Assembly (NCBI GenBank): GCA_046726415.1
Contig: JBKPAK010000226.1
Coordinates: 1 to 37,894 of the forward strand
Reading direction: 5' to 3'
DNA: 37,894 nucleotides
Origin: Candidatus Methylomirabilota bacterium
GTDB lineage: Bacteria; Methylomirabilota; Methylomirabilia; Rokubacteriales; CSP1-6
This document shows, piece after piece, positions 1 through 37,894 of this stretch (position 1 is its first letter; each line of letters begins with the position of its first letter). The position numbers and the translations under genes were made by a program. The notes beneath the pieces were generated by a model. It was not told the origin of the DNA. It did not search any database and was given only the letters and a program-made list of their open reading frames with translations.

Positions 1-23
1 CCCATGTGGAGAATGACAACACC

Positions 24-794
24 ATGGCGACAAGCGTGATGATCGAGCGCGATGACGACGTTTTCGTGGTGACCATCAACCGACCCGAGGTCCGCAATGC
101 GGTCGATGCCGCTACCGCCATGGCCCTGGCGGACGCTTTCCGCGCCTTCGACGCCGATGAGACCTCGGCGGTGGCCGTGCTGGCCGGCGCCGGCAACACG
201 TTCTGCGCGGGCGCCGATCTCAAGGCGATTGCCGCCGGTCAAGGTTCGCGTCTCGCCGAGGAGGGCGATGGGCCCATGGGTCCCACGCGCATGCTGCTCG
301 ACAAGCCCGTCATCGCGGCGGTGGAGGGCCATGCGGTGGCCGGTGGGCTGGAACTGGCCCTCTGGTGCGACCTGCGCGTGGCCGCGCGCGACGCCGTCTT
401 CGGCGTGTTCTGCCGGCGCTGGGGCGTTCCCCTCGTCGATCTCGGTACCATCCGGCTGCCCCGCCTGATCGGTCAGAGCCACGCGCTCGATCTCATCTTG
501 ACCGGGCGCGGAGTGTCCGGCGACGAAGCTCTGCGCATAGGGCTCGCGAACCGCCTCGTGGATCCCGGCCGCGCCCGCGAGGCGGCCGTCCAGCTCGCCC
601 ACGAGCTGGCGCGATTTCCCCAGGGCTGCCTGCGCGCGGATCGCCGCTCCGCGCACCTGCAGTGGTCGCTCGGGTGGGACGAGGCGTTGCGCAACGAGTA
701 TCGGCTCGGCCGCCAGGTGATCGACTCCGGTGAGTCGCGTCGGGGGGCGTCCCGGTTCGCGGAGGGCGAGGGCCGGCACGGGGCCTTGGCCTGA
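24..794 (+). CDS. Enoyl-CoA hydratase/isomerase (crotonase) family protein
   Basis: Motifs INRPEVRNAVD, FCAGADL, KPVIAAVEGHAVAGGLELALWCD; ATG at 24 preceded by GGAGA. Confidence 0.9.
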   Translation: MATSVMIERDDDVFVVTINRPEVRNAVDAATAMALADAFRAFDADETSAVAVLAGAGNTFCAGADLKAIAAGQGSRLAEEGDGPMGPTRMLLDKPVIAAVEGHAVAGGLELALWCDLRVAARDAVFGVFCRRWGVPLVDLGTIRLPRLIGQSHALDLILTGRGVSGDEALRIGLANRLVDPGRAREAAVQLAHELARFPQGCLRADRRSAHLQWSLGWDEALRNEYRLGRQVIDSGESRRGASRFAEGEGRHGALA

Positions 795-909
795 CATTTC
801 CCGCCACGACTCGCCTACGATAGGTCGGGTCGCTCCAACACGAGGCCCCTCCATGTTGTGGTGGGGACCGTGAGGACCGCGCAAACGGCCGGGGGGAGCT
901 CCACCCGCG

Positions 910-918
910 TGCTATCGT
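910..918 (+). promoter_or_regulatory. Candidate extended -10 promoter element for ku
   Basis: TG-C-TATCGT matches TGnTAnnnT, about 55 nt upstream of the ku ATG. Confidence 0.35.
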
Positions 919-972
919 GAGTGTTCTACGTCGACACCTGGCGCGGAGCGCGCGACGACGGAGGACAACGAG

Positions 973-1845
973 ATGCCGCCTCATTCCATCGGATCCGGGA
1001 CGATCTCCTTCGGCCTGGTGTCCATCCCCATCAAGCTCTATGCGGCCACCACCTCCGCGTCCGTCTCGTTCAATCTCCTCCACGGTCGGTGCGGGTCGCG
1101 CATCCGCCAGCAGCAGTTCTGTCCGCAGTGCAACGCCGTGGTCGATCGCTCGGAACTGGTGCGGGCCTATGAATTCGCCAAAGACCAGTACGTTCGGGTG
1201 AGCGAGGAGGAGCTGAAGTCGCTCGAAGGAGAAGCTTCCAAGACCATCGACATCTCGGAGTTCGTGCCCCTGGACAAGGTTGACCCCATCTACTTCGAGC
1301 GGACGTATTACCTCGGCCCCGACAAGGGCGGCGAGAAGCCCTATCGCCTGCTCAGCGATGCCATGACCCACAGTGAGCAGGTCGCGGTTGCCCGCTTCGT
1401 CATGCGCGGCAAGGAGAATCTCGTGCTCATCCGGGCGGCTCAGGGTGGGCTGATGCTTCACACCATGTACTTCGCCGACGAGGTGCGGAGCTTCAGTGAG
1501 ATCGACAAGGGCCAGTCGGCCAAGATCAGGGACAACGAGATCGCCCTGGCCGTTCAGCTCATCGAGGGCCTGGCCAGCGACGACTTCAAGCCCGAGAACT
1601 ATCGCGACGAGTACCGCGACCGCGTGATGCAGATGATCGAGGGCAAGGTGGCGGGCAAGGAAATCACCACCGTCCCCGCCCCCGAGCCCCGGAGCTCGAA
1701 GGTGATCGATCTCGAAGAGGCGCTCCGGCAAAGTCTGGCCAAGCGCGGCACCGCGGAGAAGAAGCCGCTCGCCAGGGCCAAGGCCGCCAGCGCTCCGGGC
1801 CGACCAGAGACCGCTCCCAAGAAGGCGCAGGCCGGCCGCAAGTAG
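973..1845 (+). CDS. ku: Non-homologous end joining protein Ku
   Basis: GTISFGLVSIPIKLY, IDISEFVPLDKVDPIYFERTYYLGP, VIDLEEALRQSL, basic Lys/Ala tail; SD GGAGG at 961-965. Confidence 0.95.
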   Translation: MPPHSIGSGTISFGLVSIPIKLYAATTSASVSFNLLHGRCGSRIRQQQFCPQCNAVVDRSELVRAYEFAKDQYVRVSEEELKSLEGEASKTIDISEFVPLDKVDPIYFERTYYLGPDKGGEKPYRLLSDAMTHSEQVAVARFVMRGKENLVLIRAAQGGLMLHTMYFADEVRSFSEIDKGQSAKIRDNEIALAVQLIEGLASDDFKPENYRDEYRDRVMQMIEGKVAGKEITTVPAPEPRSSKVIDLEEALRQSLAKRGTAEKKPLARAKAASAPGRPETAPKKAQAGRK

Positions 1846-1883
1846 CGGCCGACCTCGCGTCTCGCCGATCGCCTCCCGACGCC

Positions 1884-3119
1884 GTGAGCCCTCGGCCCCT
1901 GTCCGCACGCCCGTCCGCCATCGCGCTCTTGTGCGTCATGTCCGGCGCCGGCACCTTCTCCATCGGCGCCTTCGCGCCACTCTTGCCCGAGATCGGCCGC
2001 ACGCTTCGGCTGTCGGACCTCGAGCTGGGCGTCCTGGCCGGCACGTTTGGCTTTGCCCGGATGGCCGCCGACCTTCCCGTCGGCCTTCTTCTGAGATCTC
2101 ACCTCCGGGCCGCGCTGATCCTCGCTCCCGTCACCTTGGTCGTGGGCATCCTGTGCCTGACCGGTGGGAGCTCGTTCGCCGTCCTGCTGGTAGGCCGTGC
2201 GCTGATGGGAATCGGCCACGCACTGGGCATGGTGGCCAGTCTCACCGCCGTGCTGCGAGTTCATCACGGAGGGCGGCTGGGCGCCGCTCTCAACAGCATC
2301 GAGTTCACCGGAATGCTCGGGCTCCTCGGAGGCGTGACGGTGGTCGGGTTGCTGCCCCGCTTCATCGCGTGGAACGACGCCTTCCTGCTCGCCTGCTCCC
2401 CGCTCCTGCTCGCGATCGCCGTGCTGCCGTGGTTGCTGGCTTCACTCCGTGAGGCCCCTCCCGGCTCGGCACCGAGAGGCGCCGTTGCGCCGACATCCTC
2501 ACCCGCCCCGATGCACTCCTGGGTCGTTCCGCTGGCCTTCGCGACCGGAGCCGTGATGTCGTGTGCCTACTCCACGGTCGAGCAGTTCCTCATTCCGCTG
2601 CGGGGAAGCCGGCACTTCGGGCTGAACCGCGGGGGCATCGCGCTGTTGCTGCAGATCAGCCAGATCTTCGACATCATCGCCCTGATACCCGTCGGTATGC
2701 TGTCCGACCGGCGCGGCGCCGCGCGGGTCCTCGCCGCGGTCGCCATCACCATGGCCGGGGCTACGGCACTCATCGCCTTCGCCAACCTGCCGCTCGTCGC
2801 GCTGGGCAGCGCTCTCATGGGTCTGGCCATGGCTGGCTGGATGCTTCCGCTGAGCGTGCTGCGCGCGGGGACTGCGCCTGAGCACGTGGCCGTGCGGACG
2901 GCTCTCTATCGCGTGGGCGTCGACGGCGGGATCTTCATCGGCCCCTTCCTGAGCGGCCTCGTGGGAGCGAGTCGCCCGGGGCTCGTGCCAGGGCTGCTGG
3001 CCGGACTCCTGCTCGTGATCGGCGTGATGATGGCGGGGGCCGGAACTGACGAAAAGCCGCCGGCTGCTCACAAAGGCCCGGATGCGAGGCGGCGCCCGAC
3101 CGCCGTCCGCGAGGCGTAG
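1884..3119 (+). CDS. MFS transporter
   Basis: About 12 hydrophobic segments; MFS-like loop GMLSDRRG; LLVGRALMGIG. Confidence 0.85.
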   Translation: MSPRPLSARPSAIALLCVMSGAGTFSIGAFAPLLPEIGRTLRLSDLELGVLAGTFGFARMAADLPVGLLLRSHLRAALILAPVTLVVGILCLTGGSSFAVLLVGRALMGIGHALGMVASLTAVLRVHHGGRLGAALNSIEFTGMLGLLGGVTVVGLLPRFIAWNDAFLLACSPLLLAIAVLPWLLASLREAPPGSAPRGAVAPTSSPAPMHSWVVPLAFATGAVMSCAYSTVEQFLIPLRGSRHFGLNRGGIALLLQISQIFDIIALIPVGMLSDRRGAARVLAAVAITMAGATALIAFANLPLVALGSALMGLAMAGWMLPLSVLRAGTAPEHVAVRTALYRVGVDGGIFIGPFLSGLVGASRPGLVPGLLAGLLLVIGVMMAGAGTDEKPPAAHKGPDARRRPTAVREA

Positions 3120-3184
3120 CCTCTCTGCGTCGAGCGTGCGGCCGAGGGCGCCGACGAAGCAGCAGGGCCTCTGTCCGCAGCCTT

Positions 3185-3994
3185 CTACTGGACCTCGACT
3201 GTGCCCTTCATGTTGGGATGGAGGCCACAGATGTAGTTGTAGACGCCCGTGGTGGGAAAGGCCTGTGTGTGCGTCTGTCCCTTCATGAGCAGCGGCGAGC
3301 GAGCGCCACCGGGGCCGGCTAGGGTGATTTGGTGGGGCGAGTCGTCCGTGTTGAGCCACGTCACCGGCTTGCCCGGCGCCACCGTCAGCTTGTTGGGACC
3401 GAAGACGAACCCTGTGATGGTCACGTCTGGCTTGGCGTCGGGCGGTGCGCTCGCCACCGGCATCGGCTGCCCGGCGGACGCGATCTGCGGATAGGAGATC
3501 ACGAAGTCCCGAGCTTCGTGCGGTTTATGGCACTCGAAGCATCCCTTGTAGTTTGCCTTCTCATTGTGCTTGCCATCGACGGAGAAGGCCGCGTACTCCC
3601 ACTCCCCGTTCCGCAGCTCCGGTGGATACTCGGCCCCCCAGCCCGCCCGCTTCTCCATCACGGCATACCCGATCAGATCGCCTTTGAGGAAGCGACCCTT
3701 GTCGTTCTTCAACAGATTGCCCTGGGCGTCGACCTGGGCCTTGTACTGAACGAGGCCGAGCACCGTACCGGCCGCCAGCGGTTTCCCGGCGCGGGCGGCG
3801 TCCAGCGCCTCCTTGGGGGCGAACAACTCCCGGTACTGCTTGACATCGTAGCGATCGGCGATCGTGTAGAGCACGAGGTTTTGCTGGAAGCCCGCCGGGA
3901 ACGCGATCTTGTCTGGACCCGCGTCGCTCCGGCCGACGCCCAGGGCCAGACCACCGATGACCAGAGCCGTCAGCACAGATGCTGTTCGCCGCAT
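3185..3994 (-). CDS. Secreted cytochrome P460/c'-beta family domain fused to a C-terminal cupredoxin (amicyanin/plastocyanin-like)
   Basis: Signal peptide; VMEKRAGWG...GEWEYA and CFECH heme motif; C-terminal NTDDSPH...YICGLHPNM type-1 Cu ligands; SD GGAGGTG upstream of ATG 3994. Confidence 0.85.
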   Translation of the reverse strand: MRRTASVLTALVIGGLALGVGRSDAGPDKIAFPAGFQQNLVLYTIADRYDVKQYRELFAPKEALDAARAGKPLAAGTVLGLVQYKAQVDAQGNLLKNDKGRFLKGDLIGYAVMEKRAGWGAEYPPELRNGEWEYAAFSVDGKHNEKANYKGCFECHKPHEARDFVISYPQIASAGQPMPVASAPPDAKPDVTITGFVFGPNKLTVAPGKPVTWLNTDDSPHQITLAGPGGARSPLLMKGQTHTQAFPTTGVYNYICGLHPNMKGTVEVQ

Positions 3995-4112
3995 AGACAC
4001 CTCCCAGTGGCTAGTACGATGGATGCGGCGCGCGCGGATTGTCGCACGAGATGGCGTATAGTGAGCGACGCGGCGCGATCCCGGGAGGTGATCGGACATC
4101 GACCGAATCGTC

Positions 4113-5153
4113 GTGGTCCTCCTCCTGGGGTTCCTCACCTATTTCGTCTACGTGGTCTTCAAACCGTTCCTGGTACCGCTGACCTGGGCGGTGGTGCTCG
4201 TGGTCTTCTTTCGCCGCCTGCACGCACTGATCCAGAAGCGGATCGCCCGCCCGAACCTCGCCGCGCTGACCACCACCGTCATCCTGGCGTTCATCCTGAT
4301 CGTGCCCACGATCTTCGCGTTTTCGCTCCTCACCAACCAGGCCCTCGGCGTCACCCAGCGGCTGGTGGAGGAGTGGAAGCACGGCCAGGGCTGGCGGTCG
4401 CTGTTCGGCTGGCTGGAAGGGCTGCCGCTTCAGTATCTGCCCATCGAGGTGAAACTCGAGGATCTCCGCGAATTTGCCGCTCAGAATCTGCGCGAGTGGG
4501 GCCTCGGCATCGCCGAGCGCGCGGGCAAGGTGGCCCAGAACATCCTAGGGGTGACCGTCAACGTGCTGATCACGTTGCTCGCCTCGTTCTACCTGTTCCG
4601 CGACGGCCCCGCCCTGATGCGCTTCGTGCGCGCCGTCGCCCCTCTCGATCCCGACTACCGCGAGCGCCTGCTTTCGATCACGGAGAACGTCCTCTTCGCC
4701 AGCGTCCTCAGCAGCTTCGCGGTGGCGGCCGTGCAGGGGACCCTGGGCGGAATCGCCTTCTGGATCGTGGGGATTCCGGGGCCGGCTCTCTGGGGCATGG
4801 TCATGATGCTGGCGTCCTTCATCCCCTTCGTGGGAGCCGCCATCATCTGGGCTCCGGCCGCCCTCTTCTTCCTCTTCAGCGGCGACTATCTGAACGCGGT
4901 GATCCTCACCGTCGTGGGGATCTTCGTGGTGGGCACCGTGGACAACATCCTCAGGCCGATCCTCATCAGCGGCCGGGTCGAACTGAACGGACTGCTCGTG
5001 CTCATCAGCGTGGTGGGCGGCATCAGTGCCTTCGGGCTACTGGGCATCGTGCTGGGACCGGTGCTCATCGCCGTGGCCGCGGCCGTGCTCGAGGCGGAGC
5101 GCGAGCGGAGGTCGGCGCCGCCAGCGCCACCCGGTCGGCCCGAGTCCGCATAG
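4113..5153 (+). CDS. AI-2E family transporter (start uncertain, possibly 4098)
   Basis: PFLVPLTWA, FYLFRDG, SFIPFVGAAIIW, DNILRP, FGLLGIVLGP motifs. Confidence 0.9.
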   Translation: MVLLLGFLTYFVYVVFKPFLVPLTWAVVLVVFFRRLHALIQKRIARPNLAALTTTVILAFILIVPTIFAFSLLTNQALGVTQRLVEEWKHGQGWRSLFGWLEGLPLQYLPIEVKLEDLREFAAQNLREWGLGIAERAGKVAQNILGVTVNVLITLLASFYLFRDGPALMRFVRAVAPLDPDYRERLLSITENVLFASVLSSFAVAAVQGTLGGIAFWIVGIPGPALWGMVMMLASFIPFVGAAIIWAPAALFFLFSGDYLNAVILTVVGIFVVGTVDNILRPILISGRVELNGLLVLISVVGGISAFGLLGIVLGPVLIAVAAAVLEAERERRSAPPAPPGRPESA

Positions 5154-6292
5154 CCCACCAGCTCGACGTAGCCCTGCCCTTCGACAGCCCGGGGGCCCGC
5201 CTTCCCCTGGACGCGCACGGCGCCCTCCCAGTAGCGCACAGGCTCGGCGATTTCCTGGTCGGCGACCAGCGGTATCACCTCGAGCGCCAACGCCTCCCGG
5301 GGAATGCGAAGCCGCCAGCCCGCTGGGTACCGCGTGCCGCCGCGAGGGCTCGTCCACCAGGCGATCGGTTCCACGATCACCTCGGCCGCATAGAGTTGAC
5401 GGGCCCCTCCATCGGCGCCGACGATCGTGCCGGCGCTGAACGGATCGATGGACCCGTCGCGCCGTCGCAATCGGTAGATCATCAGGTCGCGCCCGTCGGA
5501 GAGTTGAAGCGCGAACCAGTCCCAGCCCACTTGATCCGGTCCCAGCGCGCTCGTCGACCACTCGCGGTCCATCCACGCGCTGCCGGTGACCGTGAAGCGC
5601 TCGGCGCCAACGCCAATCGTGCCGCGAATGGGCATTCGCGTGAAGGAGTAGTAGTAGGAGGCGTTGCCCTCCTCGGAGCTCTTGCGGCTGAGCCCGCGCT
5701 CGCCATGCAAGACGACGGGCTTTCCCTCGACGAGGAGCATGTCGAGGTCGACCTTCCCGGCTGCCGCGCGCAGGCGCATGGGAAAGGCAGCGGCGCCCTC
5801 TCCCTCCACCGACCAGTCGTCTGTCCAGACGCGGAACGGCTGCGCCGTGGCTCCCGCCAGGCCCAGCGCGCCACGGGCAAAGCGCACGGCCGGGTGGAAC
5901 CGCCCCTGGGCAACATCGGTCACCGCAAAGTGCGCCATGTACACGTCGGACGCGCCCCAGGCCGACGCGCGGGGCGGAGCCTCTGCGGCCTGGGCAAGCC
6001 GAAAGAACGTGAGCTGGAAGCCGAAGCGGCGCCCGGCCGCGGTCGCCGCGTTGCCCGTGTAATACCACCACTCCGTGCGGTAGCCGGGATGTGGACCGTG
6101 ATCGTCGGGAAAGGCGAAGCTGCGGGGCTCGATGGCTCGCGCATAGCCCTCGGACGTTCCCCGCAGGGCCTCGACCACGGAGATGCTGGCTTCCAGTTTC
6201 TGCCCCGCATTCCGTCGCATGAGAGCGAGTCCGACCGCCACGAGAAGACCTGCGCAGACGAGGACAACGGCGAGCCACTTCAGTCGATGCAT
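4886..6292 (-). CDS. AttH-like lipocalin-domain / carotenoid 1,2-hydratase (CrtC)-like protein
   Basis: FPDDHGPHPGYRTEWWYYTGN, ASYYYSFTR, WMDREWS, GWDWFALQL, YWEG, GYVELVGY; N-terminal membrane anchor; 3' end overlaps the AI-2E gene. Confidence 0.85.
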   Translation of the reverse strand: MHRLKWLAVVLVCAGLLVAVGLALMRRNAGQKLEASISVVEALRGTSEGYARAIEPRSFAFPDDHGPHPGYRTEWWYYTGNAATAAGRRFGFQLTFFRLAQAAEAPPRASAWGASDVYMAHFAVTDVAQGRFHPAVRFARGALGLAGATAQPFRVWTDDWSVEGEGAAAFPMRLRAAAGKVDLDMLLVEGKPVVLHGERGLSRKSSEEGNASYYYSFTRMPIRGTIGVGAERFTVTGSAWMDREWSTSALGPDQVGWDWFALQLSDGRDLMIYRLRRRDGSIDPFSAGTIVGADGGARQLYAAEVIVEPIAWWTSPRGGTRYPAGWRLRIPREALALEVIPLVADQEIAEPVRYWEGAVRVQGKAGPRAVEGQGYVELVGYADSGRPGGAGGADLRSRSASSTAAATAMSTGPSTMPSSPKALMPPTTLMSTSSPFSSTRPLMRIGLRMLSTVPTTKIPTTVRITAFR

Positions 6293-6341
6293 GATCGGCA
6301 ACCTGGCGGAGTGGGCTCGAGGACTGCGCCTCGCCGCGCCG

Positions 6342-8894
6342 TCATTCGTCGCGCAGGGCGGCCGGGAGGGACTGGTGCGCGACTCGCCGCGCGGGCGCCA
6401 GGCTCGCCAGCAGGGCCGCGCCTACCGCCAGGCCGAGTGCCTGCGCCAGCACCCCCGGAGCGACGTCCAGTTGGAGCGTCCAGCCGAAAGACCGTTGGTT
6501 GATGACGTGCACGAGAACGATGGAGAGGAGGATACCCACGGGAAGCGCGAGCACCCCCGCCACCAGCCCCATGAGAGCGCTTTGCCCGACGACGAGTCCC
6601 CCCACCTGGCCAGGGGTGAACCCCAGGGCGCGAAGCATTGCCAGCTCGCGCGCCCGCTCGAAGCCGAGCGCCATCAGGGCACTGAGCACACCGACGAACG
6701 CCACGACGGTGGCCAGCAGTCGCAGCACGATGGTCACCGCGAAGGTGCGATCGAACACGTGGAGAGAGGCCTCCCGCAGCGCCCGGTTGGAGCGGATCAG
6801 CACGTCCTGATTCGCGCCCGCCGCCCGCCGCAGCGCGTCGACGAGCGCGTCCACTTCGGTGCCGGGCGCCGCCGCGATACCCAGGGCGGAAATGGCCCGA
6901 TCGTCCCAGAGCGGCTCGAACGTCCTCCGGCTCATCATCACCACACCCTCGGGCGAGCCATAGTCGCGAAAGATGCCCACGATCGGGAAGTCGCGCTCTC
7001 CGCGATCAGTGCGCAAGCGGAGGCGCGAGCCGAGGCCCACGTTCCGGTGAAAGGCGAACGGCTCGGAGACGATCACCCCGCCCGCCTCGAAGCGCGGTCC
7101 GATCGTCGCCGCATCTCCGCGTATGAAGGCAAAGCTCCCGAGCGAGTGCGCTGCGATGTCGACGACGACCAGTGGCACGCTGCCCAGCGGCGACTCCACG
7201 CGCAGGGTGCGATTGGTGTTCACGCGAGCCGACCCTGGAACGGAGACGAGCCGCTCGACGAGCGCGGGATCGAGGGTCGAGTCCGGCCGGTTGCTGACGA
7301 GGCTTGGCGGCGAAACGTAGACATCGGACTGGAGCGTGGAATTCAGCCAGCGCATCACGGTCTGCCGGAAGCTTCCGATCATGATGCCGACGCCGACGGT
7401 GGTGGCGACGGCGATCATCAGGGCGGCGAGGGCCACGGATGTGCGGCTGAGCGCCGTCACCACCGAGCCGGCAGCCATCCGACCAGGGAGTCCGAACAGC
7501 CGGCCCATCGGGCCGCGGATGAGCCCCATGAACGCGATGGTGGCGATCGGTGTGAGAAGGGCGGTCCCGAGGAGCACGGCGAACAGGCCGGCGTAGGCGA
7601 CGCTCACCGGCGCGCGTGACCACAAGAGCAGGAGCGCGCCGGCGGCGAGCAATCCCACCCCGGCTCTGGCCAGTCGCGGCGCCGCGCGGCGCGCCCGGGT
7701 CTCGAGCACCGAGCGCCGGATCACGGCGCCAGGCGCGGTGACCGTGGCCTCGAGGGCAGGGGCCACCGCCGCGAGCAACGACCCACCCAGCCCCAGCGCG
7801 GCCGCCTTGGCCAGCGCGAGCGACGAGATCGCCAGATCACCGACGGCCAGCGTGACGTAGAGATCGTTGAGGGTTCGCTCGACCAGCTGAAGCATCCCCC
7901 GGGCGAGGAGGACGCCGAAGGGAAGTCCCAGAAGTGTCGCCGCGCCGCCCAACAGCGCGGCCTCCACCAGGACGAGCGCGAAGACTTCGCCGCGCGTGAC
8001 CCCGAGCGCGCGAAGCGTCCCCAGCAGCTCGCGGCGCTGGACGACCGAGAAGGTCACGGTGTTGTAGATGAGGAACAAGCCGACGACCAGCGCGAGCAAG
8101 CTCAGCGCCGTCAAGTTGATGGTGAACGCGCGCGTCATCTCTCCCACGGCCGAGGCGCGCGCGCCCGATCGCACCACCTGCGTACCGGCTGGCAGCAGAG
8201 AGGCCAGGCGCGCGAGCACGGCCTCTCCGGGCGGTCCGTTCGGAACGATGAGATCGATGCGGCTGAGCCGGCCCGTCTCTCCCAGCACTTCCTGCGCGGT
8301 GGCGATGTCCGTGACCAGCGTCGCCTCCAGGGCGCGCGCGCTCAACGCGTCGCGCGGCACCAGCTCACCGACGAGCGTCAGGTGGAGGCGAGCGGTACCC
8401 ACCCTGATGGCGAGGCGGTCGCCGCTCCGGAGGCCCAGACGTCGGGCGGTGTCACGGGTCACCAGGGCCGCGCCGGGACGAACGAGGAGTGCGGAGACGT
8501 CGGCGAGCGCCGGCTCCCCGCCACCTCCCACCAACGACCGGAAGGGAGCTTCGGCGAAGGGATCGATGCCCAGAAGGTGAAAGGTGGTGCCTGGGAAATC
8601 AGGCGCCGCCACCGCGCGCTCGACCACCGGCGCCGACGGGCGGATCCTCGCCTCGACGCGCAGCGTTCGGTAGAGGGCCTCGGGCACGCCGGAGGGGCCG
8701 CCGACGACCTGATGCGTGGCGCGCCCGCCAATGCTCTCCGCGAAGAGGGCAAACGAGCGCCGCGCGCTCTCGTTGGCGAGATCGACCGAGAGGGCTACCG
8801 CCACGCCGAGCGCGATGCCGACTACCGCCAGGCCGATCTGCCAGGGATGGCGCGCGAGGTGTCGCAGACTCGCTCGCCACAGCACGGCCCTCAT
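6342..8894 (-). CDS. ABC transporter permease, double FtsX/MacB-type (AttF/AttG-like)
   Basis: Two FtsX-like halves: SVVQRRELLGTLRALG and ERARELAMLRALG; INQRSFGWTL. Confidence 0.9.
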   Translation of the reverse strand: MRAVLWRASLRHLARHPWQIGLAVVGIALGVAVALSVDLANESARRSFALFAESIGGRATHQVVGGPSGVPEALYRTLRVEARIRPSAPVVERAVAAPDFPGTTFHLLGIDPFAEAPFRSLVGGGGEPALADVSALLVRPGAALVTRDTARRLGLRSGDRLAIRVGTARLHLTLVGELVPRDALSARALEATLVTDIATAQEVLGETGRLSRIDLIVPNGPPGEAVLARLASLLPAGTQVVRSGARASAVGEMTRAFTINLTALSLLALVVGLFLIYNTVTFSVVQRRELLGTLRALGVTRGEVFALVLVEAALLGGAATLLGLPFGVLLARGMLQLVERTLNDLYVTLAVGDLAISSLALAKAAALGLGGSLLAAVAPALEATVTAPGAVIRRSVLETRARRAAPRLARAGVGLLAAGALLLLWSRAPVSVAYAGLFAVLLGTALLTPIATIAFMGLIRGPMGRLFGLPGRMAAGSVVTALSRTSVALAALMIAVATTVGVGIMIGSFRQTVMRWLNSTLQSDVYVSPPSLVSNRPDSTLDPALVERLVSVPGSARVNTNRTLRVESPLGSVPLVVVDIAAHSLGSFAFIRGDAATIGPRFEAGGVIVSEPFAFHRNVGLGSRLRLRTDRGERDFPIVGIFRDYGSPEGVVMMSRRTFEPLWDDRAISALGIAAAPGTEVDALVDALRRAAGANQDVLIRSNRALREASLHVFDRTFAVTIVLRLLATVVAFVGVLSALMALGFERARELAMLRALGFTPGQVGGLVVGQSALMGLVAGVLALPVGILLSIVLVHVINQRSFGWTLQLDVAPGVLAQALGLAVGAALLASLAPARRVAHQSLPAALRDE

Positions 8895-9628
8895 CCGATC
8901 ACGCCGCCGTCCTTGAGCGTCAGCACGCGATCGGCCAGGCGCGCCACGTCGGTGCTATGGGTCACCACGATCACCGTCGTTCCCCGCGCGCGGCTCAGGC
9001 TGCTGAGCAGCGACAGCACGCGCTCCGCCGACTCCGTGTCCAGGTTGCCGGTGGGCTCGTCGGCCAGGACGAGCCGAGGATCGTGAGCCAGAGCCCTCGC
9101 CACAGCCACCCGCTGCTGCTCACCGCCGGAGAGGCGGTCGGGAAAGCTGGAGGCCCGGTCCGTCAGCGCGACCTGCCCGAGCAGTTCCTGGACCCGGGCT
9201 CTTGCCACCATGGCGTCGCGACCGAGCAGCGCCAGCGGCAACTGCAGATTCTCGGCCACGGTGAGGGTGGGCACGAGGTTGAAGAACTGGAAGATGAAGC
9301 CGATGTGACGCCGCCGGAAGAGGGTCCGCTCGCGCTCGCCGAGTCGCGTGATGGCCGTTCCCTCGATCAGCACCTCGCCGGCGGTGGGAGCGTCGATGCC
9401 GCTGACGAGGTTGAGCAAGGTGGACTTACCCGAGCCGCTTCGCCCGACGAGCACCGCAAACTCCCCGCGCCCGATGACCAGGTCCACGCCGCGCAGGACG
9501 ATGCGCTCGCCCTCGCCCTCGCGGTAGGTTCGCGAGACACCGCGCAGCTCCACGGCGTGCGCTGGGCCCTCGCGGTCAGGGCCCTCGGGGAGACCGGCAG
9601 GCGGGAGATCGGCAGCTCGACGGGCCAC
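8891..9628 (-). CDS. ABC transporter ATP-binding protein (LolD/AttE-like)
   Basis: Walker A GRSGSGKS, LSGGEQQR, ADEPTGNLD; 4-nt overlap with permease start. Confidence 0.95.
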   Translation of the reverse strand: MARRAADLPPAGLPEGPDREGPAHAVELRGVSRTYREGEGERIVLRGVDLVIGRGEFAVLVGRSGSGKSTLLNLVSGIDAPTAGEVLIEGTAITRLGERERTLFRRRHIGFIFQFFNLVPTLTVAENLQLPLALLGRDAMVARARVQELLGQVALTDRASSFPDRLSGGEQQRVAVARALAHDPRLVLADEPTGNLDTESAERVLSLLSSLSRARGTTVIVVTHSTDVARLADRVLTLKDGGVIG

Positions 9629-9643
9629 CAGCCAGAGAATACA

Positions 9644-10459
9644 TCACGCCGGAGGATTCGGAACCGGACTGGGATCGACCGGCGCGATGTCGCCCATGTC
9701 GGGCTCGAGCTGCAGCGTATCGGCGATCTTGGTGTAGCTCGAGAACATCTGGGTCACCCCGATGACTTCCATCACTCCCCGCTCGCCGACTCCGAGCCGG
9801 CGCATCTCGCCGAGATGAAAGCGCGTGCCAAAGCCCGAGCGCGTGGTGAGGGACACGGCAAAGGCGAGGGCCTCCTTGAATCGCCGCTCCAGCGTGTTGT
9901 CGGCGAAGGCCCGTCGCACGGCCGCCCACAGATCGGCGGCGTAGCCCGCGTCGTGAGCCATCAGGCGTAGTGGCAGCGGCACCACGCCGCCATAGAACTC
10001 GCGCACTTCGGCGAAGAGCGCGCACACCTCGGACGGAGGGTCAGTTTCGTCTACGGCGGTCAGGAGCGGCGGGCCGCCGTCAGCGGCGAGCCCATCCGCG
10101 ACCACGTTGAGGGCATTGGTCATGCCCACTGTGAACGCCGCCTCGTACCACCGCGCATCGCCCGTCATCCCCTGCAGCTTCCCGGCTGCAGTGTGGGCCT
10201 TCACTCAGTACTCGCAGGCGTTGACCCCACTCACCGCAGCCGCCACCATCTCCTTCTCGGCCCGACTGAATTCACCGGGCATCGCCGCGCGCTTCATGGC
10301 GCGGCCGTGGGGGCCACCGAAGCTGGGATCCCAGGCCATCACGCGGCTCATGGCGGGGGGCACGGGAAAGTCGTAGTCGAACCACTGCTTGGAGAGCTCG
10401 AACAGCTTTCGGGTCTTTTCCGGATACTCCGATTCGCTTCGCAGCCTGACCGTTGGCAT
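9644..10459 (-). CDS. AhpD/carboxymuconolactone decarboxylase-family selenoprotein (CxxU), two CMD repeats; Sec TGA at 10207-10205 (codon 85)
   Basis: ORFs 10205..10528 and 9644..10204 are contiguous in one frame: KEMVAAAVSGVNAC-E-Y-TGA-V-K-A-H, the AhpD CxxCxxxH motif; SECIS-like hairpin downstream; SD GGAGGGA upstream of ATG 10459. Confidence 0.85.
10172..10191 (-). promoter_or_regulatory. Putative bacterial SECIS element of the AhpD/CMD gene
   Basis: mRNA: UGA, 13 nt, then CUGCAGC-CGGGAA-GCUGCAG (7-bp perfect stem, G at loop position 2). Confidence 0.75.
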
Positions 10460-10591
10460 GGCGTCCCTCCGCACGACGGCGACTGATTGCCGACGCGACT
10501 TTACACCCGCCCGGCCAACGGCACTCATCGATCGGTGACGCCGGAGCTCGCGTCTTGTCGGGTCATCCCGTACCGTGCCCCGCCGTGCCGG

Positions 10592-11182
10592 TCAGCGCCG
10601 GGCGAGTTGGCCCACCTGTCGCCAGCGGTAGCAGTCGATGGTGTGGTCGTTCACCATGCCAACCGCCTGCATGAAGGCGTAGCAGATGGTGGGCCCTACA
10701 AAGCGGAAGCCGCGTTTCTGGAGATCCTTGCTCAGGGTTCGCGACTCCTCGGTCTCGGCCGGCAATTCCTTGAGCACCGGCCAGGCGTTCTGCCGAGGTC
10801 GGCCCCCCACGAAACTCCAGACGTAGGCGTCGAAGCTCCCATGCTCGCGCTGCACGGCGAGAAAGGCGCGGGCGTTGGCCACGGTGGCCTCGATCTTGGC
10901 GCGGTTGCGCACGATGGCCGGATCGACAAGCAGACGCGCCATGCGGGCTGCGGTGTAGCGCGCCACCCGGGCCGGATCGAAGCCGCCGAACGCTCGGCGG
11001 TAGCCGTCGCGCTTCCTCAGGATGGTGGCCCAACTCAGTCCGGCCTGGGCGCCCTCGAGGATGAGGAACTCGAACAGTGTGCGGTCGTCGTGAACGGGCA
11101 CCCCCCACTCCTCGTCGTGATAGACGATGTCGAGGGGGTCCCTGGCCCAGGCGCAGCGCGATCGCGTCGACGGCGCACTCAC
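10592..11182 (-). CDS. tag: DNA-3-methyladenine glycosylase I
   Basis: RCAW, YHDEEWGVPVHDD, LEGAQAGLSW, IVRNRAKI, GFRFVGPTICYAFMQAVGMVNDH. Confidence 0.95.
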   Translation of the reverse strand: MSAPSTRSRCAWARDPLDIVYHDEEWGVPVHDDRTLFEFLILEGAQAGLSWATILRKRDGYRRAFGGFDPARVARYTAARMARLLVDPAIVRNRAKIEATVANARAFLAVQREHGSFDAYVWSFVGGRPRQNAWPVLKELPAETEESRTLSKDLQKRGFRFVGPTICYAFMQAVGMVNDHTIDCYRWRQVGQLARR

Positions 11183-11277
11183 CCGACGATTATGCCCGAA
11201 CCCTCAGGCGCCGGAGCCCGCGCCGGACACCGGGAACAGGACCGGCGTGGGTAACGTTATCGGGGTACGCTTGAAGT

Positions 11278-11655
11278 ATGCGCTTGGGGATCCTCATCGC
11301 CGGTTGTCTACTGCTGCTGGCCGAAGCGGCGGCCGCCCAGCCGCGGCTCCAGCCCATCGTCGTGGATCAGGAACAGATCTTCGACATCACCTGGCGGATC
11401 GACGAGCTCGAGGGGCGTCCTATCCTGGACGGCTACATCGCGAACAAGAGCTTCTACTGGGCGGCCCGGATCCAACTCTTGGTGGATCAGCTCGACGCGA
11501 CTGGCCGCGTCGTTCACCAGCAACTCGCCTGGCTCGGGGTGGTGCTGTTTCCCGGAGAGCGCTCGTACTTCGACGTCTCGGTCCCCGACGCGAAGGCGCG
11601 CTACACCGTGCAGGTCTATGCCTTCACCAGAGGCTTCGGCACCGAGATGAAGTAG
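11278..11655 (+). CDS. Small secreted beta-rich (FxLYD/Ig-like) hypothetical protein, paralog 1
   Basis: Signal peptide ending AAAQ; shares RIQLLVDxLDAxG...WLG...YFDV with the next two genes. Confidence 0.75.
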   Translation: MRLGILIAGCLLLLAEAAAAQPRLQPIVVDQEQIFDITWRIDELEGRPILDGYIANKSFYWAARIQLLVDQLDATGRVVHQQLAWLGVVLFPGERSYFDVSVPDAKARYTVQVYAFTRGFGTEMK

Positions 11656-11668
11656 GAGACCGACCGCG

Positions 11669-12055
11669 ATGGCTCGCCCGCACATCGGCGCCGCGCTCGC
11701 GCTGTTGATCGCGTTGCTGATCGGTCATGGCTCCGCTGCCCAGGCCCTGGAGCCGCTCGAGGTCGACTGGGAGCAGGTATTTCGCCTCGACTGGCGCGTG
11801 AGCGAGAGTGACGGCCAGCCCCTGATCTTCGGCAAGATCTACAACGTCAGCTTCTACGCGACCAATCGCATCCAGCTCCTCGTGGACCGGCTCGACGCGA
11901 GCGGGGGCACGGTGGCCCAGCAGGTCGCCTGGCTGGGCTTCGGCCTCAAGCCTGGCGACAGCGCGTTCTTCGACGTCCCCGTCGGGGACCGCGCGGTCGC
12001 CTATCGCGTGCGCGTCTTCGCCTTCAACCGCAAGTTGGGGACGATCCAGGACTAG
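11669..12055 (+). CDS. Small secreted beta-rich hypothetical protein, paralog 2
   Basis: Signal peptide; SD AGGAG; RIQLLVDRLDASG...WLG...FFDVPV. Confidence 0.75.
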   Translation: MARPHIGAALALLIALLIGHGSAAQALEPLEVDWEQVFRLDWRVSESDGQPLIFGKIYNVSFYATNRIQLLVDRLDASGGTVAQQVAWLGFGLKPGDSAFFDVPVGDRAVAYRVRVFAFNRKLGTIQD

Positions 12056-12118
12056 CCGACTGGACCGATGAACGCCTTCGACCCCGCGTTCGATTCCCCG
12101 CAGAGTGAGGGAACCCGT

Positions 12119-12502
12119 ATGGGTGGGCGACACCGAATTCGCCGATTCGCGCTGGCGCTGTTGGCGGCGACCCTGGCGGGCACCGTGGTTGCCGTGGCCC
12201 AGCCCCTCTCGCCGCGAGTCAACAACTGGGAAGACTACTTTCGGATCGACTGGCAGGCGAGCGAGGACGGCGGGCGACCGTCCCTGAGCGGTTACGTGTG
12301 GAGTGTCAACAAGTACGGGGCGCGGTGGATGCAGCTCCTCGTCGACAGAGTCGATTCGAGCGGAGCGCTTCTCGACCAGCGGCTCGTGTGGCTTCCCTCC
12401 GAAGTTCCGCGCGGCAGCCGCGTCTACTTCGAGGTCCCGGTCGCCCCGGCGGCGAAGTACCGGGTCAGCGTGTTCGCCTACGAGTTCACGCCCCGCCCCT
12501 GA
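12119..12502 (+). CDS. Small secreted beta-rich hypothetical protein, paralog 3
   Basis: Signal peptide after ATG 12119 (SD GAGGG); MQLLVDRVDSSG...VWL...YFEVPV. Confidence 0.7.
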   Translation: MGGRHRIRRFALALLAATLAGTVVAVAQPLSPRVNNWEDYFRIDWQASEDGGRPSLSGYVWSVNKYGARWMQLLVDRVDSSGALLDQRLVWLPSEVPRGSRVYFEVPVAPAAKYRVSVFAYEFTPRP

Positions 12503-13772
12503 CGCCGCCGACGTCGACCCCGACCAGGGCGTTGGCGACCACCGCGCGGCCAGTCTCGCGCAGCGCCGCCCGGTCGGCCTCGGGATCGGCCAGCGGCGGG
12601 ACCCGGAGCACCGTATCCTGCGCATGGGTGGCGATGACACCACGAGCCGCGAGGGCGATCTCGCGGGGATCGCCGCCGTTGGCCACCGCCCGGATGCCGT
12701 CGCGCACGATCCGCCGCAGCATGATCACCCCGCGGTCGGTGGAGGCCAGATGCTCCAGGGCGTGGATGGCGATGGGCCGCTGGCTCGACTGCGCGTCGTA
12801 GTCCGCGGGATGCCGCTGCCGCTCGTCATACGTCCGGTCGGCCGCCTGTCCGAAGCCCGGACTGGCAATGGCGGCAGCGTCGAGGCCCCAGGCCGGATCG
12901 ACCTGGGCCAGCTCGAAGTTGGTGGTGTGCGTGTCGTCGTTGGCCACGGCCCAGCGGATGATCACGGGGCGGTGCCCGACGCGCTCCGCTGCCGCTTCCT
13001 CGATCTCGCGGGTGAACTGGTGGACGTTGGGCGCCATGAAGTCCGCCACGCGGACCCACGCCAGCTCTCCCACGCGTCGGGTGGCCACGTAGATCATGCC
13101 GTACGGTCGCTCCTGCCATTCCAGCTCCGCCAGCTGGCCGAAGGCCGCGGTGAACTGGTCGCCGCTGCTCAGCGCGTGCAGGAAGGACGTGTGCACGGGA
13201 TCCATGCTGTTGTCCTTGATCTGCAGCCAGTTGCACGGCAGTTTGAAACGCGCGGCGGGCCGCAGCGCGAATCCCGGCACCTCGAACGTGTCGTAGCGGG
13301 GGAAGGGCGGCCGGCGGTCGGGCGAGCCAAGATACGCAAAGATCAATCCCGCATACTCGAGCGTCGGATACGCGCCCTGGCAGATCCGGTGTCTATACGT
13401 GCTCCCCGCCGGCTCCCCCGGCGTTTCGAGGACGGAGCCATCCACGTCGAAGAGCCAGCCGTGGTAGCAGCAGCGGAGGCCGCGCTCACCGATGACGCCG
13501 TACTCCAGCGATGTGCCGCGGTGCAGGCAATGCAGGTGCAGGAGTCCCACCCGGCCGCCGCGGTCGCGGAAGATCACGAGATCCTCGCCCATGATGCGCA
13601 GGCGTCGCGGAACGTCGCCAAGCTCACGCGCGAAGGCCACCGGTTGCCAGAAGCGCCGTAGATACTCCCCGCCCGGGGTGCCGGGTCCGACGCGCGTCAG
13701 CTCGGTGTCCTCAGGGGGGACCTCGCGCAGAAGGTATCCCCCATAGGGTACGTACTGGCGCTCCGTCGCCAT
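12486..13772 (-). CDS. Rieske non-heme iron oxygenase alpha subunit (phthalate 4,5-dioxygenase-like)
   Basis: LTRVGPGTPGGEYLRRFWQP, Rieske CLHRG...CCYHGW, mononuclear Fe site DNSMDPVHTSFLH. Confidence 0.9.
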   Translation of the reverse strand: MATERQYVPYGGYLLREVPPEDTELTRVGPGTPGGEYLRRFWQPVAFARELGDVPRRLRIMGEDLVIFRDRGGRVGLLHLHCLHRGTSLEYGVIGERGLRCCYHGWLFDVDGSVLETPGEPAGSTYRHRICQGAYPTLEYAGLIFAYLGSPDRRPPFPRYDTFEVPGFALRPAARFKLPCNWLQIKDNSMDPVHTSFLHALSSGDQFTAAFGQLAELEWQERPYGMIYVATRRVGELAWVRVADFMAPNVHQFTREIEEAAAERVGHRPVIIRWAVANDDTHTTNFELAQVDPAWGLDAAAIASPGFGQAADRTYDERQRHPADYDAQSSQRPIAIHALEHLASTDRGVIMLRRIVRDGIRAVANGGDPREIALAARGVIATHAQDTVLRVPPLADPEADRAALRETGRAVVANALVGVDVGGVRGGA

Positions 13773-13784
13773 CGCTCGACTCTC

Positions 13785-14804
13785 TCAGGACAGCCGGTAA
13801 AAGTGCCGAGCGTTTGCCGCGAGCACCTGGCGCTTCTGCTCGTCCGTGAGATCGCCGCGATCGGTCAGCTCTTTCACCGACTTTGGATAGCTGTGGTCCC
13901 AGTGGGGAAAGTCGGACGCATACATGATCCGGTCGGCCCCGACGTAGGCAAGGGCTTGCGGCAGGAGCGGTTCGTCGGCCTCGCACGAAAAGTAGATGCG
14001 GCCTTGCCGCACGTACTCCGTGGGCGACTTCCGCAGCAGCGTCGCCTCGACGTGGCCGCGCTTCTCGTACTCTTCGTCCATGCGCTGCAGGAAGTACGGG
14101 ATCCAGCCCGAGCCCGCCTCCAGATACGCGATGGTCAGCTCCGGAAAGCGCTCGGGGACACCGTCGAAGATCATCGAGGTGATCTGGCGGAGCTGGGCGA
14201 AGGCGTGAGAACACGTATGGGCTTGGATGAACTTCGGGAAGGGCTCATGGCCGGCGGCGCCCATGTCCGTGCCCGCGGCATGGACGCCGATGGGGACGCC
14301 CAGGCGCTGCGCCGTCGCGTAGATCGGATCGAAGCGCGCATGGCCAAGCAGGTAATAGCTGTCCGCCGACACCATGGCGCCCACGAAGCCCAGCTCACCC
14401 ACACACCGCTCCAGCTCTCGCGCCGCCGCCGGCGGATCCTGCAACGGCAGCAAGGCCACCCCCTTGAGGCGCGGGCTCTGGCTGGTGATCTCCTTGTGAA
14501 GCATCGTGTTGTAGGCGCGGGACAGCACCACCGCCCAGTCGGCGTCCCGCAGAAACGGCATGAAGAGACCGAGGGTGGGAAAGAGCACGGCCATGCTCAT
14601 GCCGCCTGCGTCGAGAGCCTCGACCCAGGAACGCTGGTCGCCCGCCCAGTTGCCTTTCGTCCCGATCAACCGCCGATCCCAGCCGTCCTGGGGAAAGAAC
14701 GATGTCAGCAGAGGCCGGTTGCGATAGGGCGGCTCCAGATGGCGCGCGATCTGTTCCCAGGTCTCCGTGACGTGCCCATCGGCGTCGATGATCTCGAAGC
14801 TCAT
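13785..14804 (-). CDS. Amidohydrolase_2 family protein (putative decarboxylase/hydratase)
   Basis: IIDADGH, LEAGSGW, YASDFPHWD, ANARHFY; SD GGAGGA upstream of ATG 14804. Confidence 0.9.
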   Translation of the reverse strand: MSFEIIDADGHVTETWEQIARHLEPPYRNRPLLTSFFPQDGWDRRLIGTKGNWAGDQRSWVEALDAGGMSMAVLFPTLGLFMPFLRDADWAVVLSRAYNTMLHKEITSQSPRLKGVALLPLQDPPAAARELERCVGELGFVGAMVSADSYYLLGHARFDPIYATAQRLGVPIGVHAAGTDMGAAGHEPFPKFIQAHTCSHAFAQLRQITSMIFDGVPERFPELTIAYLEAGSGWIPYFLQRMDEEYEKRGHVEATLLRKSPTEYVRQGRIYFSCEADEPLLPQALAYVGADRIMYASDFPHWDHSYPKSVKELTDRGDLTDEQKRQVLAANARHFYRLS

Positions 14805-15186
14805 ATCGATCCTCCGTGCGTCGATGTCGGCCCTGCCGCTCGTCGTCCCCGGCCGGGCGCACAATGGTCGCGTGATCGAAGCGATTGATCTCGTCGCGGG
14901 GAACCGAAACACGCCTCCTTTCGGTTGTCCGCGTGCGGCAAGATCTTCTGGAATTCGCCACTTCGATGGGGAGGGCGCTCACCGCGCCCGCTAGCGTACT
15001 ACGATCCGGGGCGCGATGCGCGCTCGGCCCGGCCATCGAGGACTCGGCGCCGCTCATCGATGGCATCGCGGAGGGTGGCCGGCGCTCCCGACGCCGCCGA
15101 TGACCAATGCGCTCAGAGTTCGAGCCATGGGCACTGGCGTTGGCGCGGCGTTCCTGCTACAAGGGCGGGTGAGTCGCAGGTCGGGT

Positions 15187-16788
15187 ATGGATGACGTCCT
15201 CCTCATCCGCGGAGGTCTGGTCGTCGACGGCACCGGCGCCTCCGCGCGCGAGGCCGATGTGGCGGTGCGAGACGGGCGCATCGTGGCCATCGAGCCGCCC
15301 TCTGCCCGCGCCGCTCACCGCGTGATCGACGCGCGCGGGCACGTCGTCGCCCCCGGCTTCATCGACATCCACACGCACTCTGACTTCACCTTGCCGCTCA
15401 ACCCGCGGGCCGAGAGCAAGATCAGGCAGGGCGTCACCACCGAAGTGGTGGGCAACTGCGGGTTCTCGGCGGCGCCCGCGTTGCCGGGGCGAGTCGACCT
15501 GCTGGGTGATTATCTGGGGGCGAGCGCGCCGGGGTTGCCGCTCCGGGCCACCACGTTTGCCCAGTATCTCGACGCGTTCCCCGCCACCTCGGTGAACACG
15601 ATCATGCAGGTCGGCCACCACACGCTGCGCCTGATGGCCGTGGGAATGGACGATCGCCCCGCCACCACCGACGAGCTCGCCACGATGCAGCGCCTTCTGG
15701 AGGAAGCGCTGGGCGCCGGCGCCCTCGCTCTGTCTTCGGGACTCTTCACGCCCCCCGGCAGCTACGCGGACCGCGACGAGATTCATGCCCTCGCTCGCGT
15801 CCTGCGCCGCCACGGCGCCCAGTACGCCTCGCACATCCGCAACGAGGCCAACCGGGTCTTCGACGCCGTCGATGAGGCCATCGCCGTCGGCGAGGCCATC
15901 GGGGTTCATGTCCAGATCGCCCATCTGAAGCTCTCCGGAACCGACAACTGGGGCGGCGCCGGACGCCTCCTGGCCACGATCGACGCCGCTCGCCGGCGCG
16001 GGGTCCGGGTCGACTGCGACCAGTACCCCTACGACACGGGGACGAATCCGCTTCGCAATCTGCTGCCGAGCTGGGTGCAGGAGGGCGGTATCCCTGCGCT
16101 GTTGCAGCGCCTTCGCCAGCCCGAGGTCCGCATGCGCATCCGTGAGGACATCGCCCGGAACGGGCTGAACAACTTTGGCGCCATCCCCTCGTGGGACGCG
16201 GTGCGCGTGGCGGTCTCGCCGCGCCGCCCAGCGTGCGCCGGGCAGACGTTCGCCACCCTGGCGCGCCAACGCGGCGGCGATCCTCTCGACGCCGTGTGCG
16301 ACCACCTGCTCGACGACGGCGGCCATACGCGGATCCTGATCACCTCCTTGGCCGAGGCCGATGTCCGCGACATCGCGCGCACGCCGTGGGTGCTGGTAGG
16401 TTCTGATGGCAATGCCATTGCTCCCTACGGCGTGACCAGCGGTGGCAAGCCGCACCCGCGCTACTACGGCACCTTCGCCCGCACGCTCGGCCAGTACGTC
16501 CGCGATCTGCGCTTGCTCAGCCTCCCGCAGGCGATCTGGAAGATGACGGGCGGGTCCGCGGCGGCCCTCGGCCTCGCCGACCGCGGTCTCCTCCGCGAAG
16601 GATACTGGGCGGACATGACGGTGTTCGATCCGGAACGCATCGCCGACTGCGCAACCTACGACGATCCCCATCGATACGCCGCGGGCGTGTCGACGGTGCT
16701 GGTCAACGGCGAAGTGGTCATCGACGGTGGCGAGCACACTGGCGCGCTGCCGGGCCGCGTGCTCCGCCGTCGCGTACCCGTGCCCTAG
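15187..16788 (+). CDS. N-acyl-D-amino-acid deacylase (D-aminoacylase) family
   Basis: APGFIDIHTHSD, QGVTTEVVGNCG, HIRNE, DQYPY, GSDG, GKPHPRYYGTF. Confidence 0.92.
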   Translation: MDDVLLIRGGLVVDGTGASAREADVAVRDGRIVAIEPPSARAAHRVIDARGHVVAPGFIDIHTHSDFTLPLNPRAESKIRQGVTTEVVGNCGFSAAPALPGRVDLLGDYLGASAPGLPLRATTFAQYLDAFPATSVNTIMQVGHHTLRLMAVGMDDRPATTDELATMQRLLEEALGAGALALSSGLFTPPGSYADRDEIHALARVLRRHGAQYASHIRNEANRVFDAVDEAIAVGEAIGVHVQIAHLKLSGTDNWGGAGRLLATIDAARRRGVRVDCDQYPYDTGTNPLRNLLPSWVQEGGIPALLQRLRQPEVRMRIREDIARNGLNNFGAIPSWDAVRVAVSPRRPACAGQTFATLARQRGGDPLDAVCDHLLDDGGHTRILITSLAEADVRDIARTPWVLVGSDGNAIAPYGVTSGGKPHPRYYGTFARTLGQYVRDLRLLSLPQAIWKMTGGSAAALGLADRGLLREGYWADMTVFDPERIADCATYDDPHRYAAGVSTVLVNGEVVIDGGEHTGALPGRVLRRRVPVP

Positions 16789-16815
16789 GTCCTCGTCTGT
16801 CGGGCGCTCCTGACG

Positions 16816-18207
16816 TCAGGGTACTCGGCGGAGGGGTTCGCCAATCGCCCTCCAGTACGGCAGGGCCACCGCCAGGACGACGAGCGCGGCCAGCACCGTC
16901 ATCCAGACGCCGAAGCGGAAGATCTCGGGCGCGCTCAGATGTCCGCGCTGGTACACGACCAGGGACGACGCGCTCTGGGCCGGATAGTAGAGGACAGCAT
17001 CACCGGCAATGGTGACTACGAGCCCGCACACGAGGGGATTGAGTCCGGTCACGGTGCCGATGGACATGGCCACGGGGATCGTCGTGGCGAGAAACCCGGT
17101 GATGTTGGGAATCACCAGGCGCACGAGCGCCGCCCCGGCGAGCAGGATTGCCACCACCAGAAGGGGACGCTGCCCGGCGGACGGTGTGGCCTGCACGATG
17201 AGCCCGGCCAGCCAGCCGCTCGCGCCGCTCTGCACCAGCGCATGGGCCAGCGAGAGCGACGAGGCAAGCACGAAGAAGTTCGCCCAGCCCACTCCGCGCT
17301 CGAAGTCGTTCCACGACAGCACGCCCACACCTGGCGCTAGCAGGCAGGCCCACGCCACCATCGCGGGGAGCGCCGGCGGAAGCGCGTCCGTCAACCAGAG
17401 AGCCGCGGCCCCCGCGGTGATGATCGCCGTCCGCCACTCCGGCGCCGAGAGCGGTTCCCAGCTAGCGACCGGGGTCACCGGCAGCGCCTCATCGAAGCCG
17501 CGCCGGTAGGTCAGATAGATCAGGAGAGCGCCGGCCAGCAGCAGCACGCCGTACGGCACACTCATCAGGGCAAACCATCGCGTCCAGGAAATGCCGCCGA
17601 TCAGCCCGGCCGCCACGATGGGCGTGATACCTCCCGTGAGCAGTATCGTCGACGCCAGGCGGTTGATGGAGTTGAGGGCCATCATGACGGCGCGAGCGAT
17701 CGGCGCGCCGGGTGGCACGCCACTCAGCGCGAGGGCCTGGTCGTAGACGTGGACGAGGATGCCCGTGCGCGTGGTCGCCGAGGGCAGGAGGAGCGTGAGC
17801 AACGGGAAGGCGGCCAGGAGTTGCACGTAGAGCGCGTGGGGACGGCCACGACAGCCGCGGAGGAATGCGCGGGCCACCCGCTCCGCCAGCCCACTGTGGG
17901 AGACGGCCAGCCCGATGGTCAGGACGCCAATCAAGAAACACGCGATCGGATCCGCGAAGCCGATCAGCGCCTCGCGCATGCCGGGCACGGCCCGGAACAC
18001 GACGAGCGCGATCACGACTACCACACCGGTCACCCCGGCCGGGAGCGTCTCGGTACCCCAGAGCGCGACGGCGAGGGCGGCCACGGCGAGAACGCGCTGC
18101 CCCTCCGGCGAGAGGTCCTCCGGCCGCGGCAACAACAGCATCAACGCACACGGGCCCGCCACCACGAGTGCGCGAACCGCCCACCAACGCACCCCGTCCC
18201 GTCGCAT
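16816..18207 (-). CDS. SLC13/DASS family anion transporter
   Basis: LWGTETLP, GFADP, SGLAERVA, LPSATTR; many TM segments. Confidence 0.8.
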   Translation of the reverse strand: MRRDGVRWWAVRALVVAGPCALMLLLPRPEDLSPEGQRVLAVAALAVALWGTETLPAGVTGVVVVIALVVFRAVPGMREALIGFADPIACFLIGVLTIGLAVSHSGLAERVARAFLRGCRGRPHALYVQLLAAFPLLTLLLPSATTRTGILVHVYDQALALSGVPPGAPIARAVMMALNSINRLASTILLTGGITPIVAAGLIGGISWTRWFALMSVPYGVLLLAGALLIYLTYRRGFDEALPVTPVASWEPLSAPEWRTAIITAGAAALWLTDALPPALPAMVAWACLLAPGVGVLSWNDFERGVGWANFFVLASSLSLAHALVQSGASGWLAGLIVQATPSAGQRPLLVVAILLAGAALVRLVIPNITGFLATTIPVAMSIGTVTGLNPLVCGLVVTIAGDAVLYYPAQSASSLVVYQRGHLSAPEIFRFGVWMTVLAALVVLAVALPYWRAIGEPLRRVP

Positions 18208-18318
18208 CGGTTGAAGATACTGCTCGGCGTGCGCGGGCACCGAGTGAATTGACGGCAGAGGCCGACTGACTCCCACCGCCGATGTCGGCCCTCGTGGGGT
18301 CGATCCGGCCCGCGCCGG

Positions 18319-19212
18319 CTAGAGCTGCAGCACGGCCAGGCCGGCGATGGTCACGAGGACCCCGAGGACGGCGCCCAGAGAAAGTCGTTCGCCCAGGAAG
18401 ATCGCGCCGAGGGGGATGGCAAACATCGGGGCCACCGACGAAAGGATGCTGCCCATGGCGACGCCCGCGTACTTGATTCCCGCCACGTACATCACCGAGC
18501 TGAACACCGTGAGCAGCGACAACGCGGCCATGCGTACGATGACCGTCCGGCCGCTGTTCACCAGCGCCCCCACCGCGCCCCGCGTCCACGGCATCATCCA
18601 GAGGATGGCCGCGGCCACCGGCAGACGCACGCTCTGCACGGCCGCCGCGTCCAGTTCCTGCAGCGGCGCCTTCATCATGATGGGCGAGATGCCCCACGCC
18701 ACCGACGCCAGGCTGGCCGCCCCCACGCCCAACCAGTAGTGCTCGTGTCGCTCCTCCGTCGCGTGCGACCGACCGGCGACGATCAGCGCGATGCCCGCCA
18801 GGGTCAGGAGAGCGCCCACCACCACGCGGGCCGTGATGGTCTCGTCGAGGATGAGCGCGGCCAGCAGGGTGGTGATCAGCGGATAGGTCATGGCAATCGT
18901 CATGGATCGGGCCAGACCGACGGCGCGGCTGCTCTCGAAGAAGAGGTTGTCGCCGACGCCGACCGCCAACGCGATCGAGAGGGCGAGGAGGACAAACGTC
19001 GTCATCGACATGGACGTCAGCGCGCGCACGCCGTCCACCGCCACCACCCAGCCCACCAGGAGGACGCCGGCCACCGTCGACCGGATGGCGTTGATGGCGA
19101 CGAAGCTGAGGGTGGGATGGATCGTGCGCGCGAGCAAGCTGGTCAGCGCCCACGTGAAGGCCGAGCCCAGCGCAGAGAGAGCGCCGACGCCCGGCGGGGC
19201 CAGGAGGTCCAC
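18319..19212 (-). CDS. DMT/EamA family transporter
   Basis: About 10 TM segments in two repeats; PMFAIPLGAIFLGERLS. Confidence 0.88.
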   Translation of the reverse strand: MDLLAPPGVGALSALGSAFTWALTSLLARTIHPTLSFVAINAIRSTVAGVLLVGWVVAVDGVRALTSMSMTTFVLLALSIALAVGVGDNLFFESSRAVGLARSMTIAMTYPLITTLLAALILDETITARVVVGALLTLAGIALIVAGRSHATEERHEHYWLGVGAASLASVAWGISPIMMKAPLQELDAAAVQSVRLPVAAAILWMMPWTRGAVGALVNSGRTVIVRMAALSLLTVFSSVMYVAGIKYAGVAMGSILSSVAPMFAIPLGAIFLGERLSLGAVLGVLVTIAGLAVLQL

Positions 19213-19281
19213 GGCGCGATTCTACGTGAGGCGGCTGCGACCGCCCGTGGATTCCCATTAAGATGCGGGCGGAGGAGCCCC

Positions 19282-20112
19282 ATGGACTACGCCGATTACC
19301 AGCATCTGACCTTCGATCTCAAGCCGAATGGCGTCCTGCTCATCACCATCAACCGCCCCGAGGTACTCAATGCCACCAACGCGCGCCTTCACTGGGAGCT
19401 GACGCAGGTGTGGGGGACCATCGATGCCGATCCGCGGGCGCGGGTCGCCCTCGTCACCGGCGCGGGCAAGGCCTTCTCCGCGGGTGGGGATCTCGATCTG
19501 GTCGAGGAGATCTTCACGAACCCCGAGGCCGGCGCCCGTACCATGCGCGAGGCGGGAGATCTCGTCTACAACATGATCAACCTCGACAAGCCCATCGTCT
19601 CCGCGATCAACGGAGTGGCGGTGGGCGCGGGGCTCGTGGTGGCCCTCCTGGCCGACGTCAGCATCATGTCGGAGACCGCGCGCCTGACCGATGGACACAC
19701 GCGGCTGGGCGTGGCCGCCGGCGACCACGCCGCCATCATCTGGCCGCTCCTCTGCGGGATGGCCAAGGCCAAATACTATCTGCTCACCTGCGACTTCATC
19801 GACGGCCGTGAGGCCGAGCGCATCGGCCTGGTGAGCCTCTGCGCGCCGCCCGATCAGGTCCTGGCGCGGGCGTGGGACGTGGCCGATCGCCTCGCCGGCG
19901 GCGCTCAGCAGGCCATCCGCTACACCAAGCGCGCCCTGAACAACTGGCTGCGGCAGGCCGGTCCCATCTTCGATCAATCGCTGGCCCTGGAGATCTTGAC
20001 GTTCGGCCACGAAGACGTGCGCGAGGGCGTGCGCGCGCTCCGCGAGAAGCGCCCGCCTCGCTTTCCATCGGCGGGACCGCATGAGGCGGCGGCGAAGAAG
20101 ACTGCGCACTGA
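19282..20112 (+). CDS. Enoyl-CoA hydratase/isomerase family protein
   Basis: [54 protein letters not shown]. Confidence 0.92.
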
Positions 20113-20194
20113 TCGGATCGCCTCACGAGCATCCAGCGCATGGGTCGGCTCGCTGGGATTCGAGGTCGACCGGAAGGACCGGGTCGAGCGTGAC

Positions 20195-20782
20195 CTAGCG
20201 AATCGCGGGACGGGCCGCCAGCGCGCGGCGGGCCACGCGCTCGCCGGCGGCCAAGCGCGCACGGGCGGACGTCGCTTTGGCAAGAGTGCGGCGGCGCTGC
20301 TGGCCGACCCGCTCGACGACGTCGCCGTAGTCGGGGGCGAAGAGGGGCTCGAGGCCTCTGCGGATCTCACGGGCCAGAGCGGGGCTGCGACCTCCGGTGG
20401 ACACGGCGATCTGGAGTTCGCCGCGCCGGAGCACTGAGGGCGCGATGAAGTCGCAGTGCTGCGGCCGGTCGACCACGTTCACCAGCGCTCGGCGCCGGCG
20501 CGCTTCCTCGGCGACCTGCGCGTCGGTTGCGGTGACGCCTGTGGCCGCGATCACCACCGCGCAGCCCTGGACGTCTCGCCGGCGGAATGGCCGGGCGCGG
20601 TGATCGAGGGAACCTTCAGCCACCAGCGCAGCAAGGCTGTCGGTGAGCGTCGGGCTGACCAGCGTCACCGCGGCGCCACTGACGAGAAGGTCGCGGACCT
20701 TGCGCTCGCCAACGGGGCCGCCGCCGACCACGAGGCAGCGACGGCCGCGGAGATCAAGGAAGGCCGGGAAGTAGTCGGGCAC
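20195..20782 (-). CDS. Precorrin-2 dehydrogenase/sirohydrochlorin ferrochelatase (CysG N-terminal/SirC/Met8-like)
   Basis: YFPAFLDLRGRRCLVVGGG, VNVVDRP, CDF, IAVSTGGRSP. Confidence 0.9.
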   Translation of the reverse strand: MPDYFPAFLDLRGRRCLVVGGGPVGERKVRDLLVSGAAVTLVSPTLTDSLAALVAEGSLDHRARPFRRRDVQGCAVVIAATGVTATDAQVAEEARRRRALVNVVDRPQHCDFIAPSVLRRGELQIAVSTGGRSPALAREIRRGLEPLFAPDYGDVVERVGQQRRRTLAKATSARARLAAGERVARRALAARPAIR

Positions 20783-20823
20783 CGTCAGACCCAAGGGGAA
20801 GGCCGCGAGGAGGCCGGCACGCG

Positions 20824-21603
20824 TCAGGCTTTGAGGCTCGCGAGCAGGCGTGGCACGGCATCCGGCCCCGATAGCAGTGCGGGCGCCGCGGTCGGGCCGG
20901 TGATCAGGAGCGCGGGCGATGTCACCTCGGCCGCGCGAGCAGCGACGGCAATGTCGCAAAGGCGACCCGTCACCAGACGCTCGCCAACCATTCCCGCGCG
21001 CTCCACCACGAGGGCGGGATCGGCGGGATCGCGACCGAGGGCAACCAACCGATTGGTAATTGTATCGAGCGCGCGCACGGCCATGTAGAAGATCAGCGTT
21101 CCGTCCAGGCGCGCGAGCACTTCCCAGTCGAGATCGAGGGGCGAATGTCCGCTCTGGTCCGTTCCGGTAGCGAGCACCACTAGCGACGAACGGCCGCGGG
21201 CCGTCAGGGAGATGCCGGCGAGCGCAGACGCCGCCGTCGCCGCGGTGATGCCCGGGATGACTTCGAAATCGAGGCCGGCCGCGCGTACGGTCTGGATTTC
21301 CTCGGCGAGGCGCCCGAACAGCGACGGATCGCCTCCCTTGAGTCGCACGACCGATCCGTGACGCCGAGCAGACGTCACCAGGAGCGCGTTGATGGCGGCC
21401 TGAGGATAGCCGGCACCTCCCGGCGCCTTGCCGGCATCGATGACGCGCGCCCCGCCTCGTGTCTCGCCGAGTAGCTCACGCGGAATCAGTCGGTCGTGGA
21501 TGACCACCGCCGCCTCGCGGAGGCGGCGCAAGCCCTTGACGGTGATCAGCTCGGGATCGCCGGGGCCCGCTCCCACGAACGAGACCAACGGCGGCGGCCT
21601 CAC
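20824..21603 (-). CDS. cobA: Uroporphyrinogen-III C-methyltransferase
   Basis: VGAGPGDPELIT, VVRLKGGDP, FGR, PGITAA; GTGA overlap with nirA stop. Confidence 0.92.
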   Translation of the reverse strand: MRPPPLVSFVGAGPGDPELITVKGLRRLREAAVVIHDRLIPRELLGETRGGARVIDAGKAPGGAGYPQAAINALLVTSARRHGSVVRLKGGDPSLFGRLAEEIQTVRAAGLDFEVIPGITAATAASALAGISLTARGRSSLVVLATGTDQSGHSPLDLDWEVLARLDGTLIFYMAVRALDTITNRLVALGRDPADPALVVERAGMVGERLVTGRLCDIAVAARAAEVTSPALLITGPTAAPALLSGPDAVPRLLASLKA

Positions 21604-23105
21604 GACTCGGGATCCTTCCGCTCGCCGCGGGGGAGGAATCGGATCAACCGTTCGAGGACCGCCGGCAGCTCGTCGCACGGCATGTCCTCCAGGATGCGGA
21701 TGCCCGCGCGCGGATCCATCCCACCCCGTCCGCTCACGGAGACGTGCACGCCGTCGACGATCTTGCCGTTGACCTTGATCTTGCAGCCCTGCAGCCCGAT
21801 GTCAGCGGTGTGGTGGTTGCCGCAGGAGGCCGGGCAGCCGGACCAGCGCACACTGATCGGGCGCGTGCTGCCGATGCGCTGCTCCAGATCCCGGGCCAGG
21901 GCCATGGCGCGAGTTTTCGTGTCGATGAGGGCGAGATTGCAGAAGTCGGTACCCGTGCACGAGACCTGGCCGCGCATCACTTCCGACGGATTGTAGGGCA
22001 GCTCGCGCAGCAGCGGTTCCTGTGTGAGATCGCCCAACCGCGCGTCGGGCACGTGAGGGATGATCACGTTCTGCAGCGGTGTGACGCGCAGCTCCCCTTG
22101 CCCATAGATCTCCGAGAGCCGCGCCAGCTCGAAGAGCTGATCCGCGGTGACCCGACCCACGGGCGTCTTGAGGCCCACGTAGTTCAGCCCCCCCTGCTTC
22201 TGGCGGAAGATGCCGATGTGATCGGTCGTCCGCGGCAGGCGCGCCTCGCGGCCGGCGGACGGCAGCGGGCGCTTCAGTCGTTCCTCGAGCTCAGCCCGGA
22301 AGCGCGGCCCCCCCCACTCCTCGATCAGGAAGGCGAGCCTGGCTTTGCTGCGCGCCTCGCGTGGCCCGTGGTCCCGGTAGACGAGGGCGATGGTGGCGCA
22401 GACCTCGGCCGCCTCGTCCGGGAGGACGAACGCATCGAGCGGCGTGGCGAACGTCGGACCACCCGAGCCCTGCTTGCCGCCGACGGCCAGGTTGAACCCC
22501 GCCACGTCGCCGTCTGCGGTCGCGCGCACGGCAGGCGTCATGGAGATGTCTTGCGTCTCAGGGCCCGTACAGTTCTCGAGGCAGCCGGTGATGGTGACGT
22601 TGAACTTGCGCGGCAGGTTGGTGAAGGCCTTGTTGCCGAGAAAGATCTGCTGGAAGGCCGCCGCGATGGGAGCGGTCTCCACCAGCTCACGAGGGGTGAG
22701 GCCGGTGGCGGGACAGCCGACGATGCCGCGGATGTTGTCCATCCCTGTCTGGAGACTCGAGAGGCCGGCGGCATTCAGACGATCCACGACGCCGGGGACG
22801 TTCTCGATGGTCACCCAGCGGAGCTGCACCTGCTGGCGCGTGCTGATGTCGGCGATGTTGCGCCCGGACTCCCGCGTGATCTCGGCGAGCAGGCGCGCCT
22901 GGGCGGCGGTCACGATGCCGTTGGGCATGCGGATGCGCATCATGAAGTGACCGGGCGTGGGCCGGCGATGGAAGACGCCCACCCACTTCAACCGCTCCTT
23001 GTCGTCGTCAGCGATCGTCTTCCAGCCCTCGCGCGCGAAACGGATCAGATCCTCGGTGACGTCGAGGCCGTCGCGCGCAGCCTTGAGCGCTTCGATCTTG
23101 TTCAT
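21600..23105 (-). CDS. nirA: Ferredoxin-nitrite reductase (siroheme, 4Fe-4S)
   Basis: FMMRIRMPNG, TRQQVQLR, TNLPRKFN, CTGTDFC...SGCPASC; ATGA overlap with nitrate reductase. Confidence 0.92.
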   Translation of the reverse strand: MNKIEALKAARDGLDVTEDLIRFAREGWKTIADDDKERLKWVGVFHRRPTPGHFMMRIRMPNGIVTAAQARLLAEITRESGRNIADISTRQQVQLRWVTIENVPGVVDRLNAAGLSSLQTGMDNIRGIVGCPATGLTPRELVETAPIAAAFQQIFLGNKAFTNLPRKFNVTITGCLENCTGPETQDISMTPAVRATADGDVAGFNLAVGGKQGSGGPTFATPLDAFVLPDEAAEVCATIALVYRDHGPREARSKARLAFLIEEWGGPRFRAELEERLKRPLPSAGREARLPRTTDHIGIFRQKQGGLNYVGLKTPVGRVTADQLFELARLSEIYGQGELRVTPLQNVIIPHVPDARLGDLTQEPLLRELPYNPSEVMRGQVSCTGTDFCNLALIDTKTRAMALARDLEQRIGSTRPISVRWSGCPASCGNHHTADIGLQGCKIKVNGKIVDGVHVSVSGRGGMDPRAGIRILEDMPCDELPAVLERLIRFLPRGERKDPES

Positions 23106-25231
23106 CGCGGGATCTCCACGAGACGGCGGAGCCGCACCGCGCAGGCCTTCAGTTCTGGCTGCTTCGAGAGCGGATCGCGCGCGCTCAGCGTCAGGTTGTT
23201 GGCGCTCTTGTAGAAACCCAGCCGCCGGCCCCAGTGGAAGGGCAGGAAGCACATCCCCTCGCGGATGGCCGCACTCACCCGGCATTGCGCGACGACCTTC
23301 CCGCGCCGCGACACCACCTCCACGAAGTCGCCGTCTTGCAGTCCGGCCTGCGCGGCATCGCGCGCGTTCACCTCGAGTAGAGGCTCGGGTGTCCGCGCCG
23401 CCAGGGCCGGCGCCTTGCCCGTCCGGGTGAGGGTGTGCCAGTGGTCGCGCACCCGGCCGGTGGTGAGGGTCAGCGGGAACGTCGCATCCACGCGTTCCAC
23501 GGGTTCGTCGTGCTCGACGGCCACGAAGCGCGCCCGTCCGTCCGGGGTCGGAAACGCGCCGTCGGTATAGAGACGCTCCGTCCCGGGGTGACCGGGCGCC
23601 GGCACCGGCCACTGAAGCGGCCCCTCGCTGCTCAGACGCGCGTGGCTCAGGCCCGCGTAGTCGCAGGCCGTGCCGGCGGTGAGCGCCGCGAACTCGGAGA
23701 AGATGTCAGCGGTGCTCGCGTAGGGGAAGGCGTCCTTCCATCCCATCTCGTGCGCGAAGCGGGTGATGATCACGGCATCGGGCAGCGCCTCCCCTGGCGG
23801 TTCCGTGAGCTTCGGCAGGTACGTCAGGCGGCGCTCGGAGTTGGTCATGACGCCGTCCTTCTCGGGCCACTGGGCGGCGGGCAGGAGGACATCGGCGAAG
23901 CGGGTGGTCTCCGTCGGATGGTAGGCGTCCTGCACGATCACCAGTTCGGCCTGGCGGAGCGCCTTTTCCACCCGGTCGAGATCCGGCATGGAGGCGGCCG
24001 GGTTGGTGCAGATGATCCACACCGCGCGCACCTCGCCGGCGGCGAGCCCCTCGAAGATTTCCAGCGCCGACCGCCCGGGCTGCGGCGAGATGGTGTTCTC
24101 CGGCACGCCCCACGCGCCTTCGACGAGCGCGCGGGCCCGCGCGTCGGTGATGAGCCGGTAGCCGGGGAGCAGATGCGACAGGCCCCCGGTCTCTCGCCCG
24201 CCCATAGCGTTCGGCTGCCCGGTGAGAGAGAACGGTCCCGCTCCGGGTCGGCCGATCTGTCCGGTCGCCAGATGCAGGTTGATGATCGCGGTGTTCTTGT
24301 CGGTACCGACGTGGCTCTGGTTGACTCCCATGCTCCAGAGGCTCAGCGCGGCGCGGGCCACGCCGAACCGGCGCGCCGCCATGCGAATGGTCTCGGACGA
24401 AAGGCCGGTGATGGCCCCGGCGCGCTCCGGCGGATAGCGCTCGATCACCGCCTGCACCGCCTCCCACCCGGAGGTGTGCTCGTCGATGAAGCGCGCGTCG
24501 AGTCGGCCCTCCTGACAGAGCACGTGCAGCATGCCGTGGAGCAGCGCGATGTCCGATCCGGGCCGCAGGGCGAGATGCAGGTCGGCGATATCTGCGGTCT
24601 CCGTCCACCGGGGATCGGCGACCATGACGAAGACGTCGTCGGGCCGGGCGAGCTTGCGCCGCCGAATGCGCTTGAACGTGATGGGGTGGCAGTCGGCGGT
24701 GTTGGTGCCGATCAGGAAGAAGCAGTCTGACTGCTCGATGTCCGCGTAGGCGGCCGGCGGGCCGTCCGAGCCCAGGGAGCGCGCGTAGCCGGCCGCGGGC
24801 GAGGCCATGCAGAGCCGCGAGTTCGTGTCGAAGTTGTTGGTGCGCAGGAAGCCCTTGGCGAGTTTGGACGCGACGTAATACTCCTCTGTGAGGAGCTGGC
24901 CCGACGCGTAGAACGCCACCGCGTCGGGCCCGTGCGCGGCCGCGATCTCGCGAAGGCGCTCGGCAATGAAGCGAAGGGCGAGGTCCCACGGCACCTGCTC
25001 GAGGGGGGCGTCCCGCCGCGGCCGGATCTGCGGGACGCACAACCGATCGTCGGTCTTCAGCGTGGGTGGAAGGTGCACGGCCTTGGCGCAGACGTCGCCG
25101 AGGTTGGCCGGGTGGGTGGGGTCACCCTTCACCCTGGTCACCGCCCCCGCCTCGACCCTGACGACGAGGCCGCAGCCCACGCCGCAGTACGGGCACAGAG
25201 TCCGGTGCCAGACACCGTTCACCGTCGCCAC
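23102..25231 (-). CDS. narB: Assimilatory nitrate reductase catalytic subunit (NarB/NasA-type, Mo-bisPGD)
   Basis: CPYCGVGC...C-A-K, NFDTNSRLCM, SLTGQPNAMGGRE, TTGRVRDHWHT, DPLSKQPELK. Confidence 0.9.
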   Translation of the reverse strand: MATVNGVWHRTLCPYCGVGCGLVVRVEAGAVTRVKGDPTHPANLGDVCAKAVHLPPTLKTDDRLCVPQIRPRRDAPLEQVPWDLALRFIAERLREIAAAHGPDAVAFYASGQLLTEEYYVASKLAKGFLRTNNFDTNSRLCMASPAAGYARSLGSDGPPAAYADIEQSDCFFLIGTNTADCHPITFKRIRRRKLARPDDVFVMVADPRWTETADIADLHLALRPGSDIALLHGMLHVLCQEGRLDARFIDEHTSGWEAVQAVIERYPPERAGAITGLSSETIRMAARRFGVARAALSLWSMGVNQSHVGTDKNTAIINLHLATGQIGRPGAGPFSLTGQPNAMGGRETGGLSHLLPGYRLITDARARALVEGAWGVPENTISPQPGRSALEIFEGLAAGEVRAVWIICTNPAASMPDLDRVEKALRQAELVIVQDAYHPTETTRFADVLLPAAQWPEKDGVMTNSERRLTYLPKLTEPPGEALPDAVIITRFAHEMGWKDAFPYASTADIFSEFAALTAGTACDYAGLSHARLSSEGPLQWPVPAPGHPGTERLYTDGAFPTPDGRARFVAVEHDEPVERVDATFPLTLTTGRVRDHWHTLTRTGKAPALAARTPEPLLEVNARDAAQAGLQDGDFVEVVSRRGKVVAQCRVSAAIREGMCFLPFHWGRRLGFYKSANNLTLSARDPLSKQPELKACAVRLRRLVEIPR

Positions 25232-25234
25232 CGC

Positions 25235-26005
25235 TCACGCTCCGGCGTGCGCCCGCTCCTCGAGGAAGCCGAGGATCGAATCGCGAAGCCAGAAATAGTC
25301 TGGACGGGCGAGGATCTCTTCTCGCCGCCGCGGCCGCGGGAAGGGCACGTCGATGATCTCGCCGATCGTCGCCGCCGGACCGTTGGTCATCATGGCGATA
25401 CGGTCGGCCAGCAGGAGCGCCTCGTCGACGTCGTGGGTGACCATGATGACGGTCTTGCGCGTCTCCTCCCACAAGGTCATGAGCTGGTCCTGCAGCTCCA
25501 TGCGCGTCAGCGCATCGAGCAAGGAAAACGGCTCGTCGAGCAGGAGCAGGCGCGGCTGGAGGGCGAAGGCGCGGGCGATACCCACCCGTTGCTGCATCCC
25601 GGCCGACATCTCGCGCGGATAGCGATCACCCATCCCGGACAGGCCTACGGCGTCGAGATACGCGTCGGCCGGGGGAGCGCCGGCCACGCGGACCTGGTCG
25701 AGGGCGAGGCGGACGTTGTCGCGGATCGACATCCACGGCAAGAGCGTGGCCGACTGGAAGACGACGCCGCGATCGGTGCCAGGGCCATCGACTTCGCGCC
25801 CCCCGATGACCACGCCCCCGGTCGACGGCGTGTTGAGCCCCATCAGGATCGAGAGCACCGTGGTCTTCCCGCACCCGGAGTGGCCGAGCAGGCAGACGAA
25901 CTCCCCCTCGGCGACGTACAGGGTGAAGTCCCGGACAATGACCGCCGGGCCGGTGGGCGTGTCGTAGGTCTTGCCGAGCTGCGCGATCTCGACGAACGCC
26001 GCCAT
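25235..26005 (-). CDS. nrtD: Nitrate ABC transporter ATP-binding protein (NrtD-like)
   Basis: GHSGCGKT, DEPFSLLDALTR, THDVDEA, MMTNGPAATIG. Confidence 0.88.
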   Translation of the reverse strand: MAAFVEIAQLGKTYDTPTGPAVIVRDFTLYVAEGEFVCLLGHSGCGKTTVLSILMGLNTPSTGGVVIGGREVDGPGTDRGVVFQSATLLPWMSIRDNVRLALDQVRVAGAPPADAYLDAVGLSGMGDRYPREMSAGMQQRVGIARAFALQPRLLLLDEPFSLLDALTRMELQDQLMTLWEETRKTVIMVTHDVDEALLLADRIAMMTNGPAATIGEIIDVPFPRPRRREEILARPDYFWLRDSILGFLEERAHAGA

Positions 26006-26009
26006 CGAT

Positions 26010-26789
26010 TCAGCTCGCCCGGCGGCACGCGCGCAGGAACTCCACGATGCCCTGGCGCGCCTTCTGGTAGGCGGGCGTCAAGCTCATGTGGCGGCGTTCG
26101 CGAGGCCGCGGGAGGCCGACCTCGATCGGCGGTCCGAGCACGGCGCCGGGGCCTGGTGTCATCGGATAGATGCGGTCGGCGAGGAGAATCGCCTCGTCGA
26201 CGTCGTTGGTCACGAGGATCACCGTCGAGCGGCGCACGCCCCAGATCCGGAGCAACTCGTCCTGCAAGGTGGCCCGCGTGAGAGCGTCGAGGGCGCTGAA
26301 CGGCTCGTCCATGAGGAGCACCTTGGGCTCCATGGCCAGGCCGCGCGCCACCGCCACCCGCTGGCGCATCCCGCCCGAGAGCTCGCCGGGTCGCTTGCTC
26401 ACGGCGGGAGTGAGGTTGACGAGATCGATGAACTCCTTGGTCAGCGCCTGGCGTTCACGGGCCGGGCGCGAGGGGTTCACGGCATCGACGGCGAGGGCCA
26501 CGTTCTCGTAGACGGTCATCCAGGGCAACAGCGAGTACTGCTGGAAGACGATGCCGCGCTCGGGACCGGGTTCGACCACGCGCGCACCATCCAGGATGAT
26601 CTCGCCGGCATCGGGCGCGATGAGACCGCCGATGAGCGAGATCAGTGTGGTTTTGCCGGAGCCGGAGTAGCCGACGATGGCCACGAACTCGCCTGCCTCC
26701 AGGGTCAGCGTGGCCCCGCCCAGGACGCGCGTAGTGCCGCGCGGGGTGACGTAGGACTTCTCGACGGCCTTGACCTCGAGGTACGGCAT
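26010..26789 (-). CDS. nrtC: Nitrate ABC transporter ATP-binding protein (NrtC-like, no C-terminal NrtA-like domain)
   Basis: GYSGSGKT, LSGGMRQR, DEPFSALDALTR, TNDVDEA. Confidence 0.85.
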   Translation of the reverse strand: MPYLEVKAVEKSYVTPRGTTRVLGGATLTLEAGEFVAIVGYSGSGKTTLISLIGGLIAPDAGEIILDGARVVEPGPERGIVFQQYSLLPWMTVYENVALAVDAVNPSRPARERQALTKEFIDLVNLTPAVSKRPGELSGGMRQRVAVARGLAMEPKVLLMDEPFSALDALTRATLQDELLRIWGVRRSTVILVTNDVDEAILLADRIYPMTPGPGAVLGPPIEVGLPRPRERRHMSLTPAYQKARQGIVEFLRACRRAS

Positions 26790-26793
26790 CGGA

Positions 26794-27564
26794 CTAGCCC
26801 GCCTTGATTCGCGCTTCGATGAAGCCCATCAGCCGGTCGAGCAGGAGACCGATGGCCCCGATCGTGATGACGCTCAGGATGATGTGGGAGTAGACGAGGC
26901 TGTTGTATTCCTGCCAGAGGAACCCGCCCACGCCCGGCGTTCCCGTGAGCATCTCGGCGGCGACGATGACGAGCCAGGCCAGCCCCAGTGACAGGCGGTA
27001 GCCCGTGAAGATGTAGGGGATCGTGGCGGGGACGATGATCTTGACCAGCATCTTCCAGCGGGAGAGCTTGAGCACGCGGCCGACGTTCAGATAGTCCTGG
27101 CTGATGCTGCGCACCCCCACCGCGGTGTTGATCACCGTCGGCCACATGGCGCAGAGGGCGATGGTGAACACTGCCGCCGGCTCCGACTTCTGGAAGATCA
27201 CCAGGCCCAGCGGCAGCCAGGCCAGCGGCGAGATGGGCCGCATGAACTGGACGATCGGATCGAAGGAGCGGTGAAAGGTCGCCGACAGGCCGAGCAAGAA
27301 ACCGATTGGAGTGCCGATGGCCAGGGCCAGCGCGAACCCCTTGGCCACCCGCACCAGCGAGTAGAAGGCGAGGCGGCCGATGCCCTGGTTCATCTCGCCA
27401 TCCTTGAAGAACGGCTCCAGGACGTAGCGACGCGATTCGCTCCATGTGCGCCATGGCGAGGGCAGATCAGGGGCGACGGTCTGACTGAGCAGGCTCCAGA
27501 CCAGAAGGACCCCGAGGCCGCCCAGGAGCGGGAGCACCATCTTCTTCAGCCCGTCCTGCGTCAT
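26794..27564 (-). CDS. nrtB: Nitrate ABC transporter permease
   Basis: RPISPLAWLP, WPTVINTAVGV, AWLVIVAAEML. Confidence 0.92.
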   Translation of the reverse strand: MTQDGLKKMVLPLLGGLGVLLVWSLLSQTVAPDLPSPWRTWSESRRYVLEPFFKDGEMNQGIGRLAFYSLVRVAKGFALALAIGTPIGFLLGLSATFHRSFDPIVQFMRPISPLAWLPLGLVIFQKSEPAAVFTIALCAMWPTVINTAVGVRSISQDYLNVGRVLKLSRWKMLVKIIVPATIPYIFTGYRLSLGLAWLVIVAAEMLTGTPGVGGFLWQEYNSLVYSHIILSVITIGAIGLLLDRLMGFIEARIKAG

Positions 27565-27573
27565 ACGCGCCTC

Positions 27574-28812
27574 CTAGGCCATCGAGTTGACGGGGAAACT
27601 CTTCGCGTACTTCTCCGGCTCGGCGGGATCGAAGGTCACGCCGTCCCAGAAGGTCTCCTTCTTCATGTCCTCGCGCGGCGCCTCGACCCCCGTCTCCTTG
27701 GCCACTTCGCGGAAGATGTCCGGACGGTGGACGCGGTCGACGATGCCCTTGTAGTCAGGGGGCTCCTTGACCATGCCCCAGCGCCGGAACTGGCTCAGCC
27801 ACCACACACCGTGGGATTTGAGCGGGAAATTGGTGTAGCGGTCGAAGAAGGTCATGTAGTACTTGTCCTTCTCCTTGCGGCCGTCGCCGTAGTCGATGTC
27901 GCCGAGGAGGCGGCCGAGGATGACCTCCTTGCTGGTGTTGATGTATTGGGGCTGGGAGACGACCTCGACCATCCGGGGGCGGTTCTCCAGCTTGTCGATC
28001 CACTGGCTCGCCTCCAGCACGGCGCGCATGACGGCCTTCACTGTCTTGGGGTTCTTCTGGGCGTAATCCTCCGTGAAGGCAAGCACCTTCTCGGGGTGGT
28101 CCTTCCACATCTGCTGGGTCGTGGTGGCGGTGAAGCCGATGCCGTCGGTGATGGCGCGGGCAGGCCAGGGCTCCCCCACGCAATAGCCGTCCATCTTACC
28201 CACCTTCATGTTGGCGACCATCTGAGGCGGTGGGATCGTGATGAGGGTCGAATCGCGGTCGGGATTGATCCCACCCGAGGCAAGCCAGTAGCGGATCCAC
28301 ATCGCGTGGGTGCCGGGCGGGTAGGTCATGGCGAACGTCATCGGCGAGCCCTTCGCCTTCGCCTCCATGACGAGCGGCTTGAGTTGCTGCGGCGTCTTTA
28401 CGCCCTTATCGAGAAGGGCCTTGGTGAGAGTGATCGCCTGCCCGTTCCGGTTCAGATAGAACGGGATGATCATGGGCTTCACTGGCGCGCCGAGAAGTCC
28501 CATCGTCGATGCGTAGGGCATGCCCAGCAGCATGTGGGTGGCCTGGTTCTCGCCGAGGGAGAGGCGGTCGCGAATGACGGCCCACGACGCTTCCTTCGAA
28601 ATCGTCGCTTCGATTCCGTACTTTTTGAACAGGCCCAGATCGTGGGCCATCACGATCGAGGAACAGTCCGTGAGCGCGATGATGCCGACGCGGACCTTCG
28701 GGCTCTCGGGCGCGTCCGAGGCGTAGGCGCCTCCGACCCAGCCGGCCGGCAGCCCGGCCAGCAGGGCGCCGGCTCCCGCCGACGCGATGAACTCACGGCG
28801 ATTGACGTTCAT
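27574..28812 (-). CDS. nrtA: Nitrate ABC transporter substrate-binding protein (NrtA/CmpA family), Tat signal
   Basis: NRREF twin-arginine motif, GIIALTD, NGQAIT, MTYPPGTH, PPPQMVAN, CVGEPW, HPEK. Confidence 0.92.
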   Translation of the reverse strand: MNVNRREFIASAGAGALLAGLPAGWVGGAYASDAPESPKVRVGIIALTDCSSIVMAHDLGLFKKYGIEATISKEASWAVIRDRLSLGENQATHMLLGMPYASTMGLLGAPVKPMIIPFYLNRNGQAITLTKALLDKGVKTPQQLKPLVMEAKAKGSPMTFAMTYPPGTHAMWIRYWLASGGINPDRDSTLITIPPPQMVANMKVGKMDGYCVGEPWPARAITDGIGFTATTTQQMWKDHPEKVLAFTEDYAQKNPKTVKAVMRAVLEASQWIDKLENRPRMVEVVSQPQYINTSKEVILGRLLGDIDYGDGRKEKDKYYMTFFDRYTNFPLKSHGVWWLSQFRRWGMVKEPPDYKGIVDRVHRPDIFREVAKETGVEAPREDMKKETFWDGVTFDPAEPEKYAKSFPVNSMA

Positions 28813-28831
28813 GGTCCGGATCTCCCTTGGG

Positions 28832-28870
28832 AAGAAAAACGGTGCCGCCCTCTCGAGTGAGGGCCGCACC
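28832..28870 (-). terminator. Intrinsic terminator (attenuator) in the nrtA 5' leader
   Basis: mRNA GGUGC-G-GCCCUC-ACUCGA-GAGGGC-G-GCACC followed by GUUUUUCUU, between promoter and nrtA start. Confidence 0.8.
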
Positions 28871-28875
28871 TTTGC
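28866..28875 (-). promoter_or_regulatory. Candidate ANTAR-binding hairpin overlapping the terminator 5' arm
   Basis: GC-AAAGGU-GC: hexaloop with A at position 1 and G at position 4; only a 2-bp stem. Confidence 0.55.
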
Positions 28876-28917
28876 CTTGCTGGAGCCTGACGTGAAGCTC
28901 CGCTCGTCCGCGAAAAC

Positions 28918-28933
28918 TGCAGTCGCCGTGCCA
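28918..28933 (-). promoter_or_regulatory. Sigma54 (-24/-12) promoter of the nitrate assimilation operon
   Basis: TGGCAC-GGCGA-CTGCA versus consensus TGGCAC-N5-TTGCW, with correct GG-N10-GC spacing. Confidence 0.8.
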
Positions 28934-29162
28934 CGGGGCAGCGAGGAGCCACGCGCGCCGATCTGCACGCGTCGTGTCCTTCAAGCTTGCGACGCGATCA
29001 ACCCGATGGGACAAGTGGACGGGAACAGCCTCGTCGGAAGGCAACGCCGAGGGCGGCTGCTGCTTGGGCGAGCAGTCGACCGGAGGTCGCCCGGGGGTTG
29101 GGCGCCCCTTCGAGGCATTCGTTGTCGATTTACAATTCGGGGCAGACGCCAGGAGGGAAACG

Positions 29163-29957
29163 ATGACCGTGATGCAGGTGCATGCGCCGAAGGATGTCGA
29201 AGCGCGAGTGCTCGAGGCGATCGGACGGGCCATGGGCCGCTTCTCGATGCTCCGTGCGGGCGACCGCGTGGCGGTAGGGGTCTCCGGAGGCAAAGACAGC
29301 CTCTGCCTGCTGCACGCGCTGACCGCCTACCGCAAGCGAGCCCCCTTCGCCTTCGACCTCCTGGCGGTCACCGTCGAGCAAGGCAAGTTCACGGCCCCCG
29401 TTCGCACCTTGGAGGCACAGATCAGGCGCATCGGCGTGGAGTGGGTGCTCCGCGACGAGGCGGCCACCTTACGCCTGGTCCGCGACGGCGTGGCGCACGG
29501 CTGCGATGTGTGCAGCCGTCACCGCCGCCGCGCGCTCTACCAGCTTGCCGACGAGCAAGGCTGCTCGGTGCTCGCGCTTGGCCACACCGCCGACGACTGT
29601 GCAGAGTCGCTCTTGCGCAACATCCTCTTCAACGGACGCATCGCGTCCCTGCCACCCGTCGCCGCGTCCCGCAAGGGGACCCTGCGTCTCATTCGCCCGC
29701 TCGTCTTCGCGAGCGAGGCGCTGACCCTCGCCTACGTCCGGTCGTGCGGCCTGGTGCCTGTCGGCTGCGTGTGCGGCGAGAAGGAGAGCATCAGGCGCGA
29801 GATTCGGTCGCTTCTGGATGAGCTGCGGCGGCGCCACCCGGACGTGGCGGAGTCGATTACCGCGGCGTTGGGCAACGTCAACCCGTACACGCTTTTCGAT
29901 CTCAAGCTCTCCAAGGAGGGTGCCGACGCGACGCCCGCCTTGGCGCTCGACGGCTGA
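29163..29957 (+). CDS. ttcA: tRNA 2-thiocytidine biosynthesis TtcA family protein
   Basis: PP-loop SGGKDS, CDVC, LGHTADD, LIRPL, CVC; SD AGGAGG. Confidence 0.8.
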   Translation: MTVMQVHAPKDVEARVLEAIGRAMGRFSMLRAGDRVAVGVSGGKDSLCLLHALTAYRKRAPFAFDLLAVTVEQGKFTAPVRTLEAQIRRIGVEWVLRDEAATLRLVRDGVAHGCDVCSRHRRRALYQLADEQGCSVLALGHTADDCAESLLRNILFNGRIASLPPVAASRKGTLRLIRPLVFASEALTLAYVRSCGLVPVGCVCGEKESIRREIRSLLDELRRRHPDVAESITAALGNVNPYTLFDLKLSKEGADATPALALDG

Positions 29958-30541
29958 GTCTCGTCCAGAGCCAGGATCTCCTCGGCCACCGCGATCATCG
30001 GGCGCCGGCTGTTCATGGCGGCCGTCCGGATTCGCCGGAACGCCTCCGCCTCGCCGAGCCGTTCGCGCTCCATGAGACGGCCCTTGGCACGCTCGATCAC
30101 CTTCCGGTCTTCGAGAGCGCGCCGCAACCGTCGCACCTCCTGGAAGCGGGCCACCGCGAGATCGAGAGTGGGCGCGAGCTGTCCGCGGCGCAACGGCTTG
30201 AGGAGGAACGCCATCACTCCGGCTCTGAGGGCGCGGGCCATCAGAGCGGGGCTGGCCTGGCGAGCAAAAAGCACGACAGGGCAGCCCACCGTGGCGGTGG
30301 CCTGCGCGGCCATGGCCATGGTGTCCCCGTCGGGAAGCTGCGCGGACACGATGGCGACATCCGGCTTGCTCTCTCGCAGCAACGCAAGAGCGCCCTCGCA
30401 GTGAGTGCCCTCTGCCGCCGTTCGACCGCCCGCGCTGAGGATTTCGTCTCCGAGCGTGGCGCGGGAGCGGTCGTCGTCGTCCAGGACGGCCACTCGCCAG
30501 CGCGGTGCTGTCATCCTGTGAGTGTTCGGGTTGGCATCCAT
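29732..30541 (-). CDS. nasT: ANTAR-domain antiterminator with pseudo-receiver domain (NasT-like); start may be 30514
   Basis: Receiver fold (VAVLDDD, PDVAIVS, FLLKP) followed by ANTAR motif LEDRKVIERAKGRLM...EAEAFRRIRTAAMNSRRPM. Confidence 0.8.
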   Translation of the reverse strand: MDANPNTHRMTAPRWRVAVLDDDDRSRATLGDEILSAGGRTAAEGTHCEGALALLRESKPDVAIVSAQLPDGDTMAMAAQATATVGCPVVLFARQASPALMARALRAGVMAFLLKPLRRGQLAPTLDLAVARFQEVRRLRRALEDRKVIERAKGRLMERERLGEAEAFRRIRTAAMNSRRPMIAVAEEILALDETQPSSAKAGVASAPSLESLRSKSVYGLTLPNAAVIDSATSGWRRRSSSRSDRISRLMLSFSPHTQPTGTRPHDRT

Positions 30542-30688
30542 GCCGTCCACGATCGACCGCGGCGCGCGCCGCGTCAAATCACAAGTCTGCGACACCGCCG
30601 CGATGGCAACCTCGGTGGCGTAAACAGACGTGCCCCTCCCCACCGTCTAACCGGGCACAGGCAGACTCATAGCTGGGAGGCACACATT

Positions 30689-31138
30689 ATGGTCAAGACC
30701 GTGACAAGCTGGGGCCTCGCCCTCGCCCTGGGCGGCGCCCTGATTCTCAGTACAACCGGTCACGCCGCCGCTGCTGGCGACGGCTGGTTCGAGCGACTTC
30801 AGACCCGGTTGCAGCTCAGCGACGATCAAGCCAAGGCGATCCAGGGAATCTTTCTCCGCGATGCGCTGACACAGCGCCAGCTCTTCCATACCTTGCGACA
30901 GAGTCAGGCGACCTTGCGCCAGCTCGCTCTGCACGGCGCCGATGAGGCAACGCTCCAGCAGAAGATGGCGGAGATCGAGGGATTGATGGCGCAGACCCTC
31001 CAGCTCCGGGTGAAGAGGCTGCAGGAGATTTCCCCGATGCTCACTCCCGAACAGCGTGAACGGTTCGCGCAGCTCAGGCCGCACGGGCCTCGGATGCGAG
31101 GGGCGCCCGGCAGGGCCGCTCCCGGCACTTCGTCCTAG
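30689..31138 (+). CDS. Spy/CpxP (periplasmic metal-sensor-like) family protein
   Basis: Signal peptide, LQLSDDQ and MLTPEQR (LTxxQ) motifs; SD GGGAGG. Confidence 0.8.
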   Translation: MVKTVTSWGLALALGGALILSTTGHAAAAGDGWFERLQTRLQLSDDQAKAIQGIFLRDALTQRQLFHTLRQSQATLRQLALHGADEATLQQKMAEIEGLMAQTLQLRVKRLQEISPMLTPEQRERFAQLRPHGPRMRGAPGRAAPGTSS

Positions 31139-31182
31139 TCTTCACCTTCCGCAGGTGCGCCCGCTCCCCAGGGCCTGCGGGG

Positions 31183-31215
31183 CGGCCGAGGGTCTCTGAA
31201 CGAGACCCTCGGCCG
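31183..31215. repeat. Perfect 14-bp inverted repeat (intergenic hairpin)
   Basis: CGGCCGAGGGTCTC-TGAAC-GAGACCCTCGGCCG. Confidence 0.85.
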
Positions 31216-31277
31216 AGTTCTCTCCGTGCGCCAGGCGTACGCTACCCTGAAGGCCATCGACCCAGGAGGAGTGACGA

Positions 31278-32774
31278 ATGGCGTCGCGATTCGCCGGCAC
31301 GGTCAATGCGCCGGATTTCCCGCCCGATCTGGACTGGCTGAACGCAGCACGGCCGCTGAGCCTGCGCGACCTGCGCGGCAAGCTGGTGCTGCTCGAGTTC
31401 TGGACCTTCTGCTGAATTAACTGCATTCACAACCTTCCGCGGTTGCGGAGGCTCGAGCGGAAGTGGAGCCGGGAGCTGGCCGTGATAGGAGTGCACTCGC
31501 CCAAGTTCATCGGCGAGCGCCTCACGGAGAGCGTGCAGCAGGCCATCCAGCGCTTGAACGTCGGCCACCCGGTGGTCAACGATTGCGACTTCCGCGTCTG
31601 GAAGGCGTACGCCGCCCGCGCCTGGCCCACGCTGATGTTCATCGATCCCCAGGGCAAGGTCATCGGCAAGCACGAGGGCGAGTTCCCCCTGGAGCCCTTC
31701 GACCAGCTCATCGCTGAGATGGTCGCGGAATTCGACGCCAGCGCTCTGCTCGATCGAAGGCCGCTCGACCTCAGCGCCGACTGTCCGGTGGGAGTGACCC
31801 CGCTGCTGTTTCCGGGAAAGCTCATCGCCGACGAGGCCACCGGCCACCTTATCATCAGCGACACGGGCCACCATCGGCTGATCGTGGCCGACCTGAACGG
31901 ACAGGTGCGGCAGGTCGTCGGCAGCGGCGCCCAGGGCTTCGACGATGGACCGGCTGAAGTCGCGACGTTCTCGCACCCGCAAGGACTGGCCCTCGACGGC
32001 GCCACGCTCTACGTGGCCGACACCGAAAATCACGCGTTGCGCGCCGTGGATCTCACCGCCGGCACCGTCCTCACCGTGGCAGGGACGGGCGAGCAGCTCA
32101 TGGGGCCGCGGGTCGGTGGGCCTGCGATACAGACGGCTCTCAGCTCGCCCTGGGATCTCGCCCTCCTGGATGGGACGCTCTACGTGGCCATGGCCGGGAC
32201 CCATCAGCTCTGGTCGATGGAGTTGGGCAGCGGATTCGTCGTGCCCCATACGGGAACGGGGCGCGAGGATCTCGTCGACGGTCCTCTGGGCGAGGCCTCG
32301 ATGAATCAGCCGAGCGGTCTGGCCACCGACGGAATGCGGCTCTACGTGGCGGACAGCGAGGCGAGCGCCATTCGCGTGGTGGAGCCAAGAACGGGCGGCA
32401 CCATCCGCACCATTGTCGGCGAGGGGCTCTTCGAGTTCGGCGACCGTGACGGGCGCGGCCCCGCCGAGGTGCGACTTCAGCACCCGGTCGGGGTCACGTG
32501 GCACGACGGCGTGGTGCACGTGGCGGACACGTACAACCACAAGATCAAGCGCCTCGATCCGGTCACCGCCGAGTGCCGGAGCTGGCTTGGTCGCGGGGAG
32601 CCCGGTCTGGAAGACGGCGATGCCGACGCGATCCGCTTCAGCGAGCCGAGTGGCTTGGCCGTGGCGGCCGGGCGTCTCTACATCGCCGACACCAACAACC
32701 ACGCCGTCCGCGTGGCCGATCTGGCCACAGGTGCGGTGACGACACTCCAGCTCTCAGGACTGCCTCTCCATTGA
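31278..32774 (+). CDS. Thioredoxin-like + NHL-repeat selenoprotein (NHLRC2/SOQ1-like); Sec TGA at 31413-31415 (codon 46)
   Basis: SD AGGAGG and ATG 31278 give [22 protein letters not shown]...[22 protein letters not shown], in frame with ORF 31443..32774 ([13 protein letters not shown], repeated YVADT-N-H NHL blades). Confidence 0.88.
31434..31451 (+). promoter_or_regulatory. Putative bacterial SECIS element of the Trx-NHL gene
   Basis: UGA, 18 nt, then CUUCCGC-GGUU-GCGGAGG (7-bp stem with one G-U pair, GG-starting loop). Confidence 0.75.
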
Positions 32775-32777
32775 ACC

Positions 32778-33101
32778 GTGGTTCCCGACGAGCCCGAATA
32801 CCTCTACCTCACGACCACGGGCCGCTGGACGGGCCGACCGCGCGAGATCGAAATCTGGTTCACCACACGCGATGACCGCTACTACATCGTGGCCGAGCAC
32901 GGGGAGACGTCGAGCTGGGTGCGCAACATCCGGCACGACGCGCGGGTCACGTTTCGGGTCGGTGTCCGGGCGTTCGCGGGCCGCGCCCGTGTGGTCGACG
33001 CGCCGTCAGAGCGCGAGCTGGCCGCCGACGTCCGCCGCCGCTCCGCGCGCAAGTACGGCTGGGGGGACGGCTTGGTGGTCGAGCTGACCAGCGTAGAATA
33101 G
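32778..33101 (+). CDS. Deazaflavin-dependent nitroreductase-like (split beta-barrel) oxidoreductase
   Basis: LTTTGRWTGRPREIEIWF, SSWVRNIRHDARV. Confidence 0.82.
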   Translation: MVPDEPEYLYLTTTGRWTGRPREIEIWFTTRDDRYYIVAEHGETSSWVRNIRHDARVTFRVGVRAFAGRARVVDAPSERELAADVRRRSARKYGWGDGLVVELTSVE

Positions 33102-33120
33102 TCAATACCCGGGGACGGTC

Positions 33121-34248
33121 ATGCCGAGGACATTTCTCGAACCTGCATTCCAGGTGGAGCATCTTTCCATCCTGGATAGCGACGGCAATCTCGACGCCGC
33201 TCTCGAACCAGACATTTCCCCCGCCACCCTGCAGGCGATGTATCGAGCCATGCTGCGGGGCCGGCGGCTCGACGAGCGGATGGTGCGCCTGCAGCGCCAA
33301 GGGCGCATCGGCACCTTCGCGCCCATCAAGGGGCAGGAGGCCTCCCAGATCGGCAGCGTGTTCACCCTGCACCCGGCAGATTGGATGGTGCCGTCGTTCC
33401 GCGAGACGGCGGCCATGCTCCATCGCGGGTGGTCGATCGAGAAGATCCTCAGCTTCTTCGCTGGCTACCTCGAGGGCGGCCAGCCAGCCCCGGAGCAACA
33501 CGATCTTCCCGTGGCCATCCCCGTGGCCACTCAGCTCCCGCACGCCGTCGGCCTCGCCTACGCCGCGCAGTATCGCGGCGACGACGCGGTGGTCATGGCC
33601 TATTTCGGAGACGGCGCCACCTCGGAGGGCGATTTCCACGAGGCCGCCAACTTCGCCGGCGTGTGGCATGTGCCCCTCGTGCTCGTCTGCCAGAACAACC
33701 AGTGGGCGATCTCCGTGCCCCTCAAGAAGCAGACGCACTCGCGCACCATCGCCCAGAAAGCGCTCGCCTACGGCTTCCCCGGAATCCAGGTGGACGGCAA
33801 CGACGTGCTCGCCGTGTATGCGGCCAGTCGCGAGGCCGTCGAGCGCGCCCGCGCCGGCGACGGACCGACCTTGATCGAGTGCGTGACCTACCGCTTGTCC
33901 ATGCACACCACGGCCGACGATCCCACCAAGTATCGGGCCGAGGAAGAAGTGAAGGCGTGGGAGCGCAAGGATCCTCTGGCTCGCTTCGGCGCGTACCTCC
34001 AGAAGCGCAATCTCCTCGAGGAAGGTCTGGACGAGGCGATCGATGCTGAGATCGCTGCCGCCGTGCAGCGCTTCGAGGCCATGCCCGCTCCCGATCCGCT
34101 CACCATGTTCGACCATGCGTACGCGGAGCTGCCCTTCCACCTGACCGAGCAACGCCGCGAAGTGGCCGCGCGCGAGCACCCGGTCACCGATCCGGAGGGC
34201 GCTCACCCTCCGGCCCCGATGCGCGGTCAGCGGCTGACCCGGCGATGA
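33121..34248 (+). CDS. pdhA: Pyruvate/2-oxoacid dehydrogenase E1 alpha
   Basis: LQRQGRIG, GQEA, TPP motif GDGATSEGDF...NN, HTTADDP. Confidence 0.9.
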   Translation: MPRTFLEPAFQVEHLSILDSDGNLDAALEPDISPATLQAMYRAMLRGRRLDERMVRLQRQGRIGTFAPIKGQEASQIGSVFTLHPADWMVPSFRETAAMLHRGWSIEKILSFFAGYLEGGQPAPEQHDLPVAIPVATQLPHAVGLAYAAQYRGDDAVVMAYFGDGATSEGDFHEAANFAGVWHVPLVLVCQNNQWAISVPLKKQTHSRTIAQKALAYGFPGIQVDGNDVLAVYAASREAVERARAGDGPTLIECVTYRLSMHTTADDPTKYRAEEEVKAWERKDPLARFGAYLQKRNLLEEGLDEAIDAEIAAAVQRFEAMPAPDPLTMFDHAYAELPFHLTEQRREVAAREHPVTDPEGAHPPAPMRGQRLTRR

Positions 34249-34279
34249 TCGGCGCTCTCCCCATCGCCCACTGACCTCC

Positions 34280-35260
34280 ATGGCCAGGCTCAACATGGTC
34301 AAGGCCTTGAACCTGGCGTTGATGCAGGAGATGGAACGCGACCGCGACATCGTGATCATCGGGGAGGATGTCGGCGTCGACGGCGGCGTCTTCCGGGTCA
34401 CTGACGATTTGCAGCGGACGTTCGGGAGCCAGCGCGTCATCGACAGCCCGCTGGCGGAAGCCGCCATCGTGGGCGCCTCGGTGGGCATGGCCCTCTATGG
34501 CCTCAAGCCCATCTGCGAGATCCAGTTTTCCGGCTTCGCCTTCCAGTGCTTTCACCAGATTGAGAACCACGCCGCGCGCTATCGCATGCGCACCCAGGGG
34601 CGCTTCCACTGCGCCATGGTCGTCCGCATGCCATACGGAGGTGGCGTGCGCGCCCTCGAGCACCATTCGGAGTCCGAGGAACAGTTTTACGCGCACATCC
34701 CCGGGCTCAAGATGGTGATCCCCTCGGGGCCGAGAGTCGCTCGGGCGCTGCTCGTCTCCGCCATGCGCGACCCTGATCCCGTCATCTTCTTCGAGGCCAA
34801 GGCCCTCTATCACGCCGCCCGCGAGGACGTGCCGGATGAGGTGGAGTCGCTGCCGCTCGGCCAGGCGCAGTTGGTGCGCGAGGGACATGACCTCACGCTC
34901 ATCGCCTACGGCGCGATGCTGCGGGTGGCGCGGGAGGTCGCGGAGACGCTGAGGAAGGACGATGGCGTGGAGGCCGAGATCATCGATCTCCTCACCATTT
35001 CGCCACTCGACCGCGAGACGATTGGCGCCTCTGTCAGCAAGACGGGGCGGGCCGTCATCATCCACGAGGCGCCGCGGAGCTTTGGGCCCGGGGCGGAAAT
35101 CGCGGCGAGCATCATGGAGCGCTGCTTCCTGTCCCTGGAGGCGCCCATCAAGAGGGTGACGGCCTACGACGTGCCCTTCGTGGGCTTCGCGCGCGAGCGG
35201 GCCAATGTGCCGGACGTGCCCCGCGCCCTCGCGGCCGCCCGTGAGACGCTGGCCTTCTGA
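34280..35260 (+). CDS. pdhB: Pyruvate/2-oxoacid dehydrogenase E1 beta
   Basis: GEDVGVDGGVFR, DSPLAE, EIQF, ALEHHSES, DPVIFFE. Confidence 0.9.
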   Translation: MARLNMVKALNLALMQEMERDRDIVIIGEDVGVDGGVFRVTDDLQRTFGSQRVIDSPLAEAAIVGASVGMALYGLKPICEIQFSGFAFQCFHQIENHAARYRMRTQGRFHCAMVVRMPYGGGVRALEHHSESEEQFYAHIPGLKMVIPSGPRVARALLVSAMRDPDPVIFFEAKALYHAAREDVPDEVESLPLGQAQLVREGHDLTLIAYGAMLRVAREVAETLRKDDGVEAEIIDLLTISPLDRETIGASVSKTGRAVIIHEAPRSFGPGAEIAASIMERCFLSLEAPIKRVTAYDVPFVGFARERANVPDVPRALAAARETLAF

Positions 35261-36582
35261 TGCCGCGCCCATTCGCCCTGCCCGACCTCGGTGAGGGACT
35301 CGCCGAGGCCGAGATCGTCAAGGTGCTGGTGAAGGAGGGCGACGTCATCCGCGAGGATGCGCCCCTGCTCGAGGTGGAGACAGACAAGGCGCAGGTGGAG
35401 ATCCCCTCGCCGCTCAGCGGGCGCGTGCTCAAGATCCACGTCCAGCCGCATCAGACGGTGCGGGTCGGAGAAGTCCTGGTGACCTTCGCCGATGCCGCCG
35501 ACACGCCGGCATCCTCCCCAGCGCTCGCGATCCCACCCGCCGCGCGCCCGGCGTCCGAGGGACGCGATGGCGGCGTCCAGGCCGTGGAGCGAGCGCCGCG
35601 CCGGACCGGGCCCGTGCCAGCCACACCGGCCACCCGCCGGTTGGCCCGCGAGCTCGGGGTCGACCTGCGCGAGGTTCAGGGATCGGGGCCGGGTGGGCGC
35701 GTCATGGACGATGATGTGCGGAGCGCGGCGAGCCTACGCACCGAGGAGCGCCACCCGCCGGACCCCGCCCCTGCCCCGATCCTCACGGCCGTCTCGGGAA
35801 GGGCCGAGCCGTCGATGCCGCCGCGGCCGCTTACCCCGGCCGGCCTCGAGCCCCCGCCGCTGCCACGCTTCGAGCAGTGGGGCCCGATCGAGCGCCAGCC
35901 GCTCTCCCACTTGCGCCGCACGATCGCCGAGCGCATGACGCTCGCGGCGACGCTCATCCCGCATGTCACGCACTTCGACCGCGCCGACATCACCGAGCTG
36001 GACGCCATCATCACGCGCAATCTGGAGTCGGCGCGCGCGCGCGGCGTGGCCCTCACCTTGACGAGCTTTCTTCTCAAGGCGGTGGCGTTAGCGTTGCAGG
36101 AGCATCCGCAGTTCAACGCCAGCCTCGACAGTACGGCTGGCGAAGTGATCGTCAAGCGCTACGTTCACCTCGGCGTCGCGGTGGCCACCGAGCGAGGGTT
36201 GATCGTGCCCGTCCTCCGCGACGTCAATCGGAAGCCCTTGCTCGAACTGGCGCGCGAGCTGGGAGCCCTGGCCGCGCGGGTTCGCGAGGGCAAGGCGACG
36301 CTCGACGATCTACGCGGAGGGACGTTCACGATCACGAACATTGGGTCCCTGGGTGGCACCGGGGCCATTCCAATCATCAACTACCCCGAGGTCGCGATTC
36401 TCGGCGTGGCCCGTGGCCGCCTGGAGCCGGTCGTGCGCGAGGGCCAGATCGTTCCGCGCATGCTGTTGCCGCTTTCGCTGACCTTCGACCATCGGGTGGC
36501 CGATGGCGCCGACGGCGCCCGGCTGGCCTCCGCCATCATCCGGCGCCTCGAGCGCCCGGAAGAGCTGCTGCTCGACCTGTGA
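35260..36582 (+). CDS. pdhC: Dihydrolipoamide acyltransferase E2 (single lipoyl domain)
   Basis: Lipoyl site ETDKA, E3-binding ATRRLARELGVDL, catalytic DHRVADG. Confidence 0.92.
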   Translation: MPRPFALPDLGEGLAEAEIVKVLVKEGDVIREDAPLLEVETDKAQVEIPSPLSGRVLKIHVQPHQTVRVGEVLVTFADAADTPASSPALAIPPAARPASEGRDGGVQAVERAPRRTGPVPATPATRRLARELGVDLREVQGSGPGGRVMDDDVRSAASLRTEERHPPDPAPAPILTAVSGRAEPSMPPRPLTPAGLEPPPLPRFEQWGPIERQPLSHLRRTIAERMTLAATLIPHVTHFDRADITELDAIITRNLESARARGVALTLTSFLLKAVALALQEHPQFNASLDSTAGEVIVKRYVHLGVAVATERGLIVPVLRDVNRKPLLELARELGALAARVREGKATLDDLRGGTFTITNIGSLGGTGAIPIINYPEVAILGVARGRLEPVVREGQIVPRMLLPLSLTFDHRVADGADGARLASAIIRRLERPEELLLDL

Positions 36583-36665
36583 GCAACTGATGGCGAAGAT
36601 CTGCCCCCGGACCGGTGAGCGCCCAATGCCGGAGCAATGCGTTCGACAGGCGAGCCTCTAATCCA

Positions 36666-37894
36666 ATGGTGATGGGGGATCTCGTGCGAGAGGTGGACGT
36701 CGCTGTCGTGGGCGGTGGCCCCGGCGGTTACTCGGCGGCCTTCCGCTGCGCGGAGCTGGGTCTGGAGGCGGTGGTCGTCGACGCCGGCCACCGGCTAGGA
36801 GGCGTCTGTCTCTACGAAGGCTGCATCCCGTCGAAGGCCTTCCTGCACGTGGCGGCCCTTATCAGCGAGGCGGAGCGCGCGAAGGAGCTCGGCGTCGAAT
36901 TTGGCCCGCCGCGCATCACCCTCGACCCACTGCGCAAGTGGAAGGATGAGCGCGTCGTGGGCAAGCTCGCGCGCGGTCTGGCCGCGGTGGCGCGGAGCAA
37001 GAGCGTCGACACCATCGGCGGCCATGCCGTCTTCGAGGGCTCCCGGGAGCTGCGCGTGGAGGGCGAGGAGCCCCAGCGCATCCGCTTCAAGCACGCCATC
37101 ATCGCGACCGGCTCGCGACCGGCTCCGCTGCCCGGGTTGACCATCGCCAGCGATCGAGTCATGGACTCCACCGGAGCGCTGCTGCTCACTGACGTTCCTG
37201 AGCGGTTGCTGGTGATCGGCGGCGGCTACATTGGTCTCGAACTGGGCCAGGTCTACGCCGCGCTCGGGAGCGCGGTGACCCTCGCGGAGATGACCCACGA
37301 GATTCTGCCCGGCCTCGATCGGGATCTCGTGCTGCCCCTCGCCCGTCAATGTGACCGGCAGTTCGCGGCGGTGCGCCTGGAGACGCAGGTGACCGAGCTG
37401 CGCGAAGTCGGCGGCAGCATCGAGGCGCGCCTGGGAGAGGCCGCGGAGCGCTTCGATCGCGTGCTGGTGGCGGTGGGCCGCCGACCCTTGAGCGACAGCC
37501 TCGGCCTGGAGACCACGCGCGTACGGCTGACCGCCGGCGGAGCCCTCGCCATCGACGAGCGCTGCCGGACCGACGATCCGCACATCTACGCGGTCGGTGA
37601 TGTCACCGGCGAACCCATGCTCGCCCACCGCGCCATGCGCCAGGGCCGCGTGGCCGCCGAGGTCATTGCCGGCAAGCCCGCCGCCTTCGACAACGTGGCC
37701 ATCCCCGCCGTCGTCTTCACCGACCCCGAGGTGGCGTGGTGCGGTCTTACCGAACACGCCGCCGAGCAGCAGGGACGCGACGTACGCGTCGCCAAGATCA
37801 CGTGGGCGGCCTCTGGACGCGCGGCTACGCTCGGCCGCGCCGATGGCCTCAGCAAGCTCGTGATCGATCCTCCGTCCGGCCGCGTGGTGGGCGT
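36666..37894 (+). CDS. lpdA: Dihydrolipoamide dehydrogenase E3 (runs off the window end; absent from the ORF track)
   Basis: Read from ATG 36666: MVMGDLVREVDVAVVGGGPGGY, GGVCLYEGCIPSK, IGGGYIGLE, GDVTGEPMLAH, FTDPEVA. Confidence 0.93.
   Translation, partial: MVMGDLVREVDVAVVGGGPGGYSAAFRCAELGLEAVVVDAGHRLGGVCLYEGCIPSKAFLHVAALISEAERAKELGVEFGPPRITLDPLRKWKDERVVGKLARGLAAVARSKSVDTIGGHAVFEGSRELRVEGEEPQRIRFKHAIIATGSRPAPLPGLTIASDRVMDSTGALLLTDVPERLLVIGGGYIGLELGQVYAALGSAVTLAEMTHEILPGLDRDLVLPLARQCDRQFAAVRLETQVTELREVGGSIEARLGEAAERFDRVLVAVGRRPLSDSLGLETTRVRLTAGGALAIDERCRTDDPHIYAVGDVTGEPMLAHRAMRQGRVAAEVIAGKPAAFDNVAIPAVVFTDPEVAWCGLTEHAAEQQGRDVRVAKITWAASGRAATLGRADGLSKLVIDPPSGRVVG

What the first reader, a model, noticed from the sequence alone, without database searches (positions are those of the whole stretch)
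9644..10459. Second hidden selenoprotein: AhpD/CMD protein with CxxU and a degenerate second repeat
Seen: two ORFs abut in one frame across TGA, giving NAC-E-Y-U-V-K-A-H, and a perfect 7-bp hairpin (CUGCAGC/GCUGCAG) starts 13 nt later. The C-terminal half repeats the CMD helix (KEALAFAVSLTTRSGFGTRFH) but has S-G-F-G where CxxC would be. Known: AhpD uses CxxCxxxH, and AhpD-like proteins are a recognised selenoprotein class. Inference: a 271-aa protein with one Sec-active CMD repeat and one redox-inactive repeat.
Basis: partly seen in the sequence, partly recalled or inferred. Interest (0 to 1): 0.78.

Follow-up and report, generated by a model that had tools for sequence, protein, structure and literature searches.

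The report
Selenocysteine AhpD-like tandem-CMD redox protein
The apparent stop codon inside this gene almost certainly encodes selenocysteine at the active site of an AhpD-like redox protein, a long-known type of bacterial selenoprotein that databases here split into two fragments.

Summary
Observation and interpretation both hold. On the minus strand, ATG 10459 to the TGA stop at 9646-9644 is one 271-codon gene with an in-frame TGA at codon 85 (10207-10205), in the motif C82-E-Y-U85-V-K-A-H89.

- **Conserved TGA:** all 20 related loci I aligned have TGA at that position. In a 251-genome sample of the phylum, all 111 matches spanning the site contain exactly one TGA. The terminal stop, by contrast, varies between TGA and TAA/TAG.
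- **Cys in distant relatives:** 15 of 20 distant relatives (22-33% identity to the window protein) carry Cys there.
- **Hairpin:** the 17 nt GCAGC-CGGGAA-GCUGC, 15 nt after the UGA, are nearly invariant, including synonymous sites. No covariation is seen.
- **Sec machinery:** the genome has a selC-selA-selB cluster and selD.
- **One protein:** AlphaFold2 folds the read-through product as one all-helical protein (pLDDT 94.5).
- **Two repeats:** both halves pass Pfam CMD. The second has S-G-F-G-x-x-x-H where the first has C-E-Y-U-x-x-x-H, and S208, G211 and H215 are invariant in 20 of 20.

CxxU AhpD/CMD selenoproteins have been in print since 2005, so this is a new member of a known kind and a gene-model correction. 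No NCBIfam full-length model covers this clade, which was found only in the window's own order. Biochemical function is inferred only.

The parts
9644..10459 (-). Complete selenoprotein gene: 271 codons plus the terminal TGA stop (9646-9644)
   Evidence: Translation with TGA=U. Orthologs align over residues 1-268/271 at 70-82% identity. AlphaFold2 gives one fold, pLDDT 94.5, pTM 0.92.
10465..10470 (-). Shine-Dalgarno-like GGAGGG, 5 nt upstream of ATG 10459
   Evidence: Read from the sequence. All 20 aligned homologs start at the equivalent M(P/A/T/E)xVR position.
10205..10207 (-). In-frame UGA, codon 85, read as selenocysteine
   Evidence: TGA in 20 of 20 aligned loci. All 111 phylum matches that span the site have exactly one TGA. 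Cys is at the aligned position in 15 of 20 distant relatives.
10172..10191 (-). SECIS-like hairpin: 7-bp stem CUGCAGC/GCUGCAG with loop CGGGAA, starting 13 nt after the UGA. The conserved core is the inner 5 bp plus the loop (10174-10189).
   Evidence: the inner 5 pairs are kept in 20 of 20 (one varies A-U to G-U in 3). Codons 92, 93, 94 and 95 each use a single codon in 20 of 20. No covariation was seen. Other selenoprotein candidates in the genome have hairpins at the same distance.
10193..10252 (-). Catalytic motif E70-x11-C82-x2-U85-x3-H89 of the first CMD repeat
   Evidence: K69 is invariant; E70, C82, U/C85 and H89 are conserved in at least 90% of 33 sequences. TIGR00778 (AhpD core domain) scores 48.9 bits against a cut-off of 27.8 at residues 65-99.
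10070..10459 (-). N-terminal repeat (residues 1-130), Sec-bearing CMD domain
   Evidence: Pfam CMD 39.1 bits against a cut-off of 23 for this half alone. It matches PDB 2ouw over profile positions 1-130, E 3.3e-22, with TM 0.86 and rmsd 2.1 A.
9695..10069 (-). C-terminal repeat (residues 131-255), CMD domain without redox residues
   Evidence: Pfam CMD 28 bits against a cut-off of 23 for this half alone. It aligns to the N-terminal half at E 3e-6.
9815..9838 (-). Pseudo-site S208-G-F-G211-T-R-F-H215, which aligns with C82-E-Y-U85-V-K-A-H89
   Evidence: for the alignment. S208, G211 and H215 are invariant in 20 of 20.

Best explanation
This is one gene for a 271-residue selenoprotein of the AhpD/CMD (alkylhydroperoxidase D / carboxymuconolactone decarboxylase) superfamily. 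During translation, the UGA at codon 85 is decoded as selenocysteine. SelB carrying Sec-tRNA(Sec) would be recruited by the small hairpin that starts 13 nt downstream, inside the coding sequence. That hairpin also fixes the peptide A-A-G-K-L-Q (inferred). The protein is a single-chain pseudo-dimer of two CMD repeats. The first repeat carries the AhpD-type site E70...C82-x-x-U85-x-x-x-H89. I infer that the selenolate of U85 is the attacking nucleophile on an oxidised partner (a peroxiredoxin sulfenate or disulfide, or a peroxide). C82 would then resolve the adduct as a selenenylsulfide, with H89 and E70 relaying protons, and a dithiol donor would recycle the enzyme. The second repeat has no redox residues but keeps a conserved S-x-x-G-x-x-x-H, so its role is probably structural or in binding. 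Shown here: the gene structure, the conserved recoding signals, the Sec machinery, the Cys/Sec pairing and the fold. Inferred: actual selenium insertion, the substrate and the reductant.
For: Sec machinery in the same genome:
- SelA scores 517 bits and the SelB wing domain 68.7 bits, both on contig C313.
- tRNA-Sec lies beside them.
- SelD scores 335.6 bits and itself contains one TGA.

Conserved recoding:
- TGA sits at the same position in 20 of 20 aligned loci, in the context C-x-Y-U-x-x-x-H.
- In 251 genomes of the phylum, 114 places match at E <= 1e-20. All 111 that span codon 85 have exactly one TGA; the other 3 are partial and start at residue 135 or later (rows counted by eye).
- The true terminal stop is TGA in 11 and TAA/TAG in 9 of the same 20 loci.
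- Codon 86 is a possible start (GTG) in only 11 of 20, and codon 98 is ATG in only 12 of 20. A separate second gene therefore has no conserved start.

Cys/Sec pair:
- 15 of 20 distant relatives aligned have Cys at the position.

RNA-level constraint:
- Codons 92-95 use one codon each in 20 of 20, and codon 91 is GCA in 17 of 20.
- None of 27 other conserved Ala, Gly or Leu columns is limited to one codon, and none of the 12 other conserved Ala columns uses GCA.
- The peptide TAAGKLQG is present in all 20 Sec forms and absent from the Cys forms.

Family and fold:
- Pfam CMD 62.5 bits with 2 stretches; TIGR00778 passes its cut-off.
- AlphaFold2 pLDDT 94.5, with helix 83-95 running through the site.
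- Foldseek matches AhpD-like structures 2q0t, 6k40, 2prr, 2oyo, 2ouw and 1knc at probability 1.00.

Database pattern expected of a miscalled selenoprotein:
- The 120 best hits cover only 36-69% of the query.
- In one search, 16 representatives end exactly at residue 84 (counted by eye) and many begin at 86-87 or 98-99.
- Public records name the pieces 'hypothetical protein' (84 aa) and 'carboxymuconolactone decarboxylase family protein, partial'.
Against: - No compensatory base-pair change supports the hairpin: 0 of 7 pairs change on both sides.
- The two outer pairs are broken in 4 and 3 of 20 sequences.
- The 71-nt region folds no better than shuffles, z = -0.77.
- No Rfam family matches.
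- The invariant nucleotides could partly reflect protein constraint on A-A-G-K-L.
- There is no expression, proteomic or selenium-labelling evidence.
- No peroxiredoxin or other conserved partner gene lies beside the gene. Among 101 flanking ORFs from 16 loci, none hit AhpC-TSA and the neighbours differ between genera. The proposed substrate is therefore only an analogy to AhpD.
- The protein fails the cut-offs of every full-length AhpD-type NCBIfam model.
Confidence: 0.9

Rival explanations
1. Two separate genes. The TGA is a real stop, giving an 84-aa peptide, and an independent 174-186-aa CMD protein starts at GTG86 or ATG98. This is how public annotations call it.
For: Gene callers produce exactly these pieces. 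In the window, a GTG follows the TGA directly and an ATG lies at codon 98.
Against: The stop is never TAA or TAG in 20 of 20 loci, and all 111 spanning matches carry exactly one TGA, whereas the terminal stop varies. Neither candidate start is conserved: GTG86 in 11 of 20 and ATG98 in 12 of 20, and L025-L027 have neither. Splitting there would cut the CxxC-type motif and helix 83-95 of a confidently predicted single fold. Cys-containing relatives are single chains of about 250-275 aa.
Confidence: 0.04
2. The UGA is read through by something other than Sec: a Trp, Gly or Cys suppressor, or an alternative genetic code.
For: One database relative (P0163) is printed with W at the position.
Against: TGA ends this gene and 10 of the 19 aligned homologs, so it is an ordinary stop in this lineage. 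A complete Sec system is present. The position is the redox Cys of a CxxCxxxH motif and is followed by a conserved hairpin, which are the hallmarks of Sec. P0163 keeps the HTAAGKL hairpin peptide, so it is probably a Sec form translated with a TGA=W table (inference).
Confidence: 0.03
3. It is a genuine selenoprotein, but its chemistry is not AhpD-like peroxiredoxin or peroxide reduction. It may act on a small electrophile or a damaged metabolite, for example reductive dehalogenation as in the CMD-fold enzyme Bmp8, or detoxification of alkylating agents.
For: The CMD fold hosts varied chemistry. Foldseek also matches the debrominase Bmp8 (6ohi/6ohj, TMt 0.70-0.76) and D-2-haloacid dehalogenases by sequence. 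No peroxiredoxin gene is adjacent. The upstream same-strand neighbour is a DNA-alkylation glycosylase in four genera: Tag-like in the window and its congener L011 (the Tag name is my recalled reading of the ORF) and AlkZ-related in L018, L021 and L023.
Against: The exact AhpD-core motif passes TIGR00778. The best sequence and fold matches are the 'peroxidase-related' AhpD-core structures 2ouw, 2oyo, 6k40 and 2prr. The glycosylase neighbours are not conserved across most genera, so the association may be chance.
Confidence: 0.15
4. Pseudogene or assembly error: the TGA is a recent nonsense mutation or a sequencing artefact.
For: The genome is a fragmented assembly of 352 contigs with 4.66% contamination.
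Against: The same TGA occurs in independent assemblies from 35 genera. Both flanks stay at 70-82% protein identity.
Confidence: 0.01

Closest known systems
AhpD-like / CMD-like CxxU selenoproteins of bacteria. Sources: Zhang, Fomenko & Gladyshev 2005, PMC1088965; Zhang & Gladyshev 2008, PMC2398784 ('AhpD-like 1' COG2128 and 'AhpD-like 2' pfam02627); 2026 review PMC13188914, whose table lists TIGR01926, PF02627, NF041047 and NF041238 forms. I read passages only.
   Same: CMD/AhpD-core domain, CxxU motif with Sec in place of the second Cys, Cys-containing homologs, and a hairpin just downstream of the UGA.
   Different: This protein scores below the cut-offs of TIGR01926 (55.2 against 81.8) and NF041238 (30.9 against 175), and NF041047 is not among its hits. 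It is a 271-aa tandem of two CMD repeats with only the first redox-active. At 45% identity or more it was found only in the window's own order, and every such copy has the TGA.
Mycobacterium tuberculosis AhpD (PDB 1knc, 1gu9; TIGR00777)
   Same: All-helical fold (Foldseek probability 1.00, TMt 0.72-0.73). The Glu...Cys-x-x-Cys-x-x-x-His spacing is the same (E70/C82/U85/H89 here). The mapping to AhpD E118/C130/C133/H137, and C133 being the attacking residue, are recalled and not tested.
   Different: TIGR00777 scores 18.9 bits against a cut-off of 191.95. Structure-based identity is 12-15%. No ahpC is adjacent. The active site here is in the N-terminal repeat of a longer chain, and it carries Sec instead of Cys.
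Structural-genomics 'peroxidase-related / AhpD core' proteins 2ouw, 2oyo, 6k40 (Deinococcus radiodurans AhpD-like), 2prr, 2pfx and 3c1l, and the two-CMD protein 2q0t
   Same: These are the best sequence and fold matches. 2ouw matches at E 3.3e-22 over profile positions 1-130, with TMt 0.86 and rmsd 2.1 A. 2q0t (258-263 aa, two CMD units) is the best full-length fold match, TM 0.58-0.60.
   Different: All are Cys proteins. The 186-197-aa members are about 75-85 residues shorter than this protein, and sequence identity is 14-21%.
Uncharacterised Cys-containing tandem-CMD proteins from metagenomes (P0184, P0189, P0192, P0214 and others, 247-275 aa)
   Same: Same length and two-repeat architecture. 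C-x-Y-C-x-x-x-H is in repeat 1, and most lack the motif in repeat 2.
   Different: Only 22-29% identical. They have Cys instead of Sec, lack the TAAGKLQG hairpin-encoded peptide, and carry no source name in the records examined (two clusters, P0189 and P0201, looked up).

Membership tests
Bacterial selenoprotein (UGA decoded as Sec) | In-frame UGA conserved among orthologs, with homology continuing on both sides | tested here: met
   20 of 20 aligned loci. All 111 spanning matches in 251 genomes have exactly one TGA.
Bacterial selenoprotein (UGA decoded as Sec) | Cys at the aligned position in homologs | tested here: met
   15 of 20 distant relatives have Cys. The other five have G, W, S, E or a gap.
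Bacterial selenoprotein (UGA decoded as Sec) | SECIS stem-loop immediately downstream of the UGA | tested here: inconclusive
   A hairpin is present 13 nt after the UGA. Its core is nucleotide-invariant, with synonymous sites frozen, and its position matches other candidates in the genome. Against this, no pair shows compensatory change, the outer 2 pairs are not kept in one clade, and stability is no better than shuffles.
Bacterial selenoprotein (UGA decoded as Sec) | selA, selB, selC and selD in the genome | tested here: met
Bacterial selenoprotein (UGA decoded as Sec) | Selenium physically present in the protein | not testable with these tools
   Needs 75Se labelling or mass spectrometry.
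AhpD/CMD superfamily (Pfam PF02627; NCBIfam TIGR00778 AhpD core domain) | Profile match above the curated cut-off | tested here: met
   PF02627 scores 62.5 bits against 23, and each half passes alone at 39.1 and 28 bits. TIGR00778 scores 48.9 against 27.8.
AhpD/CMD superfamily (Pfam PF02627; NCBIfam TIGR00778 AhpD core domain) | All-helical AhpD-like fold | tested here: met
   The model has pLDDT 94.5 and 12 helices. Foldseek gives probability 1.00 to 2q0t, 6k40, 2prr, 2oyo, 2ouw and 1knc.
AhpD/CMD superfamily (Pfam PF02627; NCBIfam TIGR00778 AhpD core domain) | C-x-x-C-x-x-x-H redox motif with an upstream Glu | tested here: met
   E70-x11-C82-x2-U85-x3-H89, conserved in at least 90% of 33 sequences. 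It is met in repeat 1 only; repeat 2 has S-x-x-G-x-x-x-H.
AhpD proper (TIGR00777; partner of AhpC) | Subfamily profile above cut-off | tested here: not met
   18.9 bits against a cut-off of 191.95.
AhpD proper (TIGR00777; partner of AhpC) | Adjacent ahpC (peroxiredoxin) gene | tested here: not met
   None of 101 flanking ORFs of 170 aa or more, within 1.5 kb in 16 loci, hit AhpC-TSA. The window's neighbours are a Tag-like glycosylase and ABC transporter genes (names recalled from the ORFs; synteny).
TIGR01926 peroxidase-related enzyme (the 'AhpD-like protein' selenoprotein family of the 2026 review) | Profile above cut-off | tested here: not met
   55.2 bits against 81.8. It is the nearest full-length model, but this protein falls below its threshold.
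NF041238 AhpD_rel_CFYUT, NF041047 GSU3128 family, NF041537 ArsM/AhpD (seleno)proteins | Profile above cut-off | tested here: not met
   NF041238 scores 30.9 against 175 and NF041537 16.1 against 510. NF041047 is not among the hits at E <= 1.
4-carboxymuconolactone decarboxylase PcaC (TIGR02425) | Profile above cut-off | tested here: not met
   No hit for the window protein at E <= 1.

The most novel reading that the evidence does not exclude
This is an obligately Sec-dependent clade of tandem-CMD pseudo-dimers, so far seen only in one order of soil Methylomirabilota/Rokubacteria, and no named family covers it. No Cys ortholog above about 36% identity appears in 1.84 billion representatives. 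One repeat carries a CxxU site, and the other keeps a strictly conserved non-redox S-x-x-G-x-x-x-H pocket with a function of its own, such as substrate or partner binding. Its chemistry could then differ from AhpD, possibly linked to alkylation or electrophile stress, as the recurrent DNA-glycosylase neighbours hint.
Probability: 0.2. Interest if true: 0.45.

Novelty: new member of a known kind. Interest (0 to 1): 0.3.

Why it matters
Practically, this corrects a gene model. Public records split the family into an 84-aa 'hypothetical protein' and a 'partial' CMD protein, and no NCBIfam full-length model would rescue it. A dedicated model would fix over a hundred genomes in the sampled order.

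Biologically, it adds one more entry to the unusually large selenoproteome of Methylomirabilota/Rokubacteria. The 2026 review PMC13188914 (passage read) already cites a MAG of this phylum with 63 predicted selenoprotein genes.

The gene also illustrates cleanly how a coding-region SECIS freezes synonymous sites and a short peptide. It does not change what is known about Sec decoding or AhpD chemistry.

Tried and rejected
- **Rfam scan of 10080-10260 at E <= 10:** the only hit was a chance radC match on the opposite strand at 14.6 bits against a cut-off of 40. No SECIS family matched.
- **Covariation test of the hairpin:** uninformative because the stem is almost invariant.
- **Whole-region folding energy:** not distinguishable from shuffles.
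- **Operon partner:** synteny with the downstream ABC ATPase and permease holds only within the genus (L010, L011). Pfam on 101 flanking ORFs from 16 other loci showed no common neighbour. That set excluded L026, which had no ORF of 170 aa or more, and ORFs shorter than about 170 aa.
- **Earlier-findings look-up near the place:** returned nothing.
- **Genome-wide GC3 filter for in-frame TGAs:** gave 166 candidates. It is noisy, with many ordinary stop/start junctions, so I used it only to pick comparators by eye.
- **Rejected readings:** pseudogene, and a TGA=Trp code (see rivals).
- **Literature:** two searches, 'selenoprotein' + 'Rokubacteria' (1 paper, irrelevant) and 'Methylomirabilota' + 'selenoprotein' (3 papers), found no description of this particular tandem-CMD clade. 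Deng et al. 2026 (Cell Rep), cited by the review for the 63-selenoprotein MAG, was not among the hits of those searches and I did not try to open it. BSepDB's tables were not examined either. Either source may already list this family.
- **Not attempted:** RNA-seq or read mapping, complex prediction, and inspection of the model's active-site geometry (I did not try to retrieve the model coordinates).

Full report
**1. What is in the sequence**

The feature lies on the minus strand. ORF 10528..10205 and ORF 10204..9644 are in the same frame, separated only by the TGA at 10207-10205. The likely start is ATG 10459. GGAGGG lies 5 nt upstream of it (10470-10465), and all 20 aligned homologs begin at the equivalent position.

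Reading TGA as U gives 271 residues with ...VNAC82-E-Y-U85-V-K-A-H89.... Thirteen nucleotides after the UGA come CUGCAGC, the loop CGGGAA, and GCUGCAG, at 10191-10172.

**2. Is the TGA a selenocysteine codon?**

*Sec machinery.* The genome is 7.6 Mb in 352 contigs, and the window is contig C226. It has SelA at 517 bits, the SelB wing domain at 68.7 bits, and tRNA-Sec directly beside them on C313. SelD scores 335.6 bits and itself carries one in-frame TGA.

*Conservation of the TGA.*
- A six-frame search of 61 related genomes found full-length matches at 45-82% identity, each with one internal TGA.
- In the 20 loci I extracted (19 relatives plus the window), the TGA is at the same aligned codon in 20 of 20, always as C-x-Y-U-x-x-x-H.
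- A wider sample of 251 genomes of the phylum gave 114 places at E <= 1e-20. The 111 that span codon 85 each contain exactly one TGA. The 3 without one are fragments starting at residue 135 or later (rows counted by eye). I confirmed the position of the TGA only for the 20 aligned loci.
- The real terminal stop is TGA in 11 and TAA/TAG in 9 of those 20 loci. The internal codon is therefore constrained to TGA in a way an ordinary stop is not.
- A separate downstream gene would lack a conserved start. Codon 86 is GTG in 11 of 20 and codon 98 is ATG in 12 of 20; L025-L027 have neither.
- One of the 20 loci (L016) and one of the 111 matches come from genome G011, which is flagged unpublished. The counts are 19 of 19 and 110 of 110 without it.

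*Cys/Sec pairing.* In a search of 1.84 billion representatives, the close hits are fragments. Sixteen of the 150 listed end exactly at residue 84, and many start at 86-87 or 98-99 (counted by eye). The 120 best hits of the 5.8-billion-cluster search cover only 36-69% of the query.

I aligned 20 more distant representatives from that list, most of which span the site. Fifteen of them have Cys at position 85. The others have G (P0166), W (P0163), S (P0201), E (P0255) or a gap (P0153, which looks frameshifted). The Cys forms are single chains of about 250-275 aa, at 22-33% identity to the window protein.

**3. The hairpin**

In the alignment of 20 sequences, columns 25-41 (GCAGCCGGGAAGCUGCA) are invariant, apart from A-to-G at one stem position in 3 sequences. 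That change keeps a G-U pair.

The outer two pairs of the 7-bp stem are unpaired in 4 and 3 of 20 sequences. The conserved element is therefore a 5-bp stem with a 6-nt loop. No pair shows a compensatory change, so covariation neither supports nor opposes the structure. The region's folding energy is ordinary for this G+C content, z = -0.77.

The positive evidence is at synonymous sites:
- Codons 92-95 (GCC GGG AAG CUG) use a single codon in 20 of 20, and codon 91 is the otherwise unused GCA in 17 of 20.
- None of 27 other conserved Ala, Gly or Leu columns is restricted to one codon, and none of the 12 other conserved Ala columns uses GCA.
- The encoded peptide TAAGKLQG occurs in all 20 Sec forms but not in the Cys forms.

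Other selenoprotein candidates in the same genome have hairpins at a similar distance from their UGA. For SelD and five further CMD-type 'C-x-[YF]-U' genes on C15, C57, C106, C161 and C193, the stems start 11-13 nt after the UGA and are 7-9 bp long, and all but SelD's loop contain G. The 166-candidate list is noisy, and I chose these examples by eye.

**4. The protein**

*Family scores.*
- Pfam CMD (PF02627) scores 62.5 bits with two stretches.
- Each half passes on its own, at 39.1 and 28 bits against a cut-off of 23.
- TIGR00778 (AhpD core domain) passes at 48.9 against 27.8.
- Every full-length NCBIfam model fails: TIGR01926 at 55.2 against 81.8, NF041238 at 30.9 against 175, and TIGR00777 at 18.9 against 191.95.

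*Internal repeat.* The halves align to each other at 24% identity over 123 residues, E 3e-6. S208-G-F-G211-T-R-F-H215 falls opposite C82-E-Y-U85-V-K-A-H89. S208, G211 and H215 are invariant in 20 of 20. The second site is therefore redox-dead but conserved.

*Structure.* AlphaFold2 on a 33-sequence alignment gives pLDDT 94.5 and pTM 0.92, with 12 helices. Helix 83-95 starts at the CxxU motif and runs across the supposed gene boundary. Foldseek matches:
- The two-CMD protein 2q0t, TM 0.58-0.60.
- The 'peroxidase-related' AhpD-core structures 6k40, 2prr, 2oyo, 2pfx and 3c1l.
- 2ouw for the N-terminal half, TMt 0.86 and rmsd 2.1 A.
- M. tuberculosis AhpD 1knc/1gu9, TMt 0.72-0.73.
- The debrominase Bmp8.

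The profile-to-PDB sequence search agrees, with 2ouw at E 3.3e-22.

**5. Context**

Upstream on the same strand is a 196-aa ORF (10592-11182) that I read as DNA-3-methyladenine glycosylase I. That name is my recollection from the sequence; it was not scanned. Downstream, 15 nt after the stop, are an ABC ATPase (8891-9628) and an FtsX-type permease (6342-8894) (these names are also recalled).

This arrangement is kept only in the two congeneric genomes. In 16 other loci the neighbours differ:
- RidA upstream in 2 loci.
- An AlkZ-related glycosylase upstream in 3.
- A ferredoxin-thioredoxin-reductase beta chain in 1.
- Enolase-superfamily genes in 3.
- No peroxiredoxin in any.

The gene behaves as a stand-alone unit.

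**6. Distribution**

Matches occur in family f1 (102 of 158 genomes) and f4 (4 of 21), both in the window's own order. None occurs in the 71 genomes of the other 11 families sampled.

There are two sub-clades. One is at about 70-82% identity to the window protein. The other is at about 45-51%, with U-[TL]-V-A-H-[ST] after the Sec. Some genomes have both.

Source names on database members point to Candidatus Rokubacteria / Methylomirabilota. This agrees with earlier notes on this genome.

**7. Mechanism**

*Shown:* the gene structure, the recoding signals, the Sec machinery, the fold and the motif.

*Inferred:* SelB with Sec-tRNA(Sec) binds the hairpin and inserts Sec at codon 85. By analogy with AhpD, where the second Cys of the motif is the attacking residue (recalled, not tested here), the U85 selenolate attacks an oxidised partner or peroxide. 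C82 then forms a selenenylsulfide, H89 and E70 relay protons, and a dithiol donor recycles the site. Repeat 2 completes the pseudo-dimer and may bind substrate.

The substrate is unknown. I put about 0.9 on 'genuine Sec-containing AhpD-like oxidoreductase', and about 0.5 on peroxide or peroxiredoxin-linked chemistry specifically.

**8. Comparison with the literature**

- CxxU AhpD-like and CMD-domain selenoproteins were reported from the Sargasso Sea in 2005: 27 and 4 sequences (PMC1088965, passages read).
- The GOS data set reported AhpD-like 1 (COG2128) with 299 sequences and AhpD-like 2 (pfam02627) with 70 (PMC2398784, passages read).
- The table of a 2026 review lists four AhpD/CMD-type selenoprotein families and mentions a Methylomirabilota MAG with 63 predicted selenoprotein genes (PMC13188914, passages and reference list read).
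- BSepDB has an AhpD-like family page (PMC13326102, passages read).

The kind is therefore well known. What is particular here is the tandem architecture with one live and one conserved dead site, the apparent absence of close Cys orthologs, the lack of a curated full-length model, and the systematic mis-annotation.

**Verdict**

The finding is real and correctly interpreted. It is a new member of a known kind, of modest interest.

Noticed in passing
It is a 498-codon ORF with F-W-T-F-C-U-I-N-C. Pfam finds AhpC-TSA/Thioredoxin_8/Redoxin at the N-terminus and NHL repeats after it (109.5 bits). GGAGGAG lies upstream of the ATG, and a 7-bp hairpin starts 18 nt after the UGA.
   Followed up: partly
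window 10592-11182 (-); L018, L021 and L023 upstream ORFs: The gene just upstream on the same strand is a DNA-alkylation repair glycosylase in four genera. It is Tag-like in the window and its congener L011 (name recalled), and AlkZ-related (Pfam PF24741) in three other genera. This may be chance or a link to electrophile stress.
   Followed up: partly
G000 contigs C15 (-16773), C57 (+14553), C106 (+16860), C161 (+311), C193 (+26024); offsets are on the strand scanned, as printed: At least five further CMD/AhpD-type genes in this genome have an in-frame TGA in N-[GA]-C-x-[YF]-U. Each has a 7-9-bp hairpin starting 11-13 nt after the UGA.
   Followed up: partly
G000:C313, 28625-32915: tRNA-Sec (selC), selA and selB lie together on the minus strand of one contig. 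SelD on C223 is itself a selenoprotein candidate, with the context S-C-A-G-U-A-S-K.
   Followed up: yes
protein P0166 (252 aa, 36% identity): A full-length relative with Gly at the Sec position and Arg at the His position (A-C-Q-Y-G-T-R-S-R-T-A-A-G-R). It still shows a remnant of the hairpin-encoded T-A-A-G peptide. It looks like a Sec form that lost its active site.
   Followed up: no
L011:1438-2307 (-), residues about 125-165 of the ortholog in G001: The linker between the two repeats reads as an Arg/Gly/Ala-rich stretch unlike all other orthologs, and homology resumes after it. This is probably a pair of compensating frameshifts in that assembly.
   Followed up: no
window 16816-16818, - strand: The GC3 filter flagged a third in-frame TGA (context R-R-V-P-U-R-Q-E-R-P). 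It has no redox motif and no hairpin, so it is probably an ordinary stop followed by an in-frame gene.
   Followed up: no

Follow-up and report, generated by a model that had tools for sequence, protein, structure and literature searches.

A predicted selenocysteine form of the NHLRC2/SOQ1 thioredoxin-NHL family in a Methylomirabilota bacterium

NHLRC2 is essential in mammals and is mutated in FINCA disease, and its biochemical function is unsettled. Natural substitution by selenocysteine (Sec) marks catalytic redox cysteines, and UxxC variants of the thioredoxin (Trx) fold are the commonest kind of bacterial selenoprotein. Human NHLRC2 (6GC1, 6G7W) and the lumenal region of Arabidopsis SOQ1 (7DJJ, 7DJK) each join a Trx-like domain, carrying a C-C-I-N-C motif, to a six-bladed NHL β-propeller. 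In SOQ1, C431 and C434 form a redox pair (Em −274 mV) whose electrons go to a Cys pair of a C-terminal domain (CTD) (bioRxiv 2024.11.01.621559; also bioRxiv 2021.03.16.435614), and the former preprint proposes that the CTD is a methionine sulfoxide reductase. Neither NHLRC2 nor SOQ1-Trx reduced insulin, as reported in bioRxiv 2024.11.01.621559 and PMC6107167; the latter, a structural paper, takes the failed assay as an argument against thiol-disulfide exchange by NHLRC2.

The window is the whole stretch of DNA that we analysed, 37,894 nt (contig JBKPAK010000226.1) from a soil bacterium of the Candidatus Methylomirabilota. A first-pass annotation of this DNA had proposed that a strong Shine-Dalgarno sequence and an ATG at 31278 open a Trx-like N terminus, which is broken by a single TGA and continues in frame into an NHL propeller ORF. 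These elements are all present, as listed here with window coordinates:

31264..31269, + strand: Shine-Dalgarno-like AGGAGG, 8 nt 5′ of the ATG at 31278-31280 (sequence)
31278..32774, + strand: read-through gene, 498 aa, with a Trx-like (TlpA/AhpC-TSA type) domain and a six-bladed NHL β-propeller (sequence, Pfam, structure model)
31278..31739, + strand: Trx-like domain, about residues 1-154, with C45-U46-I-N-C49, W116-P117 and R92 (PF00578/PF13905/PF08534; alignment to 7DJJ; DSSP of the model)
31413..31415, + strand: in-frame UGA, inferred Sec46 (sequence, homologue alignment)
31434..31451, + strand: putative bacterial SECIS hairpin, 7-bp stem with a GGUU loop at 31441-31444 (folding, comparison, bSECIS model constraints)
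31443..32774, + strand: shortened standard-code ORF, TTG start, 443 aa, without the redox motif (ORF list)
31794..32750, + strand: NHL β-propeller, about residues 173-491, with E456 (PF01436, alignment, structure superposition)

The TGA at codon 46 is the only internal one in frame, and the frame then stays open to the terminal TGA at 32772-32774. Reading TGA as Sec (U) gives 498 residues that include C45-U46-I-N-C49; the longest standard-code ORF begins at the TTG at 31443, 3′ of this motif. The codon is covered by contigs of three DNA runs from separate studies (X1, X2, X5; the window may derive from one of them), and no alternative letter is listed there. Because all three keep the TGA, it is not an assembly error, which settles an early concern about sequencing error. 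An RNA run (X20) yielded two 151-nt contigs, both within the propeller region and off the TGA codon.

Pfam models place AhpC-TSA/Thioredoxin_8/Redoxin at the N terminus, followed by NHL repeats. Over residues 9-495 the top matches among solved structures are SOQ1 (7DJJ, E 2e-120, 42% identity) and NHLRC2 (6GC1, E 2e-104, 39% identity), which share both domains with the window protein along its whole length. An AlphaFold2 model with Cys put at position 46 (pLDDT 92) superposes on 7DJK with a TM score of 0.94 and on 6GC1 with 0.92. By alignment, U46 falls on the second Cys of CCINC, i.e. the N-terminal Cys of the CxxC (C431 in SOQ1, C90 in NHLRC2), so the motif becomes C-U-I-N-C, just as the first-pass annotation had it. 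The residues at the Trx-propeller interface of SOQ1, R478 and E859, correspond to R92 and E456, neither of which varies in alignment A2. Full-length homology, domain order, the motif and the interface residues all fit, and on alignment and model the window gene is a predicted Sec form of the NHLRC2/SOQ1 Trx-NHL family. In contrast to SOQ1 and NHLRC2, the chain ends after the propeller, with no C-terminal nDsbD-like Cys-pair domain, no HAD domain and no membrane segment. Only 45 residues precede the Sec and no hydrophobic signal stretch is visible by eye, so the protein is probably cytoplasmic. A more distant relative is the C-terminal Trx domain of Mycobacterium DipZ (2HYX, 5CYY; E 2e-21), which belongs to the same xxINC-type Trx subfamily but lacks a propeller.

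To follow the Sec codon across homologues, we collected 98 loci, 18 from 61 relatives and the best 80 of 503 from GTDB genomes, which is not a random sample. Leaving out seven loci without a readable motif and one duplicate, 83 full-length fusion genes and seven short stand-alone redoxins were compared. The alternation of TGA with TGC that had been suggested as a check was found: the fusion genes have TGA at the site in 44 cases and TGC or TGT in 39, with nothing else, and the short redoxins have six TGA and one TGC. TGA forms occur in Rokubacteria, NC10, Dehalococcoidia/SAR202, other Chloroflexota, Fervidibacter and one member of the Armatimonadota. A main clade of 40 Sec genes comprises Rokubacteria, Dehalococcoidia/SAR202 and Fervidibacter; as the loci are related, with 28 of these 40 on one Chloroflexota branch, locus counts overstate independence. 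In a survey of the phylum, a full-length match was found in 38 of 251 genomes, and a TGA occurs somewhere in 27 of the 39 matched rows, its position being verified in a minority of them only. Residues on either side of the UGA are conserved among homologues, and Cys49 is invariant. At position −1 relative to Sec, Cys is present in all 40 main-clade genes, compared to Gly in 20 of 39 Cys genes; Gly is also found there in one Sec fusion (L085) and in the six stand-alone Sec redoxins.

The first-pass annotation also pointed to a stem-loop with a GG-starting loop 18 nt after the UGA. Stem, spacing and loop are indeed there: 18 nt separate the UGA from a 7-bp stem (31434-31440/31445-31451), which is capped by a GGUU tetraloop beginning 25 nt after the UGA. 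The leading G, however, is peculiar to the window gene (A in 38 of 40 main-clade genes); what the loop conserves is a G in second and a U in fourth position. Folding near 31413-31460 likewise gave a mixed answer, in that the hairpin forms at −10.8 kcal/mol but is within the chance range when taken alone (z −0.84; 35 of 200 shuffles fold equally well), and longer folding windows prefer other structures. Given this, the case for the hairpin rests on comparison.

Here the expectation of a SECIS element just 3′ of the UGA is well supported. A core of CCGC-xGxU-GCGG is kept at the same offset in 40/40 main-clade Sec genes and 6/6 short Sec redoxins, and is seen in 0/39 Cys genes and in none of the four Sec fusions outside the main clade (L085, L092, L115, L120), whose hairpins are weaker and different. 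In Sec genes the synonymous sites of the stem are frozen over a GC range of 41-74%; in Cys genes they vary freely. Codon +8 is CCG in 40/40, codon +10 is TTG in 39/39 Leu codons and codon +11 is CGG in 40/40, against in-gene backgrounds of 0.42, 0.17 and 0.35. Among 39 distinct rows 97.8% of cells are paired (a level reached by none of 500 shuffles; slid controls ≤70%), figures that are inflated by relatedness of the rows and by defining the structure on those same rows. Compensatory changes are seen in 16 cells altered on both sides, with U-A, C-G and G-C as outer pairs. The window hairpin (loop of 4 nt with G in its first two positions, stem of 7 bp, spacing 25 nt, −10.8 kcal/mol) also lies within the limits of the bSECIS model as given in PMC13188914 (loop 3-9 nt, stem 4-16 bp, G in the first two loop positions, spacing 16-37 nt, MFE ≤ −7.5 kcal/mol).

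The genome, which is 98% complete, carries the Sec machinery that the first-pass annotation had named (selA, selB, selC, selD). The genes selA (591.9 bits) and selB (374.2 bits) and the tRNA-Sec (71 bits) lie together on contig C313, and selD (335.6 bits) has an in-frame TGA of its own; all score over cut-off. Of about 1930 long coding-like ORFs in the genome, 1251 end in TGA, and the genetic code is therefore standard. The closest named homologues of the window protein come from Ca. Rokubacteria (71-73%). A heuristic genome scan returned 288 TGA candidates, 114 with a redox-like motif, and about 40 of the 90 listed ones, counted by eye, resemble known selenoprotein families (Prx-like, UGSC, GrdB/PrdB-like, AhpD, DsbA, SelW, OsmC, TlpA). 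Checked individually, the OsmC-like candidate passes NF041052; a candidate on contig C257 proved to be a false positive, a glycoside-hydrolase fragment. Sec use is thus routine in this genome, and the selenoproteome is very large. Among the 43 other genomes with a Sec gene, 37 have selB over cut-off, compared to 32 of the 39 with a Cys gene; since most Cys-gene genomes carry it too, selB presence does not discriminate. At least one of selB, selA and tRNA-Sec was found in 42 of the 43; five of the six without selB show selA or tRNA-Sec, and one MAG (L045) shows none.

With the machinery present, TGA alternating with TGC/TGT and the hairpin confined to TGA genes, we put the probability that the UGA at codon 46 is recoded as Sec at about 0.95, in agreement with the 498-aa selenoprotein originally predicted. 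A pseudogene or a sequencing error would explain the stop itself and nothing else; the same TGA in 44 loci of four phyla with intact frames, its retention in contigs of three separate studies and the lack of TAA or TAG at the site in all 83 loci leave that explanation with almost no probability. UGA-to-Cys decoding occurs in a few bacteria, and the homologous residue is Cys, so the codon might be read by a special tRNA, or as Trp or Gly through a changed code. The standard code, the complete Sec system and the canonical SECIS all speak against such decoding, which we regard as highly improbable. The UGA might also be mostly a true stop, yielding a 45-aa peptide, with restart ten codons on producing a redox-dead propeller, perhaps as an alternative product under selenium scarcity. 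All 40 main-clade genes have a potential start, TTG or GTG, at codon +10, and 103 of the best 120 database matches are called in this way. But this codon belongs to the hairpin, with letters in the loop and in the 3′ arm of the stem, exactly where the G[G/U] loop rule of PMC13188914 demands them, which explains why gene callers find an invariant TTG/GTG to use as a start. It has no preceding Shine-Dalgarno sequence, and the cut would fall inside the Trx fold, between residues that are conserved on both sides of the UGA. These data make restart very unlikely.

Sec recoding together with a redox role for U46 is, from comparative evidence, highly probable. By the standard bacterial mechanism, SelB with Sec-tRNA(Sec) would bind the hairpin 25 nt past the UGA, placing Sec at codon 46. 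Alignment and model put Sec46 in the attacking N-terminal position of the CxxC, at the cleft between Trx domain and propeller. That nature substitutes Sec here independently picks out the second Cys of CCINC as catalytic, in agreement with C431 of SOQ1. Extending SOQ1 biochemistry to the window protein, the selenolate would attack a disulfide or similar oxidised sulfur of a substrate in the cleft, Cys49 would resolve the mixed selenenyl-sulfide, and a cytoplasmic reductant would regenerate the enzyme. Electrons would then pass to an external, propeller-selected substrate and not to an internal relay. An external acceptor is probable given that the Cys-pair CTD which SOQ1 reduces is missing from the Sec forms: this domain is present in 33 of 39 Cys genes versus 1 of 44 Sec genes (L085, from the Armatimonadota), an anticorrelation that rests on three sampled Sec lineages. 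As many bacterial homologues lack a CTD, an architecture described as a common, recognised subgroup in PMC6107167, CTD loss is not specific to Sec. A stand-alone CTD partner was sought and not found, a CTD profile (run without a positive control) giving no match in the six frames of the genome at E ≤ 10. Long C-terminal extensions of L025 and L045 were dismissed as fusions, being read-through into unrelated or frameshifted sequence.

Whether such an enzyme would act on disulfides is less certain than the recoding. By analogy with SOQ1, selective disulfide-reductase chemistry seems reasonably likely for the window protein. Alternatively, Sec46 might react directly with a small oxidant, as it would if the protein reduced peroxides or sulfoxides or sensed redox state, possibly through a vicinal Cys45-Sec46 bond, with Sec doing the job of the SOQ1 CTD. 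The Cys at −1 throughout the main clade, where half of the Cys genes have Gly, would suit this scheme; so would the loss of the CTD, which carries the methionine sulfoxide reductase activity proposed for SOQ1, and the lack of insulin reduction reported for the eukaryotic relatives. On the other hand, Cys49 is invariant, the protein matches a dithiol reductase in CxxC geometry and in the position of the cis-Pro, and Gly stands at −1 in L085 and the six stand-alone Sec redoxins. We consider direct reaction with an oxidant rather unlikely.

Trees of the family (a quick one of 82 rows and a careful one of 40 chosen rows without the motif codons) require three Sec/Cys changes, and the careful tree rejects a single Sec clade (p-AU 5e-51). 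As the trees are unrooted, they do not give the order of gains and losses. The outgroup redoxins have the same UGA and hairpin, and for this reason part of the family may descend from a Sec-containing ancestor. One such redoxin occurs in the same genome (L040/L125; G000:C8, TGA near 23096; relatives L034-L038, L041). It reads G-U-I-N-C, with UGA position and core hairpin as in the fusion gene, but differs from the window protein in lacking a propeller, in its signal-peptide-like N terminus, which suggests that it is probably exported, and in forming a separate branch of the Trx-domain tree. In both loci scanned it lies upstream of a histidine kinase. The relative L038 has TGC at the Sec site with a near-intact hairpin, which suggests a recent Sec-to-Cys reversion. 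Origin of the fusion gene by domain swap from a stand-alone Sec redoxin was rejected, as the fusion Trx domains group together apart from the short proteins (quick tree, 130 columns).

Pipelines had been predicted to truncate the gene, and this is what we see. Among the best 120 database proteins, 103 begin after residue 46, i.e. past the UGA, 17 are full-length CC forms and none has U; the database protein from the identical locus begins at residue 69, without the redox motif. About a hundred 90%-identity protein clusters are thus mis-annotated as propeller-only, under labels such as YncE, YvrE and 'alkyl hydroperoxide reductase'. Full-text literature searches found no published Sec form of the NHLRC2/SOQ1 family. 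NHL is absent from the main text of PMC13188914 (2026) as far as available, including its Table 1 of 119 prokaryotic selenoprotein families, and from the accessible portions of PMC9312934, PMC1976440, PMC2398784, PMC12013277 and PMC13326102; likewise, the UINC/UVNC motif is absent from the accessible supplements of PMC2398784, PMC5029168 and PMC12013277. Catalogued Trx-fold UxxC selenoproteins are Prx-like (PF00578), thiol-disulfide isomerase-like (cd02966/PF13905), Redoxin (PF08534) and ResA-like WAxxUGC (NF041054). They share with the window protein the Sec at the N-terminal CxxC position, a TlpA/AhpC-TSA-type fold and a SECIS in the coding region, but their listed representatives have other motifs and no propeller. 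The window protein differs from them in motif, in not being single-domain and in HMM score, passing no NCBIfam cut-off (23.8 bits for NF041054, cut-off 300). Against these sources, the Sec genes are apparently unpublished as a family; BSepDB may carry them under a generic name, and UBA1141, one of the genomes among the analysed loci, ranks in its top ten.

The window gene is, in this sense, a Sec variant of a known family made by a textbook recoding mechanism. The broader proposal, that of an unpublished selenoprotein family in at least four phyla, with Sec gained or lost at least three times and a main clade that works without the CTD relay, we advance tentatively, at a little under even odds. 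Sec forms without the CTD imply an activity that does not depend on it, and if the proposal is true, the Trx-NHL core of NHLRC2/SOQ1 would work as an enzyme by itself, using the equivalent of NHLRC2 Cys90 on a substrate from outside. The proposal would also offer a simple bacterial route to the NHLRC2 biochemical function behind FINCA disease.

We scanned 149 ORFs at 15 loci for conserved neighbours. There is no conserved operon in the six Rokubacteria loci among them, and no neighbour conserved across lineages points to a substrate. Dehalococcoidia loci share a dienelactone hydrolase gene upstream and prmC/prfA downstream of the Sec gene, a pattern suggestive of lineage synteny. In a single case, one Chloroflexota genome, a HAD-family hydrolase gene lies directly upstream (L088:1961-2926), echoing the HAD fusion of plant SOQ1. 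In the window, a nitrate/nitrite assimilation-type cluster occupies 21600-30643 on the minus strand (ANTAR response regulator, NMT1-like ABC transporter, nitrite/sulfite reductase), and a siroheme synthesis gene lies close by. The Sec gene is followed by an F420-dependent oxidoreductase gene (32778-33101) and a 2-oxoacid dehydrogenase E1/E2 operon (33121-36582). All of these are ordinary genes, and in most relatives they are not beside the Sec gene.

A second selenoprotein candidate in the window (9644-10528, minus strand) consists of two ORFs joined through a TGA at 10205-10207 into a 294-aa AhpD/CMD-type protein with C-E-Y-U (CxxU). A 7-bp hairpin with a loop starting GG follows, and CxxU AhpD-like selenoproteins are a catalogued kind. 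Elsewhere in the genome, an MBL-fold (GloB/persulfide-dioxygenase-like) gene (L126; G000:C235, minus strand, TGA near 13199) has an in-frame TGA after a GCASYLFG-type motif. No PF00753 row stands in Table 1 of PMC13188914 in its accessible form, and a literature search gave nothing relevant for this gene. The TGA recurs at the same codon in all 20 of the best loci from 61 genomes (L126, L127-L145), which share a hairpin with a compensatory change in L141; weaker paralogues are mostly without the stop. From these sequence patterns, the MBL-fold gene is possibly another uncatalogued selenoprotein family.
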